Shown: positions 1 to 64,000 of the stretch, one piece after another
Position numbering within the stretch: the first letter of the stretch is position 1
Layout of the letters: the number at the start of each line of letters is the position of its first letter
Source of the DNA: a virus
Direction: 5' to 3' (one strand)
DNA length: 64,000 bases
Virus record (IMG/VR): IMGVR_UViG_3300045988_179014
Span: 64,001-128,000 of that record
The notes under the pieces: model-generated
What the model saw: the letters and a program-made list of their open reading frames with translations, nothing else
Told to the model about the DNA's origin: nothing
The model's database searches: none
Translations under genes and position numbers: made by a program

Positions 1-1161
1 TTTTCGTAGTTTGGATTGGATGATGTTTATGAAAATGCTCTCATCCATCCAATCAAACCATTGCAGCAGTATTTTGCCTTCTCGTGCAGCGGCTATGGCT
101 CTTTCGCGGTGATAATTGGCAGGCCTGGGTTGATGTGAAGGTTTGTGACAGTCCACGGTTTTACAACGACCTGTCAAATGTACAAAGGAAACCGCAGAGT
201 TGTGTGTGAATGATGGATTCAAGTCTATTAAAACGTTCTCGTAACCCAAATCAGCATGACGTTTTCCATTGTCAAAAGGAACTTCCAATTCCAAGGTTAA
301 GCCAGTTGCTTCTTCCAGTTTGTGCTTCCATTGCTTGTTCAGTTTCGAAATTCGTTTACCATTCGCATTGGCTGCACGTTTTTGGATTTCTGGTAGTTGA
401 AAAACATTCTCTACGCCATAACGTTCTATTACAGACATTTTTGCTTTGGTTTGAAATTCAGCTAGTTCGAAAGGATTCTGCACTCCGTATCGAGCTTTCA
501 TAGTGGCCGCAATTTTTCGACGCACAGCAGGGGTTGTCAAAGGATGTGCTCCATATCGTTCTTGGAAGGTTTTTGTGCGTCTTGTTTGAATCTCTGGGTC
601 CTGGGAAGGGTTTTCAACTCCACGTCTCCGCAGGTTGGTTGCGGTTTTCTTCGCTTTCACAACAGCGTTTTGCGATGGGTTCTCAACACCATACCGTTCC
701 AGGTTCGTGGTTTTCCGTTTTTCCTTCATAATGTTTTCGGATGTAGCTTTCCACGCGCATGTTGTGGAACAAGTTTTTGCCGGTTTGAAAGGATTGGCAA
801 TTTTGAACCGCTTCCCACATTCCGAGCAGTTGCGGTAATGGTCTTGTGAGCAGAAACGAGAAGTCGAACGGTCAGCCAGGAATGTTTTCCCACATAGTTC
901 ACAAACGTTTTTCTGTGTTTTTGCTTTCACACGACTTAGAGCATGACTACAATCAGAGGAACAGGTTTTGGCTGGACGCTTCATTTCTTTGATTTGAAAG
1001 GATTTCCCGCAATACTCACATTCCTTGTAATGCGGTTTTGAACACCAACGGGTTTTCCGATTACTACGAATTTCCGTGTGACACCATTCACATCTCTGTA
1101 AACTGTTCTGTTCTTCTGCCACCATAGTAGTGATTATATCAATCAGCCAATCATGAATCAT
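1..1161 (-). CDS. putative homing-endonuclease-like protein, 5' portion (C-terminus lies beyond window start); CxxC zinc-finger repeats, tandem ~25-aa RYGV(E/Q)NP repeats, Vsr/DUF559-like region ending ...ILLQWFDWMD
   Basis: Read by hand as the reverse complement: continuous open frame from ATG at 1161 to position 1 with no stop; it was absent from the supplied ORF track. The plus-strand ORFs at 210-849 overlap one another in three frames, which is typical antisense noise. The C-terminal region resembles the 'IE.NG.YWH...QLLQIWEDDW' domain of the 17606/53891 paralogs. Confidence 0.55.
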   Translation of the reverse strand, partial: MIHDWLIDIITTMVAEEQNSLQRCEWCHTEIRSNRKTRWCSKPHYKECEYCGKSFQIKEMKRPAKTCSSDCSHALSRVKAKTQKNVCELCGKTFLADRSTSRFCSQDHYRNCSECGKRFKIANPFKPAKTCSTTCAWKATSENIMKEKRKTTNLERYGVENPSQNAVVKAKKTATNLRRRGVENPSQDPEIQTRRTKTFQERYGAHPLTTPAVRRKIAATMKARYGVQNPFELAEFQTKAKMSVIERYGVENVFQLPEIQKRAANANGKRISKLNKQWKHKLEEATGLTLELEVPFDNGKRHADLGYENVLIDLNPSFTHNSAVSFVHLTGRCKTVDCHKPSHQPRPANYHRERAIAAAREGKILLQWFDWMDESIFINIIQSKLRK

Positions 1162-1595
1162 GGTTATTTTGTGATGGAAGTTGGGGGTTCTGTTAATGAT
1201 TGTCGTTTTACGTTACTGCCGGACTTTGTTGGGAAATGAGCGGTTTCAGTCATGTTGGTTGGTTGTGGTCTTCGTCAATTATCATGTTTCCGCCCAGACG
1301 TTTCTTGATGGTTCAGTCAGATTAGGGGGTGAGGTTGTTCCTTTGCGTTTAGGTCATCAACACACCCCAACCAGAATATTTCATGTTCAAACTTCTTACT
1401 GCTTTTATTAACTGTTTTAATTAATTGTAAATATGTACGAATAGTTCTTGTTGGTTGGTTGTGGTGTGTATCTCCCTACCCCACAAGTTTACTTTCCATG
1501 CGGTGTAAGATTTTTTCATACACTTGTTCGAATATTTTTGGGGTATTTTCAAAAGGGGGTGAGGAAATTAGGCAAAGAAAAGAAAATATGATAGC

Positions 1596-2234
1596 ATGAA
1601 AGTTATGAGTAATAGAATAGTTGTCAGTGATGTTGATGGTACTATTGTTCGGCGTTCACTGGTGTTAAACCATGCTGCCAAATTGCATGAGGAGGGCATA
1701 ATCGATTTTGGGGAACTGCCTTCTCAGTGGCAAGCTGACCCCAAGAACGAGGGACTAATCACGCAGTTGGCGGAACGTTATCGGGATAGTTTAACTGGTT
1801 TGACACTTGATGCCCTAGGGGTTGATGCATATGTTCAGGATGTGGTTATTGACCCTCAAAACTTCTATAGTACATTAGCTAGATTGCTAGAATTAAGGAA
1901 GTCTGGCGCGCAAGTGTTGCTAATTAGTGGTTCTCCAAGTTTTTTGGTGGAACGTTTTGCGGCTCATTTCGGGTTCCAAGGTATCGGTTCCGAGTATGTC
2001 ATGGATGAGTTTGGACGTTTCACCGGAGCCTGTGTTGGAATGTTTTCCAGCAAGGCCAAGCAGACGTTTCTGAAGTCACTTGGGCTGGAACAGTATGATG
2101 AGGTTCTGGCTTTTGGGGATACGGAATCTGACAGACCATTGTTCAACAGTGCTCATTATTCAGTGCTGGTGGAACCTAACAAGGCTACACATGAGGCTTT
2201 GGTAACAGTGGTTAATGAGGTGATTTATGATTGA
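1596..2234 (+). CDS. HAD-superfamily hydrolase/phosphatase
   Basis: N-terminal VSDVDGTIV (DxDGT nucleophile motif) and C-terminal LAFGDTESDRPLF (GDxxxD) are HAD motifs I and IV. Confidence 0.7.
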   Translation: MKVMSNRIVVSDVDGTIVRRSLVLNHAAKLHEEGIIDFGELPSQWQADPKNEGLITQLAERYRDSLTGLTLDALGVDAYVQDVVIDPQNFYSTLARLLELRKSGAQVLLISGSPSFLVERFAAHFGFQGIGSEYVMDEFGRFTGACVGMFSSKAKQTFLKSLGLEQYDEVLAFGDTESDRPLFNSAHYSVLVEPNKATHEALVTVVNEVIYD

Positions 2235-2506
2235 CCAGAAAAACTAAACCCCTCCTGAGTTATAATCCGCATTTAAGTGAGGCTTTTGCTGTTGGGCTAT
2301 TATATTTAGCCATACAATAACTATGCAAAAAACAGGTTGCTAGTTGTTGATGTGTAACTTCGCTAGCTGTCAGCCCTCATAGTAGTATCATGCTAAAAAC
2401 TATTCTACATTAGAAGTAGTATTTGGAAGGTGAAGATGAGAAAAAATTGCAACAATGATATGGGCTTTGGTGCTCGCTTCAGAGCCAAATTAGAAGCCGT
2501 TTTGCC

Positions 2507-3046
2507 TTGTATTCAAAAAACTTTCAAGACGCGATTGTGGCGTTTGGGACAGTTGGCGAGAAACATGCTAATATTCTCAATACACATACTGAGAATAATT
2601 TGGCCCCTAAGATTAAAGAGGTCCGAGAGAATTTAGAATTGTTGGCAGACGCATTGGAGCGCAATCAATCTGATTTCAGTCAACGTGTCAAGCTGGAGGT
2701 TCAGTATGCTGACCAGTTGACTAAAATGTCTCGGATTCTAGGTCCAGATTATTACATGCATATGGTTAGGCATCCACAGACTTGGGCCAATGTTGATGAA
2801 CGAATTCAACTTGTAAAAGATGCTCTGAAGGCTTTGAATGAACAAGTTCTTGAGAACATCCATCAAATTAATGAGAACCGAGAGTTTGAGTTTAAGGTGG
2901 CTTTACAGTCATTTTTAGGTTCAGACGAGATTGATACTGCAACCTCGAATCGAAATTTGACGGATTCTTTAAGAGATTCTGTTGACAGCATTATCTCATC
3001 AATCAAGTGTAAAAATGGTAACAATCGTTCCTGTTCTAAGTTGTAG
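2507..3046 (+). CDS. paralog of the C-terminal ~175-aa domain of the 3991..5823 product; the start is uncertain (a homologous ATG lies at 2430 in another frame)
   Basis: About 80% amino-acid identity to residues ~435-610 of the 610-aa protein. The track places a TTG start at 2507. The RBS+ATG at 2430 is homologous to the 3991 start but is out of frame, consistent with a deletion/frameshift derivative. Confidence 0.45.
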   Translation: MYSKNFQDAIVAFGTVGEKHANILNTHTENNLAPKIKEVRENLELLADALERNQSDFSQRVKLEVQYADQLTKMSRILGPDYYMHMVRHPQTWANVDERIQLVKDALKALNEQVLENIHQINENREFEFKVALQSFLGSDEIDTATSNRNLTDSLRDSVDSIISSIKCKNGNNRSCSKL

Positions 3047-3092
3047 AAGACATCAAATTAGCGCTGCGAAAAGAAGGGATTAACTGAAAAAC

Positions 3093-3130
3093 TAGACGCC
3101 TCCTGAAGCCATAATCTCAGGAGGCGTCTA
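3093..3130. terminator. bidirectional rho-independent terminator (14-bp perfect stem tagacgcctcctga/tcaggaggcgtcta)
   Basis: Inverted repeat seen directly between convergent genes 2507..3046(+) and 3146..3718(-); U-rich flanks. Confidence 0.6.
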
Positions 3131-3145
3131 ACTTAGTGTGGTGTT

Positions 3146-3718
3146 TTATAGCTGTGGAATATTTTCTTGTAGAGCAATGATAAAAGACCCATCAATGTCT
3201 AGAATGTCTTGAGCTTTAAACAGGTATCCATGATGCTCGTCATTGAAGTTCGGACCATATGAGGACCGTTTCAGTAAAACGCTGATGTCATCATTCTTGT
3301 TGAACATCTTCTCCCCTCTCAGGGAATCATGTTCTCCTTCATCGGTGATACGTGAGAAGAATCCACTTTCGTCCAGCACCAAAATAGCATCTGAATGAAT
3401 ATGGCCTTCCTGTACTGCATTGGAGATTTCTCGTTTCACTTTTGTGAGCAAATCCCATGGAGCCAATTTTTGAAGGATTTCGGACAAGACAACTTCTTCT
3501 TCAGAAATCAACACAAGTTTGTTACCTTGCAGTTTCACATCTTTGTATGTGTTGATGATTTCCAGCATAGTCTCTTGGACTGACGGGTGACGACGGTTAA
3601 TGTACTCAGCATTGTAGTAATTAACAAAATTGTCAACTGTTTGGATTATAGTTCCCTCTAGTTTTCCTTTTAGTGCTTGTGCTTGGTCCTCGTTTTTGGG
3701 GATGAAATGGCGAGTCAT
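3146..3718 (-). CDS. hypothetical protein
   Basis: 190-aa ORF; reading-frame start/stop are consistent with the neighbours. Confidence 0.5.
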   Translation of the reverse strand: MTRHFIPKNEDQAQALKGKLEGTIIQTVDNFVNYYNAEYINRRHPSVQETMLEIINTYKDVKLQGNKLVLISEEEVVLSEILQKLAPWDLLTKVKREISNAVQEGHIHSDAILVLDESGFFSRITDEGEHDSLRGEKMFNKNDDISVLLKRSSYGPNFNDEHHGYLFKAQDILDIDGSFIIALQENIPQL

Positions 3719-3990
3719 GCTGCTCCATTCGTGGTAGGGTAATCATTAAACTTGGTCAAAAACAATATCAACCTTTAAGCGAGTTTTTGGTGTCGAGTTT
3801 TTACATCAACAGTCTATACTTTTGGGAACAGTCATTGTTGACGTTTGTTTCATCCGACCATACAACAACCACACAAAATGATAGGGTGCTAATTGTTGAT
3901 ACACAACTTCGCTAGCTGTCTGCTGCTCATAGTAACATCATGTTAAAAACTATGATAGAATGGAGATAATTTGGTTGTTAGAAGGTAGAG

Positions 3991-5823
3991 ATGTCAAACA
4001 GGAAAAATTACGACAAGGACAATTACAGCACTATTAGTCTTATAGGTAGTTGGATGGTTATTCTTGTCACCATTCTTGTACCATTGATTTTTGTTATAGT
4101 GGGATTCCTCCGCTTCGCTGAAGTCTATGGAGTAACTAAAACTTCAGTTCGCGGATTACAAGAATATCAGGTATATAAACATAGCGGTGCCAGTTTAACA
4201 GAAGGAAAGGCTTTCGCTGCTTATATTCGTGGTACTGGAATTGGGGTTACGGTAATTCTTCCAAATCAATTAAAACATAACATGAACCTAAATGGACTGG
4301 CTCAAGAAATCTTGTCAGAAATGGGCGACCGCTATGACACTATTATAGTGGTGCAAGACGGTCCAGATTCGGATATTGTTGCCTATTACAGCAACAAACA
4401 AAAGGTAAGAGATGCATTTCTACATTTGAATATCTTTCAAAAAGATGTACCTGATGCGGGCGTTTTCTTGAATAGCAATAAGGCCTCTCTTTTGACAGCA
4501 TATGTAGATGCTGGTGGTGCGCCTGGAACCACTATAAAACAGCATGTAGAAGAACAGAAACAACAAACTCAATCTGCCACGCCCACTATCGAGCCAACTG
4601 CCGAATCCTCCGATGAGGCTAAGCGCAAGGAAGACGAGCGAATTAAACAAGAGGAAGAAGAGAAACGTCAAGCAGCTGAGGCCAAGAGAAAAGAAGAGGA
4701 AACTCAAAAGGCCAAGGACCCATCACGGCTAATAGCAAATTCTATTTCTGGACTGGAAACTTCTCAAATTTATGAGCAGCTGGATGCACAGTTGTCCCAC
4801 AAACAATTACTGGTTGATAAGATTGCAGGTACCAGCATTGGGATTACTGCGATTACAAGCGAGCAGTTGAATAATCGGAAGCTGGATGATGTTGCAAATG
4901 CCATTCAACAAAACACGCCCAAATATGACACCATTATTGTGGTGCTGGACGGTGCAGAAGATTCTATTGGTGTTTCAAGTTCTTTAAACGGTGTTGCAGC
5001 AAAAATCAGGGAGCTTTTGGGCGCAGAACCAGTTTCAGATGCAGGATGGGCACTTTTGAATGTCAGCAATGAATTGGTTGAAGTGCATCAAGAAGAACTC
5101 CGTATGATTCAGATGAACAAAGAACGAGAAGATGCTACGAAACGGAACCAGAGCCTTCTGTTCTTTGGCGGGGTTGCAGGAGCAGTATTGTTTGCTGGTG
5201 CTCTTGTATTGGGAGGTAAAAAGTTATTAAGAGTTTACCGTAAAAAGAAGGCTGAGAAAGAAGCTGCTAAAAACACACTCCAGAATCGGATAAAAAACCG
5301 TTTCGCGTCGTATTCAAAAGAGTTCCAGGATGCAATTGTTGCTTTTGGAATGGTTGGAGAGGAACATGCCAACATTCTTGGTACATATGCTGGAAACAAT
5401 TTGGCCTCTAGCATTAAGAAAGTTCGAGACAATCTGGAATTGTTGGCAGACGCATTAGAGCGCAATCACTCCGATTCCGGTCAACGAATCAAGTTGGAAG
5501 TTCAGTATGCTGACCAGTTGACTAAAATGGCTCGGATTCTAGGGTCAGATTACTATATGCATATGGTTCGACGTCCCCATGCTTGGTTTGATGTTGATGA
5601 ACGAATTCAGCTGGTAAAGGATGCTCTGAAAGCTTTGAATGAGCAAGTTATCGAGAACACTCATCAACTAAACGAAAACCGAGAATTCGAATTCAAGGTA
5701 GCCTTGCACTCATTCTTGAATTCGGATGAGATTGATACTGCAACCTCAAATCAAAAGAATTTGAAGGATTCATTGAAAACGTCTGTTGACAGCATTATCT
5801 CATCAATCAAGTGTGAAAAATGA
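3991..5823 (+). CDS. membrane-anchored coiled-coil protein (N-terminal TM, E/K-rich central region, second TM, conserved C-terminal domain)
   Basis: 610-aa ORF with RBS AGAAGGTAGAG upstream of the ATG. Hydrophobic segments at residues ~20-40 and ~385-410; charged EEEKRQAAEAKRKEEE stretch. The C-terminal domain is duplicated in 2507..3046. Confidence 0.65.
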   Translation: MSNRKNYDKDNYSTISLIGSWMVILVTILVPLIFVIVGFLRFAEVYGVTKTSVRGLQEYQVYKHSGASLTEGKAFAAYIRGTGIGVTVILPNQLKHNMNLNGLAQEILSEMGDRYDTIIVVQDGPDSDIVAYYSNKQKVRDAFLHLNIFQKDVPDAGVFLNSNKASLLTAYVDAGGAPGTTIKQHVEEQKQQTQSATPTIEPTAESSDEAKRKEDERIKQEEEEKRQAAEAKRKEEETQKAKDPSRLIANSISGLETSQIYEQLDAQLSHKQLLVDKIAGTSIGITAITSEQLNNRKLDDVANAIQQNTPKYDTIIVVLDGAEDSIGVSSSLNGVAAKIRELLGAEPVSDAGWALLNVSNELVEVHQEELRMIQMNKEREDATKRNQSLLFFGGVAGAVLFAGALVLGGKKLLRVYRKKKAEKEAAKNTLQNRIKNRFASYSKEFQDAIVAFGMVGEEHANILGTYAGNNLASSIKKVRDNLELLADALERNHSDSGQRIKLEVQYADQLTKMARILGSDYYMHMVRRPHAWFDVDERIQLVKDALKALNEQVIENTHQLNENREFEFKVALHSFLNSDEIDTATSNQKNLKDSLKTSVDSIISSIKCEK

Positions 5824-5960
5824 TTATATAGTTGACAGTTTCAATACATGTGATTTATACTAGTTGTGATTGGCCTAAATTGTAGCGTCTTGGAAACGAC
5901 AGTTAAAGGCTATGCGGAAATAACAAAATTGAGTTTATTGAGTTTTCAGAAAGGCCCAAA

Positions 5961-7307
5961 ATGGCAACAACTGCTCCTGTTCTAAATTGCACTGAGGAGA
6001 TTAAGTCAACATCTCTGGAAGAAATGATTGGACAGAAGGACCTGATTCATGAGATTGGGTCGTCAGACGAAAACCCGATTATGGGTACTAATGAGGTAAC
6101 CAGAAAGTTCCGCAATCAACTTGAATCACAAGATTTGGAGCGGGTAAAAACTTTAGCTCCAGAACTTGAAAGAAAGTTCGTTAACAATTACAACGAAATT
6201 ATTTCCTTTGGGCAAGAAGTGTTGGACGGGGTCAATGCAATCAACGCCCGTCTCCTAGAGGAACAAGATGCAAAAATTCCCGAAGCAGACCATATTGTGA
6301 ATGGTATCCTTCGGGAGATTGATGGATATTCCGCCAAGTATTCATCAACAAAGGCAAAAACTTTTTTCGATAATCTGGTTAAGCGCTTCAGAGGGAGTGC
6401 GTACAATTTGAAAGCGATGTTACGCGACGCGAAGCCAATTGCGGCAAAACTACAAATGGCTGAAGCGGAACTACTCAAGATGGAACTTGAGCTAAAGACA
6501 AATGTCACCAGAGGTATGGAACTGCGAAAAGAGACTTTATACAGTATCTCCAGAATGGTGACGGTCATTGCTTTCTTCGAAGAAATCCTGGAGGTTTCTC
6601 GCAGTCGCGCAAAAAGTATGCAGGATAGGCTGAACCAAGTACAAAGCGACGATGAGGTTATTCGATGGAATGAACGAAATTACACCATTGAAGAGTTCCG
6701 TGAATTGTTGCAAACGCAAACAATCGCTATGGGAGAAATTGAAAAGTCTTGGTTCTCATGGCGGCAGAAATTCTTCCTGTATGCGACGAATATCGTTGCC
6801 ACCCGTAACATCATCAATGTCTCTATTGCTCTTCAGCGCACCTGCCATCGTGTTTACACTGATGCCATTCCAGCTGCCAGAAGCCAACTGGTGGTATGGC
6901 AGCAAGCAGAAAAAGCACGTGAATCTGCGCGTATGGCAAACGCTGCTAATGACGGAATTGACCGACTCATTGCTGGTGCCGCAGAAGGCGCCGCAGCAGG
7001 TGTTCGAGAGTCTGCTCATGCCAACCAACGCACTATGCTCTCCGACGAAACTATTCTGGCGCTCACAAAAGGTATTCAGGACCAGTTCAAGGCACTAGCA
7101 GAGGCAGAAGCGACTGGACGTAAAATGCGTCAACGAAATTTGGACGTCATTCGTCAAAGCGAGTTGGCTATTCGAACTGCGGCTGATGAATCTCAACAGA
7201 CCATTATCGCAAACGCACTTGCTGTGGTGAATTCGGATTCAAAAGCCCTCACCACCGGACAATCTGATACTCAAGAATCCTTGTTTACAGTATCATCCCA
7301 TCAGTAA
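5961..7307 (+). CDS. hypothetical protein (predicted coiled-coil)
   Basis: 448-aa ORF with a long heptad-like region (AKLQMAEAELLKMELELK). Confidence 0.55.
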   Translation: MATTAPVLNCTEEIKSTSLEEMIGQKDLIHEIGSSDENPIMGTNEVTRKFRNQLESQDLERVKTLAPELERKFVNNYNEIISFGQEVLDGVNAINARLLEEQDAKIPEADHIVNGILREIDGYSAKYSSTKAKTFFDNLVKRFRGSAYNLKAMLRDAKPIAAKLQMAEAELLKMELELKTNVTRGMELRKETLYSISRMVTVIAFFEEILEVSRSRAKSMQDRLNQVQSDDEVIRWNERNYTIEEFRELLQTQTIAMGEIEKSWFSWRQKFFLYATNIVATRNIINVSIALQRTCHRVYTDAIPAARSQLVVWQQAEKARESARMANAANDGIDRLIAGAAEGAAAGVRESAHANQRTMLSDETILALTKGIQDQFKALAEAEATGRKMRQRNLDVIRQSELAIRTAADESQQTIIANALAVVNSDSKALTTGQSDTQESLFTVSSHQ

Positions 7308-7327
7308 CACAAATAAATTTATTCTAA

Positions 7328-7374
7328 TGCATCAATGCCCGCATTACAACTTATTTTGTAGGCATTGATGCATT
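7328..7374. terminator. bidirectional terminator (13-bp stem atgcatcaatgcc/ggcattgatgcat)
   Basis: Perfect inverted repeat followed by tctatttatttattattt, between convergent genes. Confidence 0.6.
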
Positions 7375-7437
7375 CTATTTATTTATTATTTAAATATTCA
7401 AAGAGCATCAATAACCATACGTTGAGCATTTTATGGC

Positions 7438-8223
7438 TCATCGGAATTTGTTCAATAAGTTCATATCAAACACTCTGCTATAAGGGTCAAAAGGTTTAAT
7501 ACAACAAACAGCTATTTGACTTACCAAGGTGCTATTGATGTGAGTTTTGTTTATTTCATCCAATTGTTGGTAGCGGTAATTCAAATAGTCTGGTAGTTTA
7601 TCCACAGTGTAGAGTCGATAAGGTTGTTTCTTCCAGTTTGCATCCATTTTGACGAAAGTCTTGTCAGCGTTGATACAAATGATGCTTGACACTTTGGCGC
7701 TGGGATGTAAATATTTCTTCCATAATGCTCGGGCTTGTGCTGCACGAACTCTTCCTCCTGGGAAAATGCGGTCAGAGCGTAAAATCTGTCCTTTGTCATT
7801 GATGGAGTATTTGCGTCGTTCTTTCCAACGTTTCGTGTCAATAAGAAAGACGTGATTACCTATGATGAGAACATGGTCTGTGTCTCCACCTTCAATCATG
7901 CCGCTTTCAGGGTCGATTTCTTCTTTTCCCATTCCTCTGATGTGAACCGAATCAATCAACACAGCATTTGGTTTGTCTTGAATCCATTGTTGAAGAAGCG
8001 AACTGGTGCTTCTCTCGCCTTCCAAACCGACACGAACCACTTTGTGTTTGAATGATGAATCGTAGTCTGGATTGTTTGCATGGTGAGTCAAGGACGCGCC
8101 AGGGGAGCCAAAATAGCGTATTCCATTGTTGAGCATTTGGACTATTTTTAAAGCTACGGTATTTTTGACACCATTGATGTTTGGATAGGGCGGATTTACC
8201 ACAACTATATTGGATTGAGACAT
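7438..8223 (-). CDS. NERD-domain (nuclease-related domain) protein
   Basis: GGDTDHVLIIGNHVFLIDTKRW fits the NERD core (D-H-hydrophobic ... hydrophobic-(E/D)-T-K). Paralog of 8236..9057. Confidence 0.55.
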   Translation of the reverse strand: MSQSNIVVVNPPYPNINGVKNTVALKIVQMLNNGIRYFGSPGASLTHHANNPDYDSSFKHKVVRVGLEGERSTSSLLQQWIQDKPNAVLIDSVHIRGMGKEEIDPESGMIEGGDTDHVLIIGNHVFLIDTKRWKERRKYSINDKGQILRSDRIFPGGRVRAAQARALWKKYLHPSAKVSSIICINADKTFVKMDANWKKQPYRLYTVDKLPDYLNYRYQQLDEINKTHINSTLVSQIAVCCIKPFDPYSRVFDMNLLNKFR

Positions 8224-8235
8224 TTAAACAACACC

Positions 8236-9057
8236 TTAACGAAACTTGGCAAGAGTCTTCATATCAAAGACCTTGGCATAAGTATCAAAAGGTTTAATAC
8301 ATGACACAACAACTTGACTCACCAATGTGCTATTGATGTGTGTTTTGTCATAATCCTCAATCATTTTCCATTTTTCATTCAATAATTCTTCAAACCGTTT
8401 CAATTCTACTAAGCGGTAATCCTGTGTGTACCAGTTACGGTTTCGAAGTACAGAAACGTCTTCGGAATTGATACATACGATACCTGTCACAAATGCGTCT
8501 TCATCCAAATAGTTCAACCATTTGTGGATGGATTCTTTCATTGTTACCTGTCCACCTGCGAAAGGTTTGTTTGTCATAAGTGCATCGCCATCATCATTGA
8601 CTGAATAATTCTTCTTCTTTGGCCAACGCCTGGTGTCCATGATGATGACTTCAGTACCAACAAGAAGAATGTGGTCTGTGTCCCCGCCATCAATGATTCC
8701 GGTGTCCTCGTTCACTACTTCGTCTTTATCCCAGTCAGGCACACGAATGGAATCAACCATGACAACACCAGGTTTGTCCTCAATCCATTGTTTCAGGAAT
8801 GTTGTGGTGTCTCGTTCCCCGTCCAAGTATTCTTTGGCTTTGTTGGGTTGAACCCCTTTTTCTGCATATTCGGGATTGAAAGCTTGATGTGTCATGGCCG
8901 CACCTGACGAACCAAAATAACGCCTACCAGCTTTGAGCATTTTCTCAATACGAAGTGCTATGGAATGTTTGACCCCTTCAATATTTTTCAATGGTGGGTC
9001 AACTTGGATGTCTTCTGGTCGAACTGTTTTTTCTTGGATTTCCAGTTCTCCGGTCAC
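8236..9057 (-). CDS. NERD-domain protein, tandem paralog
   Basis: GGDTDHILLVGTEVIIMDTRRW. Probable GTG start at 9057 preceded by GGAGG 8 nt upstream; the GTG overlaps the TGA stop of the 9054..10595 gene (GTGA). The track ORF instead starts at 9105 and overlaps its neighbour by 52 nt. Confidence 0.55.
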   Translation of the reverse strand: MTGELEIQEKTVRPEDIQVDPPLKNIEGVKHSIALRIEKMLKAGRRYFGSSGAAMTHQAFNPEYAEKGVQPNKAKEYLDGERDTTTFLKQWIEDKPGVVMVDSIRVPDWDKDEVVNEDTGIIDGGDTDHILLVGTEVIIMDTRRWPKKKNYSVNDDGDALMTNKPFAGGQVTMKESIHKWLNYLDEDAFVTGIVCINSEDVSVLRNRNWYTQDYRLVELKRFEELLNEKWKMIEDYDKTHINSTLVSQVVVSCIKPFDTYAKVFDMKTLAKFR

Positions 9058-10595
9058 TTCAATCCTCCGCTCACCCGAGGGAACAACCCTCCGGAAACTT
9101 GGCATGTAGCGTGCACTTCTTGACTGTCATCAATATCGACGGAAACCGGGGATGCTTCACATTTTCCGGCTTCTTTGTACATGAACCACGACAATGGATT
9201 CCACCCTGGTTGCAATGTGTAAACTGTGAACTCTGGAACCACATCAGCAATGGTCTCACCAGTGTTGTAAATCACGCCCACTGCCTCATTTGTACTGCTC
9301 TCATATTCAAACTGTTGAAATGAAGCAGCTCCTTTGTCTGGTAGGTCGGTTTTGAACGAACCAGGCACAGAGAAATAATTCACCAAAGACAGAAGAATTA
9401 TTAGTGTTACCACTGGAAGAATCATGGCTACACGTTCCAAAGTTTTTGTGGCTTCCAATAATGGTTTCAAAAATTTACCGAAGAAAGGAATCTTGGTTAA
9501 TACTCCCAAAACAGCTTTAACTATTTTGAAAACAAATCCTGTCAGGAAAATATATGGTTTCTTTAGTTTAGCGAGAATCTTCTTGAAAACGTTATTGGTT
9601 TTGTCAGAGTTAGATTTTTGTTTCTTCAATGGTTTTGGCAACTCAGACTTGTCATCATCATGCATGTCAGTTTTGGATTCTTCTGACTCATCATGTATGT
9701 TGTCATATGAAGAAGAGGTATCTGGAATTTCTTCACCTTTCATGTCAGCACGAATCTGAGTTTTTATCAAGGCAATACGGTTTTTGAGACGGTCCATCAA
9801 AGTAGGTTTTGTGTCTACAGGCTCAGAAGATGATGGGATTGCTGTATCGTCATTTTCCGTATTGGAATCTTCCTCCATGTTTTCTGGAGAGTTGTCACCA
9901 TTTTCCGAGATGAAATCAGAAACATCCTCTTCTGTTGTTTCTTCCACAAATTCGTTATCATCAAACTCGGAATCAACAGTTTCTTCATTCAAGAAGTCAT
10001 CTGAATAACTGGGTTCCGTGTTTTCTGCGACAACATCATCCCAGCCAGAAGGATACTCGTTTGGAACAGATTGTGGACTTTCTTCTGTATCAGGTTGCCA
10101 TGAATCAGCTTCACTCAAATCCTCTATATTCTCGGAATCCGCGACATCTCGATTGCTGGAAGTGCCAGTATTGTCATCAATTAGGCTCAAAATGGCTTGA
10201 AGTTCATCTGACTCGTCTTGGTATGTATCATCCAAGACCTCTACAGTGGACCCAAGAGCCTCTGTGGCGCGATTTGAGGGGTTTTCGGGTTTGACCCTAA
10301 GGAAACCTCCATCCAAGCTCTCTGATGGCGTAGAAACCGTCTCAGGGTCAATCTCAAATGGTGTCTCTGTCACATCATCCAATCCCAACAACCGGTCTAG
10401 TTCATCTTCTTCCAAAGCAGATACAGATACCGCTGTCATGGATTCAGTCAGAGGCGGTAATGCTTCCTCTTCCTCAAACTCATTAGAAGACGAATATGAT
10501 GACGAAGGTTTAATTTGTCCCTCATCATCCTCCATCAACAACTCCTCCAATTGGTCCTGTGGGGTTGTCTTGGCATAATTGTGCGGGATGGCCAT
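9054..10595 (-). CDS. highly acidic (D/E-rich) protein with a C-terminal hydrophobic segment
   Basis: 513-aa ORF; long acidic low-complexity N-terminal two-thirds; hydrophobic stretch VVTLIILLSLVNYFSV near the C-terminus. Confidence 0.55.
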   Translation of the reverse strand: MAIPHNYAKTTPQDQLEELLMEDDEGQIKPSSSYSSSNEFEEEEALPPLTESMTAVSVSALEEDELDRLLGLDDVTETPFEIDPETVSTPSESLDGGFLRVKPENPSNRATEALGSTVEVLDDTYQDESDELQAILSLIDDNTGTSSNRDVADSENIEDLSEADSWQPDTEESPQSVPNEYPSGWDDVVAENTEPSYSDDFLNEETVDSEFDDNEFVEETTEEDVSDFISENGDNSPENMEEDSNTENDDTAIPSSSEPVDTKPTLMDRLKNRIALIKTQIRADMKGEEIPDTSSSYDNIHDESEESKTDMHDDDKSELPKPLKKQKSNSDKTNNVFKKILAKLKKPYIFLTGFVFKIVKAVLGVLTKIPFFGKFLKPLLEATKTLERVAMILPVVTLIILLSLVNYFSVPGSFKTDLPDKGAASFQQFEYESSTNEAVGVIYNTGETIADVVPEFTVYTLQPGWNPLSWFMYKEAGKCEASPVSVDIDDSQEVHATCQVSGGLFPRVSGGLK

Positions 10596-10603
10596 AACAG
10601 TCC

Positions 10604-13360
10604 TTACATTGTGTCAGATAGGATGGAAGGGTCAAAAATACCAAAATCATAATTCTCAACCCCAACATACCGTTCAATAATCTCTTCCACCTTCTGTGTT
10701 TTTCCAGTTCGATATCCAGAATCCACATAGTTCAAGGTTTCAACCGCATCAGTGACCTCATCAGGTGAAGCGGCTATTTCGGCATTGTTGTATGACAGAG
10801 CAGGTGGCCATGTTCTTATCGATTCAGTGTTTTTCTTGGGAGTTCTCTGTTTTCCAACAATATGATTGCTTTCTCCTGCCAGAGTATGTTGTTGTTGAGA
10901 CGTTTTTAATGCGTTTTCAGCATCGACTCTAGGATGACGACCTGCTTTAGCATCTTCATCCATGATGTTCAACGCCGTTTCATACAAAGCAGTGTTGCGT
11001 TCAGACACTTTCCGTAAAGCTCCATACAATGCCACATGAATTGGGAAACGACCTGGAATCTTCTCACCCAAATTTTTTGGAAGTATTTGAGCAAGTTTCT
11101 TCTTCTGTGTTAAATTCTCTTTGGATGTCTTAAAGCGAATCCGAATAGGCATTGTTCCATCATCAGCCAACCGTAACGGACGAAGACTTGTGATTCTGGC
11201 GGAATAGGGATTGTCTCCTTTCCCTGGTCTGAAAGTTATTTCCATGACATAGACTGCGTTGAGTTCCAGTTCATCCAACGGTTTCACAGTATTGTCCAAA
11301 ACCATGGCGCGTGCTTCCTTGGATACATCATTGTCACCAGCTTCATATACTTTACGAATAGTGTCTTGTGCCACTGTCTTGTCCAATCCTTTTACAACAT
11401 CAGGAGACAATCTGGCTGTCATGTAATCCGTTCCATCGTCAATTGACAGTATGAGAGATTTTCCATTACGGTTGCTTTTTTTGACGATTTCAATAATAGA
11501 TGCCGTCAATCTGATACGACTGGTTTTACTGGTTTTCAACAGTTTGGCAATAGTTATTCCTTGGTTGAGTTGTCCGGCATGCTCCAAAGGATGTCCTGTA
11601 AGATACAGACCAACCATGTCCGCCTCTTTTTGAAGTTTGACTGTATGAGGATAATCAGGCCCATCCAAAGGTATCTCTGTTGGGTCGTCTTCTTCCAGCA
11701 TGTCAAACAATGAAGTACCTTTGGAGTTTTTCACTCTGACATCACCCATGAGATTCGTGATTTGCTCCACCACGGCTTTACGGCTGACTCCCATACGGTC
11801 AAATGCTCCTGCCATGGCCAAAGACTCATATACTTTACGATTGGTGAGACCCAATGGCATACAACGGTCCACAAAATTTTGAACAGATGTATATATTCCG
11901 TTTTTCTCACGTTCATCAACAATAATGCTGGCAACCTCATCAGACACATTGCTGACACCGCCGATACCGAACAAAATGTCTTTCCCACTATGATGTGCAA
12001 AATCAGGAGCAACTTTGATACCGGACAGGTTGATGTCAATAGTACCAACACTGATACCCATACGATTTGCTTCACGGAGAAACGAAAGCGTCTTTTTCTT
12101 GTCACCAACATTTTGTGCAATCAGAGCAGCCATGAACTCAATGGGATAGTTGGCTTTCAAATAAGCACTCTGATAAGCATTCATTGCATAAGCGACGGAA
12201 TGGGACTTGTTGAATCCATATTTGGCGAATTCTGCAATAGTGTCCCATAGTACGGAAATAGCCTCTTCTGGATAACCATTTGCCAAAGCCCCTTCAAAGA
12301 ATTTGGGTTTCATGGACATCATCACAGCCATTTTCTTCTTACCCATGGCTTTACGCAGGTCATCACCTTCCTGCAAAGTCATACCTGCAATGTCAGAAGC
12401 AATACGCATAATCTGCTCCTGATAAACACACAAACCAAAAGTATCACCTAGAATTGTTTCCAGAGGAGAATTTTTGAATGCCGGGTGAATGTAATCAATG
12501 TCTTCCCGCCCATTTTTACGGTCAGCATATTTAATGTGTGACAGCATGTGCATGGGTCCAGGTCGTGCCACTGCGGTACATGCAGACAAGTCATTGAAAT
12601 TGGTTGGTTTCATCAGTTTCAGAAGATTCCGGACCATGTCAGAACCAAACTGAAAAACCCCAATAGTGTTAGCATCTTGAAACAATTTATAGGTTTTGGG
12701 GTCATCCATTTTGCCATGAATGATGTCCAACATGTTAGGTGGAGTTTTCCCGGATTTGATGATGTACTCAACACTATGTTGAATAAGGTCTACAGTATCC
12801 AAACCCAGAAAATCCATTTTGATGAGACCCATGTCTTCAAGTTCCGGGTATGTCCATTGTGTGATTACTCGACCATCATCTTGACGCACTTGAAGTGGAA
12901 TGACGTCATGTAAAGGTTCTGATGAAATAATGATTCCACAAGCATGCACCCCAGTGGATTTGTTACGACCTTCAATATTTCGTGCACCTTCAATAATCGG
13001 CTGCCATTCAGGGGTTGATGTTGCTGCACGGAATTCAGCCGCTTCTGTATAACGGTCACTATCAGGATTGTAGATGTCCTCCAAACTGCATTCGACACCT
13101 TCAATGGGCGGGGGAACCAATGCAGCAATTTTCCCGGCCTGAACAAACGGAATGTTGTAAATGTTGCACATGGCTTTGATGGCGCCTTTTGCAGCCAATG
13201 TGCCAAACGTAATGATGTTGCAAACGTTGTCTTTACCATACAGATTCGTGACATACTCAACAGCTTTTTCACGAACAGTAGTGTTGAAATCACTGTCCAC
13301 ATCGGGGTTGGACCCTGCTTTGATGATTTCAATAGACTTGATTTTCTTCGTTGCCACCAT
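10604..13360 (-). CDS. dnaE: DNA polymerase III alpha (DnaE-type) C-terminal part: palm catalytic aspartates onward, thumb/fingers, OB
   Basis: N-terminus GSNPDVDSDF aligns to E. coli DnaE PDFDVDF (catalytic D401/D403), and IITFGTLAAKGAIK to IITFGTMAAKAVIR. 918 aa. Confidence 0.85.
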   Translation of the reverse strand: MVATKKIKSIEIIKAGSNPDVDSDFNTTVREKAVEYVTNLYGKDNVCNIITFGTLAAKGAIKAMCNIYNIPFVQAGKIAALVPPPIEGVECSLEDIYNPDSDRYTEAAEFRAATSTPEWQPIIEGARNIEGRNKSTGVHACGIIISSEPLHDVIPLQVRQDDGRVITQWTYPELEDMGLIKMDFLGLDTVDLIQHSVEYIIKSGKTPPNMLDIIHGKMDDPKTYKLFQDANTIGVFQFGSDMVRNLLKLMKPTNFNDLSACTAVARPGPMHMLSHIKYADRKNGREDIDYIHPAFKNSPLETILGDTFGLCVYQEQIMRIASDIAGMTLQEGDDLRKAMGKKKMAVMMSMKPKFFEGALANGYPEEAISVLWDTIAEFAKYGFNKSHSVAYAMNAYQSAYLKANYPIEFMAALIAQNVGDKKKTLSFLREANRMGISVGTIDINLSGIKVAPDFAHHSGKDILFGIGGVSNVSDEVASIIVDEREKNGIYTSVQNFVDRCMPLGLTNRKVYESLAMAGAFDRMGVSRKAVVEQITNLMGDVRVKNSKGTSLFDMLEEDDPTEIPLDGPDYPHTVKLQKEADMVGLYLTGHPLEHAGQLNQGITIAKLLKTSKTSRIRLTASIIEIVKKSNRNGKSLILSIDDGTDYMTARLSPDVVKGLDKTVAQDTIRKVYEAGDNDVSKEARAMVLDNTVKPLDELELNAVYVMEITFRPGKGDNPYSARITSLRPLRLADDGTMPIRIRFKTSKENLTQKKKLAQILPKNLGEKIPGRFPIHVALYGALRKVSERNTALYETALNIMDEDAKAGRHPRVDAENALKTSQQQHTLAGESNHIVGKQRTPKKNTESIRTWPPALSYNNAEIAASPDEVTDAVETLNYVDSGYRTGKTQKVEEIIERYVGVENYDFGIFDPSILSDTM

Positions 13361-13717
13361 GTAAAAACTCCGATTTGACCGTATTTTATCTACACATTAT
13401 TTTAACAAAGGAGATACAACCTACTATATTGGACTCAACCAAACACTAGACTATAATCAGTATTTAATATACGTCTTATTATAATCAAACTCTCCCAAAC
13501 GAATTTGATACGAAACCATTCATCGTATAAAACAACGAAACACTTCCTTCAATGCCGTTTATATTGATTTATGAACTGTAAAATGTTTTTAGATTGTGAA
13601 GAAGGGTTCCGTATTTATGGTAAATATATTTTTCTAATGCTTGGGAAACTATATGATTTTAGGTGTTTATTAAAATAATAATATAATGTACCCACATTGA
13701 AGTATAATTGTTAATTG

Positions 13718-14815
13718 TTACTCATTGTTGCGTGATTCCATTATTTTTTGAAGTTTGGACAATTTATCCAAACCTTTCACAATTGCAATTTCCAAATGAA
13801 TACGTGAATCTGCTCCGAGAGTCATGTGTCGTAATGACTCGCCGATTTCTTGAGCCATGATTTCAACACCTTTGCGACCAAGAAGCCCTTTTGCAACATT
13901 CTTGAGATTTTTCACAGGAGGAACAGCAACAAGTGTTTTGTCAGCTCCACAAATGAGAAGCAATAAATCACGCAAATCGGAGAACAGCTGCTCAGCCAAA
14001 TCCTGTCCTTCATATCCTTGTGAATGTGCTTCAGCTATCACCTCTAAACAACGACTCAGGTTTCGGGTTCCAAGCGCTTCCAACAGTTCAGCTTCCACAG
14101 GTGTTGCAATGTCTCCAGTGGATAGAATCCCCTCTAAAGCGCTGAGAGCATCACGTACCGAACCTCGCCCCTGTCGTACAGCTTCGTCGATTTGCGCTTG
14201 CTCTACAGCAATGTGTTCCTTCTCAAGAATGCTGACTAGAAAATCCGACATCACATTAGGTGTTACCAGACCAAAACGACGTGCTTGAATACGAGAATGG
14301 ATAGTGTCTGGTACTTTCTCCACTTCTGTTGAACACAAGATGAACAAAGCAGGCATGTCTTTGTCTTCCAGCGGAATCAGTAAAGCGTCAAAAGCGGCTT
14401 TCGACAGATTGTGCACTTCATCCAAAATCCACACTTGTCTTTTTACCGGCGCACTTAACCGAGCGCGTTGAACCAGTGTACGTACATCATCCACAGAACC
14501 GTTATTGGCCATGGAGATATAGTTCACCCCTAATTGGCTCCCTGAATCAATAGCAGTGCAAACATCGCACTGGTTACATGGGTTCCCTTCAGGTTGAATA
14601 TTCAAACAGTTGATTGCTTTGGCCAACAGGAGAGCGCTGGATGTTTTACCAGTGCCTCTAGGCCCAAAAAACCCATAAGCAGTCGGTAGAGCGTTCTTCA
14701 TCACTGCTGCCTGTAAACTGCGTGCTACTTTCTCTTGTCCCACCAAATCGCTCCATACGGCAGGACGGTATTTTTTGTACAACTCAACATGTGTGGACGA
14801 ATCTTGATTAGTCAT
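13718..14815 (-). CDS. dnaX: clamp-loader ATPase, DnaX (gamma/tau)-like
   Basis: Walker A GPRGTGKTS; zinc module CLNIQPEGNPCNQCDVC; Walker B ILDEVH; sensor SRIQ. Confidence 0.85.
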   Translation of the reverse strand: MTNQDSSTHVELYKKYRPAVWSDLVGQEKVARSLQAAVMKNALPTAYGFFGPRGTGKTSSALLLAKAINCLNIQPEGNPCNQCDVCTAIDSGSQLGVNYISMANNGSVDDVRTLVQRARLSAPVKRQVWILDEVHNLSKAAFDALLIPLEDKDMPALFILCSTEVEKVPDTIHSRIQARRFGLVTPNVMSDFLVSILEKEHIAVEQAQIDEAVRQGRGSVRDALSALEGILSTGDIATPVEAELLEALGTRNLSRCLEVIAEAHSQGYEGQDLAEQLFSDLRDLLLLICGADKTLVAVPPVKNLKNVAKGLLGRKGVEIMAQEIGESLRHMTLGADSRIHLEIAIVKGLDKLSKLQKIMESRNNE

Positions 14816-14831
14816 GGTTAAATTCTACCTC

Positions 14832-16322
14832 TCAGGATTCTTCAACTGGAACATCAAAAACTTCGTCACCAACAGACAATTGATGAATATAACGTTTCAC
14901 AGCTTTGGGTTTCCCTTCATCTGTTCGTTTGACCACACCTTTTTGTCCAGACACGATAATTCGTTCACTCGAACCATCTTCATATGTCAGTTGATAGGTG
15001 GCTCCACGTCCAGCCGATAAGAAGCGTTCAAAAATGAGGTCATGTTCAATGGGGTCAATTTCGGAAATTCCCAACTCATATGCGTGAATGGACCCACCAA
15101 TGGACCCACGACCCACACCAATGGAGGATGCCAAGATTTCATCTCCTTTGCCTTTGGTGGAGTATAGGTCACGGGTATGCACCAAATAGTCTCGCACCAC
15201 CAACATGTATCCAATGAAATCTGATGAGTGGATAACTTCAAACTCATGCTTATTGCGACGCATGGCTTCTTCCTGAATTTCTCGTGGTTTCCCGCCATAA
15301 CGTTGCTTGAAACCTTCCTTCAACAGATGACGGTAATATTCCACTTCATCATGGAATTCAGGTGGAATAACTGGTCGCGGTTTCAGATGCGGATTGAAGT
15401 TCAAGCTGATATCTGAAGCCATTTCAGTAATTGCCAACGAATTGGTCAAAGCGTCAGGAAACTCATCAGGTGGAAACAATGCTGCCATTTCTTGAGCTGA
15501 TTTCAGATAGTATTCATCCCCACTGAATGCGAATCGTCGTCCACCTTCATCATAAGTCGCATCAGACATTCGTGAACCAGATTGGACACACAACATTTCT
15601 TCATGTGCTTTGAAGTCTTTCTTGTGCGCATAATGGCAATCATTTGTCACCAACAGAGGCAATTGAAGTTTTCGAGCCATTTCCAATTGTTTTGGCAATA
15701 ATGCTCGTTCCAAATCAATTGGCATGTTGTGGTCCATTATCTCCATGAAAAGTTTGTCTTGGAAAACTTCTTTCAGCTGATTGGCATGGTTGTATGCTTG
15801 TTGGTCTTGTCCCAACAGGAATCTGGTGCTGATTTCTGATGATGGACAGCCTGTTGCCACCACCAATCCTTCAGCATGGTCTGCTAACATGCCAAAATCA
15901 ATTCGTGGTCTCTGGAAAAAATGTGCCGGGTCGTTTGAAAGAGTGGACAGTTTGAACAGATTTGTCAATCCCACATTGTTGTAAGCCCATACTGTAATGT
16001 GAAGATAGGCCCCACCTGCTGACACATCATTGGCCGCCCCGCGTTTACCATTATTGCCATAGAACACAGGTTCCAACAATTTGGCTCCTTCTGGATTCAC
16101 AGGCGCCATGTAAAATTCGCAGCCGGGAACGGGAATCATACCAGCGTCACGTACTTTCTTGATGAATCCATAAAGACCGAACACATTTCCATGGTCTGAT
16201 TGTCCCAACCCACGCATACCAAAATCTGATGCCACTTGAATGTATTCAGAATCCTTGGAATAACCATCCAACATGGAATTATGAGTATGTGTATGAAGTG
16301 AAACATATTCTGGTTCAGTCAT
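14832..16322 (-). CDS. dnaE: DNA polymerase III alpha (DnaE-type) N-terminal part: PHP domain plus first part of palm
   Basis: N-terminus HTHTHNSMLDG (PHP). GYMLVVRDY...GVGRGSIGGSIHAYELGISEIDPIEHDLIFERFL aligns to E. coli GYFLIVADFI...[34 protein letters not shown]. The ORF ends about 55 aa after FERFL, before the catalytic aspartates. Confidence 0.85.
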   Translation of the reverse strand: MTEPEYVSLHTHTHNSMLDGYSKDSEYIQVASDFGMRGLGQSDHGNVFGLYGFIKKVRDAGMIPVPGCEFYMAPVNPEGAKLLEPVFYGNNGKRGAANDVSAGGAYLHITVWAYNNVGLTNLFKLSTLSNDPAHFFQRPRIDFGMLADHAEGLVVATGCPSSEISTRFLLGQDQQAYNHANQLKEVFQDKLFMEIMDHNMPIDLERALLPKQLEMARKLQLPLLVTNDCHYAHKKDFKAHEEMLCVQSGSRMSDATYDEGGRRFAFSGDEYYLKSAQEMAALFPPDEFPDALTNSLAITEMASDISLNFNPHLKPRPVIPPEFHDEVEYYRHLLKEGFKQRYGGKPREIQEEAMRRNKHEFEVIHSSDFIGYMLVVRDYLVHTRDLYSTKGKGDEILASSIGVGRGSIGGSIHAYELGISEIDPIEHDLIFERFLSAGRGATYQLTYEDGSSERIIVSGQKGVVKRTDEGKPKAVKRYIHQLSVGDEVFDVPVEES

Positions 16323-17544
16323 CAGTCAAAGACCCTTCTTCTGTCATGTTGGAATCATTCTCAGATGAATCATTATAATCTGAATTGTCTGATTCATCCA
16401 ATTCGTCATCACTCTTATTTGTCTTGCCAATACGAGCTAACGCCAAGTATTGTTTATCACTGATGGGATGAACAAATGGAGACAATTCACCATCGATGAT
16501 AGACAACAAATCCTCAGTTTTTTCATCATTCCCTGACAGCAATACTTTGGCTTTAATCAAACCAACTGGTAGTTTCTTCTTGGTGTCAGGTAAACCAGCG
16601 CCAATGATTCGTATTTTGTCTCGTGACCCTGATTTGTTTCTCATATCTAGTAGTACTGGAGTAATTTGCGCCCCACGTGCTCGCCAGAGAGGAGCTTTCT
16701 TCAACGCAAGATGTAATAACCATGGATTGATGTTTTTCCCTTTGTACCCAAGTGAATCATTTTTACGGCCAATGGTTCCAAAGGCTTCATCCATGCGAAC
16801 AGGGTGAAGTAAATAAGCTCTGTCACGCCATACCAGGACTGAACCTGATTCCTCGTCATCACGTAATACCATGGATTCCCAACCGGCTAGTTCAGCCCCA
16901 CGAATAATGGTTTCCGCCAAAGTGTCATCCAATACATTTGTTGGCATGTCAATTGTTTTGAATCTGGTTTTACGGGTCAATTTGTAGAAAAACAAAAAGA
17001 CCATCAAGGCCACTGGAATCCCCAGCAATGCACTCCATATGACCGGAACTCTAAAAGCAATCATGATGTATGCACTGGTGAAACCCAAGGTAGTAGCTAT
17101 TCCAATGGTTCCCCAACGACTGACACCACTAGCCATGAGATAGCTGAGAGACATCAGGAAGAAAAAACAGAACAAAGTAGCGGTCATCCAAACCAGACCA
17201 CCACCTGTACGAGGTTCCACGATACTGCCAATCTGGAATCCCCATGTTGATAGAAACAATGTAAGAATACCAACAAACAATACTTTGATAATCACTCGTG
17301 CATTCATGAAAATGAACACAATGGCGCAAAAAGCCAACACGGATAAAACAGATACCCACCAATTACCTGGATTGTCAACAAGAGTGATACCAGAAACAAG
17401 AATGAGCGCAATGGCGAACACAGTCAACAAGCTTCCATTGGCTTTTATTGTGTCCAAAACCGTGTCCACCCAAATGGGGCGCTGAACATGAGAAGATGAT
17501 TCGGTAATTGGTCTTTTTGTCATATTTTCTCCGTTATTCTTCAT
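16315..17544 (-). CDS. polytopic membrane protein with acidic C-terminal tail
   Basis: 409 aa; multiple hydrophobic helices in the N-terminal ~200 aa; the ATG of the downstream gene overlaps its stop (ATGACTGA). Confidence 0.55.
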   Translation of the reverse strand: MKNNGENMTKRPITESSSHVQRPIWVDTVLDTIKANGSLLTVFAIALILVSGITLVDNPGNWWVSVLSVLAFCAIVFIFMNARVIIKVLFVGILTLFLSTWGFQIGSIVEPRTGGGLVWMTATLFCFFFLMSLSYLMASGVSRWGTIGIATTLGFTSAYIMIAFRVPVIWSALLGIPVALMVFLFFYKLTRKTRFKTIDMPTNVLDDTLAETIIRGAELAGWESMVLRDDEESGSVLVWRDRAYLLHPVRMDEAFGTIGRKNDSLGYKGKNINPWLLHLALKKAPLWRARGAQITPVLLDMRNKSGSRDKIRIIGAGLPDTKKKLPVGLIKAKVLLSGNDEKTEDLLSIIDGELSPFVHPISDKQYLALARIGKTNKSDDELDESDNSDYNDSSENDSNMTEEGSLTDD

Positions 17545-17605
17545 AATGGCATTTTAACTCTTGGTTCCAGGGAAGAAACATCTGGTCCACTGAAATCAAA
17601 CCCAG

Positions 17606-19330
17606 TTATAGCATGTCTTGATGGAAACGTGTATAAACATGTTTGACTTTACCCGAATCCCAAACTTTGCTCAAACCGTTCAATTCCGCCAATTCAGATT
17701 CGGTCAAATCATCCTGCCACAACAATTCCGGGTCCTTCATGAAACGCTGTTTACGGAAATTGAACTTGTGATATCGCGTGTTGCCATAAATGTAGCAATA
17801 GTCTGGTGGCAATTCTTTCTCAACCACAAACCCAGTCATGGTGTAAAGTTTTCCATCACTGATTTCATTGTCACTGAAAGTTTCCACAATGGATACATCA
17901 GGGTTCAATTCAAGAAAAGCGTGCAACAGTTTACTGAACCCACCAGGAATAATTCGTGATGTACAAAAACGGTGAAGAACAACAGTGCCTTGTTTGCCTT
18001 GTCGTGGGGAGAGTAACATAACTGCGACCAATTCTTCATCCGCGAACAAACCAAGATTATGTTTAGCTCCCACCCCTCCCTGTATGTGATGAGAGATGCA
18101 AAATTCTTTAGCCATAGAACTCTTGATTGTTTCCACATGACATTTTCGAGCACCCGTTTTAGGTAGTGAAGACAATCCTAGTTTCGTCAGTATCATTTGT
18201 TTCACAATTTCAGGATGTTGCTGCCAGTCATCTTCCCAGATTTGCAACAATTGGATTCCCGTTTTTCTGCATTCTCTCCATTTGTTGTAATGGTACCATT
18301 TGGTTTTTCCAGCGGTCTCAGAATGCCAATATAATCCATTGTATTCAATAGCAACATTGAAATCAGGTAAAAATATGTCCAGTTCTTTCCCGGACAGCAA
18401 TTTACGGTCATGACGAACCATAACACTGCCAGATGGAAGATGGGTTTGAATGAAATCCGCTATCTCGTCTTCGCCTTGGGAGCTTTGAGGATAACATTGA
18501 GGACATCGGGACTGATTTATGGTTCGATGAAAAATCAATGATTCCCATTCATGTCCTTGTTCGCACACCCAGCTACCACGCACACAGGAAGAAGGTAGAT
18601 AATTACTCAAAGGGTGGGAATTTTTAGTAGACCATTCAGCTGCTAAATGAGGGAACAATGAAGCTGCATCCGTTTTTCCGGGGTCTGCTTTGATTCCTCG
18701 ACAGTATGGACAAGCATCAATCATTTTGGTAGCAATACGTTGGTGAAGGCTGTATTGCCAACGATGGTTGCTATTTTTGCGACAAACCCATTCAACTTGT
18801 GTACGATACTCTGGTAAAGGCGACGCCCAAATTGTTTCAACAGGCCAAGGGTTTTCTGGTGAATATTCTTCTGCTATTTCAGGATATACGCTTTTCAGGT
18901 CATTTATACCAGTGACTTTCTTGTGTTTACTGCATAAAGGGCATCGACGACCCAACAGTATCAAAGCTTTTGGGGTTTGAGAATATTCATGACCTTGAGC
19001 ACATTGTAGTAAAAACCTCTGTGAACGATTTCCACGTGATACTTTACTAGGGTCCAACATATTATTTGGGTGAAGCAACGGAAGAATGTCAGGGTCAGTG
19101 GTGGCAACATCATTGAATCCTGTCAAAACGCGTCGTCCAGAACAATACGGGCACCCCAACCCTCTGTTGATTCTTAATCCCACAATCATGTCATATGAGT
19201 GGCCTCGCGGACATATCCATGCACATGTCTTACTGCTCCCAACCGATTCAGGGTCAATTGATTGTTCAGGGTCCCATTCTGACCAAACTTCTGGGTAGTC
19301 TTTGGGAAGATTGACAGGTTTGCTAGGCAT
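17606..19330 (-). CDS. zinc-ribbon-repeat (DUF4379-like) protein with Vsr/DUF559-like endonuclease-type domain and conserved C-terminal domain; putative homing endonuclease
   Basis: Repeated W-x-C-x2-GH-x-W ... GCPYC-x-N-x-KVL-x-GFNDL units. Middle motif IEYNGLYWHSE...QLLQIWEDDW. Real start is probably the ATG at 19330, which has GGAGG 7 nt upstream; the track ATG at 19360 lies inside the tmRNA terminator loop. Confidence 0.6.
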   Translation of the reverse strand: MPSKPVNLPKDYPEVWSEWDPEQSIDPESVGSSKTCAWICPRGHSYDMIVGLRINRGLGCPYCSGRRVLTGFNDVATTDPDILPLLHPNNMLDPSKVSRGNRSQRFLLQCAQGHEYSQTPKALILLGRRCPLCSKHKKVTGINDLKSVYPEIAEEYSPENPWPVETIWASPLPEYRTQVEWVCRKNSNHRWQYSLHQRIATKMIDACPYCRGIKADPGKTDAASLFPHLAAEWSTKNSHPLSNYLPSSCVRGSWVCEQGHEWESLIFHRTINQSRCPQCYPQSSQGEDEIADFIQTHLPSGSVMVRHDRKLLSGKELDIFLPDFNVAIEYNGLYWHSETAGKTKWYHYNKWRECRKTGIQLLQIWEDDWQQHPEIVKQMILTKLGLSSLPKTGARKCHVETIKSSMAKEFCISHHIQGGVGAKHNLGLFADEELVAVMLLSPRQGKQGTVVLHRFCTSRIIPGGFSKLLHAFLELNPDVSIVETFSDNEISDGKLYTMTGFVVEKELPPDYCYIYGNTRYHKFNFRKQRFMKDPELLWQDDLTESELAELNGLSKVWDSGKVKHVYTRFHQDML

Positions 19331-19331
19331 G

Positions 19332-19371
19332 AAAAAACCTCCGATACAACGCTTAAACATTATACCGGAGG
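19332..19371 (-). terminator. rho-independent terminator of tmRNA (stem cctccg/cggagg, 22-nt loop, U6)
   Basis: On the minus strand: ...cagctccacgaa CCTCCGgtataatgtttaagcgttgtatCGGAGG TTTTTTC ATG. The 3' stem half also serves as the SD for the next gene. Confidence 0.55.
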
Positions 19372-19376
19372 GTTCG

Positions 19377-19738
19377 TGGAGCTGACGGGATTCGAACCCG
19401 TGTCTTGACAGTCATACACTTGAAATCTACAAACATAGTGACGGTTAAAAATTTTATGATAAACCTTCCTATAACCGTCACCAAAGTGTTGGAAGGGTGT
19501 TATCACAGTCCAAATAAGCTGGTTTCTTCACAGACTGATAGAAGAGCAGCGATTCCCTGAACGACACTGGATTCACAGGAACGGGAATCAGTTTCCTGTG
19601 CCAGTGGATTACACAGCTAGGGTGTAATCATCTTGGATAGCATTGGCAGCTATTTTTGCGAGCCTGTTTTACACCTCTTACTCAAAGGTGGTTTGCCTTC
19701 ATAATGTATTTAACTTTCAATCGATACCATTCAGCCCC
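19377..19738 (-). ncRNA. ssrA: tmRNA (ssrA), ~362 nt, CCA not encoded
   Basis: 5' end GGGGCTGAATGGTATCGATTG matches E. coli GGGGCUGAUUCUGGAUUCGAC. 3' end ACGGGTTCGAATCCCGTCAGCTCCA matches GCGGGUUCAACUCCCGCCAGCUCCA. The acceptor pairs. Tag ORF after GCAAAAATAG reads GCC AAT GCT ATC CAA GAT GAT TAC ACC CTA GCT GTG TAA = (A)NAIQDDYTLAV*. Confidence 0.8.
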
Positions 19739-19756
19739 AAGACTGAGAATACATCC

Positions 19757-19784
19757 ATTATATCAACATTGGCGCAGAAGTCAA
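19757..19784 (-). promoter_or_regulatory. sigma70-like promoter for tmRNA: TTGACT-N16-TGaTATAAT (extended -10)
   Basis: Read on the minus strand: ttgacttctgcgccaatgttgatataat, about 18 nt upstream of the mature GGGG 5' end (consistent with RNase P processing). Confidence 0.6.
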
Positions 19785-19841
19785 ATGCTTGCAAGACCAA
19801 CCACACTTGCAAACAACATGATTCATTCTTGTGAAAACATG

Positions 19842-20576
19842 TCATTCATTTGTGGAAGAAGCGGATGGTGAACTGCTTGGGGCGTTAGCAGCTGCATTCT
19901 TCAAATTACGCAACATCTCTTCACCGTTAATCTTCCATTTGCCGTCAACATATGTCAATACCACAGCAGTCATTCCAGTGTTGTCAGTTCCAGTTGGCTG
20001 CTGTTGTCCATTCAACTTGAAAACTACATCCTGAAAATCAATACTGGCATGATTACCATTCATTCGTACTTTGTTTTCAGGAACGGAAACCTCTACTTTG
20101 TAGTTTTTCCCAGTTCCCGAAAGCATGGAAGATGATGCCATGGAGATAAGGTTCAAGTATGCACGGTCAGCATCGGAGGAAATATTGCTGTAATCATAAT
20201 GGTATGCCAATGGATTGAGTTCCTGAATACCATCTGCCAGCGTTTTTTGTTGTTCTTCAGTCAGACTGGCCAAAGCTTCATGAGGGTTCTTCGTTTTCCC
20301 TAGTTTTTCATAGCCTTCTTTCCCCAATGTATCCACCATTACTTTTTCCACTTTGGTGGTTGCTGCTTTTGCTTCATCGCTTTTCTCAACTAGTGTATTG
20401 TAGTATTCGTTGAGAAAATGTGATGCTCCAGCCGCGTTTTGCGTTCCGGCATCTGCTTGACTTGCACTGTTGATTGGAGCATTGGAAGTGGTGCAACCCG
20501 CAACTGTTAAAATGCCAGCAAGAAACGCTGTAGCAATCATTGTTCTGGGGTTTCTCTTTCGGATAATTCGTTTCAT
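19842..20576 (-). CDS. lipoprotein (signal peptide plus lipobox LTVAGC)
   Basis: N-terminus MKRIIRKRNPRTMIATAFLAGILTVAGCTT. Confidence 0.6.
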   Translation of the reverse strand: MKRIIRKRNPRTMIATAFLAGILTVAGCTTSNAPINSASQADAGTQNAAGASHFLNEYYNTLVEKSDEAKAATTKVEKVMVDTLGKEGYEKLGKTKNPHEALASLTEEQQKTLADGIQELNPLAYHYDYSNISSDADRAYLNLISMASSSMLSGTGKNYKVEVSVPENKVRMNGNHASIDFQDVVFKLNGQQQPTGTDNTGMTAVVLTYVDGKWKINGEEMLRNLKNAAANAPSSSPSASSTNE

Positions 20577-20788
20577 GAAGGTTTTCTCCCGTACCGTATT
20601 TTTCTTTCAAACAGTTTATCAAATCGAATATATTGAAACTGTATTGTTTGAATTTGGTATATTGTTGTTTTTGTTGAAAATTAGACGTTTTTGAGTGATT
20701 AAAAACCTGCCCAAATAATCCGAATAATGTTTCTGGATATTCAGACAGGTTTTGTTGTTTTCAAAAGTGTTGGCAATAGGACTTATTG

Positions 20789-21310
20789 TCAGGGTAGGCC
20801 ACGAGGAGCGTCACCATTCAAAACCCCTTCAATGTTTGGTTCGAAAAAGTTGGGTCCTTTCAGGATTTTTCCTAATGGTTTGGTAGTTCCGTCTGAAACG
20901 ATTGGTTTTCCATTTTCGTCCAGTTTGCTGAGATTAGATGCATGAACTTCTTGGAGAACTTTCTGAGACGGGATACCAGATTCAATGTCAAAACCTTCAA
21001 TAACGTATCGGAGGTCAGCTGTGGCATCAGCAGCAGCTACTACATCACGAGTTCCGTCATCAAGGTTTTTGGCTATACACCATGCTGCTTCCAACACATT
21101 ACTTGCGGTAGGACCATACACGGCTGCAACAAGTTCTCTGAACTCTTCTGCAATCAGTTCCATCTTCAAGTGCAGGCGTTCAGGAGGAATTACATCTGGG
21201 CGAAGTGAGGCTTTGGTGTCAGACGGGGGAACATGTTCTTTGGGATGGAAAATATCATAGAATTCCCGCACTAATTCATGTGAAGTACGATATCTTGGTG
21301 TATCAGTCAT
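20789..21310 (-). CDS. MazG-like all-alpha NTP pyrophosphohydrolase
   Basis: ELIAEEFRELVAAV ... DLRYVIEGF pattern. Start moved to the internal ATG at 21310 (GGAAGGA upstream), because the track start at 21499 overlaps the upstream gene by 67 nt. Confidence 0.5.
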   Translation of the reverse strand: MTDTPRYRTSHELVREFYDIFHPKEHVPPSDTKASLRPDVIPPERLHLKMELIAEEFRELVAAVYGPTASNVLEAAWCIAKNLDDGTRDVVAAADATADLRYVIEGFDIESGIPSQKVLQEVHASNLSKLDENGKPIVSDGTTKPLGKILKGPNFFEPNIEGVLNGDAPRGLP

Positions 21311-21432
21311 AGATGAGTTTGTCCTTCCATATGAGTCAAAAATATTGTAACGAAAACCCCACCTCGTATTTGGAAGGTGGGGTTGTGTTAATAGCAAAAT
21401 GGGGAATATGGCCACGAAAATTGAGGAAGACC

Positions 21433-22479
21433 TTATTTGAGCAGACTTGCTATATCCATTAGAACTCGGTGGTCCGTGTTTGCATTCGCTGAAGTACAAC
21501 GAATAATATAATCCAAAGCCTGATTGATGGTCATGGCAGGAATATTACCCGGCCAGTAGACATTGTTGATAATAGCTGAACCTGAATCCGTAGGCATGAA
21601 AACCACAATAGCTTCAACATTCATCTTGGGGAAGAACTTTTGGAATCGTTCTTTGGCCATTTGCATGTTTTTGGTCATGGTTCTAGGTTTGTCCACCAGA
21701 TTCTTGGTAGCATTATCCACACAATAGAGTTTGGACCCATTATTGGTGTAAGTCACATCCCCAGACTTGTAAAACTTGGTATCCACAAGAATAATGGTGT
21801 TTCCATTGACTAGAATGCAGTCAATGTCCGTTTTGAATTTAGGGTCAGGTTTACGGATTGCAATTTCTGACGGCATGGCAACAGACCAGAAACTATGAAC
21901 CGTTTGAATGATACCATATCGAAAATCGGAATAATCAATCTTCTTAATACGTGCAGTAATCGCCAATGCCTTTGCAAAATTCGTTTCGCCCATTTGCCCC
22001 ATTTGTACACTGGACTGAGAAAAATTGGATGCATTAAGTCCACAACCAGGAACACCACGCATGTTCCTTACAGTATGGGTACTTGGCAGAGCAACGGTTT
22101 CCAGACAATGCGGTTCATAACCTGTTGAAATACCAGGATTAGTCGCTTTGTGAATGATGTTCTGACTCTGCGGCTCACCAGAAACCGTAGTGTTGGTTTT
22201 TGAAGAAAGGTCAATTAGGGCCTTTCTTCCTCTGAAAAGATTAAACAGAGGGAAAATGCGTATGGTACTGTGAAGCACATATCGTACAAATACCGCCAGA
22301 AGCACAGCCAGAATCAATCCAGTGTTAACGGAATGTCCAAATATGGCAAAGAGCAATGCAAATCTCCATGCTAGCATCCAAACCATTTTCAACAACTGCA
22401 TATGTTCCCCCTTAGGTATGGTTTTATTATAGCAGGTTACGTTAACAATGGTCAAAATAACAATCAAAATATTCGTCAA
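21433..22479 (-). CDS. membrane protein with NERD-like nuclease-related domain
   Basis: Two N-terminal TM helices; DIDCILVNGNTIILVDTKFYKSG resembles the NERD core. Confidence 0.5.
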   Translation of the reverse strand: MTNILIVILTIVNVTCYNKTIPKGEHMQLLKMVWMLAWRFALLFAIFGHSVNTGLILAVLLAVFVRYVLHSTIRIFPLFNLFRGRKALIDLSSKTNTTVSGEPQSQNIIHKATNPGISTGYEPHCLETVALPSTHTVRNMRGVPGCGLNASNFSQSSVQMGQMGETNFAKALAITARIKKIDYSDFRYGIIQTVHSFWSVAMPSEIAIRKPDPKFKTDIDCILVNGNTIILVDTKFYKSGDVTYTNNGSKLYCVDNATKNLVDKPRTMTKNMQMAKERFQKFFPKMNVEAIVVFMPTDSGSAIINNVYWPGNIPAMTINQALDYIIRCTSANANTDHRVLMDIASLLK

Positions 22480-22772
22480 ACCATGAAACTTTTGTTATAC
22501 AATTGGATTCATTGAAACAACATGTGTGTATCAGAGACTATTAGAATTTGACTTGTTACCAGATTGTTTGATGTTTCTCAAAAACACTATGAAAGGTTCT
22601 ATTTGGCTTCCACAATTTTTAAGATAATACTAATATGGTTTAAGTCTTATACTTAAAGAATCGATTTACGGCTATTTATTGAACAAGAGTATCCATACAT
22701 TGCATCATTTACCGGATAGTGGCTTTTCGTCTCATTCTCGTTTTTGCCGTTGTAATTGATAACGAATTGATT

Positions 22773-23363
22773 TCACAATCCTTTTTTATCATCAAGCATT
22801 AACGTTTTGGGTCTTGGGCCATTCCAAGGCGGTAGTTGCGGATTTGCTTCATTTTGTGGAAATCGTGGAATCAAATACGCATGAATATGGGATATGGTGT
22901 TACTCAGAATGGCCAAGTTGACATGTTCCGTCTGAGTGGCTTGTTCCGTCTGAGTGGCTTGTTTGATTACTTTCATGGTTTGTTGTATCTCAGCCATGAA
23001 AGTATTTAAAACAGATGTGTCCAATTCATCTAATGATTCATGATGTTGTGTTAATCGAAGAATACATCTACCCGAGAATCTGTCATCATCATATAAACCC
23101 AATATACTGTTCTGGTATTTCCAAATGGGATGATAAAGTACGAATCTACAGTGGTCACATGGAGTGTCTGAAATCATCATTGAACCTTGGGTAGTGAATG
23201 CCTGTGGTTGAAATTGTTGGCCCAATTCTTGTAAGGACACCAAGAGAAATGATTGTTTGATGCGAATGGATATGTGATAGCAGCGGATACCCCGTGGAGA
23301 AACGCGCAAAGTTTGATGCGACACAACGCTAATTGAAAAGCTCGGTTCTGTGCATGACGCCAT
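22773..23363 (-). CDS. HIT-like (histidine-triad-like HIHAY) protein; possibly the downstream part of a frameshifted gene
   Basis: SHIHAYLIPRF resembles an HxHx(Q/Y) HIT/GalT-type motif. Overlaps ORF 23177..23509 in another frame. Confidence 0.4.
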   Translation of the reverse strand: MASCTEPSFSISVVSHQTLRVSPRGIRCYHISIRIKQSFLLVSLQELGQQFQPQAFTTQGSMMISDTPCDHCRFVLYHPIWKYQNSILGLYDDDRFSGRCILRLTQHHESLDELDTSVLNTFMAEIQQTMKVIKQATQTEQATQTEHVNLAILSNTISHIHAYLIPRFPQNEANPQLPPWNGPRPKTLMLDDKKGL

Positions 23364-23509
23364 TGTGCCAATTTCTCGAACTCTTCATCCAATGCGGTCA
23401 CGAGCTGTTCATGAGGCAGGTTTGGATTAGGCCATGATAATTCAGGTGGCGGAACAGGCTGAATAGGGGCATTCTTTGCAAAACTGTGTAACCATGTCAT
23501 AATACTCAT
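23177..23509 (-). CDS. ORF overlapping 22773..23363 in a different frame; possible N-terminal part of the same gene (frameshift) or an independent small gene
   Basis: 110-aa ORF; a 187-nt overlap with the HIT-like ORF is unusual in this compact genome. Confidence 0.3.
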   Translation of the reverse strand: MSIMTWLHSFAKNAPIQPVPPPELSWPNPNLPHEQLVTALDEEFEKLAQWRHAQNRAFQLALCRIKLCAFLHGVSAAITYPFASNNHFSWCPYKNWANNFNHRHSLPKVQ

Positions 23510-23584
23510 ATAACCATTTTACGACATGACATGGTTGAGAAAAAGTAATGGGACCCAAGAGTATTCTCATTAGGTCCCGTATAG

Positions 23585-23658
23585 TTGCGGAGGCAGGATT
23601 TGAACCTGCGACCTCCAGATTATGAGCCTGGCGAGCTACCGAACTGCTCCACTCCGCT
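23585..23658 (-). tRNA. tRNA-Met/Ile2 (anticodon CAT)
   Basis: Acceptor agcggag/ctccgca (A1:A72 mismatch), D gagc/gctc, anticodon loop ctCATaa, T-loop ttcaaat. Confidence 0.7.
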
Positions 23659-23936
23659 ATGTGTTGTTAACAATATCAATATACTCAATATACTGAATAC
23701 AAAAGACATTGTATCAAAAGTACACAAATCCGTGTTCATGTTGAAGTTGTTGGTGAGGGGTGATGGGCTTGCACCATCATCTCTCAACAGTCCACTTTCT
23801 AGTGCGTTGAGCGGATTGTCTTTTCCGGAACTGGGTTAATTACTCCCAATTCGGCCCGGAAACACCTGTCCTAACTCCTGCATGTCTTATGCGCACTCAA
23901 CACGCAGCGATTGGACCAGCTTATCCCAACCCCTCG

Positions 23937-24024
23937 CGGAAGCGACACGATTCGAACGTGTGGCCTCTAAGAAAGAGACTCTGGTTTTCGAAACCAGCGC
24001 AATAAACCTCTCTGCCACGCTTCC
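23937..24024 (-). tRNA. tRNA-Ser (CGA), long variable arm
   Basis: Acceptor ggaagcg/cgcttcc, anticodon stem-loop ctggt-ttCGAaa-accag, long variable arm, T acacg-ttcgaat-cgtgt. Confidence 0.7.
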
Positions 24025-24098
24025 AAAATGTCAGGTTATCCCAAACAAATAAATTGTACCATATTATTCCAGTTCTACAACAGATGTTACTATAAAAC

Positions 24099-24584
24099 TC
24101 AAAAATGTGTTTCAAGTTGTCGCACTTTGATACCCACAGTCTTGAACATACGCTGTGCTGCTATGAACTCCCACCTGTTCCAATCAGGTTCAACAGCATA
24201 CACTACTTCTCGAATACCAACTTGGATGATTTCCTTGGCACATTCATTACACGGATACAAAGTCACATAAATGGTGGCATCTGTGAACTCGCGTAACGAA
24301 CCCCGAAAATTCAAAATAGCATTACGTTCTGCATGCACCACATATGGATACTTGTTCTCCAATGGGTCAGTCTCAGTTTTACACCACGGAAAGTCATGGT
24401 CATCAAACCCGTTAGGAGCGCCATTGTAGCCAATTGTGAGAATACGACGGTCCTGAGTCACCACACAGGCTCCTACTTGGGTTACAGGGTCTTTGGAGCG
24501 CTTCCCAGCTACCTCAGCCATCGCCATGAAAGTTTCATCCCATGTAGGAACTGTTTTACGAGCTTTACTCATCATTCCATCCAA
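24099..24584 (-). CDS. dCMP deaminase (cytidine/deoxycytidylate deaminase family)
   Basis: HAERNAI (zinc His/Glu) and PCNECAKEI (PCxxC) motifs. Confidence 0.8.
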   Translation of the reverse strand: MDGMMSKARKTVPTWDETFMAMAEVAGKRSKDPVTQVGACVVTQDRRILTIGYNGAPNGFDDHDFPWCKTETDPLENKYPYVVHAERNAILNFRGSLREFTDATIYVTLYPCNECAKEIIQVGIREVVYAVEPDWNRWEFIAAQRMFKTVGIKVRQLETHF

Positions 24585-25315
24585 CCGTAATTTTCAGAAT
24601 CAGTGGATTTATGTACTAATGAAAATAAAACACCAGTATATTCCAAAGTATTGTCACGTTTGCTTCCGTCAAAATGGAAGAATTTATGCACCAATGCAGC
24701 TAGAGTGATGTATGCTTCTTCCACAGTTTTACCATATGCGTTCAACTGTGGATTGTAGTAATGATTGGTGTATTCAGGAGCTATGTGTTCGCCAGCTTCC
24801 ACTTCCCACATATGGGGTTGATTGTTATGAGATGGGACAGGGAACAATTCCACCTGACGAGCATAGCCATTTTGATTCCAGCGCCAAGTAGATTGATTCT
24901 TGTCTCTAGTCCAAAAAGCTGGATGTTGGTCAATGAAACCATATGCTTTGAGAAAATCAGTAGGGTCTTTCTCCCACTCAGACGCCAACTCTAAAAACAT
25001 CTGATACTGATAACGTAATATTTGTTCTCTTTGCTGGTCAGTTACGGTAAAGCATAAACTCGTTCCATCAGTTTTCGTGGCTGGAGCATAGATACGTTGT
25101 TGGTCATGTTCAACTTCTGGGAGAGTCTCTGCAAATGCAAAATTCAGGTCTTTGGATACTGCCCAAGCATAGGCTTCAATAAATGTGTCAAAGTGTTTCC
25201 CAGAAATTGTATACTGTCCGTCCACGTATTCTAGATGTTGAATGGGGCGTGGAGTCGGAACCAAAGACCTCATCCACTCAGGAAGTTCAGGCAAAATCTC
25301 TTTGTTATCAGTCAT
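24572..25315 (-). CDS. hypothetical protein
   Basis: 247-aa ORF; 13-nt overlap with the dCMP deaminase gene. Confidence 0.5.
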   Translation of the reverse strand: MTDNKEILPELPEWMRSLVPTPRPIQHLEYVDGQYTISGKHFDTFIEAYAWAVSKDLNFAFAETLPEVEHDQQRIYAPATKTDGTSLCFTVTDQQREQILRYQYQMFLELASEWEKDPTDFLKAYGFIDQHPAFWTRDKNQSTWRWNQNGYARQVELFPVPSHNNQPHMWEVEAGEHIAPEYTNHYYNPQLNAYGKTVEEAYITLAALVHKFFHFDGSKRDNTLEYTGVLFSLVHKSTDSENYGWME

Positions 25316-25472
25316 ATTTCCTACTTAGACATGTTCTGGCACACAATCAGTTTAACCAATTTTTAATGTTGAAATTTGTGGAACAATCAACACCAATCAG
25401 ACACAGTAACAGGATGGAACAGTTGATGGTTCGTTTAACATCAAACCATATGTCTATATGATTTATATGGCT

Positions 25473-25521
25473 AAAAAACGACAAAAACTCCCATTATGTC
25501 TCAATTAATACATAATGGGAG
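25473..25521 (-). terminator. rho-independent terminator at the end of the tRNA array (11-bp stem ctcccattatg/cataatgggag plus U-tract)
   Basis: The minus strand reads the hairpin followed by tttttgtcgtttttt. Confidence 0.6.
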
Positions 25522-25625
25522 TCATAAATATTGCTACAACAATTAAACCTACCCACCATGTTTCATGAGGTAGGTAGTAATTGTTGTTTGTTGTATTTGC
25601 TAAACAACAGAGAACACGTAAGATT

Positions 25626-25700
25626 GGTATTTTAACGTGCTACCATTACACCAAGGTCCCATGTAGTGGAACCTGTAGGAATCGAACCTACACCTTTCCG
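25626..25700 (-). other. permuted or fragmented tRNA-like element: 3' part (anticodon arm + T-arm + acceptor 3' strand) directly followed by a matching 5' part (acceptor 5' strand + D-arm)
   Basis: On the minus strand: ttcct-tttgaac-cggaa aggt gtagg-ttcgatt-cctac aggttcc a, then ctacat, then gggacct tg gtgt aatggtag cac g. The strand gggacct pairs with aggttcc. Confidence 0.35.
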
Positions 25701-25860
25701 GTTCAAAAGGAAGTAACCAATCTCCCACATCTGTTGATAGCATCAGTCCAGGAATCAATCCTTACCATTATAGGAGTTAGACTGAACTATTCAATTGTAT
25801 AAATTATATCATACATATACTTTTAGAGTATGAGTTCCATAGAGTATCTATCTATTGATG

Positions 25861-25934
25861 ATGATTTTAGTAGCTGAGGAGGGATTCGAACCCTCGACCT
25901 TACGATTATGATTCGCATGCTCTAACCAACTGAG
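25861..25934 (-). tRNA. tRNA-Met/Ile2 (CAT)
   Basis: ggctgag ta gctc agttggttagagc, anticodon tgcga-atCATaa-tcgta, T gaggg-ttcgaat-ccctc, acceptor 3' ctcagct a. Confidence 0.7.
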
Positions 25935-25966
25935 CTACTCAGCCAAGCGTGAGTTGAATTCTATAT

Positions 25967-26040
25967 TATGTTATTGCGCCCTTGGCAGGATTTGAACCTG
26001 CGACCTTTTGCGTCGGAAGCAAATGCTCTATCCAACTGAG
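25967..26040 (-). tRNA. tRNA-Arg (CCG)
   Basis: gcccttg ta gctc agttggatagagc, tttgc-ttCCGac-gcaaa, T gcagg-ttcaaat-cctgc, caagggc g. Confidence 0.75.
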
Positions 26041-26144
26041 CTACAAGGGCCAACTATATACTGTATACTAATTGGAGATGTGAAATTTCCATCTGTAACC
26101 TTAACTCTACTTAAGGTTGCTACACGAATTCTATAAGAAGAGGA

Positions 26145-26528
26145 TTAGGGAACTACATCATTTTTCCGAAAAACATTAATCCAATTTTCGCGAGAACCTG
26201 TGATGATGCCCTCGGAAAGCAATCTATCTACTTCTTCACTAATCCTTGCATCTCGTACTTGTGCTTTATGAATTGTCTCATAAGAACGGATATCATCAAT
26301 GGTTGGGGCTACATCTGATGCATAATCCCCACCTCGCATGAATGAATCTGACTGGATGGTTTCTACATTGAAAATTTGCCTGATTTTTTCATCAATCAGG
26401 TAGTGGTCACTCACAAGGGCTAATTTTCCATTTACATATAACGCTGACCAGTCCTCAGACCCTTCATATACAACATAACTAGTCATTTTTCCTCCGCATC
26501 TGTGTAGAGCGCATGGATGTTGTAGCAA
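26145..26528 (-). CDS. hypothetical protein
   Basis: 127-aa ORF. Confidence 0.45.
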   Translation of the reverse strand: MLQHPCALHRCGGKMTSYVVYEGSEDWSALYVNGKLALVSDHYLIDEKIRQIFNVETIQSDSFMRGGDYASDVAPTIDDIRSYETIHKAQVRDARISEEVDRLLSEGIITGSRENWINVFRKNDVVP

Positions 26529-26535
26529 TATAGTA

Positions 26536-26793
26536 TTAGTTAGACTTTATTCTTCCAGAAAATTCGTTCCAAAGAGCTTCGACTTGAGCAAGATTTTTGG
26601 GACGAATATACTGACTTAGTTCGAAGCTGGGAAATGGTGTATTCATGGATAAAAATTCAACCCCAATAGCTTGACCATCAGGGTTAGCATCCAATAAAAC
26701 CTTGTCCGTTACCTGAACGCAATGCTCAGGCAATCCCGGTTTGAGAGTGACGTATAAACCATTATTACGTCTTTCTGCTTTAAAACGAGCCAT
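26536..26793 (-). CDS. hypothetical small protein
   Basis: 85-aa ORF in tandem with 26145..26528. Confidence 0.45.
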   Translation of the reverse strand: MARFKAERRNNGLYVTLKPGLPEHCVQVTDKVLLDANPDGQAIGVEFLSMNTPFPSFELSQYIRPKNLAQVEALWNEFSGRIKSN

Positions 26794-26880
26794 TATACAC
26801 CTCCTGGATTTTTAGTATTCTAGACCCATAATCGACAAAAACCACATAGAGTTCAATCCATGTGGCTGTTTGTACTATAG

Positions 26881-26951
26881 CTGGGGTAGCAGGAATCGAA
26901 CCTACATTTCCGCATCCAAAGTGCGGCGTGATGCCGTTACACCATACCCCA
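26881..26951 (-). tRNA. tRNA-Gln (TTG)
   Basis: Starts TGGGGTA and ends TACCCCAG (U1:A72, as in E. coli tRNA-Gln); anticodon ccgca-ctTTGga-tgcgg. Confidence 0.75.
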
Positions 26952-26958
26952 ATAATAA

Positions 26959-27035
26959 TGGAGCCCCCTGTGAGATTCGAACTCACGACCTTTCGCTTAC
27001 AAGGCGAATGCTCTAACCAGCTGAGCCAAGGAGGC
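26959..27035 (-). tRNA. tRNA-Thr (TGT), CCA encoded
   Basis: gcctcct tg gctc agctggttagagc, ttcgc-ctTGTaa-gcgaa, T gtgag-ttcgaat-ctcac, agggggc t cca. Confidence 0.75.
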
Positions 27036-27039
27036 ATTG

Positions 27040-27113
27040 AAGACAGAGAACAATTCGTTGATAGTAATTAATATTGTTAATTGTGAAGTAACCATCAACT
27101 TCACTTCTGTCTT
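27040..27113. repeat. ~75-nt palindromic structured element, copy A (outer stem aagacaga/tctgtctt, inner hairpin gtgaagt-aaccatca-acttcac)
   Basis: Second copy at 31593..31667 has outer stem aagataga/tctatctt (compensatory C>T and G>A). Confidence 0.6.
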
Positions 27114-27187
27114 GGAGCGGATAACGGGATTCGAACCCGTACTAACAGTTTGGAAGACTGGTGTGCTGCCTTTGACACTACATCCGC
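27113..27187 (-). tRNA. tRNA-Gly (TCC), CCA encoded
   Basis: gcggatg, anticodon cagt-ctTCCaa-actg, T acggg-ttcgaat-cccgt, tatccgc t cca. Compare E. coli Gly(UCC) loop ccTTCCAAg. Confidence 0.7.
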
Positions 27188-27346
27188 AAGCGTACTGGTT
27201 GTTTCCTGGAGCCAGTACATAAAAACCGTATCACTTTGCGACAGTGACAGGAAACACGGTCGAACCCAACACTCAGATGCGGTTGAGTTGATGATTACAT
27301 CTGTTGGTTCTTTTTTAAATCAGGTCGCAACTGACCGCACCCAATG

Positions 27347-27419
27347 TGGACCAGAAGGGAATCGAACCCTCAGCCTCTTGTCTGCCAGACAAATGCTCTA
27401 CCAATTGAGCTACCAGCCC
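27347..27419 (-). tRNA. tRNA-Ala (GGC), G3:U70
   Basis: gggctgg ta gctc aattggtagagc, tttgt-ctGGCag-acaag, T gaggg-ttcgatt-ccctt, ctggtcc a. Confidence 0.7.
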
Positions 27420-27425
27420 TTATCG

Positions 27426-27498
27426 AGCGGACAACGGGACTCGAACCCGTAACCTTTACCTTGGCAAGATAATGCTCTACCAATTGAGCTATGTCCGC
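27426..27498 (-). tRNA. tRNA-Gly (GCC)
   Basis: gcggaca ta gctc aattggtagagc, ttatc-ttGCCaa-ggtaa, T acggg-ttcgagt-cccgt, tgtccgc t. Confidence 0.75.
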
Positions 27499-27505
27499 AT
27501 AACAA

Positions 27506-27586
27506 CATTGATTGCAGAGTTTCTAAGAGCCAATGGGGGCCTTAGCGTTAGCGACGCCCATTCCCGACGCACCCTGCAATCAATGC
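27506..27586 (-). ncRNA. candidate structured RNA: 12-bp perfect closing stem (cattgattgcag/ctgcaatcaatg) around a ~56-nt GC-rich interior
   Basis: Inverted repeat seen directly; the interior contains further complementary segments (aatggg/cccatt). Lies between tRNA-Gly(GCC) and the Y-RNA-like element. Confidence 0.35.
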
Positions 27587-27606
27587 GTTACCCAACCTAC
27601 GTTGGA

Positions 27607-27715
27607 GATGAAAGATTAACACCTTATGCCACTATTGGGAATCGAACCCAAGCCGCTCCTTTTCCGAGGAGTATTCTCCCATTAAAATATGGGACACAAA
27701 GGTTAATCTTTCATG
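27607..27715 (-). ncRNA. candidate Y RNA (YrlA-like tRNA mimic): long terminal stem formed by the 5' and 3' ends enclosing a tRNA-like domain with a canonical T-arm
   Basis: On the minus strand: catgaaagattaacctttgtg ... tcccat-atttta-atggga ... ctcc-tcggaaaa-ggag ... cttggg-ttcgatt-cccaa tagtggca taaggtgttaatctttcatc. The 5' gaaagattaacc pairs with the 3' ggtgttaatctttc. No 7-bp acceptor stem and no anticodon arm, so it is not a tRNA. An Rsr/Ro60 homolog lies 2 kb away in the same array. Confidence 0.45.
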
Positions 27716-27761
27716 ATTGTTTTGGCAGTACCTATTCTGCCATTGAACTAAAACACTAAGT

Positions 27762-27801
27762 GAAGGTAACTGTCCGAAACCTGCCAATAACAGTTACCTT
27801 C
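27762..27801. other. 12-bp perfect hairpin (gaaggtaactgt/acagttaccttc, 16-nt loop) between tRNA-like elements
   Basis: Seen directly; no clear U-tract, so it is possibly a processing or structural element. Confidence 0.4.
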
Positions 27802-27803
27802 CG

Positions 27804-27876
27804 AGCCGCCATCGGGAGTCGAACCCGAGACCTCTTTCCTACCAAGAAAGTGCTCTACCAACTGAGCTATAACGGC
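27804..27876 (-). tRNA. tRNA-Thr (GGT)
   Basis: gccgtta ta gctc agttggtagagc, ctttc-ttGGTag-gaaag, T tcggg-ttcgact-cccga, tggcggc t. Confidence 0.75.
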
Positions 27877-27893
27877 AGATAATTATTATTCCG

Positions 27894-27969
27894 AGCCATC
27901 TATGGGATTTGAACCCATGACTTCCCCATTACGAGTGGGGTGCTCTACCAAAAACTGAGCTAAGATGGC
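27894..27969 (-). tRNA. tRNA-Thr (CGT)
   Basis: gccatct ta gctc agtttttggtagagc, cccca-ctCGTaa-tgggg, T atggg-ttcaaat-cccat, agatggc t. Confidence 0.75.
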
Positions 27970-27978
27970 AACATTTGG

Positions 27979-28052
27979 CGCTCCTAGTAGGACTCGAACC
28001 TACACTCAATGGTTTAGGAAACCATGACTCTATCCTATTGAGCTATAGGAGC
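27979..28052 (-). tRNA. tRNA-Arg (CCT)
   Basis: gctccta ta gctc aataggatagagt, atggt-ttCCTaa-accat, T gtagg-ttcgagt-cctac, taggagc g. Confidence 0.75.
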
Positions 28053-28065
28053 CCATAGATTGTTG

Positions 28066-28139
28066 TCTGGGAGGTAGGATTTGAACCTACGACTTCTCGC
28101 GTCCGAGGCGAGCGACCTACCAAACTGGCCTACACCCAG
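28066..28139 (-). tRNA. tRNA-Pro (CGG), C1:G72
   Basis: ctgggtg ta ggcc agtttggtaggtc, ctcgc-ctCGGac-gcgag, T gtagg-ttcaaat-cctac, ctcccag a. Confidence 0.7.
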
Positions 28140-28166
28140 ATATTTGGTAATTTGCTGTTTACTAAG

Positions 28167-28240
28167 TGGCCCCGGTGGGACTCGAACCCACACTGTACAG
28201 GTTTTGAAGCTGTCCCCTCTACCAATTGGGGTACGGGGCC
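28167..28240 (-). tRNA. type-I (short variable arm) tRNA with leucine anticodon CAA (reads UUG), A73; isotype uncertain
   Basis: ggccccg ta cccc aattggtaga gggg, anticodon arm acagc-ttCAAaa-cctgt (4 bp plus a C:C), variable acagt (5 nt), T gtggg-ttcgagt-cccac, cggggcc a. The body resembles Bacillus tRNA-Trp. The alternative TCA reading does not form a stem. Confidence 0.5.
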
Positions 28241-28276
28241 ATTGACCATAATATAAGTTCGTAGTTTTTATGATAG

Positions 28277-28349
28277 TACCCCGAACGGGATTTGAACCCG
28301 TGTTACCGCCTTGAAAGAGCGGTGTCCTAGGCCACTAGACGACCGGGAT
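28277..28349 (-). tRNA. tRNA-Glu (TTC)
   Basis: atcccgg t cgtc tagtggcctaggac, ccgct-ctTTCaa-ggcgg, taac, acggg-ttcaaat-cccgt, tcggggt a. Close to E. coli tRNA-Glu. Confidence 0.75.
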
Positions 28350-29143
28350 ATGTAGGAGAGTTAGAATTGCTCTCCTAATGACAACCTTTTGCTGGATTAT
28401 GGTTTCCCAGCGTTTCCACGATGTCCCCACCGTAGTTGCCGCGCCTGGTTGCTATGGACCAACCACTCCTTATGTCGTACACTACTCCACAGATTTGGTT
28501 TCGACAAGCGGTTGCAAGCCGCTCATCTGCACTACTTTCTTATGAACACAGTTTGACCTTGCGAGTCGCACCATGGCTGAGTTCCGGAATACGGCTCAGC
28601 ATTAAGACGCTTTCATATACAACAGGAAAAGGCTTTTGCTTTCTGCTAATCTCTCATTCCACGAATGAATATGGGGTATGACTAGAGATGTGCTTTTCCA
28701 TGAAGTTCCGCAACCTTTTGGGCTACAGAATGCTTCACACCTCTACTGCTTTCGTTGTCACACTACTTACAGTCTCGTTCTCATCTTGAACTCGCCAATC
28801 CAAGACTTAAACTCATGGTATCCGCTCTTGCTTGACAGGCTCGAACTAAATACCTCGCATCACAAGTCATTTATCCTTGTTGTTTGTCTTCTCTGTCCAC
28901 TTTGCGTAAGTGGCTGTGCTACACCGATTGGCTCTCGCACAGATGAAGCAACTCGGATAAATGGCATCCTACTCCTTTTGTAGAATGCGCCTTGGTGCAG
29001 TGCATGAAGTGCCTCTTGCGAGGTGGCAGGCTGTCAAACCCACCTTTCGCCATCTTGCGATGGTTTATGCGTCATGCCGCGTCGTCAGGGAAGAAGTTTT
29101 GACACTTCATGATACAGAAATCATTCATCTACATGATTCCCTG
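28350..29143 (-). ncRNA. ~800-nt ORF-free, GC-elevated, hairpin-rich segment inside the tRNA array: candidate large structured noncoding RNA (class unknown; strand assumed from neighbours)
   Basis: No minus-strand ORF of 60 aa or more; the plus-strand ORFs here overlap in three frames with no RBS. Many local inverted repeats (e.g. aggagag-ttagaattg-ctctcct, aagcgg-ttgcaa-gccgct, tggctgagttccgg/ccggaatacggctcagc). Bounded precisely by tRNA-Glu and the tRNA with anticodon TAG. Confidence 0.4.
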
Positions 29144-29218
29144 TTATGTAATGTGCCCTTGAGAGGACTCGAACCTCCAACCTTCTGAGTCTAAGTCAGA
29201 TGCCTCTACCAGATTGGG
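29144..29218 (-). tRNA. type-I tRNA with leucine anticodon TAG (reads CUA/CUG), A73
   Basis: gcccttg ta gccc aatctggtag aggc, clean anticodon arm tctga-ctTAGac-tcaga, variable aggtt (5 nt), T ggagg-ttcgagt-cctct, caagggc a. 75 nt, no long variable arm. Confidence 0.6.
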
Positions 29219-29386
29219 CTACAAGGGCATTAATATTCCTTGGTATTCACTGATTACTCTCGCTATAAAAACAAGAATAATCAGTGAACCAAGTAGCTAG
29301 ACTTATAGGGGCTACCCCGGCTAGCACCATGCGTTAGGGAGACCAACCAAGTTGACCTCCCCCTCAATGAGGACCTGAATCCTCAG

Positions 29387-29473
29387 CGGAGACGGCAGGA
29401 TTCGAACCTGCGGAAGGGATTGACCTTCACCCGCTTTCCAAGCGAGCGCTTTAGGCCTCTCAGCCACGTCTCC
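29387..29473 (-). tRNA. tRNA-Ser (GGA), long variable arm
   Basis: ggagacg tg gctg agaggcctaaagc, ctcgc-ttGGAaa-gcggg, variable tgaaggtcaatcccttc, T cgcagg-ttcgaat-cctgc, cgtctcc g. Confidence 0.7.
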
Positions 29474-29640
29474 ATTTAAGACTCTCTCTGAAGTTATCAT
29501 TTTCATGGTAGTTGTTGCTACTACTTTACCAGCTTAACCCATGGATTCCAATTTGTCAAATCGAGGTATTCCTCCAAACTTGGTCCATTCTTCAGTTGGT
29601 TTTACCAGTTTAACACACCTTTGAAAGCTATGTCAACTAG

Positions 29641-29732
29641 TGGCGGAGGACAAGGGAATCGAACCCTTACCGGAGTTGAATCCGGCCCTGTTTTCAAGAC
29701 AGGTGCAGCAACCCAATATCTGCCTGTCCTCC
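29641..29732 (-). tRNA. tRNA-Ser (TGA), long variable arm, CCA encoded
   Basis: ggaggac, cctgt-ctTGAaa-acagg, variable gccggattcaactccggt, T aaggg-ttcgatt-ccctt, gtcctcc g cca. Confidence 0.7.
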
Positions 29733-29791
29733 ATGGAGTTGTTGAATCAGTATACCATAGATTACACATTGATTCAACAACCACTATTGTT

Positions 29792-31375
29792 TTACTTTTC
29801 CCAAGGCCAACCAGTATCGAATCCTCTTTCAATGAGAGGAATCGTCTGGAACCCCTTATCAGACAATCCACCAAACGTGAATCGTCCGGGTTTATTGACA
29901 GCTTGTGCAGCTTCGTATCCAGCAAGATTCCAGGTAAAGGTTGGAACATTTGTTGGAACAACACCTTCAAATACGTCCACTGTACCACTATTGTAGTAAC
30001 GATTGTATCCAAAATAACCGTTCTGCTCATCGGTCAATAGGATTACTCTATCATGACCATTGTAGGCAGTTTCCAACGCAATACGTGTGTCAGTACCTCC
30101 AAAAGGCGCTGGCATGGCTTCTGCTACTCGAAGTAGGTCGTTTGAACGAATTTCCTGTTTCGTTGCCGAATCGTTGTACGTCCATACTTCTGCATTTTCC
30201 GCTCGCAGTGCTAGAGCAGCTGCAAACATATTAGCTGCATCTGAACGCAGTAATGTGCCTCTTCTTGACATATACGTATACATGGAACCGGAATTGTCAA
30301 CCAGAATAAGTGTACGTCCTGCCAATTGAGGAATATTGGATAGAGCGCCATTCGCCCCTTGTTGAAGCGCACCTGCAAAATCAAGCGGAGCTGACCGGTA
30401 AGCAGCCAAAAATTCTATAGGCATGGTGCGAGAATTTGCTACCAGTTTTTCATCTGCCAAAATGCTGTTGATTTTAGCAATAGTAGCAGGGCCAACACCT
30501 GAATCTGCAATACGACGTAAGTTCATACGCAACGCTTGATACCCCATGAAGGGAACGAGATTATCCCATACTTCAGCAGGAATCTTCCCCAAAGCTCCTG
30601 CCACAACTTCATGAGTCAACCGCGCTTTTCGGATGACGCGTTCAGCTTCATTCCCCGTTAGAAGTTCAACCTGTGCAGTCTTACTCAATGCCAAGAATTC
30701 ACGTCGTGCTTTGATGATGGGAAGGTTGCTGTCATCAAAATCGCGATTGTATGCATCAGCAATAACTGCATTGAATAAAGCTTCTTGGTGGATATCCTTT
30801 GGTGTGGGATGTGTCAGGTTTAACACATCTCGAAGTGACACAGCACCATTGGAAGCACGTCCACGCCACTTCAAAAAGGAAGTCTCGGTAAATAGGGTAT
30901 TCAGTGCATCTCCAACCCCACGTTTGACACATGAGGGGATACGGCGTCCATATCGAGACATCCAATACGCCAATACATCTGACGCTTCATCAATACGACC
31001 AATAGTAGCTCGTATAATGCCACGGTTCTTTCCAGCCAGTCCAGCATCCAACCGTGCTTTTACTGTTTCCACCGCAATAATGGTTGGGACTGAACGCAAT
31101 CCTACAACATTCCGTAGCCAACCGACTAAACCATGAACCCAATCAGCATCCATGGCAACATTGGATACTAATTTACTAATACGGTCTTGTCGTTCTTCTG
31201 CGGTTTCATAAAATGTGTCCTCATTGAGTGAAGTTACTGCGGTCAAGAACAGCTCGGAACGAGGGTCACGCTTATACCCAAATCCCCCTTCAGGATTTTG
31301 AATAACTTGACCAGTTGTTGATAATGGTCCTACAACATTCCGAACCTTCGTATTAGCATTGTTTAAACGAGCCAT
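29792..31375 (-). CDS. rsr: Ro60-related protein Rsr (TROVE domain plus von Willebrand A domain)
   Basis: 527 aa. C-terminal vWA with MIDAS TLILVDNSGSMY; N-terminal TROVE-like region. Size and architecture match bacterial Rsr. RBS AAAGAGAGG before the ATG. Confidence 0.65.
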   Translation of the reverse strand: MARLNNANTKVRNVVGPLSTTGQVIQNPEGGFGYKRDPRSELFLTAVTSLNEDTFYETAEERQDRISKLVSNVAMDADWVHGLVGWLRNVVGLRSVPTIIAVETVKARLDAGLAGKNRGIIRATIGRIDEASDVLAYWMSRYGRRIPSCVKRGVGDALNTLFTETSFLKWRGRASNGAVSLRDVLNLTHPTPKDIHQEALFNAVIADAYNRDFDDSNLPIIKARREFLALSKTAQVELLTGNEAERVIRKARLTHEVVAGALGKIPAEVWDNLVPFMGYQALRMNLRRIADSGVGPATIAKINSILADEKLVANSRTMPIEFLAAYRSAPLDFAGALQQGANGALSNIPQLAGRTLILVDNSGSMYTYMSRRGTLLRSDAANMFAAALALRAENAEVWTYNDSATKQEIRSNDLLRVAEAMPAPFGGTDTRIALETAYNGHDRVILLTDEQNGYFGYNRYYNSGTVDVFEGVVPTNVPTFTWNLAGYEAAQAVNKPGRFTFGGLSDKGFQTIPLIERGFDTGWPWEK

Positions 31376-31440
31376 GATAACCTCTCTTTACGGTTTATAC
31401 AGGGGATATCGCTGGTGTTTTGAATCCACTGAGAACCAGC

Positions 31441-31486
31441 AAAACAAATACTGTTTGCCATAATTCTGGTCAGTATTTGTTTATTA
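31441..31486. terminator. hairpin (caaatactg/cagtatttg) flanked by aaaa and tttatt; bidirectional terminator-like element between tRNA-Asp and rsr
   Basis: Seen directly. Confidence 0.45.
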
Positions 31487-31504
31487 CATCAGGGATTGAT
31501 TTTG

Positions 31505-31578
31505 CGACCCGTACCGGACTCGAACCGGCGACCTCTGCCGTGACAGGGCAGCGCTCTAACCAACTGAGCTAACGGGCC
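31505..31578 (-). tRNA. tRNA-Asp (GTC)
   Basis: ggcccgt ta gctc agttggttagagc, ctgcc-ctGTCac-ggcag, T gccgg-ttcgagt-ccggt, acgggtc g. Confidence 0.75.
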
Positions 31579-31592
31579 ATATTTTGTATTAC

Positions 31593-31667
31593 AAGATAGA
31601 GAATAATTTGTTGATGGTGGGTTAATATTGCGAATTGTGAAGTAACCATCAACTTCACTTCTATCTT
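31593..31667. repeat. ~75-nt palindromic structured element, copy B
   Basis: See copy A at 27040..27113. Both copies sit immediately 5' (in minus-strand sense) of a tRNA gene. Confidence 0.6.
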
Positions 31668-31725
31668 GTGTAGTTCTATAGTCAATTATTCAACACAAAT
31701 CAACATGTGTAGAAATATGTTGTTG

Positions 31726-31811
31726 TGTCCATGATGGGAGTCGAACCCACACGCCCTTACGGACACTGCGCCCTCAACACAGCCTGTCTACCAAATTTCC
31801 AGCACATGGAC
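31726..31811 (-). tRNA. tRNA-Leu (GAG), canonical type II
   Basis: gtccatg tg ctgg aaatttggtagac, ctgtg-ttGAGgg-cgcag, variable arm tgtccgtaagggcgtg (compare E. coli tgtccttacggacgtg), T gtggg-ttcgact-cccat, catggac a. Confidence 0.7.
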
Positions 31812-31936
31812 AAAATAATATATTAATTAATCTTAATAATTCTATGTTATTGTAACAATACCTTATCTGTTTTCAATAAAGCTTGTACATTGAAAATTGC
31901 TTTATTGACCATTGTTCTTTTTTTTACTAGTTTGGG

Positions 31937-32009
31937 TACGGATGACTGGATTCGAACCAGTGACCTTTTCCGCGTCATGGAAATGCTCTACCAACTGAGC
32001 TACACCCGC
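31937..32009 (-). tRNA. tRNA-Val (GAC)
   Basis: gcgggtg ta gctc agttggtagagc, tttcc-atGACgc-ggaaa, T actgg-ttcgaat-ccagt, catccgt a. Confidence 0.75.
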
Positions 32010-32100
32010 AGAATACTAGTTTCTGTCAATTACTATATTTGATTGTAATGTAAAAACAGTTATGACTATATGCAATAAATTATAGGCAATTTGTAATGAG

Positions 32101-32173
32101 TGGCACCAAAGGGAATCGAACCCTTGACCTTTCGCTTTTCAGGCGAACGCTCTGCCAACTGAGCTACAGTGCC
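32101..32173 (-). tRNA. tRNA-Phe (GAA)
   Basis: ggcactg ta gctc agttggcagagc, ttcgc-ctGAAaa-gcgaa, T aaggg-ttcgatt-ccctt, tggtgcc a. Confidence 0.75.
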
Positions 32174-32206
32174 AAAACTTAGTGATTATACTTTCACATT
32201 ATGTTG

Positions 32207-32279
32207 TGCGTTGCCTGGGACTCGAACCCAGAACCCACTGATTAAGAGTCAGTTGCTCTACCAATTGAGCTAGCAACGC
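32207..32279 (-). tRNA. tRNA-Lys (CTT)
   Basis: gcgttgc ta gctc aattggtagagc, actga-ctCTTaa-tcagt, T ctggg-ttcgagt-cccag, gcaacgc a. Confidence 0.75.
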
Positions 32280-32300
32280 GTGTTTTATAATAATTTGAGA

Positions 32301-32609
32301 TTACTCTTTGTCCCATCCTTCATGTTCTGGGTGTTTCTCCCAAAATGACTTCTTGTGAGAATGTGAGTGAAAAGGTTGAAGCAATTTGTTAATCCAGGGA
32401 ACCTGCTCACACAGCTCATGAGCACATTCATGGCACAACACAGCTTCGTAATCCGTTTCCCCTAACACACCAGAATGCCCTAAGTTGTCAACAAACATAC
32501 CATATCCACCGTAAAAGCCTATCCATAAAGCATTGTTGAATTGATAGTTAGTATTTTCATTGGGGAATTGTGGAGCCAATTCTGTTTCACAAGCTGTGCA
32601 TTGGGCCAT
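32301..32609 (-). CDS. small cysteine/histidine-rich (zinc-finger-like) protein
   Basis: MAQCTACETEL ... CHECAHELC. Start moved to the internal ATG at 32609 (GGGGAGAG upstream), because the track start overlaps the tRNA at 32646-32718. Confidence 0.4.
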   Translation of the reverse strand: MAQCTACETELAPQFPNENTNYQFNNALWIGFYGGYGMFVDNLGHSGVLGETDYEAVLCHECAHELCEQVPWINKLLQPFHSHSHKKSFWEKHPEHEGWDKE

Positions 32610-32645
32610 CGTTTTCTCTCCCCGGTCTAATTCGTATTTCTCCAG

Positions 32646-32718
32646 TGCCCTTGGTGGGACTCGAACCCACACTAAACAGATTTTAAGTCTGCTGCCTCTA
32701 CCATTGGGCTACAAGGGC
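32646..32718 (-). tRNA. type-I tRNA with leucine anticodon TAA (reads UUA), A73
   Basis: gcccttg ta gccc aatggtag aggc, gcaga-ctTAAaa-tctgt, variable ttagt (5 nt), T gtggg-ttcgagt-cccac, caagggc a. Same acceptor and D-arm as the TAG tRNA. Confidence 0.6.
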
Positions 32719-32723
32719 ATAAT

Positions 32724-32800
32724 TGGTACGGCAGGGGGGATTTGAACCCACCTATTTCCACTTTATAAGAGTGGCGCTCATACCGATTAGCATCTGCCGT
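32724..32800 (-). tRNA. tRNA-Ile (TAT), CCA encoded
   Basis: acggcag at gcta atcggtatgagc, ccact-ctTATaa-agtgg, T gtggg-ttcaaat-ccccc (one U:C mismatch), ctgccgt a cca. Confidence 0.6.
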
Positions 32801-32889
32801 ATGTAGTTTTCACATGTTGTTAAGTTGTGAATCCATTATAACTGATTCATCCAATATTTGCAACAATACTTCTCTTTGTTTTTTGCTAG

Positions 32890-32965
32890 CACCCTCGGTG
32901 GGACTCGAACCCACATCAATCCAATTATGCGCTGCCCGCTTAGAAGGCGGTGCCAGTACGAGGGC
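32890..32965 (-). other. aberrant tRNA-like gene with Arg anticodon TCT: acceptor, anticodon arm and T-arm present, no D-arm; 21-nt insert between anticodon arm and T-arm
   Basis: gccctcg ta ctggca ccgc-cTTCTAa-gcgg gcagcgcataattggattgat gtggg-ttcgagt-cccac cgagggt g (76 nt). The loop matches E. coli Arg(UCU) ccTTCTAAg. Confidence 0.4.
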
Positions 32966-33138
32966 ATGTTTTCATATGTTGGCGACTTGTCGGGTCTCTC
33001 ACCCGAAGCTCTGGAGTACAAGTCCAGTGTGTTCTTCCCAGAATAGATGACACAAACCACTTTTTCTGGTAGTTCTAGTCCTTGAGGAAGAATTTTGTGC
33101 TTCTTCCTCATTCTGCTAGACCTTACACCATCGCGTCG

Positions 33139-33212
33139 TCGGGAAGACAGGATTTGAACCTGCGACTTCTGGTACCCAAAACCAGCGCTCTACCAAACTG
33201 AGCTACATCCCG
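33139..33212 (-). tRNA. tRNA-Pro (TGG), C1:G72
   Basis: cgggatg ta gctc agtttggtagagc, ctggt-ttTGGgt-accag, T gcagg-ttcaaat-cctgt, cttcccg a. Confidence 0.7.
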
Positions 33213-33255
33213 GTATTTAAGAATATTTTATTGTAAATTATCAGACTAAATTCAG

Positions 33256-33328
33256 CACGACAGGAGGGATTCGAACCCCCATCTAACACTTTTGGAGAGT
33301 GTCGCTCTACCAATTGAGCTACTGTCGT
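33256..33328 (-). tRNA. tRNA-Trp (CCA)
   Basis: acgacag ta gctc aattggtagagc, acact-ctCCAaa-agtgt, T ggggg-ttcgaat-ccctc, ctgtcgt g. Confidence 0.75.
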
Positions 33329-33370
33329 ATGGATAAATGGCATCCTAATGTTAAAGTGCACACGAAGATA

Positions 33371-33649
33371 CTAGGTACTCTTTAACATCCATTTTTCATC
33401 CAGAATAGATGCTGCATTCTGGATATCTGTAATGGATAACACACCTTCAACATATGAGAAACTACTATTGTTATCACATATGCAAAAATCATAAATTGTT
33501 CCATCTTCAGCTAAGCCATAACAAAGATGAAACATGTCATCTATCTCAAAAGTAATGGATGCAATACGTCCATTACGATATGCGTCATGAAATTCAATGG
33601 ATGTTGGAGTTTTTCCTCGGCTTATCAAATCACCAACATATGAAAACAT
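33371..33649 (-). CDS. small hypothetical protein beginning MFSYVGDL
   Basis: Start moved to the ATG at 33649 to avoid overlap with the tRNA at 33672. The first 8 codons are repeated on the plus strand at 32966 (MFSYVGDLSG..., 26 aa). Confidence 0.35.
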   Translation of the reverse strand: MFSYVGDLISRGKTPTSIEFHDAYRNGRIASITFEIDDMFHLCYGLAEDGTIYDFCICDNNSSFSYVEGVLSITDIQNAASILDEKWMLKST

Positions 33650-33671
33650 GACATCACATCCTTCAATCACT

Positions 33672-33746
33672 TGGTGGAAGCTAGGGGATTCGAACCCCTG
33701 ACCCTCTGCTTGCAAAACAGATGCTCTACCACTGAGCTAAGCCCCC
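33672..33746 (-). tRNA. tRNA-Ala (TGC), G3:U70, CCA encoded
   Basis: gggggct ta gctc agtggtagagc, tctgt-ttTGCaa-gcaga, T agggg-ttcgaat-cccct, agcttcc a cca. Confidence 0.75.
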
Positions 33747-33780
33747 AATAATAAATATGATTGAAAATTATATACATGCG

Positions 33781-33853
33781 TTGGGACATTGGGATTTGAA
33801 CCCAAGACCTCATCTGTATCAGAGATGCGCTCTAACCACTGAGCTATGCCCCA
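33781..33853 (-). tRNA. tRNA-Ile (GAT)
   Basis: tggggca ta gctc agtggttagagc, catct-ctGATac-agatg, T ttggg-ttcaaat-cccaa, tgtccca a. Confidence 0.75.
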
Positions 33854-33882
33854 TTAATGTCTCTCATCAAGAGAGACAATTG

Positions 33883-33953
33883 CTGCCCCACCTGGATTCG
33901 AACCAAGATTAACTGAGTCAGAGTCAGTTGTGCTGCCATTACACTATAGGGCA
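33883..33953 (-). tRNA. tRNA-Gln (CTG), U1:A72
   Basis: tgcccta ta gtgt aatggcagcac, actga-ctCTGac-tcagt, T cttgg-ttcgaat-ccagg, tggggca g. Confidence 0.7.
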
Positions 33954-33982
33954 AGGAGAGTATTATTGATTACTTTGTATTA

Positions 33983-34037
33983 GGCCCAGTGGTGCTGTTG
34001 TTGTGGGCTGGTATTTTTTTGAGGTTACCACTGGGCC
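33983..34037. other. long inverted repeat ggcccagtggt/accactgggcc enclosing a T7 tract; terminator-like
   Basis: Seen directly between tRNA-Gln(CTG) and tRNA-Val(TAC). Confidence 0.4.
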
Positions 34038-34099
34038 AACAACATGGTTGGTATAACATAGGTTTTTTCTTATGAAATCACTATACCATAACTACCATG

Positions 34100-34176
34100 T
34101 GGTGGACACAGAGATAATCGAAATCCCGACCTCCTGGGTGTAAACCAGGCGCTCTAACCAACTGAGCTATGCGTCC
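34100..34176 (-). tRNA. tRNA-Val (TAC), CCA encoded
   Basis: ggacgca ta gctc agttggttagagc, cctgg-ttTACac-ccagg, T gggat-ttcgatt-atctc, tgtgtcc a cca. Confidence 0.7.
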
Positions 34177-34200
34177 ATTGTGAAACTAAGCAACATTGTG

Positions 34201-34273
34201 TGCTCTGAACGGGATTTGAACCCGTGTTGCTGCCTTGAGAGAGCGGCGTCCTAGGCCACTAGACGACCAGAGC
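34201..34273 (-). tRNA. tRNA-Glu (CTC)
   Basis: gctctgg t cgtc tagtggcctaggac, ccgct-ctCTCaa-ggcag, T acggg-ttcaaat-cccgt, tcagagc a. Confidence 0.7.
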
Positions 34274-34294
34274 ATAAAATGTTGGTTTTTATTT

Positions 34295-34367
34295 TGGAAC
34301 GGGTAAGGATTCGAACCTTACATATACCGGTAAAAGGCCGGCCGATTTGCCATTAATCTACCATTCC
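34295..34367 (-). tRNA. atypical tRNA-like with Lys anticodon TTT (odd T-arm/acceptor junction, C33); possibly a degenerate duplicate of tRNA-Lys(TTT)
   Basis: ggaatgg ta gatt aatggca aatc g gccgg-ccTTTta-ccggt atat taagg-ttcgaat-cctta c ccgttcc a. An extra nucleotide lies between the T-stem and the acceptor stem. Confidence 0.35.
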
Positions 34368-34547
34368 ATGGGCAATTTCTTACCCATTTTCTCATCCCCA
34401 TCCAAGACTCTAACTTGGATGCCCTTCCGGTGCATTATCTTTATGCTAATGGGGCAACCATAGGTTCATTCCATATTGTAGGACAAACTATTCGAATTCA
34501 TCTATCCTGACAAAAATGAATTGTTCCCGTAGGTTGGATTATATCCG

Positions 34548-34620
34548 CTCCTCCACCTGGACTCGAACCAGGAACCGTTCGGTTAACAGCCGAATGCTCT
34601 GCCAATTGAGCTACAGAGGA
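34548..34620 (-). tRNA. tRNA-Asn (GTT), copy 1
   Basis: TCCTCTGTAG 5' end as in E. coli tRNA-Asn; ttcgg-ctGTTaa-ccgaa, T cctgg-ttcgagt-ccagg, tggagga g. Confidence 0.75.
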
Positions 34621-34661
34621 ATATAGTATTACATTACAATAATACTTCAACATTTAGTTGG

Positions 34662-34736
34662 TACGCCCTGTGGGACTCGAACCCACGACCTACGGATTAA
34701 AAGTCCGCAGCTCTAAACCAACTGAGCTAAGGGCGC
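34662..34736 (-). tRNA. tRNA-Lys (TTT)
   Basis: gcgccct ta gctc agttggtttagagc, gcgga-ctTTTaa-tccgt, T gtggg-ttcgagt-cccac, agggcgt a. Confidence 0.75.
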
Positions 34737-34808
34737 ATGATAACTTCCCAATTTTTCCTTTGGATACTCGAAAACGCTCCATAATGGAAAAATTATCTCT
34801 GGGATGCG

Positions 34809-34891
34809 TGGATAGGGAGGGATTCGAACCCCCAGCGTTTCTTATGTCACGGTTTTACAGACCGCTTACTTCACCATTTGTATACCTATCC
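34809..34891 (-). tRNA. tRNA-Tyr (GTA), long variable arm
   Basis: ggatagg ta taca aatggtgaagta, gcggt-ctGTAaa-accgt, variable gacataagaaacgc, T tgggg-ttcgaat-ccctc, cctatcc a. Confidence 0.7.
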
Positions 34892-34926
34892 AGGTAATGT
34901 TTGTTTATATTCAATTGTTTTCTCAG

Positions 34927-35013
34927 CGGAGACGACAGGATTCGAACCTGCGGAGGGTGTAACCCCTCGACAGTTTAGCAAACTGTTGCTTTAGGCCTCT
35001 CAGCCACATCTCC
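34927..35013 (-). tRNA. tRNA-Ser (GCT), long variable arm
   Basis: ggagatg tg gctg agaggcctaaagc, acagt-ttGCTaa-actgt, variable cgaggggttacaccctc, T gcagg-ttcgaat-cctgt, cgtctcc g. Confidence 0.7.
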
Positions 35014-35046
35014 AAGTATAACATATGCATGCTATTGATGCAAAAG

Positions 35047-35117
35047 AGGTGCCTATGGGATTCGAACCCATGTACACGGTTTTGCAGACCGCTGCCTCGC
35101 CACTCAGCCAAGGCACC
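35047..35117 (-). tRNA. tRNA-Cys (GCA), U73
   Basis: ggtgcct, gcggt-ctGCAaa-accgt, T atggg-ttcgaat-cccat, aggcacc t. Confidence 0.7.
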
Positions 35118-35118
35118 G

Positions 35119-35194
35119 CACTCCGGGTGAGAGTCGAACTCACATGTGTCCATTAACCTTTCTACTGGTTCGTAGCCAGAGGGTATACCGGAGT
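35119..35194 (-). other. aberrant tRNA-like gene with Arg anticodon ACG: acceptor, anticodon arm and T-arm present, no D-arm; 20-nt insert between anticodon arm and T-arm
   Basis: actccgg ta taccc tctgg-ctACGaa-ccagt agaaaggttaatggacacat gtgag-ttcgact-ctcac ccggagt g (76 nt). Anticodon arm matches E. coli Arg(ACG) cggctACGaaccg. Same rearranged layout as 32890..32965. Confidence 0.4.
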
Positions 35195-35221
35195 AATACA
35201 ATCCAAATATTAGGATGATTC

Positions 35222-35260
35222 ATAGATTCTACATTTGTTGGTAACAGTAGAATCTATTTT
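35222..35260 (+). terminator. rho-independent terminator-like hairpin (11-bp stem atagattctac/gtagaatctat plus TTTT) oriented for the plus strand
   Basis: Seen directly; there is no plus-strand gene upstream, so it may terminate antisense transcription. Confidence 0.4.
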
Positions 35261-35262
35261 GG

Positions 35263-35336
35263 GGTGACTGACCGGATTCGAACCGGCGAAATCCTGAGTC
35301 ACAGTCAGGCGTGTTAACCTCTCCACCACAGTCACC
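35263..35336 (-). tRNA. tRNA-His (GTG) with G-1:C73
   Basis: g gtgactg tg gtgg agaggttaacacgc, cctga-ctGTGac-tcagg, T gccgg-ttcgaat-ccggt, cagtcac c. Confidence 0.75.
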
Positions 35337-35342
35337 ATTCTG

Positions 35343-35415
<73 letters not shown>

Positions 35416-36185
35416 ATAGGTCTGATACAGGTATGTTATATCAGACATGATTGCATTGAGGACGGACATACCCCACAAATCAATGCAATAAAGTCTTTTG
35501 TATTCCGCATGAGCGGCAGTCAACACCTAAGTTTCCGAACACGTTTCACAACGTTTCCATTACTGTTCAACAGTGTCAACTCCCAGATTTCCCTTTCACC
35601 GGTATGTTCTGGTCAACACAGGGTCTGCTTCCCCAGCATGCCTAGCTGGACCTCCCTACTAACTACTACAGCAGCTAGCTCTATATTGTGTTTTCACCTT
35701 GTGTGCTTCCATTCTAACAGATAATCAACCTCGTCGCAACCTATGCAAGTCCTCAGTTGTTTATTTGTTTATGTTTACACACTGAACCCAACATGGTGTT
35801 AGGTTTTCTGGCGATAATTCTACGATACACAATGCTCTGCCACTTGTCAAGTGTGGATTAGAGCTGATTTATGAAGGTGTTGTGTGCACCTTATTATTGA
35901 TTTTTAGACTGTCGCTGCAACCCCAAATAATGGGGGAGCTTTTTATACAACGCGGAAACTGGTGCGTTAAAACACCTAGGGACGGTAATCAAAATCGTCG
36001 CCATGACAGTCTCCTTCCTGGTTGTATCGTCTATTGTCGAAACGACTACTAATATCGTTTCAACCACTTGTGAGACCATCATACCAAGAAAATTAGCTCA
36101 TTGCAACCCTCAAACCAAAAATTTTCCTAATCTCGGTTTAGAAGGATAATAAAATGATTAATTTATACAAATATGATAGCGGTTC

Positions 36186-36878
36186 TCATTGCTGGTCACG
36201 CTTTTCGTCACGAGCCGTAGCAATTTCATTAACAATGACGGACACCCAAATTGCCTCCATGGATGATACTGAAGGATTCTCCTGTTTTCTCTCCAATGTC
36301 AGCTCTGCCCCAAAAGAGAAGAGTTCTTTGTTAAAAGTCCATACATCATTGTTTGATGCGTCTTTGATACTACCACTGAGTGTCAATGCAAAATCTTGTC
36401 GTAACGTCCCTTTGGTGCGTCCTTGAGCATCTTTGATGCTGAACGTGTAAAGCCATGAGAAAATCTGCTCATCAATATAACCAGACAAATGGTTGTACTC
36501 ATCATAAACTTTTGCTCGATGGTTGATGATACGAAACTCTTCCCCCTCACGCCCCATCAAATTCCCAGATGCGGTGTACATGCTATAAGTGTCGCCAATG
36601 AGATGGATTGCTTCACCACGGATTATAGCTATTGTCTTCCCATCAACCACTACATCCCAATGGTCCCCAAATGAGAAAACCGCCTTTTTGAGGATAATAC
36701 GGTCAGCTTGGGACAAGACATCTAAAGCTGACTGCGAATCAACAGAGTCTCCCGTACTTATCTGTTTCTCAGGCCCACTGTTGAATGCAGATAACCCTAG
36801 GATAGTTGCTACAAATGCAATACTAAACATGAGGTAAATTGGCCGTTTGAAAGTCGTACTTATGATTTTAATATACAA
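36186..36878 (-). CDS. membrane-anchored LURP-one-related (DUF567/tubby C-terminal-like) protein
   Basis: N-terminal TM; KKAVFSFGDHWDVVVDGKTIAIIRGEAIHLIGDTYSMYTASGNLMG fits the LURP1-like K..FSxGDxFxVxDxxG...V.GK pattern. Paralog of 37129..37848. Confidence 0.45.
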   Translation of the reverse strand: MYIKIISTTFKRPIYLMFSIAFVATILGLSAFNSGPEKQISTGDSVDSQSALDVLSQADRIILKKAVFSFGDHWDVVVDGKTIAIIRGEAIHLIGDTYSMYTASGNLMGREGEEFRIINHRAKVYDEYNHLSGYIDEQIFSWLYTFSIKDAQGRTKGTLRQDFALTLSGSIKDASNNDVWTFNKELFSFGAELTLERKQENPSVSSMEAIWVSVIVNEIATARDEKRDQQ

Positions 36879-37128
36879 ATACTTTATTATCCTGTCAAAC
36901 CATAAATGTTAATTCAGCTATTTTCTATTTATGGACGAGCCTATTCCTCTGCGAACTGCTAGATTCAAGATAGTGAGTAATATGCATTTAGGGTGATGTT
37001 ATATTTCATGCATTTCAATCAATGATAGCAATATTGTTAAATAATTACTAGTTCAGATAATGCAAACTGCTGTATACAAAATTAAAACATTGTGTACAGC
37101 AGTTTGAGGGCAATCTAAATCTAATTGT

Positions 37129-37848
37129 CTAGCGTCTTTCTGTAGTAGTCTTATATGGTCTATTTCTTTCTGCCATAAAGATTACTGACCAGATGGCGTT
37201 AATGCTAGATATGGAATCAGAATTTTGTTTCTCTATCTTTATCGTTCCGTTGTCAGAATATAGCTCTTTATCAATTTTCCACAAGTCCTTTCCGTCAGTG
37301 CTTTTAATACTGACAACAAGAGCGGAGCTAAACTCCAATGGCAGATTGCTGAGAATGTTGGAGTCTGCGTCCCTCAACTCATATCCATATGCTTGATAGA
37401 GTGGATACGGTTTGTCGTTGGACTTTTCTGCTATCCCCGCGACCCGATTATCGTATTGGTCATAAATCCAAGTTTCTTCAGGTGCTCTACCATTGGTTGC
37501 AAGATAACGAGGTTCCTGATGGCCAATTGGATTACCAGATGGAGTATATATTATATTTACACGGTTTTCTCCATGTTGGGAGGAAGGATGTATTGTAGCG
37601 ATTACTTCATCATCCACAATAATCTTCCAATGTGATGAATTTGTCCGTTTCAGTAGTATATTGTTAGCAGAGGAAATTCTATCAACCACTGTCTGTGAAT
37701 CAGTATAATCATTACTGATTATTGAAACATGCGAATATGGTATTGATGGCACTATTCTCCAAGACCATACTGATAACGCTATAGTGCCTATTAGCGCGCC
37801 GAGAACAAATATTACTACACTTTTATCCAAAAGACGATAATCTTCCAT
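37129..37848 (-). CDS. membrane-anchored LURP-one-related (DUF567-like) protein, paralog
   Basis: N-terminal TM; shares D(S/Y)TDSQ(S/T)..D..S.A..ILLK(K/R) and HW(D/K)(V/I)(V/I)VD(G/D)..IA.I, and a C-terminal AIW(V/S)(S/V)I motif, with 36186..36878. Confidence 0.45.
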   Translation of the reverse strand: MEDYRLLDKSVVIFVLGALIGTIALSVWSWRIVPSIPYSHVSIISNDYTDSQTVVDRISSANNILLKRTNSSHWKIIVDDEVIATIHPSSQHGENRVNIIYTPSGNPIGHQEPRYLATNGRAPEETWIYDQYDNRVAGIAEKSNDKPYPLYQAYGYELRDADSNILSNLPLEFSSALVVSIKSTDGKDLWKIDKELYSDNGTIKIEKQNSDSISSINAIWSVIFMAERNRPYKTTTERR

Positions 37849-38199
37849 GGTTATAAGTATACATCATCGTAACCGTAAGGTCAATTCGTACCAATCAGAA
37901 CAAACGGTCGATTCAAGTAATGTTCAGGCACCCATTACGTTTTTCCAAGGTTCCATACACGTGAAAGATAATTCAACTAGACTAATTCAGTTTTAAACAA
38001 TTTGAAGTAACTGTATGCAATGTTTTGTTTACACACAGTTACTTCAAACTAGGAAATCTTGGTGGCAAGAGACTTGTGTGGATACGATATTTTAGAAACT
38101 ATGCCCAAATAAATGCTAGCACCAATACAATTGGCAACACTATAATTAGGGCAAATGCTATAGAGGGATTTATCTTAGAATTATATGCGCTCAGAGCGC

Positions 38200-38262
38200 T
38201 CCTTGTCTCAGAATCACATTCGCTCATAGCATTCCTTGTCTCAGAATCATATTCTCTCATGG
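38200..38262. repeat. tandem direct repeat, 2 units of ~31 nt (tccttgtctcagaatcaYattcKctcat)
   Basis: Seen directly; on the minus strand it encodes the duplicated peptide (Y/C)DSETR(N/S)A(M/L)S of a possible 55-aa small TM ORF (38093..38260). Confidence 0.5.
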
Positions 38263-38323
38263 TTATAGGATACATCATCGTAACGGGAAAGTCAAATCAT
38301 ACCAGTTAGAATAAACGTTCGAT

Positions 38324-40464
38324 TTAAGTAATGTTCAATACCCATCGTGTTTTTCCAGAGTCCCATACACGCGGAAGACGATTCAACCGAGCCAATTCAC
38401 TCTCAGACAAGGAATCATTCCACAGCAAGTTTGCATCTTCACGAAACTGTTCTCTTCTGAATCGAAACTTGTGCACCCGGCGACCTTGCGCCACATAAGA
38501 ATAATCAGAGCTGAGTTCTTTATCTGTCACAAAACCCAATGATTTATACATGCTACCATTGCTGACATCATGAGCAGAGAAAGTGACGATTTGGTTGATT
38601 CCTTCAATTACGCACCATTTTCTGACGTATTCAAGCATCTTCCCCAATCCGCCCATCACAATACAAGACGTGGCATATCGGTCCAACACCAAACTCTGAT
38701 TCCTGCGACTCCAAACGGAAACCGCCACTAAACCATCCTGTTCAGTTTTCAACCCCAAATACAATGAGCCAGTGGTAGTTCCCTGAATATGATAAACATT
38801 CAAAAAATCAGATACATCAGTATATTGCAAAACTACAACTTTAGTTTTTCTCGCAGCTATCCTTTTGCTCTCATTCAGTCCCAGTTTGTGTTGTATCATA
38901 GATTTGATGATAGAAGAACGATAACACCAATCATCCTCCCAAACCTGCAACAATTGAATGCCTTTTCTTTACACAATCGCCATTTCATCGAATGATAGTT
39001 TTTGTCTTTACCATTGGTGTCAGAATGCCAATGCAAACCATTGTATTCAATAGCAAAATTCTTTGATGGTATATAAACATCCAGTTCATACGGTGGAATA
39101 ACAGCACGAGTATTGCTAACAACAGAATCCTCATCACCCAACAATTGTTTCACAAACTCTTGAAGTTCTTTCTCAGCTCTGGACGTGAATGAACCAGCCA
39201 CACAATCAGGACATTGACTATTGTAAAAATTACGTGCATTGACTCTTGCACACCACACATGGCCTTTACTGCATTTCCACCAGATTTTGTGATTGGAACC
39301 AGCAGTTACTTCCTCAGGGGTCAAGGAATTGAGTTGGTTGTCCCATTCCTGCGCTAAATGAGGATTAATAGTCGCCAAATCATTGAAACCAGGAACAACA
39401 ACACGATTATTACAAACAGGACACAACTGCATTGATGAGTGAACAGCTTTTTTAATAGATTGTGTCCATTGGTGACCAAGTGAACATTTCCAGTGAACTA
39501 TTTCCCGTGAATTGGGATACACAGCATAGGGATTCAATGGCTGATTAAGTTCCATATCCCAAAAACTCATCAATTCAGGACAACAAACACCCAAGCTCTT
39601 CTCTCTTGGTGCTATCGTGGATTTTTGTACAACACAATATGGGCATTTGGTTCTTTTATTGACACGTTGTTTAACAGTAGCCACCCATAAATGCCCCTCA
39701 GAACATTTCCAATGAACACGAATTTGCTGTGACGGTTTAATCATGGATGGATTGATGTCAGTATTGAGAGCATAATCCCATTCATTCAACAGCTCTGGAT
39801 ACAAAGTCGCAAAATCATTCACACCCACCACTAATTTATGATTACTGCATACCGGACATTTAGTATTTCGTTTAGTACGTTGCGAAACCGGTGCCATCCA
39901 TGTGTGTCCATTCTTGCACCACCAGTAAACCTTGACGCTGGAATTAGCAGTCACATCATTAGGCGATAAGGAATGATTCTGTTCATAATCCCACTCAGAT
40001 GCAATCACTGGATGAGTAATGTTCAAAGTATTGACATTTTGTTCTGGAAGCTTACCTTGACATATTGGGCATGAGCCGCTTTTAATCCGGTGTTTCACTC
40101 CCATGACATATTCATGACCTGATGAACAAATCCAATGGAAACGTTTTGAGTTGGTTCTAGCAACTTGTCCAAAAGGGATTCCATTCATGTTCTCATCCCA
40201 TTCTGACAACAAATGAGGGTATCGAACATCCAATCTTTCTGATGGTGGTCCCAATCTTGCGCACAATGGACAACTACTGCCATTGACTCGGTTACGGACA
40301 GAAGCCATCCACTTGTGTTGACAATGATGACAAACCCAACCCACTTTTTCAATCGTCCCAGCTGAATAATCGGATGGAGTGTGCTTGTTGATAGTCGTGT
40401 CCCATTCCATCAACAACTGAGGAGCCACATCCGTGAGTGAACGTTTGGGTTGAGGTTTACGCAT
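38324..40464 (-). pseudogene. frameshifted member of the zinc-ribbon-repeat/endonuclease-like family (track ORFs 38896..40464 and 38324..38953 belong to one gene)
   Basis: Upstream ORF ends ...KWRLCKEKAFNCCRFG and downstream ORF begins MLQVWEDDWCYRSS. The intact paralog reads ...KWKQCHDKQVQLLQIWEDDWCYRSS. Frame change near an A-run (gtaaagaaaaggcattcaattg; plus 38951-38972). Confidence 0.55.
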
Positions 40465-40466
40465 AT

Positions 40467-43424
40467 CTAACTCAAACGATTGGGTGGAGTGGTTTTGGCC
40501 GCAGCTGCACGAAAAATGTTCTCCAAAACATTAGCATCCTCCACTGTGGAACCAGTCATGGAACGCATATTGGCTGTCTTGTTGGTGTATGCATCAATAA
40601 TGTTTTCATCCACAGTACCTTCCAAATAGGGAAAATAGGCATTGGCATTTTGACCGTCTCGATGTGCCCGACCCAATGCTTGCTCAGTATCCAAATTGTT
40701 CTGTCGGATATCATGAATTATGCTGACACGTGGGTTACTGCTTGCTTTGTTTCCATCTGGTAATGTTTCTCCAGCATGTAAAGAAATACCAGCAACCACT
40801 GTACACAAAACAACATCTGCTTGCCCCGTCTGAAACTTGATACGTTCTGTTTCTCTCATGGAAACATTACGTCCACTGATTTCCGTTACTCGGAGTTTAC
40901 GCGCTTCCAAAAGTTCTTTATATCGGTCTATTGTTTCCATGAATTCACATGAAATGTATACTTGGTTCCCTGAATCCACAAGGTCTGCAATCATGTCAGC
41001 CATGGAATCAACTTTTAACAATGAGGATTTTTGTCTATATCGTAAGGTTTCTACCAGTGCGCCTTTGGGGTCTCGTTTTGCTGGGGTGAGTCTCAACCAG
41101 TTACGGAAACGTGTCCAAGCTTCCTCGTAAATGGGCCGTTGTTGATTGGTTAGTGCGATTGGGAAAGGAATGGTCAACTGTTCTGGCCATCCTGCTATGT
41201 CTTTGGGTGAACGCATAATGAAAGGAGCATCTGGTTTCAGTAATCCGCGACCTATACGTTGAGCGTCTTTTCGTTGGATTTCTTTTGCGTGTTTGATAGC
41301 TATTTCATATTTTCTGCGTTCCACGGGGTCTTTGGAATTCTTGCTGAAACTGGGAACAGAAGCCCACGAATATCCTGTTTTACCTTTGGTCACAGCGAAA
41401 TTATGTTTTTCCAAGAACGGTCCCCAAGTTGCTGGTGTTACCGTTTTTGATGCTGGCATATTTGTCAACAATGGAGCAATGATTCCAGCCATACTAGCAA
41501 AATTCAGTGGGGATGCTCCAGGTGTGGCAGTTGAATAGACCACAAAAGGAGAAACGTCTTTCTGGTAGGGTTTTTCCAATTGAGCAATGTTCACCGCAGC
41601 AACAGACATGGTGGAGCTGGGATAGTTTTTCAAATAATGAGCTTCATCAAAAATAATGAAGTCCCATTGTATTATGGGGGTTCCTTTCTGTGATGTTTGT
41701 CTGTTCTTGGTTCGTTGTTTCTTAGCGGTTTTGGCTGTTTCAGGAGTTTCCAGCAGTTTGTTCAATTGTTGATAGTTGATGACCATTGGACGCATGAGTG
41801 CTGTGGAGACAGGGTAATTGTGAAGTGTTTGTCTCCATTGTGGAATAACACTTTTAGGGCACACTATCAACAGTTTGGCTTTGTGTTTGACCCCGAATCC
41901 GCGCTGTTTTGCCAATGCAGTAATCCCTGAAAGTGTTGACAGTGTATTGTGAGTGGGAATATGCTCTCGCCCGGCCAGATACAAATGATTAGGACTGTCA
42001 ACACTAATGCAATAATAGGGCTCAGTTTTCTCAATTTCCTGCACTGAAACAATGTATCTGAACTGGTATTGTGCATTGGCAGCGAAATTGTTCAAATATT
42101 CATTCAGCAATGAGGCTTTGTCTTCAATACGGAAAACTTGATGAGTGGGACAATAGTGCAAAGATTTTTTTGTGGTGTTTTGATTCCGTGTGATGTTTGG
42201 TTTTGTACAATCCATGACTTGCCAGCCAAAACTACTAATCAGTGTTTTCACGTCAGCTTGCAGAGGGTCTGGTAAATCAAATTGGACTCCATAAGAATCC
42301 ACAGAACCAGCCACATCCATGATTCCTTGTAACAGTTCCAGTCGTTGTTCCCAATGTGATGTGAGATAACTTACAGGAATTGTTTTAGATGGTGCAGAAT
42401 CATACAGTTCATTCAATTCTTGATTCAGTTTTTCAAAACCATAATCATTCAATATGTTCATGCTTGCCACAGAATCCATTGAACCCAACCATGCACCCAA
42501 TATGTATGGATTGATTGGTAGTTCCTGGTGTGTACCTTCCACCATGGATGCGTTGTAAATACAGTGATTGGGTGTTCCAGTTGTAGCGTAGAGAGAATCC
42601 ACAATTTCTCTAGTGGTTTTGACAGAATCTTGATGCTGCTTGTCATGTGGTGCAGTTGCTCGGTCCAATGCTTCTAGAACTTCTTGTGGATGGTATAGAT
42701 GATGTTGGTTTTGCAGATTCAGAGGATTCACTGTTTCCAGCAGTTTTTGAATAAACACTAGGTTTTCACATTCGCTGGAAAGGGAATTGTAGTCTATTGC
42801 ATTGTGTTGATGTTGTGCATCCAACAAGTAGTTTTGTAATGCTTCGTGGTCTGAATGATTCAGTGGTGGGAATCGGTTGTTTATTTTAGGGTGATTTCGT
42901 TCAGCCAAATTACTGGTTAGCCAACGATGGTCTTCGTCAGCATCCAATGTGCTTCCATCCGAGAAAGTTATACAGTAGAATTTGTCGGCTTTTGATTCAT
43001 ATTTGGCTGTTACCATAGTGGGTAGACCATCAGAACTCAGCACGTATTGCCCCACTGCGATGTCTTTCATGGGAACTAAACCTTGTGGAGTTGGTAGTAG
43101 AGTGCTGGATGCAAGACCTTTACCCAAACCGGTTTTGTCCGCTTCCAGGAATCCTCTCCACCCTTGCTGGTAGGCTTTGATGATTTTCTTGGCCGCTTCC
43201 AGTTGATGTTCTCGTGGGGTGAAACTGACTGAACTTTTCTCAGGGGGCATTACCATTTTGTTCAGTTCATCTTCCTGCCAGCGAGCATAGGAAAAATCCT
43301 CACTACGGTATGGTCTCAACTCGGGGGGAAGAATAGTTCCACGGTATACATGAATTTTGTGGTTTTTCCAGTATTGTACATCTGGGTGTTTGAATCCCCA
43401 TGGAAGTTCCAATGTATGAATCAT
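40467..43424 (-). CDS. SNF2/RAD54-family DNA helicase/ATPase interrupted by an intein
   Basis: Motif I-like GLGKGL; DEAHYLKN (motif II); C-terminal helicase motifs (TGQADVVLCTVVAGISLHAGETL...GRAHRDGQ). Probable ATG at 43424 (MIHTLELPW); the track TTG at 43439. Confidence 0.75.
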   Translation of the reverse strand: MIHTLELPWGFKHPDVQYWKNHKIHVYRGTILPPELRPYRSEDFSYARWQEDELNKMVMPPEKSSVSFTPREHQLEAAKKIIKAYQQGWRGFLEADKTGLGKGLASSTLLPTPQGLVPMKDIAVGQYVLSSDGLPTMVTAKYESKADKFYCITFSDGSTLDADEDHRWLTSNLAERNHPKINNRFPPLNHSDHEALQNYLLDAQHQHNAIDYNSLSSECENLVFIQKLLETVNPLNLQNQHHLYHPQEVLEALDRATAPHDKQHQDSVKTTREIVDSLYATTGTPNHCIYNASMVEGTHQELPINPYILGAWLGSMDSVASMNILNDYGFEKLNQELNELYDSAPSKTIPVSYLTSHWEQRLELLQGIMDVAGSVDSYGVQFDLPDPLQADVKTLISSFGWQVMDCTKPNITRNQNTTKKSLHYCPTHQVFRIEDKASLLNEYLNNFAANAQYQFRYIVSVQEIEKTEPYYCISVDSPNHLYLAGREHIPTHNTLSTLSGITALAKQRGFGVKHKAKLLIVCPKSVIPQWRQTLHNYPVSTALMRPMVINYQQLNKLLETPETAKTAKKQRTKNRQTSQKGTPIIQWDFIIFDEAHYLKNYPSSTMSVAAVNIAQLEKPYQKDVSPFVVYSTATPGASPLNFASMAGIIAPLLTNMPASKTVTPATWGPFLEKHNFAVTKGKTGYSWASVPSFSKNSKDPVERRKYEIAIKHAKEIQRKDAQRIGRGLLKPDAPFIMRSPKDIAGWPEQLTIPFPIALTNQQRPIYEEAWTRFRNWLRLTPAKRDPKGALVETLRYRQKSSLLKVDSMADMIADLVDSGNQVYISCEFMETIDRYKELLEARKLRVTEISGRNVSMRETERIKFQTGQADVVLCTVVAGISLHAGETLPDGNKASSNPRVSIIHDIRQNNLDTEQALGRAHRDGQNANAYFPYLEGTVDENIIDAYTNKTANMRSMTGSTVEDANVLENIFRAAAAKTTPPNRLS
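41946..43109 (-). mobile_element. intein (~387 aa) with double-motif LAGLIDADG homing endonuclease, inserted at motif I of the SNF2 helicase
   Basis: Starts with Ser after GLGKGLA; block B-like DGSTLDADEDHRWLT; LAGLIDADG-like ILGAWLGSMDSVAS and LQGIMDVAGSVD; ends ...EHIPTHN followed by Thr (+1). Confidence 0.6.
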
Positions 43425-43431
43425 GTACCAC

Positions 43432-43587
43432 TCACGCAATCACAGGAGTAACATTTATTGGACTAGGCGCAGGTAATGGTTCAGGCGTTATCATATTCGG
43501 TTTCGACGTATTCATCCACGTGTAAATACCAAACAAGACCAGAACAATCAGAACAGCAATCAAAACCAATAGTCCCCGTTTGTTCAT
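43432..43587 (-). CDS. small membrane protein (51 aa, one TM)
   Basis: GGAGGCATC upstream of the ATG; MNKRGLLVLIAVLIVLVLFGIY...; its ATG overlaps the stop of the upstream gene (ATGA). Confidence 0.4.
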   Translation of the reverse strand: MNKRGLLVLIAVLIVLVLFGIYTWMNTSKPNMITPEPLPAPSPINVTPVIA

Positions 43588-43922
43588 GATGCCTCCAGTA
43601 CAGTAATTGTCTCGTTTGGAAAAAACCAGCGTGTATGATTTAGTTTCTCATCTGACAGTGAATACAGCAAATTGTCAATGATGCAAATAGCTTCTTGCTG
43701 CTTGTTCAGATTCACGATGTTATTACGATGCAGATGTAGAGAAAATTGGTTGAGTGTCCGATTAAGTTGCTTCAGTTTACCAGCTTTAATCGCTTCACGT
43801 ATTCTGTCCAATAGAGCTTGACGCATTTCTCCACCTGACAACCCCATTTCTACTGCTTCGCCAAGGTTGTGAGACTGAGGGGGAGCGCTAAGAAGGTCGA
43901 ATTCCATGACTTCTCTCCTCAA
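43584..43922 (-). CDS. hypothetical protein
   Basis: 112-aa ORF. Confidence 0.45.
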   Translation of the reverse strand: MRREVMEFDLLSAPPQSHNLGEAVEMGLSGGEMRQALLDRIREAIKAGKLKQLNRTLNQFSLHLHRNNIVNLNKQQEAICIIDNLLYSLSDEKLNHTRWFFPNETITVLEAS

Positions 43923-44190
43923 AAACGGTCCATACTACCTTAAAAATATCTGCACCCATTTTACCGAAAGAGGAAAATCTCAATTTTACCCACCAAAATA
44001 ATGCTCAATCCACCAAAAATCAGAAACGAACCAATATGTATTATTTATAGTGTTAATAACATGAGATTGAAGAACCATAATAGGAACTAAATTGATAAAA
44101 ACTATTGAATCATGTAGTCAGTAGTTCTAGCATTCAATACTTATCTCGTATTGTTGGTATTTTGGTTGTGTAAATTAGTCGGGTTTCATA

Positions 44191-45102
44191 TCAATTATTG
44201 AGAATGTAATCCTGGAATGCTGGGCTATCATTGAGGTTCACTTTATCAGGATTGACGCTAGTATTGTTCAAGTATGCAATAGGTGGATAATACCCAGTTT
44301 TGAGGTGTGTATCATCCCCAACGGCCAAAATCCAACTGGCAAATGTTCCATTGCTGATAGATTTCTCATCCACATCCTGTACGTTTACACTCTGTGCTGT
44401 TTCAACCACTGCTTTAATAACTTCATCGGATTTTGTAGTGTTCAAAGTAGCAGATTTCTTCAACAATGCCAACATCAAATCCCAAGTGGTGTTTGGGGAT
44501 GTAACAACTGATTCTGCCAAAGTTTCAGCAGCATACATTGACATGGCATTACCAGTTGGCACAGGATGTACTCGTAGTTCAATCACCCCATTCTCCACCA
44601 TGCGCTTGAAAGATGTTTGATTCAACAAAACAAAGTCTCGTGATTTGGGTGAATCAAAATCAATGTAAATGTCCAAAATCTTCTTGTTATCAGTTTGTTT
44701 GTCATTGGTGAAAATGAAAACAGCAGAATCTTTGCCATCATTCCCGCGAACAAGAGATTTTTGCTCTGTGTTGGTTGATTCAATGATTTGCCCATGGAAT
44801 GTTTCCAACTTATTATTGGCAACAACCATGTTTCCTTTCCGGTCAGCAACTTGGGACAATTCGTCTGAGTTTTTCATTTGCTGAATCCAAGGAATAGTGA
44901 ATTTAGCCACTCCAATACCCAACAATGGCATGACAACAATCAAAACCGCTAAAACAATGATTACAGTTTTGGGAGTAAAAAACGGTTTGGAAACAGGCGA
45001 GTTTGAATCAGTCGTAATTTCTGTGACGTCAGGTGTATCAATCGTTGACTGGGCGGAATCAACTTTTTCATCAGTTGGTTCAATCAAATCATTCTGATTC
45101 AA
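44191..45102 (-). CDS. membrane-anchored hypothetical protein
   Basis: 303 aa; hydrophobic helix VIIVLAVLIVVMPLLGIGVA near the N-terminus. Confidence 0.5.
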   Translation of the reverse strand: MNQNDLIEPTDEKVDSAQSTIDTPDVTEITTDSNSPVSKPFFTPKTVIIVLAVLIVVMPLLGIGVAKFTIPWIQQMKNSDELSQVADRKGNMVVANNKLETFHGQIIESTNTEQKSLVRGNDGKDSAVFIFTNDKQTDNKKILDIYIDFDSPKSRDFVLLNQTSFKRMVENGVIELRVHPVPTGNAMSMYAAETLAESVVTSPNTTWDLMLALLKKSATLNTTKSDEVIKAVVETAQSVNVQDVDEKSISNGTFASWILAVGDDTHLKTGYYPPIAYLNNTSVNPDKVNLNDSPAFQDYILNN

Positions 45103-46339
45103 GGGTTTCCTCCTGTCCCAGTTTCACAAAATTACGGGCTTGTTCAACCACTTGCTCCTTGGTCGTCGTTTCTACGCCCTGCAATGACGGAGCGGTATTC
45201 ACCCATTCATCGTAGCCTTTCACCACATCACTGTTGTCAAACCCTTGAAGATGTTCAGGTAATTCCCTGTTTTGCTGTTTTGAGGATAAAGGTTGCAATG
45301 TGGCATGTTTCACACTCCAAGACATTGCATGTTTCGTATTTTTGTCAATAGTTCCCCAATCCAGAGCTTGATACTTTGCTGGAGAAATATTGATGATGGT
45401 TTGACGCAGAATTGGGGCTATACGAGCATCAAATGAGGTACCATTCACTTGTGTTTCTTGCAAATTGTTAAGAATTCGCTCAGTAATGTCTGATGCATTC
45501 AAATTTTTGGCATCAATAGTAGCAAAATCATATTGTGGACGTTGTGCTATAGTACGAACATCAGCTGTGAAAACCCCTGATTCATCTATCATCCACAATG
45601 TCCATCCACGACCTAGTTTTGCTTTCTTGTCACTGAAACCGCGTCGAATGGTAGAACCATTATAATAGATTTTGCTTTTTGCTGTATCTGTCATCCCATC
45701 AGTTGAACCCACCCAGCCTCTTTCGTGAATATGACCAAACAGGGAATAGCTCCAATTGTGGTCATCCAAAAGTGTGGGGGGTATCACAATTTCTCGGGGA
45801 GATTGCTCTGCATGCAGGGTTTCATGAAGATACTTGTCAAATATGCTACCATGTGTGGACAAAATGTTGATTTCCCCATCAACCGGTTTCACCAGCTTCA
45901 TGGTATCGGCTTGTTCCCCATACATGTGATGAGAGACCATGTGTAAATGAATGCCATCAGCGATTTCATGGGTTACATAAGGTTCAGCATGTGAAAACAC
46001 CTTACGCCACGGGTCATGCAGCACTCTGGATGCGGCAATATCAGCTCGGATGTCATTGGTGTCATGATTCCCCGCTAACAAATAAGCTGGAATCCCTGCA
46101 CTCCATAAACGCCTCAACTGGTTTTGAACGAATATGATGGTTCGGATATCTGGGGAAGGTTGATGAAAAGTGTCTCCAGCCCAAACAGTGGCATCAACAC
46201 CTTCTTCAATGATTTCAGTGATGATACGCGACAAAGCAAGGTATCCATCAGCTTCACGCAAATTGATTCCTTGTGTATTCACTAAACTGGTAGCTTTGTA
46301 TCCAGCATGGGGGTCACTGATATGCGCCAATTTGAACAT
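45089..46339 (-). CDS. sbcD: SbcD/Mre11-family nuclease (calcineurin-like phosphoesterase)
   Basis: HISDPHAG (motif I), GDTFH (II), AGNHD (III), HGH-type HIHERG later. Confidence 0.75.
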   Translation of the reverse strand: MFKLAHISDPHAGYKATSLVNTQGINLREADGYLALSRIITEIIEEGVDATVWAGDTFHQPSPDIRTIIFVQNQLRRLWSAGIPAYLLAGNHDTNDIRADIAASRVLHDPWRKVFSHAEPYVTHEIADGIHLHMVSHHMYGEQADTMKLVKPVDGEINILSTHGSIFDKYLHETLHAEQSPREIVIPPTLLDDHNWSYSLFGHIHERGWVGSTDGMTDTAKSKIYYNGSTIRRGFSDKKAKLGRGWTLWMIDESGVFTADVRTIAQRPQYDFATIDAKNLNASDITERILNNLQETQVNGTSFDARIAPILRQTIINISPAKYQALDWGTIDKNTKHAMSWSVKHATLQPLSSKQQNRELPEHLQGFDNSDVVKGYDEWVNTAPSLQGVETTTKEQVVEQARNFVKLGQEETLESE

Positions 46340-46416
46340 GCTGTCTCCATGAATTCGCCAATTAATACCAAGTCATTCTATCAACTAAGATTAATCGGTG
46401 AATTCAGTAATAGACA

Positions 46417-46980
46417 TCAACAAATACGGTGACGACGAGCATATTCACTCATGATAACAGCTGCACTTTGAGCCACATTCAATGACCGTACCACCCCATA
46501 CTGTGGAATATAAATCATGGCATCACACTGTTCAACAACTTCTTTACTGAGCCCTTTCTGTTCCTCCCCATAAATGAAAGCAGACTTTTCAGGAATGTCC
46601 ACATCATAAACAGGTTGCGGGGAGAATCCTTCACTATTGTCAACGGCAAAAAATGTGTAGCCTTTAGGAATGAGCAAATTGAAGACATCATCCAACTCGT
46701 CAGCATGTAGCACATTTTCATAATGATGCATGCCAACAGTGCCGCGACGGTCGAAACGCCGTTTGCCCACCATGAACACACTATTACCAAGAAATGCATT
46801 GGAAGCACGCACAACGGACGCTTTGTTGAAGTCGTGTGTCAGGTTCATACAAATACTGACCATTGCAGAACGGCCAGTCTCCACAGCGTTTCGAATCTGT
46901 GGAGTAGTCATGTTGAAAAATTCGTCTTGGACATTCTTAGGTCCGACATGATGGCTGTTAAAATCATAATTGCTAATCAT
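46417..46980 (-). CDS. SpoU/TrmH-family (SPOUT) RNA 2'-O-methyltransferase
   Basis: C-terminal GEEQKGLSKEV...IYIPQYGVVRSLNVAQSAAVIMSE matches the SpoU motifs; start moved to the internal Met (MISNYDF). Confidence 0.6.
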   Translation of the reverse strand: MISNYDFNSHHVGPKNVQDEFFNMTTPQIRNAVETGRSAMVSICMNLTHDFNKASVVRASNAFLGNSVFMVGKRRFDRRGTVGMHHYENVLHADELDDVFNLLIPKGYTFFAVDNSEGFSPQPVYDVDIPEKSAFIYGEEQKGLSKEVVEQCDAMIYIPQYGVVRSLNVAQSAAVIMSEYARRHRIC

Positions 46981-47071
46981 AATGCAACAATATGACACAA
47001 TATGGTTGAAAAAGCAAATCCTGACTATCGTGATGGAGCGATATTTTGACAAGCCCAACCAAGGAATATTG

Positions 47072-47521
47072 ATGAACGAAAAACCCATATTAGACAACGA
47101 CTATGCTGATGATTTGGTCACTGTACGCGAAATGTTGATTAGCGAAGTGGAACAAATCCATAAAGCACTATCCAATGAGGTAACTCCAACACTTGGTGGT
47201 GTGAGTGTTGTGGGAATAATGATGGCTGGAGTACTTCTAGGTAGTGGATTGCTCATTCTAGAGATTTTGGCTGTATTGTTGTTTGTTGCAATAATTGTGA
47301 TGTTTATTGTTGGTCGTTACTATCTTTTTGCTAGGTCATGTTCCAGTGTTTTGAATCATTTGCAACAAGGCGACCCATTGTTGTCTCCTTCCAATGTTAG
47401 GCTTCCGTTTCGTCGTACACCCATTCCCACACCTGAGAACGTTTACAATGCCGCTTGGAACGGTCTGGATGGAGAATGGCAGGAATTACGTCCATTATTA
47501 GAATCTGAACTGAACCATTGA
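47072..47521 (+). CDS. small membrane protein (2 TM)
   Basis: AAGGAA RBS before ATG(MNEKPIL); hydrophobic GVSVVGIMMAGVLLGSGLLILEILAVLLFVAIIVMFIVG. Confidence 0.4.
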   Translation: MNEKPILDNDYADDLVTVREMLISEVEQIHKALSNEVTPTLGGVSVVGIMMAGVLLGSGLLILEILAVLLFVAIIVMFIVGRYYLFARSCSSVLNHLQQGDPLLSPSNVRLPFRRTPIPTPENVYNAAWNGLDGEWQELRPLLESELNH

Positions 47522-47591
47522 TGTATGTAAAAACATATGGAAAAGCCCCTTGTGTCATATTCATCACAAGGGGCTTTCATTGTTGATGGAA

Positions 47592-48707
47592 TCAGAGACG
47601 TCCGATTTTGAAGCCTGATTTTAGGAACCAGTTGAGGTCAGTGATAACTACACCACGTCTTGGATTAGCAGCATGAACCACTTTGCCATTGCCAACATAA
47701 ATTCCGATGTGCACACTGGTCCATAAAATGTCCCCAGGTTGAATCTCGTCTTTACTGACAGGAGTGGATGCCAAACCTTGAGCATGGGCGATACGTGGAA
47801 TGTTTTTACCATTGTGTGTATGATAAGCCCAATACACCAGTCCAGAACAGTCAAATGCATTAGGGCCAGAAGCACCCCAAACATATGGTTTCCCAACTTG
47901 GTCAATAATCATTTGAATAGTGGCATTGTCCACATTTGATGCTTTCAATGAACGCTTCTCATCATCTGTATTACGACCCCACTTATCACCTGAAGATGAA
48001 TTAGTGTTTGATGAATGAGCAGCAGTACGACCAGGGGTGTTGGCCACTTCATTAACAGTAGGCTCATTTGATGTCACAGCAGGTTCGGTTGTTGTGGTCT
48101 CTTTTGGACGCTCTTTGGTGCCAACCAGTACAACCTTGGGTATTGGCGCAGTTAAAACAGTCAACTTTTCTTCACTGGCGGTTTCAGTTCCCGCTTTAGC
48201 ACGACTTTGCGTTGAAATCACTGTTTTAAGGGCTTCACCTGCTGCTCCCTCATTTTCTACTTTGGTTTCACCCACATACAAATCATCACTGTTTTGGGTA
48301 ATTTCTGGTGCAGGTAATGTCACAGTAGATGATGTTCCAGCTATCTCATGTTTGTAGAGCACTAGATTTTCGTTGTTTTCAAGTGTTCGAGATGCAACGA
48401 GAGGATGGTCGCCTTCAATACGGTACTCATAGCTTTTGAGTCCTCGTGCTGACAATAATTCATCAATGGTGGCTTTGGCGTCAGTTACATCAATCACTTG
48501 TGTGTTTTCGTCAGAATTGACAACAATACGTGCTTTGAATGAGGAATCAGTACTCCCGGTCCCTTCAGCATTCAAAACAGCAGTATTGTCAATTGGGGAT
48601 GGAGGTACAGCCATAGCCACGGTAGGACTCAACGAAATCATGGCTGTAATAAGTCCTGTTGTTAGTTTTGTTGTTGTTCTTTTTTTCATCATAAGCTTTC
48701 GATTCAC
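47592..48707 (-). CDS. secreted NlpC/P60-family peptidoglycan endopeptidase
   Basis: N-terminal signal peptide; C-terminal YVWGASGPNAFDCSGLVYWAY...HIGIYVGNGKVVHAA (Cys-His catalytic pattern of NlpC/P60/CHAP). Confidence 0.7.
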   Translation of the reverse strand: MNRKLMMKKRTTTKLTTGLITAMISLSPTVAMAVPPSPIDNTAVLNAEGTGSTDSSFKARIVVNSDENTQVIDVTDAKATIDELLSARGLKSYEYRIEGDHPLVASRTLENNENLVLYKHEIAGTSSTVTLPAPEITQNSDDLYVGETKVENEGAAGEALKTVISTQSRAKAGTETASEEKLTVLTAPIPKVVLVGTKERPKETTTTEPAVTSNEPTVNEVANTPGRTAAHSSNTNSSSGDKWGRNTDDEKRSLKASNVDNATIQMIIDQVGKPYVWGASGPNAFDCSGLVYWAYHTHNGKNIPRIAHAQGLASTPVSKDEIQPGDILWTSVHIGIYVGNGKVVHAANPRRGVVITDLNWFLKSGFKIGRL

Positions 48708-48929
48708 CAGTACATACCGGTTTTGTGTTATTTGATTTTCGGATTAACAGAAACTCATTAAAAGAGATAGGATAAATGCAAAAACCTACAATAATGAGCA
48801 CGAACGTTTGATAATATCAATACCCCAGCGGTTTGGTAATTATAATATTTCAGCAATATTGAGCATTTTGTTTAATGGGCAAAAGAATGGCCGCAGACAT
48901 TTAGGAATCTGCGGCCATTCTACAATGTA

Positions 48930-50036
48930 TCAAGATTGGGGTTTTGAAACAATAATAACAATGTTTTCTTCACTCTTGCCAGTTTGTCCCACACCAGGAA
49001 CCACATGTGTTACTTGAGGGGAAGTAACTGTTGAACTTACCACTTCCACAGTCTTGATATGACGGAATCCTGCAACCGCTAAATCGGTTTGTGCTTGTTC
49101 CGCAGTTTTGCCAATCACATCAGGAACAGTAATTTCCTTGGACTCGAATGCTTTGGAAACAACAACCTGCACATCGCTTCCACTTTCCACCTCACCCGCT
49201 TTAGGAGTCTGTCCAATGACAATACCTGAAGGTTTTTCTGACTCTTCCTCGCTGAAAATAACGTTCAACCCAAGCTGTTCTGCTTCAGCAGTGACAAGTT
49301 CCTTGCTCTTACCTTCCCAGTCAGGCAGTGTAACCTTACCGTTGGAAACATTCAAAGTGACGGATGTTCCATTAGCTACTTCAGTACCCGGTTCGATGCT
49401 TGCGCTGACGACATTTCCGGCTGGAAGCCCTTTACCGTCCACTTCATTCACAGCCTCAACAGAAACATTCATCTCATACAATTTTGCTTTTGCTTCTTCC
49501 AACGGTACATTCACTAAATTCGGAAACTCTGATTTGGCAGGACCATTGGAATATTTCATGGTCACTGTTTCTCCAATTTTTGTTTTTGTACTTGGTTCTA
49601 TATTCTGCTCAACCAATGTTCCACGTGGTTTTTCATCATTAACCACCCATGTTACCTGACATTCCAGTTTGGCCTCTTTGAAAGGAGCACAAGCATCATC
49701 GTTGGAAGCAACTTTACTGATTGCTTGTGGGACATGCGTATAATTAGCATTATCATAAGCAAGATAGATGAAATAACCACCAATAAGCAACAGAAAAGCA
49801 ACAATAGTGCTAACAACAATGACCCATTTACGTTTCTTGGATACGGCAGCTTGAGAGTTGGTGGTTGATTCTTCAGAATTATTGTCCTGATTCACTGAAC
49901 AATCTTCTTTAGTTTTATTCGAATCATCATCAGTATCAAAAACTGATGTTTCAGAATCATCAGCTATTGTTTCCGAATTCTTCTCAACAACTGTATCCTT
50001 ATTGTCTTCAGTTGTGTCATTAGTGTTATCATTCAT
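48930..50036 (-). CDS. membrane protein with acidic N-terminus and 3-4 extracellular PASTA-like repeats
   Basis: TM KKRKWVIVVSTIVAFLLLIGGYFIYLAY; repeated ~65-aa units of the type VPDVIGKTAEQAQTDLAVAGF...VV..QTPKAGE. Confidence 0.55.
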   Translation of the reverse strand: MNDNTNDTTEDNKDTVVEKNSETIADDSETSVFDTDDDSNKTKEDCSVNQDNNSEESTTNSQAAVSKKRKWVIVVSTIVAFLLLIGGYFIYLAYDNANYTHVPQAISKVASNDDACAPFKEAKLECQVTWVVNDEKPRGTLVEQNIEPSTKTKIGETVTMKYSNGPAKSEFPNLVNVPLEEAKAKLYEMNVSVEAVNEVDGKGLPAGNVVSASIEPGTEVANGTSVTLNVSNGKVTLPDWEGKSKELVTAEAEQLGLNVIFSEEESEKPSGIVIGQTPKAGEVESGSDVQVVVSKAFESKEITVPDVIGKTAEQAQTDLAVAGFRHIKTVEVVSSTVTSPQVTHVVPGVGQTGKSEENIVIIVSKPQS

Positions 50037-50100
50037 ATTTTACTTGACCTTCCTTGTGTTTTCGTTTGTCATTGTAACAAGTTGACACAATGGCCCTATT

Positions 50101-51666
50101 TCATGTGTTGTCTTTCTTCTTATCCCGTTCACGACGGACATTCCCGGCTTCCTCTTCATCCCAATAACAAACTGCCAGCAAGGGATTTGTAAGAATTTGG
50201 CTATTGTCTTCTGGATTCTCTGCAAACTTTAATCGTGCTGCATATGCTCGACGTTTGACGTATCGTGAAATACGTTGAGAACGTGAAGACACCTGCAAAG
50301 CTTTCTCGTCATAACCTTCCAGCAGAATGTCATCAACACTACGGGCTCGTGAAAGCGCCACATACCCCAAACCAGGAGTGAAACAATTAGAAAGGTCCAC
50401 TTTAATGGCATCGAATGTTTGTCCTTGGGATTTGTGAACCGTGATTGCATACCCCAGTTTCAGTGGGAATTGATTAATCTGTGCTTCCAATTCATCCACT
50501 TCCACTATCTTGTTCTCTGGCGAAGTGGTAATTGTTTTCTTGCGATAAGCCTCATACACTAAACGCGTAATTCCAACAATGTTTCCATTGTTCAACTGCA
50601 CCTGTACTGAATCGTCAGATATGGAAATAATTTTTCCCACACTACCATTCGCGGCTACCATTTGTTCCATGGCCGCATCATAGTAGTTAGCGGTAACAAT
50701 AACAGTGGCATCAATTTTCAATTCCAAGACTTCTGGAATATTGCGTGTTTTAATCATTTTGTCAACGGCGTCAGTATTGCCGAAAATCTTCTGAACATGA
50801 AACACTTTCAATGGGTTTTGGTTTGATGCCAGCTGTTCTTCATTGTATTTGTTCACATTTTTGTTGGTGGTGAACAGAGTAGTATACGTTTTGTTTGTAT
50901 CAGGTGTATTTGTTCGACAGTCTTCCAGAATATGGTAACTCTGCTCATCCATTTCACCACGTTCAATGGTGCGAAGTAAATGCAACAAGCGTTTATCCGC
51001 TGTACGTCGCACCTTGTCCATGTATGCATATTGGATGTTTCCGTTCTTCCAAGCATTTGAACAAATCGCTGGTTGGTAATTCGCAGTATTTGTTCTATTT
51101 CGTGGAGCAACTGGAGGAAGTTGAAGAAAATCCCCCAAAAGAACTACTTGAATACCACCAAAAGGTTCATCATTTTTACGAATTGTTTTACACACTCGGT
51201 CGATGTTGTCCAAGTAATAAGCCGGCAGCATTGAAATTTCATCAATAATTAATACATCCGTATATTTAATACGAGTTCTCGCGGCATAGCTGATACGGTC
51301 CTTTGTGGTGAATTCTTTGTCAAGAATACCCAACCCAGACCATGAATGAACAGTACGTCCATCAATCAATGCAGCTGCCAATCCTGTAGAAGCAGTAACA
51401 GCAACAGAAAAACGACCCTCAAATTTTGCATCCAACAGTTTGATGAATTGTTGGACAATGTGTGTTTTCCCAGAACCAGCTGGACCTGAGATGAACAAAT
51501 TCTCGCGTTGCAGTAATCGAGCCAATACCTCAACTTGACTGGAACACATACAATCATTCATAGCATCAGTTGGGGTTTCGTAGCCAATGAACGGGTCGGC
51601 CTCGAAAGCCTCCAATGTTTCCCGTCGTTTTTTCTGAGCACGTTCAACAGCTGACATCCGTGCCAT
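50101..51666 (-). CDS. SF1B DNA helicase, Dda/Pif1/RecD-like
   Basis: Walker A GPAGSGKTH; IIDEISML (motif II); C-terminal VHKSQGQTFD and GYVALSRA motifs. Confidence 0.75.
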   Translation of the reverse strand: MARMSAVERAQKKRRETLEAFEADPFIGYETPTDAMNDCMCSSQVEVLARLLQRENLFISGPAGSGKTHIVQQFIKLLDAKFEGRFSVAVTASTGLAAALIDGRTVHSWSGLGILDKEFTTKDRISYAARTRIKYTDVLIIDEISMLPAYYLDNIDRVCKTIRKNDEPFGGIQVVLLGDFLQLPPVAPRNRTNTANYQPAICSNAWKNGNIQYAYMDKVRRTADKRLLHLLRTIERGEMDEQSYHILEDCRTNTPDTNKTYTTLFTTNKNVNKYNEEQLASNQNPLKVFHVQKIFGNTDAVDKMIKTRNIPEVLELKIDATVIVTANYYDAAMEQMVAANGSVGKIISISDDSVQVQLNNGNIVGITRLVYEAYRKKTITTSPENKIVEVDELEAQINQFPLKLGYAITVHKSQGQTFDAIKVDLSNCFTPGLGYVALSRARSVDDILLEGYDEKALQVSSRSQRISRYVKRRAYAARLKFAENPEDNSQILTNPLLAVCYWDEEEAGNVRRERDKKKDNT

Positions 51667-51673
51667 ACGATTC

Positions 51674-52630
51674 TCACTTCCTTACCTGTTTGGCAATCTG
51701 CACAAGCAGAAGTTCCATTGTAACAGAATCATCCGCCTGAGACCCACCCTTCAAATCAGTTTCAGCTTGTGCTATTAATTCTGTTAACTTTTGACAAATG
51801 CTTAATCCTAATTGTCGTGACATGTTCTGTGCCAATTTGAGTGCATAACTGTTGGAAACAGATAGGACAGCAGACAATTGTGCTCTATCAGTGATGCCGT
51901 GAAAGTGCTCCAAAGCAGCTATTCGCCACATCAATTGTATCTTATTGCGTAAAACAGATAACACCACCAAAGGATGACTGTGTAAAATGATTCTGCGATA
52001 AACACTTATTGTTTCAGGTACATCGCCTTGCATCAAAGGTTTCTCGATTTCCCAAGGTGGAATGGACCCTGGAGGTTGCGGCAGACGAATCATCAAATCT
52101 GCTACCGTAATCATGGATTGCTGTTTAGGAGTCAATGTTTCCAGTGACCGTAACAAAGAAAGCAAACTGTCATAATCTTCTGCAACATAATCTTCCAAGA
52201 AGCGTTTTTCACTACGTCCAAGAGATAGATTTGACAGCAATTTAGTGGTTACACTTGATTTGTCTTTGGATGATTCTTTGGCCAGTATGACACGGCCACC
52301 CAAATGATTGACGATTTGTTCCAATTTCTTTGTTGAGTTACGATTGGCCCCTGAAACCAGAACCAACCCATACCGTAATTTATGATTCAATTCATTCTTT
52401 GATGATGATTCCAAATCTTTGACCAATTTTTTGATTGTACTGATGTCATCCAATTCCATAACAGCTGTAGGCGGGTTTCCGAAAATGGTTTCTTGTCCCA
52501 CTTCGTCCAATGAATTCACTCGCTGAACATCAGTATCAGATTGCCATTGTTTCAAAATGCTCGCACGCTGAAAATCTCGGAAAGCAGACGATTTGTCCAA
52601 GATTAACGCCAATTTCATTCCGCACCTCAA
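51674..52630 (-). CDS. hypothetical protein
   Basis: 318-aa ORF, co-directional and immediately downstream of the helicase gene. Confidence 0.45.
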   Translation of the reverse strand: MRCGMKLALILDKSSAFRDFQRASILKQWQSDTDVQRVNSLDEVGQETIFGNPPTAVMELDDISTIKKLVKDLESSSKNELNHKLRYGLVLVSGANRNSTKKLEQIVNHLGGRVILAKESSKDKSSVTTKLLSNLSLGRSEKRFLEDYVAEDYDSLLSLLRSLETLTPKQQSMITVADLMIRLPQPPGSIPPWEIEKPLMQGDVPETISVYRRIILHSHPLVVLSVLRNKIQLMWRIAALEHFHGITDRAQLSAVLSVSNSYALKLAQNMSRQLGLSICQKLTELIAQAETDLKGGSQADDSVTMELLLVQIAKQVRK

Positions 52631-53184
52631 AATCGAAAAACGATGGTACCATGGTCAACAACATCATACTTGGGAATAAAAATTTTATCCATGTTTCCGT
52701 CACAGAAAATACGACGCGAATCCAAACTGTGACTTGCATTGTCACCCATGACGAACAATTCCTCCCCAGTCAATGTGTGCTCATATCCTGTTTGTCCTTT
52801 AGCGCATTCGTAATTGTCTTGCTCCAGTTCATATACTGTTTCCCCATTTACCATGAATGCTTTCCCATCAAATGCGAGTGTGTCTCCAGGTATTGCTGTG
52901 ATGCGTTTTATCAAATTGGTGTCACGCTCCACATATGAATCCCACGAATTTGGTTTCTTGAATACAACAATTTGTCCACGGGAAACATAATCCGATTGCT
53001 TCAATACAATACTGTCCCCATGATGCAAAGTTGGTTCCATTGACCGTCCAGAGACGGCAAAAACAGAAATCCTAGCTATCATCAACACAACAAAAAACAA
53101 AACCGCAAGTATGGTTACTGCAACAACAAGACCTATACCAATTTTTATGATTCGTTTACCCAAATCTCTACTTGCCAAGTCCAT
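52627..53184 (-). CDS. lepB: type I signal peptidase (S26 family, LepB-like)
   Basis: N-terminal TM; SGRSMEPTL (Ser nucleophile box), GDNASHSLDSR (box D/E). Confidence 0.75.
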   Translation of the reverse strand: MDLASRDLGKRIIKIGIGLVVAVTILAVLFFVVLMIARISVFAVSGRSMEPTLHHGDSIVLKQSDYVSRGQIVVFKKPNSWDSYVERDTNLIKRITAIPGDTLAFDGKAFMVNGETVYELEQDNYECAKGQTGYEHTLTGEELFVMGDNASHSLDSRRIFCDGNMDKIFIPKYDVVDHGTIVFRF

Positions 53185-53189
53185 TGTTG

Positions 53190-53672
53190 TTACTCCATTT
53201 TCATTTGTTGACGGAGATTGTTTCCCAATGTTTGGAGGGTCTGCAATTCCAATCGTAAAGTGTTGCTCAGTCGTGTCAGTTCCAGTCGTGCTTGTTCATA
53301 AATGAAAGCATCATTCTCCAGATTTTCACAACGTAAATCCGCTTGAGCTTTACGCAATGCTTCGGTTTTACCGCTGGCCGACATGTATTCGCGACGATGT
53401 TGACGTGCATATTTGGCTTTTGCTCGTTTTTCATGACGTTCGAAAGTATTGATATCATCCATCACCCGAAACAACGCCAGACGCGCCTGCTGAATGGACG
53501 AATTGAGTTCTTCCAGCGATTCATAATCAGTTACCTGATTGTCGTAGTCATAGTATCGAGATGTCTTCCAAACACGAAAATTTGGAAGATTCATTTTAAC
53601 AGCTTCATCAACTGTCTTGGCGCCTTGCTCCTCGAAAAGGTCATTGTCATCATTCAAAGCCGAATCGTCCAT
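53190..53672 (-). CDS. hypothetical coiled-coil protein
   Basis: 160 aa, K/R/E-rich heptads. Confidence 0.45.
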   Translation of the reverse strand: MDDSALNDDNDLFEEQGAKTVDEAVKMNLPNFRVWKTSRYYDYDNQVTDYESLEELNSSIQQARLALFRVMDDINTFERHEKRAKAKYARQHRREYMSASGKTEALRKAQADLRCENLENDAFIYEQARLELTRLSNTLRLELQTLQTLGNNLRQQMKME

Positions 53673-53890
53673 TTTATGACCTTAACTCCTACGCTATAAT
53701 CGCTTTCTGTAACGCCCCTGAATAAGCTTGGTAAAACCTAGCTGATTTGGGGCATTTGTTTCAACTTACCATGAGATTTTACCAAATCCGATGTTTGCGA
53801 TACATGCATCAGGAAACACAAAAACCAAGCTCAAAAGGCTTCCTGTAACGTCAAGTATTCTTACACAGTATTTCTGTACACAACACAAGG

Positions 53891-55792
53891 TCATGAATCC
53901 AGCATCTTCACCCAACGAGTCTTACCCGAATCCCAAACTTTGCTCAAACCGTTCAATTCCACCAATTCGGATTCGGTCAAACCATCTTGCCACAATAATT
54001 CCGGGTCTTTCATGAAACGTTGTTTACGAAACACAAACTTGTGGTATCTACAATTCTTCCAAACATACTTGTAATCTGGTGGCAATTCTCTGTCCAGTGT
54101 GAATCCATTGGAAACATACACAGTACCATCACTGACTTCATGGTCTGAGAAAGAAACAATCCGATGAACACCTGATAATTGAACAACAGCATATTTCAGC
54201 AATTTACTGAAACCACCAGGAACAGACACGGAAGTGGCGAAACGTTCCAATACAGCAGTCTCATTTTGCAGAGAAAATGACATAACCGCCACCAACGAAT
54301 TGGTCTCATCCACTAAACCAAAAGACCTGGTAAAATCCTTGAAACCCTGAATATGGTACGAATTCAAAAATTCACGAACCACATTCTTGTCAGGAATCAC
54401 ACCAACCGTTTTACGCGCCATGACACGACTGACACTCAACCCTAATTTGTGTCGTATCATAGATTTGACGATAGAAGAACGATAACACCAATCATCCTCC
54501 CAAATCTGCAATAATTGGACCTGTTTGTCATGACACTGTTTCCACTTGTTGTAATGATACTGACGAGGATTGGGACGTCCAGCTTCACGCATCACATTTT
54601 CTTGATGCCAATACACGCCATTCACTTCAATGGCCAAATGCTTGGATGGTATATAAACATCCAGCTCATATGGCGCAATAAGTGAACGGTCATGTCGCAC
54701 CACGGATTCAGACCCCACTAAACCTTCCACGAACTTTGCAATCTCCAACTCGCTCACTGATGCATTGGACCTGCATTGTCGACAACCACTGTAGCGACGT
54801 GAATAAACTGCCGCTTTCCAAGAATGTCCTTTTTGGCAACGCCACCAGACTTTTCGAGATGATTGAACTGTAACCATTTCTGGTCCATTACCATTCAAAA
54901 CCTCATCCCACTCACATGCAAGGTCAGGAGAAACTGTTTTCAAATCATTGAATCCCACCAAAACCCTAGTGTTTGAATTTGAACAATAAGGACAACCTGT
55001 GGATTGACGATGAGCCACTGATGCTTCCCAAGAATGTCCTCGGAAACACTGCCACCAATATTTGTTAGCTGTTCCATAAAGAACTTCGGATGGCGTCACC
55101 AACCCATTCTTTGATGGATGCCATTCCTGTGTCAGCTGCGGATTGACAGTAGCCAAATCGTTGAACCCGAACCATACTTTCCGATTAGCGCAATACGGAC
55201 ACCCTTGTCGTCTTTGACTTCGTTTAATTATGGATGCTTCCCACTCATGGTTGTTCACACACTTCCACCACACCTTTTTGGAACTGGTGTACAAAACCTC
55301 ACATAGTGATTCAAGATTTTTCACATTCCATTCCGGAACCAACTCTGGATTACAACTGGCCAAATCGTTGAAACCAGATAGAACCTTCCTGTTGGCACAA
55401 TAAGGACAACCTTGATTCCGTGTTGTACGATACTTGACTTTGGCTTCCCAAATATGACCCAAAACACATCGCCATGTGAATACTTGTGAACTGGTAGCAA
55501 GAATAGAACTTGTATCAGGTGTGTTCACGTCCATGATTAATTCTGCTGCTATTTGTGGGAACTGTGACTTCAAATCATTGAACCCAGCAAGCACTTTCCG
55601 ATTCGCACAATAAGGGCAACCACTGTGTCGATTGGATTTGTTGTTGACAGATGATTCATAAGAATGCCCTAATGAACACAACCAATACGCTTTGATGGAG
55701 GAACCTTGTGGAAGATGGTCAGGATTCAAATGAGAATTACGTTTCCAGCCCCATTCACTCATAAGTAACGGAGAATCTGATACATTCCGCAT
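53891..55792 (-). CDS. zinc-ribbon-repeat (DUF4379-like) protein with Vsr/DUF559-like endonuclease-type domain and conserved C-terminal domain; putative homing endonuclease
   Basis: Six or more CPYCANRKVL.GFNDL / W.C..GH.W repeats; LAIEVNGVYWHQ...QLLQIWEDDWCYRSS; C-terminal KVWDSGKTRWV shared with 17606 and 38324. Confidence 0.6.
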   Translation of the reverse strand: MRNVSDSPLLMSEWGWKRNSHLNPDHLPQGSSIKAYWLCSLGHSYESSVNNKSNRHSGCPYCANRKVLAGFNDLKSQFPQIAAELIMDVNTPDTSSILATSSQVFTWRCVLGHIWEAKVKYRTTRNQGCPYCANRKVLSGFNDLASCNPELVPEWNVKNLESLCEVLYTSSKKVWWKCVNNHEWEASIIKRSQRRQGCPYCANRKVWFGFNDLATVNPQLTQEWHPSKNGLVTPSEVLYGTANKYWWQCFRGHSWEASVAHRQSTGCPYCSNSNTRVLVGFNDLKTVSPDLACEWDEVLNGNGPEMVTVQSSRKVWWRCQKGHSWKAAVYSRRYSGCRQCRSNASVSELEIAKFVEGLVGSESVVRHDRSLIAPYELDVYIPSKHLAIEVNGVYWHQENVMREAGRPNPRQYHYNKWKQCHDKQVQLLQIWEDDWCYRSSIVKSMIRHKLGLSVSRVMARKTVGVIPDKNVVREFLNSYHIQGFKDFTRSFGLVDETNSLVAVMSFSLQNETAVLERFATSVSVPGGFSKLLKYAVVQLSGVHRIVSFSDHEVSDGTVYVSNGFTLDRELPPDYKYVWKNCRYHKFVFRKQRFMKDPELLWQDGLTESELVELNGLSKVWDSGKTRWVKMLDS

Positions 55793-55892
55793 TCATCCAC
55801 CTTCCATTTGTGTTCAGTGTATCCAAAAACCCAGAAGCCGTAATGAAAAAAACAACTTCTGGGTTTCAGGAATGTTTTAGTGTGTCATTGTT

Positions 55893-58067
55893 TTACAGTT
55901 GACATGATTCACAGTATTCAGCAGCAGTTCCCTCGATTTGAGTACCTGCTAAAGCTCGTTGTTTGATACGAGTGTAATAAAGGGTTTTGCATCCAGCTCT
56001 CCACGCTTTGATGTAGGCGCGATTCAGGTCTCTTGTGGTGGCTGTGTCAGGGAAAAACAGTGTTAGGGACAATCCTTGGTCCACATGTTGGGTAGCAGCT
56101 GCATATACGGCAATAATCGCGTCTGGGCCTATCTTGTATGCATCTCTATAGTATGGAATGGTGTCATCACTGAGATAAGGCGCAGGATAATACACGCGAC
56201 CAAGTTTGCCTTCTTTTCTAATCTCGACAGGTGCGGAAACAGGGTGGATTGAACTGGTGCTGTTATTGATGTATGAGATGCTTCCAGTTGGCGGTACTGC
56301 TTGCAAATTCTGGTGGTATAGTCCATGTGTTTTCACGTCTTCCGCCAACTGTATCCAATCCTGTGGTTTTGGAATATAAATACTGGACCGATGGAACAGG
56401 TTACGTACCTTTTCTGTCTCAGGTTGTGACCAATCCTTGTCAATGTATTTCTGGAAGAACTCACCAGAAGCGTATTTCGAGTCCTCAAACCCATCAAAAG
56501 TTTCACCACGTTCTTTAGCAATTTTGTTGGATGCTCGTAATGCTTGATACAGAACTGCGTAAAAGTAAATATTGGTGAAATCCACTGCTTCAGGGGAGTC
56601 GTAATGAATGTGTTCTCTGGCTAGGAATCCGTGAAGATTCATTTGTCCCAACCCAATGGCATGTGAACGCTTATTCCCGGATTCAATTGAAGGCACTGAT
56701 GCAATATTGGACAAATCTGACACTGAGGTCAATGCACGTACAGCTGTTTCCACTGTTCTGGCAAAATTGGGGGAATCGAAAGACAACGCAATATTCATGG
56801 AACCGAGATTACATGAGATGTCTTTTCCAACATGTTTGTAATTCATGTTTTCATGATATGTGGACGCTTCAGAGACCTGTAGAATCTCTGAACACAAATT
56901 GGACATGTTGATGCGCCCTTTAATCGGATTTGTACGATTGGCGGTATCTTCAAACAATATGTATGGGTAACCAGATTCAAATTGGATTTCTGCAATGGTT
57001 TGGAAGAACTGGCGTGCTTTTACTTTGCTTTTTCGGATTCTGTTGTCATTTACCATCTCATGATACTTTTCAGTAATGGAAATGTCTGACAGAGGGATTC
57101 CGTATACTCGTTCCACATCATATGGAGAAAACAGATACATGTCATCATTGTTTTTAGCGAGTTCGAAAGTAATGTCTGGAATCACTACGCCCAAAGAGAG
57201 GGTTTTGATACGAATTTTTTCGTCGGCATTTTCGCGTTTGGTGTCAAGGAAACGCATGATGTCTGGATGATGAGCGTTGAGATATACTGCTCCTGCTCCT
57301 TGACGTGCACCCAACTGATTGGCGTAAGAGAATGCATCCTCCAAAAGTTTCATCACAGGTATGACTCCACTGGACTGATTCTCGATTTGTTTGATAGGTG
57401 CTCCCTGTTCACGCAGGTTTGTCAAGTTGAGAGCCACACCACCACCGCGTTTCGATAATTGCAGGGATGAGCTGATACCACGTGCGATGGATTCCATGTT
57501 GTCCTCAAGCCGCATCAGGAAACAGCTAACCAGTTCCCCTCGTTGTGCACGTCCAGCATTGAGAAAAGTTGGTGTTGCAGGTTGGAAACGTCCAGTCATT
57601 ATTTCATCCAGGATTGTTTCAGCCAGTTTTTCGTCACCATGAGCCAAGTAGAGTGATACCATGGTCACACGGTCCTCAAAACGCTCCAAGTAACGTTTTC
57701 CGTTGAAGGTTTTCAGGGTGTATGCTGAATAATATTTGAAAGCGCCAAGGAAACTCTGGAAGCGGAATTTGAACGCATACGCTCTCTTGTACAGGGACTT
57801 CACAAAATCAAAAGCGTATTGTTCTATCACATCTTCTTCATAGTATCCATTGTCAACCAAATACTCCAGTTTTTCTTCCAAATCGTGAAAATACACTGTG
57901 TTCTGGTTGACATGCTGGAGAAAGAATTGACGGGCGGCTTGACGGTCAGCATCCACTTGTAGACGACCATCACTCCCAACCAAGTTAAGTTTGGCGTTCA
58001 ATGCATGATAGTCCATTTCGGGGGTGCTGGTTTCGTCATAGTCAATGGCATTATTGGGTGCTGACAT
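55893..58067 (-). CDS. nrdE: ribonucleotide reductase class I large subunit (NrdE/NrdA-like)
   Basis: 724 aa; active-site region [12 protein letters not shown]; [12 protein letters not shown]; C-terminal ...EYCESCQL cysteine pair; no ATP-cone at the N-terminus (class Ib-like). Confidence 0.85.
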
Positions 58068-58307
58068 TGGTGAGTGCTCCTTAAATGTTTAATGTGGTTC
58101 CGGTTTTTCTAACACAACATTTGATAACCAGAAAAACCCGAGAACGGCAGATTCTACTTGGTTTATTTCAAAAGTCGAATATTACGAAATTGGTTGGTTC
58201 GTTAAAAATCTACACAATGAGAACAGTAGATGTATTTATCACTGTATCAACTTTGGCGAGAGTGATTCATGTCATAAAACAGGTAATGTTGAAGCTCGTC
58301 CAATGTC

Positions 58308-58919
58308 TCAATCTTCACTGTCGTCATCAATGGGGTCAAGTCCTAAACGCTCCCGACGACGATTTTCCCGATTACGCTCTTTAGCTCTTTGAGCAGCTTG
58401 GCGCGCTTCCTCGCGTAGTCTGAGTTCTCGTTCAAATCGAGTGTCTCTTACATCTGGAATATTCAATTCTTCACGTGCTGCTTCGTCTTTGGTGGTGCGC
58501 ATGAAAGCGAACAATGCTATCACAATAACTACGAAAATGGATGAAATAATGGTGTATCCAATACGGTATCCATTAGCGTACAAGACAACAACCATGATAG
58601 CCGCTACAACCGCTGAAACACGTCTACGCCAAGTTGGGGAGAGACGCAAACGGTATGGTATCCAGTTAGGGTCACCAGATGTTTTCGCGTAATGCAAAAA
58701 CAGGCTCACAGCATATCCAAAAATAAACATTGTGACAGAATATGGAAGCAGGAATCCACTTCGAACCAGATTTCCCCAACCCCCAAATGGTAAGAAAGCA
58801 TCCAATAGAATTGCTATCACAGTACCCAGAACAGTACCTATACCGGACCACAGGAAAAGACGACGTGGTTGTTGGTTGTACTCACGGCGAATACGAACCA
58901 AGAATTTGCGGAACAACAT
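58308..58919 (-). CDS. membrane protein with charged C-terminal tail
   Basis: 203 aa; 4 hydrophobic helices; RLREEARQAAQRAKERNRENRRRER tail. Confidence 0.5.
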   Translation of the reverse strand: MLFRKFLVRIRREYNQQPRRLFLWSGIGTVLGTVIAILLDAFLPFGGWGNLVRSGFLLPYSVTMFIFGYAVSLFLHYAKTSGDPNWIPYRLRLSPTWRRRVSAVVAAIMVVVLYANGYRIGYTIISSIFVVIVIALFAFMRTTKDEAAREELNIPDVRDTRFERELRLREEARQAAQRAKERNRENRRRERLGLDPIDDDSED

Positions 58920-61633
58920 TAAATCATCCTCTCCTCTGCCTCAAATTTTTCTTTACTGTCGCGTAACGCTTGCTCTCGGAATGGGGATTTGAGAATTGCT
59001 TTCGCGGTTTCTTTGGCTTCATTGATTCGGTCAGCATGTTTCGCTAAACTGGCAAAAATCATTTCTGACCTTCCCGATTGTTCGACACTAAATAATTTAC
59101 CTTCTCCACGTGTTGACAAATCAGCTTTGGCAATAGCAAATCCGTCCTCATTTTCTACCAACGCCTGAAGACGCGATTGTGCCGCTTCTGTCGAGCCCAA
59201 AGAAACCAAATAGCAAATGGATGGTTTGTTGCTTCGTCCAACTCTTCCACGAATTTGGTGTAATGATGCACTTCCCAGCCGCTCAGCCGATAAAACCACT
59301 ACTCGTGTTGCATCTGGAATGTCAACACCAACTTCCACCACCAATGAAGAGACCAGAACATCATAATCGTGGTCTCGGAATGCGGCCATTACTTCTTGTT
59401 GTTGTTCAGATTTCATTTGCCCGTGAACCAGACCAATACGTAAACCTGACAGAGACAAACTGGAAAGGTTCTTGAATGTACGTTCCACTGATGCTGCATC
59501 AATTTTATCGGATTCAGACACCAGTGGAGCAATGATGAAAGTTTGGTTTCCTTTATGAGCTTCATTGATGACATCAGTCCAAATCTCATTGGTGGCCTGT
59601 TCCAACACACTCAACGAATCCTCTTGAACCCATTTGGTCACAATAGGTAAACGACCGGGAGGTTTTTCACGTAACTCAATCATATCCACATCACCATAGA
59701 ACACTTGCGCTGTGCTTCGTGGAATAGGGGTTGCTGTTTGCATCATTATGTGAGGTATGGAACCATCTACCCGAGCTGAAAGCATTCGACTTCTTTGTTG
59801 CGCCCCGAATTTCTGCTGCTCATCAATGGCGACAAAACCCAAATTATAGTATTCAATACTTGTCATGGCGGTTGGTGTGCCCACGATAATGTTGGTTTCA
59901 CCACTAGCAATACGAGCCATCATTGCCCGTTTGTCCTTGGCTTTCATTTTTGACTTCACAAAATCCAGTGTGATGTTTCTGGCATCCCGACCCATGGCAT
60001 TCAGCAGTTTCTCAAACCCATGATGAAGCTGGGTGGCCAAAACCTCAGTTGGTGCCACAACAACCGCTTGATAACCTGCATCCACAGCTCGTAACGCGGC
60101 CAGCTGAGCAATAACAGATTTACCTGCTCCAACATCAGCATTCAGTAATGTCATGGATGCATGTGAAGACGCCAAAAAACGATTCATGGTGACAGTAGCA
60201 CGTTTCTGGTCTTTTGTAAGCTGGAAAGGTAGCGCTCTAATACCTCGTGCTTGTAGTTTCTGTTCACCTTCCAACATCGCCAAACCAGGGCGACCGGCGT
60301 TTTTGGTTTTGGCGTCCTGAATCAAAATCTGCATATGCACCAATTCATAAAACGCCAAAGTGTCCAATGCTTCCCTGTGACGTTGCATACTGGAAGGAAA
60401 ATGAAGTTCAGTCAACGCTTCACAGTAATTCATGCGCCCTTCCTGCCGAAGGTAAGCCGGCAGTTTGATGTTACCCAATCGTGAAAGAAGCTCCCGGTTG
60501 GCTGACATGATGAAATAGGTTGTAACACCTTTGGACGGTGATTGTTTGTACACCGGAACAATAGGAAGAACTATAGCTTCATCAGCATGCTCAATAGAAC
60601 TCCCACTGATTTGTGGGGTGTGATTCCACCAAGAGAATTTACCTGTAACCAACACATTGTTACCAATTTTGAATTTGTTGGTTAACCATTTTTGATTGAA
60701 GAAAGTACTTCTAATTGTATGACCTGTATTGGTTTTAACTTTGAAAACCGCTCCACCACGACCAGAAGTAATTTCCCCAACTTCTTCCAATGTGCCTACA
60801 ACAACTGCGGTTTCCCCTTCAATCAAATCTTTGAAATCTTGAGGTTGTGATTTATCAATGTAGCGTTTAGGCAATGAAAAAAGTAAATCATACAAACTGT
60901 CAATTCCCAGACTGCTAAGTTTCTCTTCCAAAGTCTGTTTTGATGTTTTCAAAGCTTTCCAGGATTGATGATTTGCAGACACAATATTGAGTGCACTGAC
61001 AGGAATAGTTTTCAATGATTGTAGTGTTCCATCAAAACCAACAATAGGTTCCCGGTTCAACTGTAATACTTGACGGTCGAATTGGATTTTGGGGAATGGT
61101 GATTCCATGGTTTCAGACATTGCTTCCAAATCCAAAACTCGTGCAATGTCAATTCGATAACCATTTTTTACAGGATAACCATGAACTTTCCTTACCAAAT
61201 CACGATACAACTTAATATTGGGTATTGTGATGTTTACATGTTTCCCATCCTCGGACAATTCAGCACGTGGGACAGGAATCGTGTCAGCAGCCGAAGCCAG
61301 AATTTTGGCATCAGTGGAGTCAATGATGGTTTTATAATTTCTCAAAGCTTGCCGCAAAACATAAGCATTCAGTGGTCCCATACGCATTGCATAATGATTG
61401 GTACCATCTGATGATTCAACCAGTCGTAAACCCAAAAGATTGACGAACAACCCACCACTTAAATCTTGCTGTGAAAACAGATGAATGTCTTGTTCGTCCA
61501 ATGTCAACACAACTTGTTTTCCATACACTTCAGGCAAAAGAGTACTGGTTTGTGTATAGGAGGATGTTTCAGGGGATGGTAGAGATGATTCAGTGGTTAG
61601 CTCCTCATCTGCCCACAAATCTATTTCTGTCAT
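58919..61633 (-). CDS. RecG/Mfd-like SF2 DNA helicase with extended N-terminal region
   Basis: GAGKSVIA (Walker A); IDEQQKFGAQQR (DEQH-type motif II of RecG/Mfd); QTATPIPRS; HQIRGRVGRS (motif VI). Confidence 0.75.
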   Translation of the reverse strand: MTEIDLWADEELTTESSLPSPETSSYTQTSTLLPEVYGKQVVLTLDEQDIHLFSQQDLSGGLFVNLLGLRLVESSDGTNHYAMRMGPLNAYVLRQALRNYKTIIDSTDAKILASAADTIPVPRAELSEDGKHVNITIPNIKLYRDLVRKVHGYPVKNGYRIDIARVLDLEAMSETMESPFPKIQFDRQVLQLNREPIVGFDGTLQSLKTIPVSALNIVSANHQSWKALKTSKQTLEEKLSSLGIDSLYDLLFSLPKRYIDKSQPQDFKDLIEGETAVVVGTLEEVGEITSGRGGAVFKVKTNTGHTIRSTFFNQKWLTNKFKIGNNVLVTGKFSWWNHTPQISGSSIEHADEAIVLPIVPVYKQSPSKGVTTYFIMSANRELLSRLGNIKLPAYLRQEGRMNYCEALTELHFPSSMQRHREALDTLAFYELVHMQILIQDAKTKNAGRPGLAMLEGEQKLQARGIRALPFQLTKDQKRATVTMNRFLASSHASMTLLNADVGAGKSVIAQLAALRAVDAGYQAVVVAPTEVLATQLHHGFEKLLNAMGRDARNITLDFVKSKMKAKDKRAMMARIASGETNIIVGTPTAMTSIEYYNLGFVAIDEQQKFGAQQRSRMLSARVDGSIPHIMMQTATPIPRSTAQVFYGDVDMIELREKPPGRLPIVTKWVQEDSLSVLEQATNEIWTDVINEAHKGNQTFIIAPLVSESDKIDAASVERTFKNLSSLSLSGLRIGLVHGQMKSEQQQEVMAAFRDHDYDVLVSSLVVEVGVDIPDATRVVVLSAERLGSASLHQIRGRVGRSNKPSICYLVSLGSTEAAQSRLQALVENEDGFAIAKADLSTRGEGKLFSVEQSGRSEMIFASLAKHADRINEAKETAKAILKSPFREQALRDSKEKFEAEERMI

Positions 61634-61652
61634 GTTTTGCTTTCATTGAATC

Positions 61653-62435
61653 TTATTCGCCTTGCGCAGCTTTCAGCACATTCTGGGTTGCCACAATGTA
61701 TTCAATAATCTGTTTGTCCAACCCATTGATGCTTTCCTCCAGCTCTTTTGCATATGTCAGCTGGTCAGCATTATCTGTGAAGTTCTTACCCGTCAAAGCT
61801 GTAACCAGATTACCAAGACTGCGAAGTACATCATTTGATAGACGAAGAATGTAGAAGACTCGTTCCACTCGCTCTCTTTCACTGGCGGAATCACGTAATG
61901 CTTCCATGGTTTTACCGAGCATGGGGTCAGCATTTAATGCACGTACCACCACTTTGGCTTCATCATCAACGTTCTCAACATCTATGAACTGGATAACCAT
62001 ACTGCGTACAGTCTGACTTAAACCACGATAAGTGTCCAAAACATTGATAATGCGTTGAGTCTCGTTGATGAAATGTGTTTCGGTTTTCATGGTCAGTTTA
62101 CGCTCAACAGGAGATTCATGTGAAGTAGTATGAGGTTTTTCACTTACCATGTTAGGTTCGGAATTGTCATAAGTGGTTTGATTATGTGCAACTGGCTCAT
62201 TGGTAGTGTTCACTGTCTCAACACTTGTAGACATGACCGTGGTGGTTGTAGTATCTGTAACCTGAGAATCTGATGTGTAGGTAGTATTGTCATCAAAGAA
62301 ATGTGCTGTATCTTCTTCCCCATCAGTGTCCGCTCCCATATTGGCCACTGTCAGCAATTCATCCAAACTGTTGCCATCATCAATTGCGAAACCTGAGCCT
62401 TCATTCTCAATGCCAAAATCGTCATTGTCAGTCAT
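61653..62435 (-). CDS. hypothetical protein with acidic N-terminal region
   Basis: Start moved to Met20 (GGAG upstream) to remove overlap with the upstream gene. Confidence 0.45.
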   Translation of the reverse strand: MTDNDDFGIENEGSGFAIDDGNSLDELLTVANMGADTDGEEDTAHFFDDNTTYTSDSQVTDTTTTTVMSTSVETVNTTNEPVAHNQTTYDNSEPNMVSEKPHTTSHESPVERKLTMKTETHFINETQRIINVLDTYRGLSQTVRSMVIQFIDVENVDDEAKVVVRALNADPMLGKTMEALRDSASERERVERVFYILRLSNDVLRSLGNLVTALTGKNFTDNADQLTYAKELEESINGLDKQIIEYIVATQNVLKAAQGE

Positions 62436-62451
62436 AGAAGCTATTCTCCGT

Positions 62452-63984
62452 TCAGTAATCATCAACCGAAATCGTTTTAGTGCTCTTGTCAAAACTTAAA
62501 ACGATTTCTTTGTTTTTGTTGTCAGAATGGTTACGTTTGACCATACTGTGAGCAACAGGATTGGACACATGTTTTAACACCACTCGCTGAATCTCGCGAG
62601 CACCATATTTGGATACATCAGATTTAGCTAGCAGTTCTTGAAGAATATCATCGCTAATAGTTGCAAGAGAGTATCCATTTGTCGCCATTCTTTCCGCAAG
62701 TATTCCAATTTCTTTCATTACAATTTTACGGGCGGTATCTGTAGAAAGTTCATTAAAAATGACAATCTCATCCAAACGGTTAATCAGTTCAGGACGAAAT
62801 TCAGCTTCTACTGCTTTCATGACAATATTTTTTGCATTTTTCTGTCGCTGAGTGTAAGCCTCATTATCAGTTGAGAAATTAAAACCTGTAGATGGTTTCA
62901 TCAAATCTGTGGCGCCTAGATTACTGGTCATGATAATGATGCATTGTGTGAAATCAACTGTTTGTCCCATACCATCAGTCATACGTCCAGCATCAAGAAT
63001 TTGTAGGAAACTGTCCCAAATTTTTGGATGTGCTTTTTCGATTTCATCCAGCAATACAACAGATTTGGGGTTTTCACGTACAGCATTTGTTAGCACCCCA
63101 CCTTGTTCAAATCCTGTGTATCCAGGAGGTGCGCCCAAAAGTTTCGCGGCCTCATGGGATTGACTGTATTCCGACATATCAATACGGACAACATGGAAAG
63201 GTTCTTCAGCAATATTTTCAGCAAGTGTCAATGCCATCTTTGTTTTCCCCACACCTGTTGGACCCAAAAACAGTAATGACCTCAGAGGTTTTTGAGAATC
63301 ATTCAACCCGGCTGCTGGCACTACCAAGCCATTAATCAAGGATTGTACAGCAGAATCCTGACCCATAACCTCATTTGTCAATATTTGTTGAAGTTTGGAC
63401 ATGTCATTGAAAACAATTGGCGTTTTTTCGTGATTATCGTTTTTGTCACTACCAGCATTCACACTCTGTCCTAAAGCGGCCAATAGATTTGAAGGAAGTG
63501 CGATACCAATACTCTCACCTTCTGGTCCACGCAACATGACTGCCGATAAGCTTTCATCTTCTGCAACACCTGGAATATAAGAGACCAACTCATCTTGAAG
63601 CTCATTGAATACATTGCCAATAATACGACTAACAACAACTTCATTGTTGCGATTACGGTATTCTGGTGATTCTGACAATGCCAATATGCCACCTAAACGA
63701 CGAATAGCCATCATCCATGCCCCAATAGGAGGATAAATAAGCCCTTTTCGGCCTTCTTCACGGCTAACCAATTCCGGGGTTTGTCTGATAGCATAAGAAA
63801 CAAACCTTGTAATCAATTTTTTGGTGACATCAATGTTGAATGTTTCTTGTATTTGTTTGTTGAGTGCAAGGTGTAAAAGATTTACGAGTTCTGTACGTTT
63901 CAAAGACAATTCTACAGTGTCAGTAAAACTCCAACTTGACCAAATCTTTGTAATACCTTGTTGTTCCAGTTGGTGGATTCCCAT
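62452..63984 (-). CDS. Clp/Hsp100-family AAA+ ATPase with a single D2-type domain
   Basis: LLFLGPTGVGKTKMALTLA (Walker A); SEYSQSHEAAKLLGAPPGYTGF; VVLLDEIEKAHP (Walker B); LQILDAGRMTDGMGQTVDF; IIIMTSN (sensor 1). These are near-identical to ClpA/ClpB D2 signatures. Confidence 0.75.
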   Translation of the reverse strand: MGIHQLEQQGITKIWSSWSFTDTVELSLKRTELVNLLHLALNKQIQETFNIDVTKKLITRFVSYAIRQTPELVSREEGRKGLIYPPIGAWMMAIRRLGGILALSESPEYRNRNNEVVVSRIIGNVFNELQDELVSYIPGVAEDESLSAVMLRGPEGESIGIALPSNLLAALGQSVNAGSDKNDNHEKTPIVFNDMSKLQQILTNEVMGQDSAVQSLINGLVVPAAGLNDSQKPLRSLLFLGPTGVGKTKMALTLAENIAEEPFHVVRIDMSEYSQSHEAAKLLGAPPGYTGFEQGGVLTNAVRENPKSVVLLDEIEKAHPKIWDSFLQILDAGRMTDGMGQTVDFTQCIIIMTSNLGATDLMKPSTGFNFSTDNEAYTQRQKNAKNIVMKAVEAEFRPELINRLDEIVIFNELSTDTARKIVMKEIGILAERMATNGYSLATISDDILQELLAKSDVSKYGAREIQRVVLKHVSNPVAHSMVKRNHSDNKNKEIVLSFDKSTKTISVDDY

Positions 63985-64000
63985 GAAATTATTGTGATTC

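What the first reader, a model, noticed from the sequence alone, without database searches (positions are those of the whole stretch)
27607..31375. Rsr/Ro60 homolog embedded in the tRNA array, with a candidate YrlA-like Y RNA nearby
The 527-aa TROVE+vWA protein (MIDAS DNSGSM) at 29792..31375 has the architecture of bacterial Rsr, and tRNA genes abut it directly on both sides. Bacterial Rsr works with Y RNAs (YrlA) that are modular tRNA mimics, with a long stem formed by the 5' and 3' ends plus a tRNA-like domain containing a T-arm. The element at 27607..27715 has exactly that layout. It has about 14 bp of pairing between its ends (gaaagattaacc / ggtgttaatctttc), two internal hairpins, and a perfect T-arm (cttggg-ttcgatt-cccaa). 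It has no 7-bp acceptor stem and no anticodon arm, so it is not a tRNA. An adjacent 12-bp-stem element (27506..27586) could be a second RNA partner. A phage-borne Ro60 RNP module inside a tRNA operon would be a notable system.
Basis: partly seen in the sequence, partly recalled or inferred. Interest (0 to 1): 0.75.

Follow-up and report, generated by a model that had tools for sequence, protein, structure and literature searches.

The report
Phage Ro60 gene with Y RNAs

Summary
The sequence features are real. ORF 29792..31375 (-) is a Ro60/Rsr homologue: it passes Pfam TROVE, matches Thermus phage phiRo60 (E 3e-26), and its model's 13 best fold matches are all Ro60/Rsr. It sits in a same-strand array of 40 tRNAs.

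Element A (27607..27715, -) is a very stable RNA (z = -6.0): a 21-bp terminal helix encloses a tRNA-like core.

A is probably not the Y RNA. It gets no hit from Rfam YrlA. Its arm order is D-anticodon-T, not the permuted T-acceptor-D of YrlA. It lacks the Ro60-binding module found next to this Rsr family in 83 of 85 sources.

A covariance model of that module, built only from other phages, hits the window twice: 31593..31667 and 27040..27113. Both are on the rsr strand, packed between tRNAs. A degraded third copy lies in the rsr leader (31427..31494).

A belongs to a small family of apparently tRNA-Phe-derived RNAs with a 6-nt or truncated "anticodon" loop and compensatory stem changes. Its link to Rsr is unproven.

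Ro60 genes with Y RNAs in phages, including inside tRNA arrays, are already published and annotated. This is a new member of a known kind. A GOLLD RNA lies downstream of rsr here and in three relatives.

The parts
29792..31375 (-). rsr: Ro60/Rsr homologue, 527 aa. TROVE/HEAT-repeat ring plus a C-terminal vWA domain with MIDAS motif DNSGS.
   Evidence: Pfam TROVE 27.8 bits (cut-off 23) and vWA_Ro60 18 bits. Matches PDB 9KOP/9L5Y, Thermus phage phiLo Ro60, at E 2.9e-26. AF2 model has mean pLDDT 83.6. The 13 best Foldseek PDB matches are all Ro60/Rsr, with TM (normalised to query/target length) 0.55-0.72. 969 homologues found.
31593..31667 (-). Y RNA 'Y-up', YrlB-like with no tRNA domain. Stem1 AAGAUAGA/UCUAUCUU, 5'-strand motif GAAGUGAAG, stem2 UUGAUGG/CCAUCAA, loop starting UUACUUC, 3'-strand motif UUAUUCUC. 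Lies between tRNA-Leu(gag) and tRNA-Asp, 218 nt upstream of the rsr ATG.
   Evidence: Model R2, built from 37 modules of other loci, scores it 37.3 bits, E 1.6e-7 and 1.3e-8 with filters off. MFE z = -5.3. Aligns with the 'distal' Y RNAs of L081 and L083.
27040..27113 (-). Y RNA 'Y-down', a paralogue of Y-up. Its stem1 AAGACAGA/UCUGUCUU differs from Y-up by a compensatory U-A to C-G change. It starts at the A of the encoded CCA of tRNA-Gly(tcc) and ends 4 nt before tRNA-Thr(tgt).
   Evidence: R2 scores it 39.8 bits, E 3.5e-8. Sequence read. 100% identical in L001.
31427..31494 (-). rsr leader: probable degraded third Y module. It is the positional orthologue of the 'proximal' Y RNA of L081, L083 and L084. 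It keeps CUGA...GCUGGUUCUCAG but has lost 2 nt of the GAAGUG motif and reads AAUACUG instead of GUUACUU.
   Evidence: Alignment A6. Not detected by R2 at E <= 10. Stem2 is predicted by folding. 100% identical in L001.
27607..27715 (-). A 21-bp terminal helix (27714..27695 with 27628..27608) replaces and extends the acceptor stem. It has a D-like region, an anticodon-position arm with a 5-bp stem and 6-nt loop CGGAAA (27671..27656), and a canonical T arm (27651..27635).
   Evidence: Fold z = -6.0. Rfam tRNA 25.3 bits, below 29, and no YrlA hit. ARAGORN does not call it. Homologous cores found in related phages, with covariation.
27506..27586 (-). Element B: a stable branched hairpin with a 15-bp stem. 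Function unknown. Found only in the near-identical relative L001. Not a Y module.
   Evidence: MFE -36.3, z = -4.7, and weaker on the plus strand. BLAST finds it only in L001. R2 scores it 4.8 bits, E 4.2.
31504..31578 (-). tRNA-Asp(gtc), between Y-up and the rsr leader.
   Evidence: ARAGORN; Rfam tRNA 68.3 bits.
27113..27187 (-). tRNA-Gly(tcc), whose encoded CCA end abuts Y-down.
   Evidence: sequence.
28357..28745 (-). GOLLD RNA, conserved 3' domain. The whole RNA probably fills the 803-nt gap 28350..29152. It is a neighbour in the same transcription direction and is syntenic with rsr in relatives.
   Evidence: Rfam RF02032 scores 222.8 bits against a gathering score of 150. GOLLD also lies downstream of rsr in L001, L081 and L083.

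Best explanation
This is a phage Ro60 (Rsr)-Y RNA ribonucleoprotein module embedded in the tRNA operon of an uncultured jumbo phage.

Shown:
- The ORF encodes a Ro60-fold protein.
- Two canonical short Y RNAs, at 31593..31667 and 27040..27113, are encoded on the same strand within 2.7 kb of rsr. They are YrlB-like: terminal stem, conserved internal-loop motifs GAAGUG / UUACUUC / UUCUC, second stem.
- A degraded third copy lies in the rsr leader.
- All are packed between tRNA genes.

Inferred:
- The array is transcribed as a polycistron. No minus-strand terminator-like site was found in the scanned 26800..32000 stretch around rsr.
- The Y RNAs are released by the tRNA-processing enzymes. 3' processing of the upstream tRNA would make the Y RNA 5' end. 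RNase P cleavage at the next tRNA would make its 3' end.
- Rsr binds the conserved internal loop and stem. As in D. radiodurans, Salmonella and Thermus phage phiLo, the Y RNA then bridges Rsr to a host 3'-5' exoribonuclease (PNPase).
- This would tune decay or quality control of structured RNAs while the phage floods the cell with about 40 tRNAs, a tmRNA and a GOLLD RNA.

It is a tRNA-derived RNA, apparently tRNA-Phe-derived, that cannot decode. It has a 6-nt 'anticodon' loop, and a 21-bp helix takes the place of the acceptor stem.

Its most likely fate is excision from the transcript as a stable tRNA-shaped RNA. The 21-bp helix is long enough for RNase III, and the tRNA-like core could be recognised by RNase P. 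It would then act as a tRNA mimic. A role with Rsr is possible but has no positive evidence.
For: Protein:
- Pfam TROVE above cut-off.
- phiRo60 match at E 2.9e-26 over residues 27-452.
- AF2 pLDDT 83.6. The top 13 PDB fold matches are all Ro60/Rsr.
- Cultured-phage homologues are annotated as Ro-like RNA binding protein.

Y RNAs:
- Model R2 was trained without the window or L001. It hits the window exactly twice, both on the rsr strand, at E 3.5e-8 and 1.6e-7.
- Across 85 sources, 125 hits are all on the rsr strand. 83 of 85 sources have at least one hit.
- 108 of the 123 hits in loci lie within 700 nt upstream of rsr.
- Stem1 is 97.2% paired with a covariation score of 0.915, against at most 0.256 for slid controls.
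- In high-GC relatives the same module encloses a permuted tRNA-like domain that Rfam YrlA recognises (L042, 38.5 bits, E 4e-7).
- The two window copies differ by a compensatory pair. The changes between Y-up and its L001 copy fall in the apical loop and at a family-variable motif position.

Packing and transcription:
- Tight tRNA-Y-tRNA packing is read directly. The same packing occurs in L012, L031 and L081.
- Terminator-like sites do not exceed chance, and none is on the minus strand.

Element A:
- No YrlA hit and sub-threshold for tRNA. No R2 hit.
- Homologous cores with ordinary acceptor stems occur elsewhere in related arrays: L038:950-1019 at 40 bits, L002, L081:2111-2183.
- Stems show compensatory changes while the 'anticodon' arm shrinks to GNRA-like mini-hairpins.

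Mechanism from the literature: Chen 2014 (PMC4201824), Hu 2025 (PMC12135203), Iyer 2021 (PMC7824862).
Against: - No expression, processing or binding data exist for this uncultured phage. PNPase tethering is taken from other systems.
- The exact GNCGAAN0-1G motif of Chen et al. is not present. The window reads GAAGUGAAG. The equivalence rests on my alignment of the module across clades (A3/A4).
- R2's training sequences were picked with a motif regex, and its E-values come from a shortened calibration.
- vWA_Ro60 is below Pfam's cut-off in this protein.
- Element A shares the overall layout that Chen et al. describe for D. radiodurans Yrn1: a 5'/3' stem, an anticodon arm with a 6-nt loop, and a T arm. 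A divergent Rsr-binding mode therefore cannot be excluded.
- A lies within 4 kb of rsr on the same strand. 16 of the 19 viral contigs that carry A-like cores also hold rsr or belong to an rsr-bearing lineage. This association is confounded by shared ancestry.
Confidence: 0.8

Rival explanations
1. One reading: element A (27607..27715) is a Y RNA. Rsr would bind its long terminal stem, and the tRNA-like domain would play the role it plays in YrlA or Yrn1.
For: - It lies 2.1 kb downstream of rsr on the same strand, within the 4-kb criterion of Chen et al..
- It has a very stable terminal stem plus a tRNA-like core with a perfect T arm.
- Its layout (terminal stem, D-like region, 5-bp arm with a 6-nt loop, T arm) matches the published description of D. 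radiodurans Yrn1.
- The short Y RNAs of this clade lack a tRNA domain in cis, so a trans partner is conceivable.
- A-like cores are found mostly in rsr-bearing contigs.
Against: - No Rfam YrlA hit at E <= 10.
- The arm order is not the YrlA permutation.
- No trace of the Ro-binding module that is conserved across 83 of 85 sources, with filters off.
- Canonical Y RNAs already account for Rsr's partner.
- Homologues of A in relatives have ordinary acceptor stems. They lie 5-8 kb upstream of rsr, not at a fixed place.
- The long stem is specific to the window/L001 lineage.
- A is no better conserved against L001 (96.3%) than the spacers (95.5%).
Confidence: 0.12
2. Element A is a decaying tRNA pseudogene, a duplicate of tRNA-Phe, with no function of its own. 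The long helix and the neighbouring hairpins are only processing or RNase III sites of the polycistronic transcript.
For: - The anticodon loop resembles that of tRNA-Phe minus one base (C-G/U-GAA-A). Within the window, the real tRNA-Phe is one of the better partial matches of the A model (21.2 bits).
- The anticodon arm shortens stepwise among close relatives.
- The array holds other defective tRNA-like genes, for example the D-armless 32890..32965.
- Long hairpins are common between genes here: 24 bp at about 29232..29300, 15 bp in element B, 13 bp at 27760..27800.
- Conservation against L001 is at the background level.
Against: - Across relatives the D, T and anticodon-position stems keep pairing through compensatory changes. 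9 of 14 pairs change on both sides, 90% of cells are paired, and covariation is 0.458 against at most 0.14 for slid controls.
- Indels are confined to the anticodon arm, and every variant still closes into a small GNRA-like hairpin.
- Both stem substitutions in L001 preserve pairing as G-U.
- A perfect 21-bp helix around a pseudogene needs selection or very recent origin.
Confidence: 0.25
3. Element A is a functional tRNA mimic that works independently of Rsr. It could be a decoy or competitor for host tRNA-binding factors such as anticodon nucleases, modification enzymes, RNase P or the CCA-adding enzyme. It would resemble the stable non-tRNA RNAs in the T4 tRNA cluster (recalled from memory).
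For: - The elbow (D-loop GG, T-loop UUCGAUU) and the stems are conserved while decoding capacity is lost.
- Related arrays carry tRNA-maturation genes. A CCA-adding-type PolyA_pol and a TilS-like ATP_bind_3 lie near rsr in L081 and L084.
- Similar anticodon-less tRNA-like genes occur in other phage contigs, where no rsr was seen in the fetched stretch (L094, L098, L099).
Against: No target can be named. No experimental or contextual link points to any defence system. Only short stretches of the rsr-negative contigs were fetched, so absence of rsr there is not shown.
Confidence: 0.2

Closest known systems
Bacterial and phage Ro60 (Rsr) with YrlA/YrlB Y RNAs (Chen et al. 2014, RNA 20:1715, PMC4201824; Rfam RF02553)
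   Same: A Ro60-fold protein. Y RNAs lie on the same strand within 4 kb. They have a terminal stem with a conserved 5'-strand purine-rich motif. Multiple Y RNA copies occur per locus. Distant relatives of this same protein family have bona fide YrlA-type RNAs with a permuted tRNA domain directly upstream.
   Different: The window's Y RNAs are the short YrlB-like form without a tRNA domain. The motif is GAAGUGAAG rather than GNCGAAN0-1G. They are wedged between real tRNA genes. The protein is only 36-39% identical to its best full-length (at least 95% coverage) cultured-phage homologues.
Thermus phage phiLo phiRo60 with Yrl1/Yrl2 (Hu et al. 2025, NAR, PMC12135203; PDB 9KOP, 9L5Y)
   Same: The closest solved structure (E 2.9e-26, TM 0.64-0.72). 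It is phage-encoded, and short Y-like RNAs are encoded next to the gene. It is reported to form complexes with host PNPase.
   Different: About 24% identity. The phiLo Yrl RNAs were defined by a CGAA motif upstream of the gene. In my text search of that paper for 'tRNA', no passage described a tRNA array around the gene. Whether the window's RNP also attenuates PNPase is untested.
Arthrobacter phage Atuin and Streptomyces/Gordonia phages with an annotated 'Ro-like RNA binding protein'
   Same: The Ro-like gene is embedded in a large same-strand tRNA array. Model R2 finds five unannotated Y modules interleaved with the tRNAs in Atuin.
   Different: 39% identity, actinobacterial hosts, high-GC Y RNAs that include YrlA-sized ones. 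GOLLD was not looked for in that locus.
D. radiodurans Yrn1 (as described in Chen et al. 2014)
   Same: This comparison concerns element A only. Both have a long stem formed by the 5' and 3' ends, a T arm, and an 'anticodon arm' with a 5-bp stem and a 6-nt loop, in tRNA order rather than permuted.
   Different: No Rsr-binding motif is recognisable in A's stem.
tRNA (Rfam RF00005), specifically tRNA-Phe(GAA)
   Same: Element A has a D-loop AAUGGGA with GG, T arm GGGUUCGAUUCCC, a 4-nt variable region and a 5-bp anticodon-position stem. Its loop C-G-GAA-A resembles CU-GAA-AA.
   Different: A 6-nt loop. No 7-bp acceptor stem with a free end; instead a continuous helix of at least 21 bp. 25.3 bits, below the 29-bit gathering score. 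Not called by ARAGORN.

Membership tests
Ro60 / Rsr (TROVE + vWA ring protein): ORF 29792..31375 | TROVE (HEAT-repeat) domain | tested here: met
   Pfam PF05731 scores 27.8 bits against a cut-off of 23, although only residues 267-328 match. A full-length fold match to Ro60 structures, with the top 13 hits all Ro60/Rsr and TM (normalised to query/target length) 0.55-0.72.
Ro60 / Rsr (TROVE + vWA ring protein): ORF 29792..31375 | C-terminal von Willebrand A domain with a MIDAS DxSxS motif | tested here: met
   DNSGS at about residues 360-364 aligns to DVSGS of phiRo60. D360, S362 and S364 are invariant in 22 homologues. Pfam vWA_Ro60 is sub-threshold here (18 against 27.7) but is recorded for many homologues. 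The model shows a beta-alpha-beta fold at residues 354-518.
Ro60 / Rsr (TROVE + vWA ring protein): ORF 29792..31375 | Cognate Y RNA encoded nearby on the same strand | tested here: met
   R2 hits at 31593..31667 and 27040..27113. The same association holds in 83 of 85 sources.
Ro60 / Rsr (TROVE + vWA ring protein): ORF 29792..31375 | Binds Y RNA on the outer surface and single-stranded RNA ends in the central cavity | not testable with these tools
   Needs EMSA, RIP or a solved structure.
Bacterial Y RNA, short YrlB-like form: 31593..31667 and 27040..27113 | Stem formed by the 5' and 3' ends, supported by covariation | tested here: met
   An 8-bp stem1 in both copies. The family alignment is 97.2% paired, 6 of 8 pairs have compensatory changes, and covariation is 0.915 against at most 0.256 for slid controls.
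Bacterial Y RNA, short YrlB-like form: 31593..31667 and 27040..27113 | Conserved Ro60-binding motif on the 5' strand (GNCGAAN0-1G in Chen et al. 2014) | tested here: inconclusive
   The window has GAAGUGAAG. It aligns column for column with GGUGCG(C/A)AG of the YrlA-bearing relatives (A3). The literal published motif is not matched.
Bacterial Y RNA, short YrlB-like form: 31593..31667 and 27040..27113 | Within 4 kb of rsr on the same strand | tested here: met
   One copy lies 218 nt upstream and the other 2.7 kb downstream. Both are on the minus strand.
Bacterial Y RNA, short YrlB-like form: 31593..31667 and 27040..27113 | Physically bound by Rsr in vivo | not testable with these tools
YrlA (Rfam RF02553): element A 27607..27715 | Match to the YrlA covariance model | tested here: not met
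   No RF02553 match at E <= 10 in 27480..27810. The model does detect a relative's YrlA (L042, 38.5 bits, E 4e-7). In the window it gives only tRNA-dimer false positives.
YrlA (Rfam RF02553): element A 27607..27715 | Permuted tRNA-like domain: T arm, then a closed acceptor hairpin, then the D arm | tested here: not met
   The order in A is D-like, anticodon-position arm, T arm.
YrlA (Rfam RF02553): element A 27607..27715 | Ro60-binding module in the terminal stem | tested here: not met
   R2 finds nothing on A with filters off at E <= 10.
YrlA (Rfam RF02553): element A 27607..27715 | Same strand as rsr and within 4 kb | tested here: met
   2.1 kb downstream of the rsr stop, on the minus strand.
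tRNA: element A 27607..27715 | Cloverleaf reaching the curated score, with a 7-nt anticodon loop and a 7-bp acceptor stem with a free 3' end | tested here: not met
   Rfam tRNA 25.3 bits, below 29, covering model positions 7-64 only. Not called by ARAGORN. The loop is 6 nt. The acceptor position is occupied by a 21-bp helix.

The most novel reading that the evidence does not exclude
Element A and its relatives could be a new class of phage tRNA-Phe-derived, non-decoding tRNA mimics with a GNRA-like capped 'anticodon' stem. In this reading they work in trans with the Rsr-Y RNA particle and supply the tRNA-like module that YrlA carries in cis. More broadly, the conserved rsr-Y RNA-GOLLD neighbourhood could mark a functional link between Ro60 surveillance and the giant cage-forming GOLLD RNA.
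Probability: 0.1. Interest if true: 0.7.

Novelty: new member of a known kind. Interest (0 to 1): 0.35.

Why it matters
The result corrects the annotation. The Ro60 partners in this phage are two short Y RNAs punctuated by tRNAs, not the tRNA-like hairpin that caught the eye.

It shows that the Ro60-binding module is conserved from actinophage YrlA to low-GC jumbo-phage Y RNAs. That gives a usable covariance model for annotating Y RNAs that GenBank phage records currently omit; Arthrobacter phage Atuin has five.

It supports the view that giant phages co-express RNA-surveillance machinery with their own tRNA sets.

Two leads may deserve experiments. One is a family of anticodon-less tRNA mimics. 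The other is the conserved rsr-GOLLD linkage in one phage clade.

Tried and rejected
1. Rfam at gathering thresholds, on the window and 15 loci, gave only tRNA, tmRNA and GOLLD. YrlA appears only below its 69-bit threshold.

2. Model R1, built from element A plus its L001 copy, found no second long-stem copy anywhere. It found only tRNA-like cores and real tRNAs.

3. In the L002 group, a CCGAA-containing stretch (GGGUGACCGAAUGAGUAUGGUGAG) lies just 5' of the A-like core and looked like a Ro-binding site. I rejected it as a conserved feature. The L081 equivalent reads GACCGCC, and R2 does not hit there.

4. Element B's GGUGCGUCGG looked like the actinophage GGUGCGCAGG motif. R2 gives it 4.8 bits, which is noise, and B has no homologue outside L001.

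5. The rsr leader (31427..31494) looked like a Y module by eye. It is not detected by R2. I kept it only as a degraded positional orthologue, on the strength of alignment A6.

6. The window-versus-L001 conservation comparison has too little divergence to show selection on A or B.

7. The promoter and terminator scan gave nothing above chance.

8. A nucleotide search of cultured phages found no close relative, only a 72-nt tRNA-sized match.

9. A tRNA-type cloverleaf with an extended acceptor for A evaluates at -30.4 kcal/mol against an MFE of -42.4. The fold of the D region stays undecided.

Full report
**Observation**

The window carries 40 tRNA genes and a tmRNA, all on the minus strand. Inside this array, ORF 29792..31375 (-) encodes 527 aa.
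- tRNA-Ser(tga) ends 59 nt after its stop.
- tRNA-Asp lies 128 nt before its start.

- On the minus strand it folds at -42.4 kcal/mol, against -23.5 +/- 3.2 for shuffles (z = -6.0, 0 of 200).
- It is less stable on the plus strand (-36.8).
- It has a 21-bp terminal helix with one bulged U.
- It has a D-like region.
- It has a 5-bp stem with a 6-nt loop (CGGAAA) at the anticodon-arm position.
- It has a canonical T arm.

The Rfam tRNA model aligns its D, anticodon and T arms at 25.3 bits, below the 29-bit threshold. ARAGORN does not call it. The neighbouring 27506..27586 element is also a stable hairpin (z = -4.7).

**The protein is a Ro60/Rsr homologue**

- Pfam TROVE passes its cut-off (27.8 against 23). 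vWA_Ro60 is sub-threshold.
- The best solved relative is phiRo60 of Thermus phage phiLo (PDB 9KOP/9L5Y, E 2.9e-26). The alignment places DNSGS on the MIDAS DVSGS.
- An AlphaFold model (mean pLDDT 83.6) finds only Ro60/Rsr structures among its 13 best PDB matches. These are phage, Xenopus, human and D. radiodurans proteins, with TM (normalised to query/target length) 0.55-0.72.
- There are 969 homologues, many on contigs of 100-400 kb.
- The best full-length (at least 95% coverage) cultured-phage relatives are 36-39% identical. They are annotated 'Ro-like RNA binding protein' in Arthrobacter, Streptomyces and Gordonia phages.
- In Arthrobacter phage Atuin the gene sits inside a tRNA array, just as here.

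**Where the Y RNAs really are**

I fetched 80 viral loci encoding relatives and four closer contigs.

In high-GC relatives, the 300 nt upstream of rsr hold one to three tandem RNAs of the form CCCGGUGCGCAGG - stem - UACUUC ... stem' - UUGAUCUCGGG. They come in two versions:
- a short version;
- a version enclosing a V arm, T arm, closed acceptor hairpin and D arm. This is the permuted tRNA domain that defines YrlA (Chen et al. 2014, PMC4201824).

Rfam's YrlA model (RF02553) recognises one of these at 38.5 bits, E 4e-7.

Low-GC relatives have the same module with GAAGUG/GAUGCG, GUUACUU and UGGUUCUC.

I aligned 37 such modules, none from the window or its near-identical relative L001. The terminal stem shows compensatory changes at 6 of 8 pairs. 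From this alignment I built model R2.

R2 hits the 64-kb window exactly twice, both on the rsr strand:
- 27040..27113 at 39.8 bits, E 3.5e-8;
- 31593..31667 at 37.3 bits, E 1.6e-7 (the same two hits with filters off).

Across 85 sources, R2 gives 125 hits, all on the rsr strand.
- 83 of 85 sources have at least one hit.
- 108 of the 123 hits in loci lie within 700 nt upstream of rsr.
- On the alignment of all hits, stem1 is 97.2% paired. Its covariation score is 0.915, against at most 0.256 for slid controls.

The two window copies are paralogues that differ by a compensatory pair in stem1.

Y-down begins at the A of the encoded CCA of tRNA-Gly(tcc) and ends 4 nt before tRNA-Thr. Y-up lies 14 nt before tRNA-Asp.

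The rsr leader (31427..31494) aligns as the positional orthologue of the 'proximal' Y RNA of L081, L083 and L084. It has lost part of the motif, and R2 does not detect it.

**What element A is**

A gets no YrlA match at E <= 10 and no R2 match. Its arms are in tRNA order, not the YrlA permutation.

A model of A (R1) finds homologous cores in related arrays:
- L038:950-1019 (40 bits), L002, L003, L009, L010 and others;
- L081:2111-2183, which ARAGORN calls a tRNA of undetermined identity (printed 'tRNA-???') with 'anticodon' gaaa.

These homologues have ordinary acceptor stems. They lie 5-8 kb upstream of rsr.

They share the D loop UUUAAUGGnAGAA and the T arm. Their anticodon-position arm carries a 6-nt loop (CGGAAA, CUGAAA) or is cut down to CUU-GAAA-AAG or CUU-GGAA-AAG. 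They cannot decode.

The loop resembles that of tRNA-Phe minus one base.

The three stems keep pairing through compensatory changes. 90% of cells are paired, 9 of 14 pairs change on both sides, and covariation is 0.458 against at most 0.14 for slid controls. This argues against a freely decaying pseudogene.

The 21-bp helix is specific to the window/L001 lineage. The four differences from L001 include two A-to-G changes that keep stem pairs as G-U.

Overall identity of A to L001 (96.3%) equals the spacer background (95.5%), while tRNAs are at 98.8%.

Pattern scans of viral contigs found A-like cores in 19 contigs.
- 13 of them are known rsr contigs.
- Three more hold rsr or belong to the L002 lineage.
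- These contigs are phylogenetically related, so this is weak evidence of linkage.

A's layout resembles what Chen et al. describe for D. radiodurans Yrn1.

**Mechanism**

Shown:
- a Ro60-fold protein;
- two Y RNAs with the family's conserved module;
- tight tRNA-Y-tRNA packing;
- no minus-strand terminator-like sites in the scanned 26800..32000 stretch around rsr.

Inferred:
- polycistronic transcription;
- release of the Y RNAs by the tRNA 3'- and 5'-processing enzymes;
- Rsr binding to the conserved internal loop and stem;
- Y-RNA-mediated coupling to host PNPase, as in D. radiodurans and Salmonella (Chen 2014) and in phage phiLo, where the complex attenuates PNPase (Hu et al. 2025, PMC12135203).

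Iyer et al. (PMC7824862) already list TROVE proteins with a tRNA-like partner in a subset of jumbo phages.

For A, I propose excision through its long helix and/or by RNase P, followed by action as a tRNA mimic. This is inference only.

**Novelty and verdict**

A phage Ro60-Y RNA module, including placement inside tRNA arrays, is published and annotated. This is a new member from an uncultured jumbo-phage clade.

The modestly new items are:
- a cross-clade model of the Ro-binding module;
- the tRNA-punctuated arrangement of the Y RNAs;
- the family of anticodon-less tRNA mimics;
- the conserved rsr-GOLLD synteny.

Interest 0.35.

Noticed in passing
window 28357..28745 (-), probably the whole 28350..29152 gap; also L001:8633-9019, L081:13058-13480, L083:5901-6330: A GOLLD RNA (Rfam RF02032, 222.8 bits) sits in the tRNA array about 0.6-1.5 kb downstream of rsr. 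It is in the same relative position in the three closest relatives with enough sequence. In L081 and L083 it encloses a tRNA. It is absent from 11 more distant rsr loci that I scanned. I found no paper linking Ro60 and GOLLD.
   Followed up: partly
window 19374..19738 (-): A phage-encoded tmRNA (Rfam 111 bits) with tag peptide ANAIQDDYTLAV, at the edge of the tRNA region.
   Followed up: no
window 32890..32965 (-): A further defective tRNA-like gene that ARAGORN did not call. It has an acceptor stem, an anticodon arm (loop CUUCUAA), a long variable region and a T arm, but almost no D arm. Rfam tRNA scores 29.8 bits. A weaker fragment lies at 32990..33053.
   Followed up: partly
window about 29232..29300 (-), and 27716..27802 (-): Very long perfect hairpins lie between tRNA genes: about 24 bp just upstream of tRNA-Leu(tag), and 13 bp plus 6 bp hairpins upstream of element A. 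They may be RNase III or processing sites of the polycistronic transcript.
   Followed up: no
L002:683-830, L038:905-1064, L087, L097 (related phages): In the L002 lineage the A-like tRNA mimic is preceded by GGGUGACCGAAUGAGUAUGGUGAG, which recalls the vertebrate Y RNA Ro-binding sequence UGGUCCGAAGGUAGUGAGU (quoted from memory). It is not conserved in L081 (GACCGCC) and is not hit by the Y-module model. It is probably a coincidence, but it is unexplained.
   Followed up: partly
L104 (Arthrobacter phage Atuin OK040794.2): 4446-4515, 6748-6820, 6900-7043, 7052-7192, 7200-7264: Five Y-RNA modules are interleaved with tRNAs around the annotated Ro-like gene. None is annotated in the GenBank record.
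   Followed up: partly
window 27367..27478 and 33157..33307 (-): The only sub-threshold Rfam YrlA matches in the window (29.3 and 27 bits) span adjacent tRNA pairs. They combine the T arm of one tRNA with the D arm of the next. This is the dimeric-tRNA false positive that Chen et al. warned about.
   Followed up: yes
window 14832..16322 (-) and 10604..13360 (-): DNA polymerase III alpha appears split into two ORFs. One holds the PHP domain plus the first part of the core. The other holds the rest of the core, the finger and the HhH domain. A clamp-loader subunit lies between them at 13718..14815.
   Followed up: no
window 17606..19360 (-) and 38896..40464 (-): Two large ORFs are made of repeated DUF4379 treble-clef zinc-finger units (4 and 6 repeats). 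They flank the tRNA region.
   Followed up: no
L081:6432-7874, L084:308-1747, L081:5083-6036: The closest relatives encode a PolyA_pol-family (CCA-adding-type) nucleotidyltransferase and a TilS-like ATP_bind_3 protein within the same tRNA array, a few kb upstream of rsr. I did not find them in the part of the window that I scanned.
   Followed up: no

Follow-up and report, generated by a model that had tools for sequence, protein, structure and literature searches.

A leucine tRNA of type I structure has been characterised in Streptomyces coelicolor, in which the type I tRNA-Leu(CAA) is leucylated by the single cellular LeuRS (ScoLeuRS) with a kcat/Km of 6.25 s-1 uM-1, compared with 14.2 s-1 uM-1 for type II (Fan et al. 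2019, NAR, PMC6614811). The same tRNA is left uncharged in vitro by the E. coli LeuRS and by one Streptomyces LeuRS (PMC6614811), so the acceptance of type I tRNA-Leu depends on the host enzyme. Fan et al. point to the leucine-specific domain of LeuRS as being involved. The Streptomyces LeuRS has been stated in print to be the only prokaryotic LeuRS that charges both types. With the Aquifex LeuRS, removal of the variable arm from tRNA-Leu chiefly reduces affinity (PMC2377443). Animal mitochondria also have type I tRNA-Leu, and human mitochondrial tRNA-Leu(UUR) is not charged by the S. coelicolor LeuRS. The mitochondrial tRNAs have reduced bodies unrelated to those of the genes described here, and the likeness is convergent, with no family relationship.

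In the open-access literature we found no description of type I tRNA-Leu from phages; such tRNAs came up only in the S. coelicolor study and in a brief mention of a short loop in a mycobacterial tRNA array. The mycobacterial clusters (PMC6582537) recall the phage array described here in that a short-loop tRNA-Leu(UAG) lies within a large tRNA array, there that of an actinobacterium and with HNH endonuclease genes nearby, but they are chromosomal and are likened to it by description only.

The three short tRNA-Leu genes of the present phage share a 5-nt variable loop, A73, U8-A14 and the presence of type II isoacceptors alongside with the S. coelicolor type I tRNA-Leu(CAA), of which the variable loop is ACAGC, compared with ACAGT in the phage CAA gene. 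As judged from the published description, they differ in being phage-encoded, in being three (CAA, UAG and UAA) and in having U48 rather than C48. An earlier note on this DNA had assigned the tRNA-Leu of bacteria and phages to type II. This is too strong a statement, since the type I form has been studied biochemically in S. coelicolor (PMC6614811) and phage records commonly contain it.

Structure of the leucine tRNA genes in the array

The window, which is the whole stretch of 64,000 nucleotides of viral DNA analysed, carries 40 tRNAs and one tmRNA on its minus strand between 19.4 and 35.4 kb according to ARAGORN. Four of these calls are tRNA-Leu genes, with the anticodons CAA, UAG, GAG and UAA (Table 1).

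Table 1. Leucine tRNA genes and the array that contains them (feature, position in the window, strand, basis of the call)
tRNA-Leu(CAA), type I, 75 nt	28166..28240	-	ARAGORN; Rfam tRNA; cloverleaf parse; type I Leu profile
tRNA-Leu(UAG), type I, 76 nt	29153..29228	-	ARAGORN; Rfam; cloverleaf parse; type I Leu profile
tRNA-Leu(UAA), type I, 74 nt	32645..32718	-	ARAGORN; Rfam; cloverleaf parse; type I Leu profile
tRNA-Leu(GAG), canonical type II, 87 nt	31725..31811	-	ARAGORN; cloverleaf parse; type II Leu profile ranks first
tRNA array, 40 tRNA genes with GOLLD RNA, Ro60-like gene and small ORFs	23584..35415	-	

ARAGORN and Rfam agree with the earlier note on three short tRNAs with the anticodons CAA, UAG and UAA, and ARAGORN also calls the type II GAG gene. 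Against Rfam RF00005 (gathering score 29), the CAA gene has the lowest score of the three short genes at 54.9 bits, while the UAG and UAA genes reach 65.3 and 68.8 bits (E-values 4e-9 to 7e-13). The note had given sizes of 73–75 nt with loops of 4–5 nt; the short loops hold, at 5 nt in every case, but the lengths are 74–76 nt, and the coordinates given for the UAG gene, 29144–29218, were ~10 nt off.

Cloverleaf parsing gives variable loops of ACAGT in the CAA gene, AGGTT in the UAG gene and TTAGT in the UAA gene, together with seven acceptor pairs and the A73 that had been read earlier, and it uncovers no overlooked long variable arm. U33 and A37 flank the anticodon in all three. The variable regions thus fall within the 4–7 nt, without an extra stem, that define type I, and lack the stemmed arm of more than 10 nt of canonical type II, which is found in the GAG gene, the sole long-arm gene among the four tRNA-Leu (15-nt variable arm, G13·A22, A73 and G37). 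All three short genes have a Leu-type core of a 3-bp D stem, C13·A22, A14, A15-U48, G18G19 and A73. The D arm of the CAA gene is CCCC-AATTGGTAG-AGGG with C13·A22. Those of the UAG gene (GCCC-AATCTGGTAG-AGGC; anticodon loop CUUAGAC) and the UAA gene (GCCC-AATGGTAG-AGGC; anticodon loop CUUAAAA) have identical D stems, and the acceptor (GCCCTTG/CAAGGGC) is also the same. This confirms part of the identity claimed for this pair; the D loops, on the other hand, differ by a 2-nt insertion (AATGGTAG vs AATCTGGTAG). Bacterial tRNA-Leu reading CUN usually have G37 (m1G), and the UAG gene has A37, not G37.

The anticodon stem of the CAA gene ends, next to the loop, in a C31·C39 mismatch. A reading with a 9-nt loop is therefore possible, but CAA is central in it, with U33 before and A37 after, so that a UCA reading does not fit. 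The alternative UCA anticodon, and with it an opal-reading tRNA, was sought in this gene and rejected, as no stem register places UCA at positions 34–36. Single-sequence minimum-free-energy folding of the UAG gene gives no cloverleaf, and its cloverleaf rests on ARAGORN, Rfam and the family alignment.

The canonical type II comparators, E. coli leuZ, the 85-nt tRNA-Leu(UAG) of T5 and the 81–85 nt tRNA-Leu of Arthrobacter phage Atuin, share with the window genes the 3-bp D stem with N13·A22, the D loop AAT(N)GGTAG, A15-U48, A73 and a GCCC-type acceptor. The short genes differ from them in the 5-nt loop in place of an 11–18-nt arm and in having C13 rather than G13 or A13. In the alignment with E. 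coli leuZ the D-arm register is identical, and a single clean gap of 10 nt opens where the variable arm lies.

No LeuRS or other aminoacyl-tRNA synthetase was found among the 30 window ORFs scanned against Pfam (the genome is ~189 kb). Structured RNAs other than tRNAs also occur in the array, namely GOLLD and a D-arm-less tRNA-like element. A deaminase encoded within it (24099–24584) was considered as the tRNA deaminase TadA and set aside, as it scores better as a dCMP/ComEB-type deaminase. Megablast found no close relative of the 10-kb array among cultured phages, with matches to single tRNAs only. Searching for loci related to the Ro60-like protein gave one match, a near-identical strain (L001), which is too close for covariation analysis but usable as a check of conservation. 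Between the two, divergence is 1.07% in the tRNA genes and 3.58% in the intergenic DNA of the array, and all changes in the three short genes lie in loops.

Relatives in phages and bacteria

The exact 19-base D-arm motif TAGCCCAAT(N0-3)GGTAGAGGCA, which does not include the anticodon, was searched for in viral contigs and in bacteria, the latter with one genome per species. It occurs in at least 118 viral contigs, and among the matches listed 88 of the 92 motif-bearing tRNAs have a Leu anticodon (UAG, UAA, CAA, GAG, CAG or AAG), four have odd loops and none belongs to another isotype. In bacteria the motif is present in at least 120 species (loci); Leu anticodons are found in 93/96 tRNAs among the matches listed, which are mostly single tRNA-Leu(UAA) genes of Actinomycetota. 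Across hundreds of genomes of phages and bacteria, the type I body carries all six Leu anticodons.

Among 137 unique type I Leu tRNAs, C13·A22 is present in 125, A73 in 130, A15-U48 in 122 and a 5-nt variable loop in 118. The type II Leu tRNAs of the same loci have the same core (N13·A22 in 28/30, A73 in 30/30 and A15-U48 in 29/30). As the loci behind these family counts were chosen with the motif itself, the ratio of type I to type II is biased. N13·A22 predominates in only one other isotype with a short variable loop, Cys. The stems of the family covary, with 91–100% canonical pairs and 4–6 pair types per position, which, like the confinement to loops of the changes against L001, speaks for selection on these tRNAs. 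The CAA gene has a D-arm variant (TACCCCAAT..GGTAGAGGGG) that also occurs outside Leu: 4 of the 11 viral loci that show it have a near-identical tRNA with a GUG anticodon and C73.

Several cultured phages carry the class, including the Felix O1-like Escherichia phage mistaenkt, with an identical UAG/CAA/UAA type I trio, Shigella phage Sf19, cyanophages P-RSM6 and P-SSM7, and phages of Streptomyces, Mycobacterium, Bacillus and Pseudomonas. Well-known cultured phages with type I genes have E. coli and Salmonella, cyanobacteria, Bacillus, Pseudomonas and actinobacteria as hosts. Their genes share the D arm NCCC-AATNGGNAG-AGGN and A73 with the window genes and have variable loops of 5–6 nt, but nucleotide identity is only 76–91%, the acceptor and anticodon stems are unlike and the hosts are other ones. 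In the phage records they are annotated as plain tRNA-Leu. When E. coli genomes were queried in distant mode, the UAA gene gave no match, hence no close chromosomal or prophage copy is present in E. coli at that sensitivity.

By these comparisons, the three genes are new members of a widespread type I tRNA-Leu class of phages and Actinobacteria. The earlier proposal of structurally non-canonical Leu tRNAs is supported by the Leu core and by the occurrence of the body with all six Leu anticodons.

Probable leucine acceptance and the loss of the variable arm

We propose that the three genes are very probably functional elongator tRNAs of this natural type I class that accept leucine. The CAA tRNA would decode UUG, the UAA tRNA UUA and UUG, and the UAG tRNA CUA and CUG; with the type II tRNA-Leu(GAG) for CUU and CUC, the phage would have decoders for all six Leu codons. 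The class combines a leucine-specific core (3-bp D stem, N13·A22, A14, the A15-U48 Levitt pair, G18G19 and A73) with a 5-nt loop replacing the arm. Bacterial LeuRS ignores the anticodon and the sequence of the variable arm; what it recognises is the tertiary core together with the discriminator base, and an armless tRNA can therefore remain its substrate. The Ser and Tyr tRNAs of the same loci remain type II, as expected if LeuRS alone tolerates the loss of the arm. On this reading the genes are genuine tRNA-Leu, and the type I class to which they belong is a known one that has received too little notice; they are presumably leucylated by the enzyme of the host, which is probably an actinobacterium or another Gram-positive.

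Given genuine Leu tRNAs, the loss of the arm may itself be adaptive, with evasion of host nucleases or modifying toxins that recognise type II tRNAs by their long arm. About 60% of the phage Leu codons would then be freed from the host type II tRNA-Leu and resistant to arm-recognising factors, which would explain the abundance of the class in phages of unrelated hosts, among them E. coli, for which failure of the LeuRS to charge a type I tRNA-Leu is reported. The class is indeed very common in phages across many host phyla, and type I and type II interchange within related phages: Arthrobacter phage Atuin has the RNR / Trp-Pro / Ro / tRNA-array / DnaE layout in common with the window, and its CAA, GAG and UAG tRNAs are type II. 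Eukaryotic Schlafen nucleases prefer type II tRNAs. However, a literature search found no bacterial defence that targets the variable arm of tRNA-Leu, and the bacterial Schlafen studied so far cleaves the anticodon arm (PMC13056530). The phage has also retained its type II GAG tRNA. In Actinomycetota, members of the class are ordinary genes of the chromosome, and this favours an evolution that is neutral or driven by LeuRS over an arms race. We therefore consider an adaptive loss unlikely.

A second alternative is that the genes encode tRNA-shaped RNAs that are poorly charged by the host LeuRS and serve mainly outside decoding, for instance as decoys for defence nucleases that attack tRNA or as processing signals of the array transcript. 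The rejection of a type I tRNA-Leu by E. coli LeuRS in vitro agrees with this, since coliphages nevertheless have three such genes, as does the company of the non-tRNA structured RNAs in the array. Phage tRNAs are also known to counter tRNA-cleaving defences (PMC10264068, PMC11555353). For a decoy, however, there would be no need to combine the right Leu anticodon with a Leu-type core and A73. Only the six Leu triplets serve as anticodons in the family; they are conserved, U33 precedes them and a purine follows at 37, and the UUR readers have A36-A37-A38. Moreover, in many Actinomycetota the type I tRNA-Leu(UAA) is the lone such gene of the 8-kb locus retrieved, as would suit a role in decoding. 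A mainly non-decoding function is thus improbable, and leucine-accepting elongators remain the preferred reading.

Isotype and the meaning of the leucine codons

Isotype was assigned with our own profile HMMs after masking of the anticodon and removal of the variable region; of the control tRNAs of the window, 27/35 were placed correctly. For all three short genes the type I Leu profile ranks first, by 17–22 bits. For the CAA gene it scores 55.8 bits, with type II Leu as the runner-up at 36.8; for the UAG gene the values are 50.2 and 33.4 for the runner-up; and for the UAA gene they are 65.4 and 43.8, with type II Leu again second. The GAG gene scores highest with the type II Leu profile. The UAG/CAA/UAA trio of Shigella phage Sf14 has Leu as its top tRNAscan-SE isotype, with published scores of 67.4, 49.1 and 60.2 (PMC12482277), and the type I form is seen in the Sf14 relatives mistaenkt and Sf19.

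These results bear on the suggestion that the genes are mis-acylating or recoding tRNAs, with the body of another isotype (Trp, Lys or other) under a Leu anticodon, inserting another amino acid at UUA, UUG or CUA. A short variable loop is atypical of bacterial tRNA-Leu, the D loop AATTGGTAGAG is superficially like that of the Trp and Lys tRNAs of the array, and Leu-type D arms with a non-Leu anticodon do exist, if rarely (Ala CGC in locus L202 and Ile AAU in locus L221). The Trp and Lys tRNAs of the array, however, have a regular 4-bp D stem, and tRNA-Trp has G73 and a D-arm register unlike that of the short genes. The resemblance to tRNA-Trp which the earlier note saw in the CAA body is not upheld, as the Trp profile lies outside the top four for this gene. 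A Trp-type body would show G73, a 4-bp D stem and similarity to tRNA-Trp, and the three genes have A73 and C13·A22 instead; body and anticodon are both Leu, with no mismatch between them. The bodies also lack the G3·U70 needed by AlaRS, the G73 of Trp, Gln, Asp, Glu, Asn and Ser, and the long arm needed by SerRS. By established identity rules, the synthetases other than LeuRS that use A73 read the anticodon.

The codons themselves speak against recoding as well. UUG, UUA and CUA make up 61% of the 1359 Leu codons, so their misreading would change ~5% of residues. At the UUG, UUA and CUA positions of NrdE, 83%, 73% and 56% of the aligned homologue cells are Leu (background 8%), and at CUU, CUC and CUG 55–71% are. 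This test addresses the meaning of the codons and says nothing on which tRNA reads them. UUA, UUG and CUA keep their standard meaning in this phage, and no change of the genetic code is signalled. With the Leu core, the Leu profiles, a body that bears the six Leu anticodons and nearly nothing else, and the placement of these codons on conserved leucines, recoding tRNAs are extremely improbable.

For annotation, the outcome is that the three genes are to be recorded as tRNA-Leu. Type I tRNA-Leu is no mere curiosity of S. coelicolor and mitochondria, as the D-arm motif alone picks it out in at least 118 contigs of viruses and in at least 120 species of bacteria. This spread fits awkwardly with the published claim that among prokaryotes only the Streptomyces LeuRS charges both types, and the acceptance of type I tRNA-Leu by bacterial LeuRS is directly testable using the phage genes.

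Three short tRNA-Leu genes and their D arm

The short tRNAs with leucine anticodons CAA, UAG and UAA, described in an earlier note from sequence, have been confirmed by ARAGORN, Rfam and a cloverleaf parse. The long-variable-arm (type II) tRNA-Leu(GAG) was also found in the same array. The UAG gene is present, but the note placed it about 10 nt off. In a position-by-position parse, each of the three short-variable-loop (type I) genes has a seven-pair acceptor stem, A73 and a 5-nt variable loop (ACAGT, AGGTT and TTAGT in CAA, UAG and UAA, respectively). The UAA and UAG genes have acceptor and D stems in common. Despite a C31·C39 mismatch in the CAA gene, no register yields UCA as its anticodon, and that reading was rejected. 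The acceptor stem of tRNA-Arg(CCG), GCCCTTG/CAAGGGC, is identical to that of the UAA and UAG genes, from which this tRNA differs by G73 and a regular D arm; the common stem may have arisen by chance or reflect a common origin.

The informative part of the tRNA bodies is the D arm. Ordinary type I tRNAs of the array (e.g., Trp and Lys) have the D arm GCTC-AATTGGTA-GAGC with a 4-bp stem. The D arm of the three genes, (G/C)CCC-AAT(N)GGTAG-AGG(C/G), is one nucleotide longer, and C13·A22 closes its 3-bp stem. Type II tRNA-Leu (E. coli leuZ and the window's GAG gene) has the same register, and in a multiple alignment the three genes match leuZ across the D arm, with one clean gap of 10 nt where the variable arm lies. 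They carry A14, A15 with U48, G18G19 and A73, which are listed determinants of E. coli LeuRS identity (PMC6614811).

Per-isotype profiles were trained on viral tRNAs from outside the window after masking the anticodons and removing the variable regions; they gave the correct isotype for 27 of the window's 35 control tRNAs. The type I Leu profile scored highest for all three genes (CAA, 55.8; UAG, 50.2; UAA, 65.4 bits), followed by type II Leu for CAA and UAA. Trp is outside the top four profiles for the CAA gene, leaving the proposed resemblance of its body to tRNA-Trp unsupported.

Association of the body with leucine

The family was compared using 137 unique type I and 30 type II Leu tRNAs from the same loci. 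C13·A22 is found in 125/137 type I tRNAs and N13·A22 in 28/30 type II tRNAs; A73 occurs in 130/137 and 30/30, and A15-U48 in 122/137 and 29/30, respectively. A 5-nt variable loop, not applicable to type II, is present in 118 of the 137. Among other short-variable-loop isotypes, N13·A22 is predominant only in Cys. In type I tRNAs, pairing in the acceptor, anticodon and T stems is 91-100% canonical, and 4-6 pair types occur at each position, so that there is extensive covariation around an almost invariant D arm. Ser and Tyr tRNAs of the same loci are still type II. This agrees with the identity rules, by which the long arm is used by SerRS and bacterial TyrRS but not by LeuRS.

IMG/VR was searched with the D-arm motif alone (TAGCCCAAT, 0-3 nt, GGTAGAGGCA), leaving out anticodon information, and at least 118 contigs contain it. 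Among the matches listed, 92 ARAGORN tRNAs contain the motif; 88 have Leu anticodons (UAG, UAA, CAA, GAG, CAG, AAG), four have aberrant loops, none is of another isotype, and all are 72-79 nt long except one of 84 nt. In bacteria (one genome per species) the motif occurs at 120 or more loci. Among the matches listed there, 93/96 tRNAs have Leu anticodons (UAA in 66), most are the sole tRNA within the fetched 8-kb locus, and the carriers are mainly Actinomycetota (Nocardiopsis, Nocardia, Lentzea, Leifsonia, Streptomyces). The version of the D arm found in the CAA gene (TACCCCAAT..GGTAGAGGGG) is less frequent and less Leu-exclusive: seven of its 11 viral loci have Leu tRNAs, and four have one near-identical tRNA with a GUG (His) anticodon and C73. 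Two bacterial MAGs also have tRNAs that combine a Leu-type D arm with a non-Leu anticodon. One has an AAU anticodon; the other, from an Obscuribacterales MAG, has a CGC (Ala) anticodon and A73, lacks G3·U70, and is a candidate Leu-for-Ala mistranslator.

The earlier note had also raised recoding. Among the phage's Leu codons (n=1359), UUG is the main one (40.8%), with UUA at 12.7% and CUA at 7.7%. When the window's NrdE was aligned with five homologues (60-67% identity), Leu occupied 83% of homologue cells at UUG, 73% at UUA, 56% at CUA and 55-71% at CUU/CUC/CUG, against a background of 8% over all columns. This alignment argues against a recoded meaning of UUG, UUA and CUA.

The array was compared with that of L001, a near-identical strain (IMG/VR contig 3300045988_187329, 188,933 bp; 96.7% nucleotide identity across 18 kb). 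Divergence is 1.07% in tRNA genes, 3.58% in array intergenic DNA and 4.84% in array coding sequences. The three genes differ at seven positions, every one in loops or at position 26, and no change was found in their stems, anticodons, C13·A22 or A73.

The phage, its probable host and the other array genes

The source is an uncultivated large phage, and the window has a G+C content of 42%. In addition to the features in the table, it encodes a class Ib ribonucleotide reductase (RNR), RecG- and PIF1-type helicases, a PASTA-domain protein and a G5 + NlpC/P60 lysin. A scan of 30 window ORFs revealed no synthetase gene. The closest cultured relatives are actinobacteriophages: the Ro60-like protein is 39% identical to that of Arthrobacter phage Atuin, DnaE 38-39% to Streptomyces and Saccharomonospora phages, and NrdE about 60% to Arthrobacter and Microbacterium phages. 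One tRNA-Pro is 91% identical to that of Atuin, with which the window has a local layout in common (RNR, tRNA-Trp, tRNA-Pro, Ro-like gene, tRNA array, DnaE). Based on these relatives and this layout, the host is likely an actinobacterium or other Gram-positive.

Features of the window
Feature	Position	Strand	Remarks
DnaE, remainder	10604-13360	-	split DnaE-type polymerase
Clamp-loader-like subunit	in 10604-16322	-	between the two DnaE parts
DnaE, PHP + N-terminal NTPase part	14832-16322	-	
DUF4379/HNH homing endonucleases	17606-19360, 38896-40464, 53891-55792	-	three large genes among several, across replication module
RNA-rich region	19.4-35.4 kb	-	tmRNA, 40 tRNA genes, GOLLD RNA, Ro60/TROVE-like gene
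tmRNA	19374-19738	-	Rfam 111 bits; tag peptide ANAIQDDYTLAV; just downstream of array
tRNA-Arg(CCG)	25976-26050	-	
tRNA-Leu(CAA), type I	28166-28240	-	ARAGORN + Rfam
GOLLD RNA (RF02032)	28357-28745	-	222.8 bits (gathering score 150); probably reaching about 29150
tRNA-Leu(UAG), type I	29153-29228	-	ARAGORN + Rfam
Ro60/TROVE-like RNA-binding protein	29792-31375	-	mid tRNA array
tRNA-Leu(GAG), type II	31725-31811	-	
tRNA-Leu(UAA), type I	32645-32718	-	ARAGORN + Rfam
tRNA-Ile(UAU)	32724-32800	-	low score, Rfam 44.9 bits
tRNA-like element	32890-32965	-	Rfam 29.8 bits, just over gathering score; missed by ARAGORN
Best YrlA match	33157-33307		27 bits (gathering score 69); overlaps tRNA-Pro and tRNA-Trp
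tRNA-Lys(UUU)	34295-34367	-	loop CCUUUUA, 6-nt variable loop, Rfam 48.6 bits; very poor isotype-profile scores
SNF2 helicase	40467-43439	-	weak intein-like insertion, Pfam E = 6e-4, below threshold

Within the array, GOLLD is flanked by tRNA-Glu(UUC) and type I tRNA-Leu(UAG) and shares their strand; its region is 2.5% diverged from L001. Between the Rfam match and tRNA-Leu(UAG) lie roughly 400 non-coding nt, possibly the variable 5' half of GOLLD. A Ro-like gene amid the tRNA array is likewise seen in Atuin, Streptomyces phages and Gordonia phages; no Y RNA above threshold was found. In the tRNA-like element, the acceptor stem (G1·U72, G73), T arm and anticodon arm (loop CUUCUAA; UCU, Arg AGA) are good; only 4 nt occupy the place of the D arm, and an insert of 17-21 nt with AUAAUUGGAU comes after the anticodon stem. 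L001 carries the same element with 100% identity. AGA (119) and CGU (323) codons are used even though the array offers no second tRNA-Arg(UCU) and no tRNA-Arg(ACG). The UAU anticodon of tRNA-Ile is rare in bacteria; the L001 copy is called two bases longer and differs in the D arm and 5' end.

Charging by LeuRS and distribution of the class

According to established work, bacterial LeuRS takes no account of the anticodon, nor does it depend on the variable-arm sequence. In Aquifex LeuRS, removal of the variable arm chiefly reduced affinity (PMC2377443). A natural type I tRNA-Leu(CAA) is charged by S. coelicolor LeuRS with about half the efficiency of a type II isoacceptor, an ability mapped to the leucine-specific domain (PMC6614811). 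Charging is host-dependent, since E. coli LeuRS and one Streptomyces LeuRS reportedly left this tRNA uncharged (PMC6614811). Three considerations lead us to infer that the host LeuRS would charge the window's three tRNAs: the host is probably an actinobacterium, chromosomal type I tRNA-Leu is abundant in Actinomycetota, and the genes show the pattern of conservation described above.

The type I class is already known, from biochemical work on S. coelicolor and from a remark on mycobacterial tRNA arrays (PMC6582537), and phage records routinely annotate its members as tRNA-Leu; the three genes are new members. As a BLAST query, the UAA gene matches 226 phage records, nearly all annotated tRNA-Leu, including Felix O1-like phages of E. 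coli, Salmonella, Shigella and Erwinia, cyanophages, and phages of Streptomyces, Mycobacterium, Gordonia, Rhodococcus, Bacillus, Lactobacillus and Pseudomonas. The Felix O1-like Escherichia phage mistaenkt carries a tRNA-Leu trio that matches the window's in anticodons (UAG/CAA/UAA) and D arm; its three genes are 76-78 nt long. In published tRNAscan-SE isotype scores (PMC12482277), Leu ranks first for the Leu trio of Shigella phage Sf14, which may also be type I. Unlike the window's three, the tRNA-Leu of T5 and Atuin are type II; one type is thus replaced by the other from phage to phage.

The class is recognisable by C13·A22 in a CCC/GGN D stem, A15-U48, A73 and an NNAGU-type 5-nt loop. No paper describing this signature and the wide spread of the class in phages was found in the open-access literature. 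The trio is ordinary for the window and of modest interest at the level of the class, which is far more widely distributed among phages and bacteria than primary publications convey.

Follow-up and report, generated by a model that had tools for sequence, protein, structure and literature searches.

An interval of about 800 nt without an evident gene lies in the middle of the tRNA array of this phage, raising the question of what it encodes. An earlier note, made from the letters of the sequence, had taken it for a candidate large structured noncoding RNA of the GOLLD or ROOL kind. GOLLD belongs to the small number of natural RNAs known to build protein-free cages larger than the ribosome, and an expression level that rises during lytic growth is a trait of the family. 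In the window, i.e. the whole stretch of 64,000 nt that was analysed, ARAGORN called 40 genes for tRNAs plus one for a tmRNA, all of which are on the minus strand. The placement of the segment within a tRNA array was confirmed, as was tRNA-Glu(ttc) as its lower boundary; the tRNA with the anticodon TAG proved to be a genuine tRNA-Leu, but its coordinates had been misplaced by about 10 nt (29153–29228 instead of 29144–29218). The gap between the two genes therefore comprises 28350–29152, corresponding to 803 nt.

A covariance-model scan with Rfam 15 over the whole window, a check which the earlier note had proposed, identified the element. GOLLD (RF02032) matched positions 28357–28745 of the minus strand with 222.8 bits, as compared to a gathering score of 150, over the full length of the model (1–416 of 416) and with an E value of 9e-62, which is not attributable to chance. 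This was the sole match in the whole window to a family other than tRNA and tmRNA. ROOL, RNase P RNA, group I and group II introns, HEARO and OLE were not found at gathering score anywhere in the window, in line with the absence of RNase P, group I and group II signatures noticed before. A permissive scan (E ≤ 1) of positions 28200–29300 likewise returned no family besides GOLLD within the gap, the remaining matches being located on or beside the flanking tRNAs (28271–28350 and 29153–29297). Size, tRNA adjacency and dense structure would also suit ROOL, but in the gap only GOLLD and tRNA families reach the gathering score, and it is exceedingly improbable that the segment represents ROOL or any of the other large structured RNAs listed above. 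We estimate the probability that the segment encodes a GOLLD RNA on the minus strand at roughly 0.95; the best explanation is an RNA of about 735–800 nt situated among the arrayed tRNA genes of a phage of roughly 189 kb. The element adds a divergent new member to a family that was already known; given the Rfam match, the alternative idea of a new class is unsupported.

GOLLD RNAs consist of a variable 5' domain and a conserved 3' domain, which form a single RNA of 700–830 nt (PMC12286853, PMC12990946). The Rfam model represents the conserved 3' domain only. Read along the RNA strand, the locus is composed of the following features:

29153–29228, minus strand: tRNA-Leu(tag) (ARAGORN; Rfam tRNA 65.3 bits; sequence read)
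29085–29152, minus strand: leader of 68 nt, AT-rich (34% GC) (alignment A1; fold z −3.2)
28746–29084, minus strand: GOLLD 5' domain core of the actinophage type, 339 nt (nhmmer and profile matches; alignment A2)
28683–28745, minus strand: hairpin that opens the GOLLD 3' domain; its CAAAA loop is conserved (cmscan alignment, model positions 1–62)
28626–28682, minus strand: variable linker J13/15, 57 nt, with the conserved AAAGCAAAAG at its end (cmscan alignment; MAFFT comparison)
28473–28625, minus strand: central multi-helix region, closed by a 9–10 bp helix of CUGUUGUAUA with UGUACGACA (cmscan alignment)
28508–28522, minus strand: single P21 hairpin, GCGG-CUUGCAA-CCGC (cmscan and MAFFT alignments)
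28357–28472, minus strand: 3' terminal part of the 3' domain (cmscan alignment, model positions 299–416)
28276–28349, minus strand: tRNA-Glu(ttc) (ARAGORN; Rfam tRNA 55.6 bits; sequence read)

tRNA-Leu(tag), in which CCA is not encoded, is directly 5' of GOLLD on the RNA strand, and only 5–7 nt separate the 3' hairpin of GOLLD from tRNA-Glu(ttc). The motifs of the GOLLD 3' domain are all present in the cmscan alignment, namely the CAAAA-loop hairpin (which we infer to be P13/P14), AAAGCAAAAG, the closing helix with its arms at 28616–28625 and 28473–28481, GAGUA, GUGGA...GGGAAANNAUAAUCC, and the terminal hairpin; the GUGGA...GGGAAACCAUAAUCC element is visible as well. The 3' terminal part contains the GNRA-type loop GGGA, the GGGAAACCAUAAUCC loop (28394–28408), and the terminal hairpin (28355–28375). 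The exact pattern GTGGANANNNNNGGAANNNATAATCC is common to the window and 119 viral loci.

The abundance of hairpins noticed in the segment turned out to be a property of the RNA strand. When compared to dinucleotide shuffles, the minus-strand fold of the gap (MFE −268.6 kcal/mol) had a z-score of −8.9, with none of 20 shuffles being as good, as opposed to z = −2.2 for the plus strand, indicating that the structure signal is both strong and strand-specific. The description of the segment as GC-rich was correct in that its GC content exceeds that of the window (46.6% vs 42.2%), but the excess is modest; the non-tRNA parts of the array have 39.4% GC and the tRNA genes 54.5%.

A small protein encoded on the plus strand, antisense to the tRNAs, e.g. 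by the 101-aa ORF at 28678–28983, might be considered instead. Overlapping plus-strand ORFs of 101, 81, 75, 55 and 55 aa do exist, translations of ORFs from the gap gave tblastn matches in homologous loci with E values down to 5e-12, and in some records of cluster M phages a hypothetical protein is annotated over GOLLD. However, the tblastn matches of the nine translations came from overlapping frames of both strands in the homologous loci, indicating conservation of the nucleotide sequence rather than of a protein. Three-base periodicity of substitution was not observed for the plus-strand ORFs when compared to the homologues, the mismatch rates at the three codon positions of the 101-aa frame being flat (0.455, 0.474, and 0.449). 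Moreover, the longest antisense ORFs differ in position from homologue to homologue, and the annotated array neighbours that were checked are all located on the opposite strand. Coding potential was rejected on the basis of the tblastn pattern and the missing codon periodicity, and a plus-strand protein is highly improbable. On the RNA strand the longest ORF of the gap comprises 44 aa, consistent with the earlier view that there is no credible ORF, and none of the frames is conserved in the homologues. For annotation, the assignment to GOLLD removes an apparent dark region and cautions against naming antisense ORFs as genes.

As the Rfam model spans the 3' half alone, the match by itself would also be compatible with only positions 28357–28745 being GOLLD, and the 5' 400 nt being an unrelated spacer or an independent noncoding RNA. 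Besides the 119 viral loci gathered by the conserved 3' motif, a search of viral and genome collections with a 5' motif supplied more loci. Homologues of the 5' core are present in L033, L030, L036, L086, L096, L121–L130, L161, and L212. L030, L036, L086 and L096 are four cluster-M-type mycobacteriophage contigs, the six contigs of about 80 kb designated L121–L130 are probably mycobacterial prophages, and L161 and L212, whose 5' regions are homologous to that of the window, belong to Gordonia sputi and G. jacobaea, respectively. The two Gordonia loci were the only real ones among the 90 returned by the pattern scan of genome contigs; the others were discarded as chance matches.

The comparative alignment called for in the earlier note supported the helices of the 5' domain. 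For the 40 pairs predicted from the same 15-sequence alignment that was used for counting, 94.9% of the cells were paired, as compared to 33–45% in slid controls with the partners moved by 1–3 columns. Changes on both sides of the pair, i.e. compensatory ones, occurred in 23 of the 40 (5–11 in the slid controls), and the covariation score was 0.50 (0.05–0.15 in the controls). The best-supported element of the 5' core is a multi-helix junction at 28998–29082. A covariance model of this junction (R1) was used to search 99 loci with the conserved GOLLD 3' motif, comprising 0.93 Mb. It matched members of the subgroup only and none of the 94 other GOLLD-pattern loci; the 5' sequence profile, applied to the other viral GOLLD-pattern loci, likewise matched subgroup members only. 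The 5' domain type thus appears to be specific to the actinophage subgroup, in agreement with the known variability of the GOLLD 5' domain.

This restricted distribution of R1 could also be taken to speak for a 5' half that is independent of GOLLD, as could the fact that the first 68 nt are conserved no further than in the closest relative, L001 (IMG/VR viral contig IMGVR_UViG_3300045988_187329, 188,933 bp). In every complete relative of the subgroup, however, the 5' core abuts the 3' domain with constant spacing, and neither a tRNA nor a promoter or terminator is found between the two. Six relatives show a constant layout consisting of a tRNA, a 5' region of about 400–490 nt, the 3' domain, and a tRNA 9–81 nt downstream. 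Both domains have been described as part of one RNA, for which full-length structures are solved (PMC12286853, PMC12990946). It is thus very unlikely that GOLLD is confined to the 3' half; we favour a single GOLLD RNA in which a variable structured 5' domain, made up of the 339-nt core and the 68-nt leader and thereby within the roughly 300–420 nt expected of a GOLLD 5' domain, is joined to the 3' domain.

L001 contains the same element, with a GOLLD score of 214 bits. It is 97% identical to that of the window, with 21 differences in 804 aligned positions; differences in three helices, checked by eye, were mostly pairing-neutral (U-G to U-A, A-U to G-U, G-C to A-U), with one mismatch. According to alignment A1, L001 is also the only relative in which the leader is conserved. 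The MFE fold of the leader is one stem enclosing three hairpins. At the position of the leader, L030 (6979–7058), L036, L086 and L096 possess a circularly permuted tRNA, arranged as 3' half, 7-nt loop, and 5' half; when the halves were re-joined, ARAGORN called a tRNA. In the MFE fold of the permuted leaders, a stem carries the T arm, the closed acceptor and the D arm. The window leader shares this stem-plus-three-hairpin topology, without a tRNA sequence signature. Within the 5' junction (29064–29080 and about 29002–29007; alignment A3, columns 3–14 and 80–85), a 3-bp helix GNG/CNC, whose middle pair is GC, CG or AU, covaries and encloses the invariant loop GCAUGR. The loop is fully complementary to an invariant YCAUGC located 70 nt downstream. 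GCAUGR and YCAUGC could form a pseudoknot, represent alternative pairings, or mediate an intermolecular contact via the palindrome CAUG.

The score of the window copy, 222.8 bits, is 50–100 bits below those of nine majority-class GOLLDs (273–326 bits). P21b is absent from it due to a 17-nt deletion relative to the Rfam model. A single P21 hairpin is also present in all 13 other aligned members of the subgroup, and P21a and P21b occur together in each of the nine majority-class GOLLDs. The loop of the single P21 contains the self-complementary UGCA (28513–28516). This palindrome varies with the lineage, being UGCA in the window, GGCC in mycobacterial and Gordonia copies, and CGCG in L113, as would fit the L21–L21 self-kissing loop of the solved structures (PMC12286853), in which such loops join the cage halves (PMC12286853, PMC12990946). 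The idea that a stronger L21 palindrome offsets the loss of P21b was unsupported, 4-nt palindromes (UCGA, CGCG) also occurring in two-hairpin GOLLDs. The 57-nt linker lacks an embedded tRNA. In most relatives of the subgroup, a tRNA or a sequence resembling one is inserted at this site, tRNA-like inserts being seen in L033 and L086, and a tRNA in the linker has been reported for mycobacterial GOLLD (PMC6582537, PMC12990946). Judged from the sequence, the window copy is a divergent member of an actinophage-type subgroup of GOLLD.

The 40-tRNA array (23584–35415, minus strand), in which all 20 amino acids are represented, is broken up by short ORFs of the minus strand, a dCMP deaminase gene (24099–24584), the gene of a Ro60-like protein, and GOLLD. 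Three class II tRNAs called by ARAGORN (23936–24024, 29641–29732, and 31725–31811) did not reach the Rfam gathering score for tRNA when the whole window was scanned. A 47-nt spacer repeat, which contains the hairpin GTGAAGT...ACTTCAC, occurs at 27068–27114 and 31622–31668 with 94% identity; both copies are situated between pairs of tRNA genes, and the repeat may be a promoter or a processing signal. Positions 32875–32926 resemble the T arm and acceptor of a tRNA (GGTGGGACTCGAACCCAC), with 75% identity to the tRNA-Leu(taa) region; ARAGORN called no tRNA at this site, which may be a tRNA remnant within the gap 32801–33137. The phage-encoded tmRNA (19376–19738, minus strand; Rfam 111 bits) specifies the tag peptide ANAIQDDYTLAV. 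In several relatives, comprising cluster-M-type and majority-class loci, a tmRNA is likewise located within a few kb of GOLLD.

The common orientation with the tRNAs, the tight spacing to them, and the lack of an internal promoter or terminator suggest that GOLLD is probably transcribed together with its neighbours, as one segment of a polycistronic tRNA transcript. The consensus scan yielded no promoter-like or terminator-like site within the segment; a promoter-like site at 29636–29607, which is a sequence match alone and not functional evidence, precedes the run of tRNA-Ser, tRNA-Leu and GOLLD. Cleavage by RNase P at the 5' end of tRNA-Glu, 5–7 nt downstream, would generate the 3' end of GOLLD, and 3'-end processing of the upstream tRNA-Leu would set its 5' end.

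As in the homologous GOLLDs of solved structure, the 5' and 3' domains would fold independently of each other, and the RNA would self-assemble into a closed, dihedral, RNA-only homo-oligomeric cage, the solved GOLLDs being 12- or 14-mers. In the family, this assembly depends on kissing loops and A-minor contacts. Contact between the two half-shells would be made by self-pairing of UGCA in the loop of the single P21, and the short linker would face the cage interior. Publications on GOLLD describe the cages, their self-kissing L21 loops, the inward orientation of the linker, and a location near tRNA islands (PMC12286853, PMC12990946); a kissing loop of L20 with J13/15 has been published as well. 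The window copy retains the CAAAA loop and the loop of GNRA type (cmscan alignment). By analogy, formation of such a cage seems likely. Since the 5' junction was undetected in 94 other loci, it cannot be assumed that the cage stoichiometry, or even cage formation, matches the solved examples. As to function, our most likely guess is that, at a late stage of lytic growth, the cage acts on tRNA or on the machinery of translation, but any such defined part in the handling of tRNA or in translation is tentative and rather doubtful. GOLLD of mycobacterial tRNA clusters is expressed (PMC6582537).

The actinophage-type GOLLDs might even be a structurally distinct sub-class with a different cage geometry and a partner in the tRNA-processing or RNA-quality-control machinery, e.g. 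the Ro60-like protein. The basis for this may lie in a 5' cap domain without detectable similarity to the other viral GOLLD-pattern loci searched, the single P21, and a cloverleaf-shaped leader, which is a permuted tRNA in the mycobacteriophage relatives and would be a degenerate, three-hairpin version of it in the window. We regard a separate sub-class as unlikely.

The Ro60-like gene (29792–31375, minus strand), which codes for a TROVE/Ro60-like RNA-binding protein of 527 aa (Pfam TROVE, 27.8 bits; phrog_850, E 2.9e-40), belongs to the tRNA array, in which it lies 640 nt upstream of GOLLD. Its product has its best phage match in gp111 of Arthrobacter phage Atuin (39% identity), a 194-kb phage in which the Ro gene is likewise found within a tRNA array. 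The 19.6 kb of Atuin examined do not contain an 800-nt gap, the largest tRNA-to-tRNA gap being 437 nt. A phmmer search of six-frame ORFs from 120 GOLLD-pattern loci detected a Ro homologue only in L001. A general link between GOLLD and Ro60 was rejected on the basis of these two results. Neither a Y RNA nor YrlA was matched beside the Ro gene by Rfam at E ≤ 1 in positions 29200–31950. The Ro stop codon is immediately followed by GTTGTTGAATCA...TGATTCAACAAC (about 29738–29781, minus strand), an inverted repeat of 12 bp without mismatch, which ends shortly before tRNA-Ser(tga) and shares positions with the promoter-like sequence TTGAAT-17-TATACT. The repeat might serve as a promoter, as a hairpin for processing, or as a stem resembling that of a Y RNA.

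The window encodes phage-type proteins, namely PolIII alpha, the large subunit of RNR, dCMP deaminase and HNH homing endonucleases, as well as helicases of the RecG-like, PIF1/Dda-like and SNF2 types. The SNF2-type helicase (990 aa; 40467–43439, minus strand) has a large insertion between the helicase motifs with weak matches to intein-splicing and terminase-intein-like sequences, which may be an intein. Two paralogous proteins of about 600 aa (17606–19360 and 53891–55792, both minus strand) contain repeated DUF4379 treble-clef zinc fingers and belong to the HNH/homing-endonuclease PHROGs 559 and 3339; one of their genes adjoins the tmRNA. HNH endonucleases have been described beside GOLLD in mycobacterial tRNA clusters (PMC6582537). 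A Megablast search of INPHARED with 24 kb of the window did not identify a near-identical phage or a close relative. The best protein matches are to actinobacteriophages, with PolIII being 38% identical to that of Streptomyces phages. Together with the GOLLD subtype, these matches suggest an actinobacterial host, for which the low GC content would be unusual.

Among known systems, the actinophage-type GOLLDs of cluster M mycobacteriophages, apparent mycobacterial prophages and Gordonia resemble the window copy most closely. They have the same type of 5' domain (profile E values of 1e-17 to 1e-94), and their 3' domains are the nearest ones by sequence (E 1e-25 to 1e-31). Like the window copy, they possess a single P21 with a 4-nt palindromic loop and are located in a tRNA array immediately before a tRNA; a tmRNA is often close by. 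However, the identity is only about 55–65%, and their GC content is 53–65%, as compared to 47%. Distant blastn searches with the element gave only matches of 74–95 nt, to cluster M mycobacteriophages. The window copy also differs in its short linker without an insert, whereas most actinophage-type GOLLDs have a tRNA-like insert; in its AT-rich three-hairpin leader, which in the cluster-M-type is a permuted tRNA-like cloverleaf; and in the loop palindrome, UGCA instead of the GGCC of mycobacterial and Gordonia GOLLDs. The subtype has already been seen in mycobacteriophages and mycobacterial tRNA clusters, and the conceptual gain from the window copy is small. It extends the actinophage-type subgroup to a low-GC (42%) phage of roughly 189 kb with a full tRNA set, a tmRNA, and a Ro60-like protein.

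ROOL is likewise a large, ornate RNA associated with phages and prophages, located near tRNA genes and forming RNA-only cages, but its sequence and secondary structure are unrelated to GOLLD, and it had no Rfam match in the window. The env-38 GOLLD (833 nt) was solved by cryo-EM as a 14-mer with D7 symmetry (PDB 9MEE; PMC12286853). Set beside it by description, the window copy agrees in its two-domain layout, in the self-complementarity of its L21 loop and in having a tRNA as neighbour, and shares the 3' elements CAAAA loop, AAAGCAAAAG, GAGUA, GGGAAA..AUAAUCC, and terminal hairpin. By the same comparison, env-38 carries both P21 hairpins, P21a and P21b, along with the P1–P12 5' domain of the consensus, whereas the window copy, devoid of P21b, does not show the twin hairpins of the env-38-type consensus. 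The GOLLD of Streptococcus agalactiae (700 nt) is a dodecamer (PDB 9L0R; PMC12990946). It differs from the window copy, by description, in its Firmicutes host and in a shorter 5' domain without P9 and P11a–c, but it also lacks P21b, and a single L21–L21 kissing loop connects the cage planes (PMC12990946). Loss of P21b is therefore compatible with cage assembly, and the hairpin is not obligatory for the family. With respect to stoichiometry, the RNA without P21b (S. agalactiae) is the dodecamer and the one with both hairpins (env-38) is the 14-mer (PMC12990946). As a naturally minimal GOLLD, with a short linker free of tRNA and a single P21, the window copy could be convenient for structural work on the question of how the 5' domain type and the P21 content set the stoichiometry of the cage.
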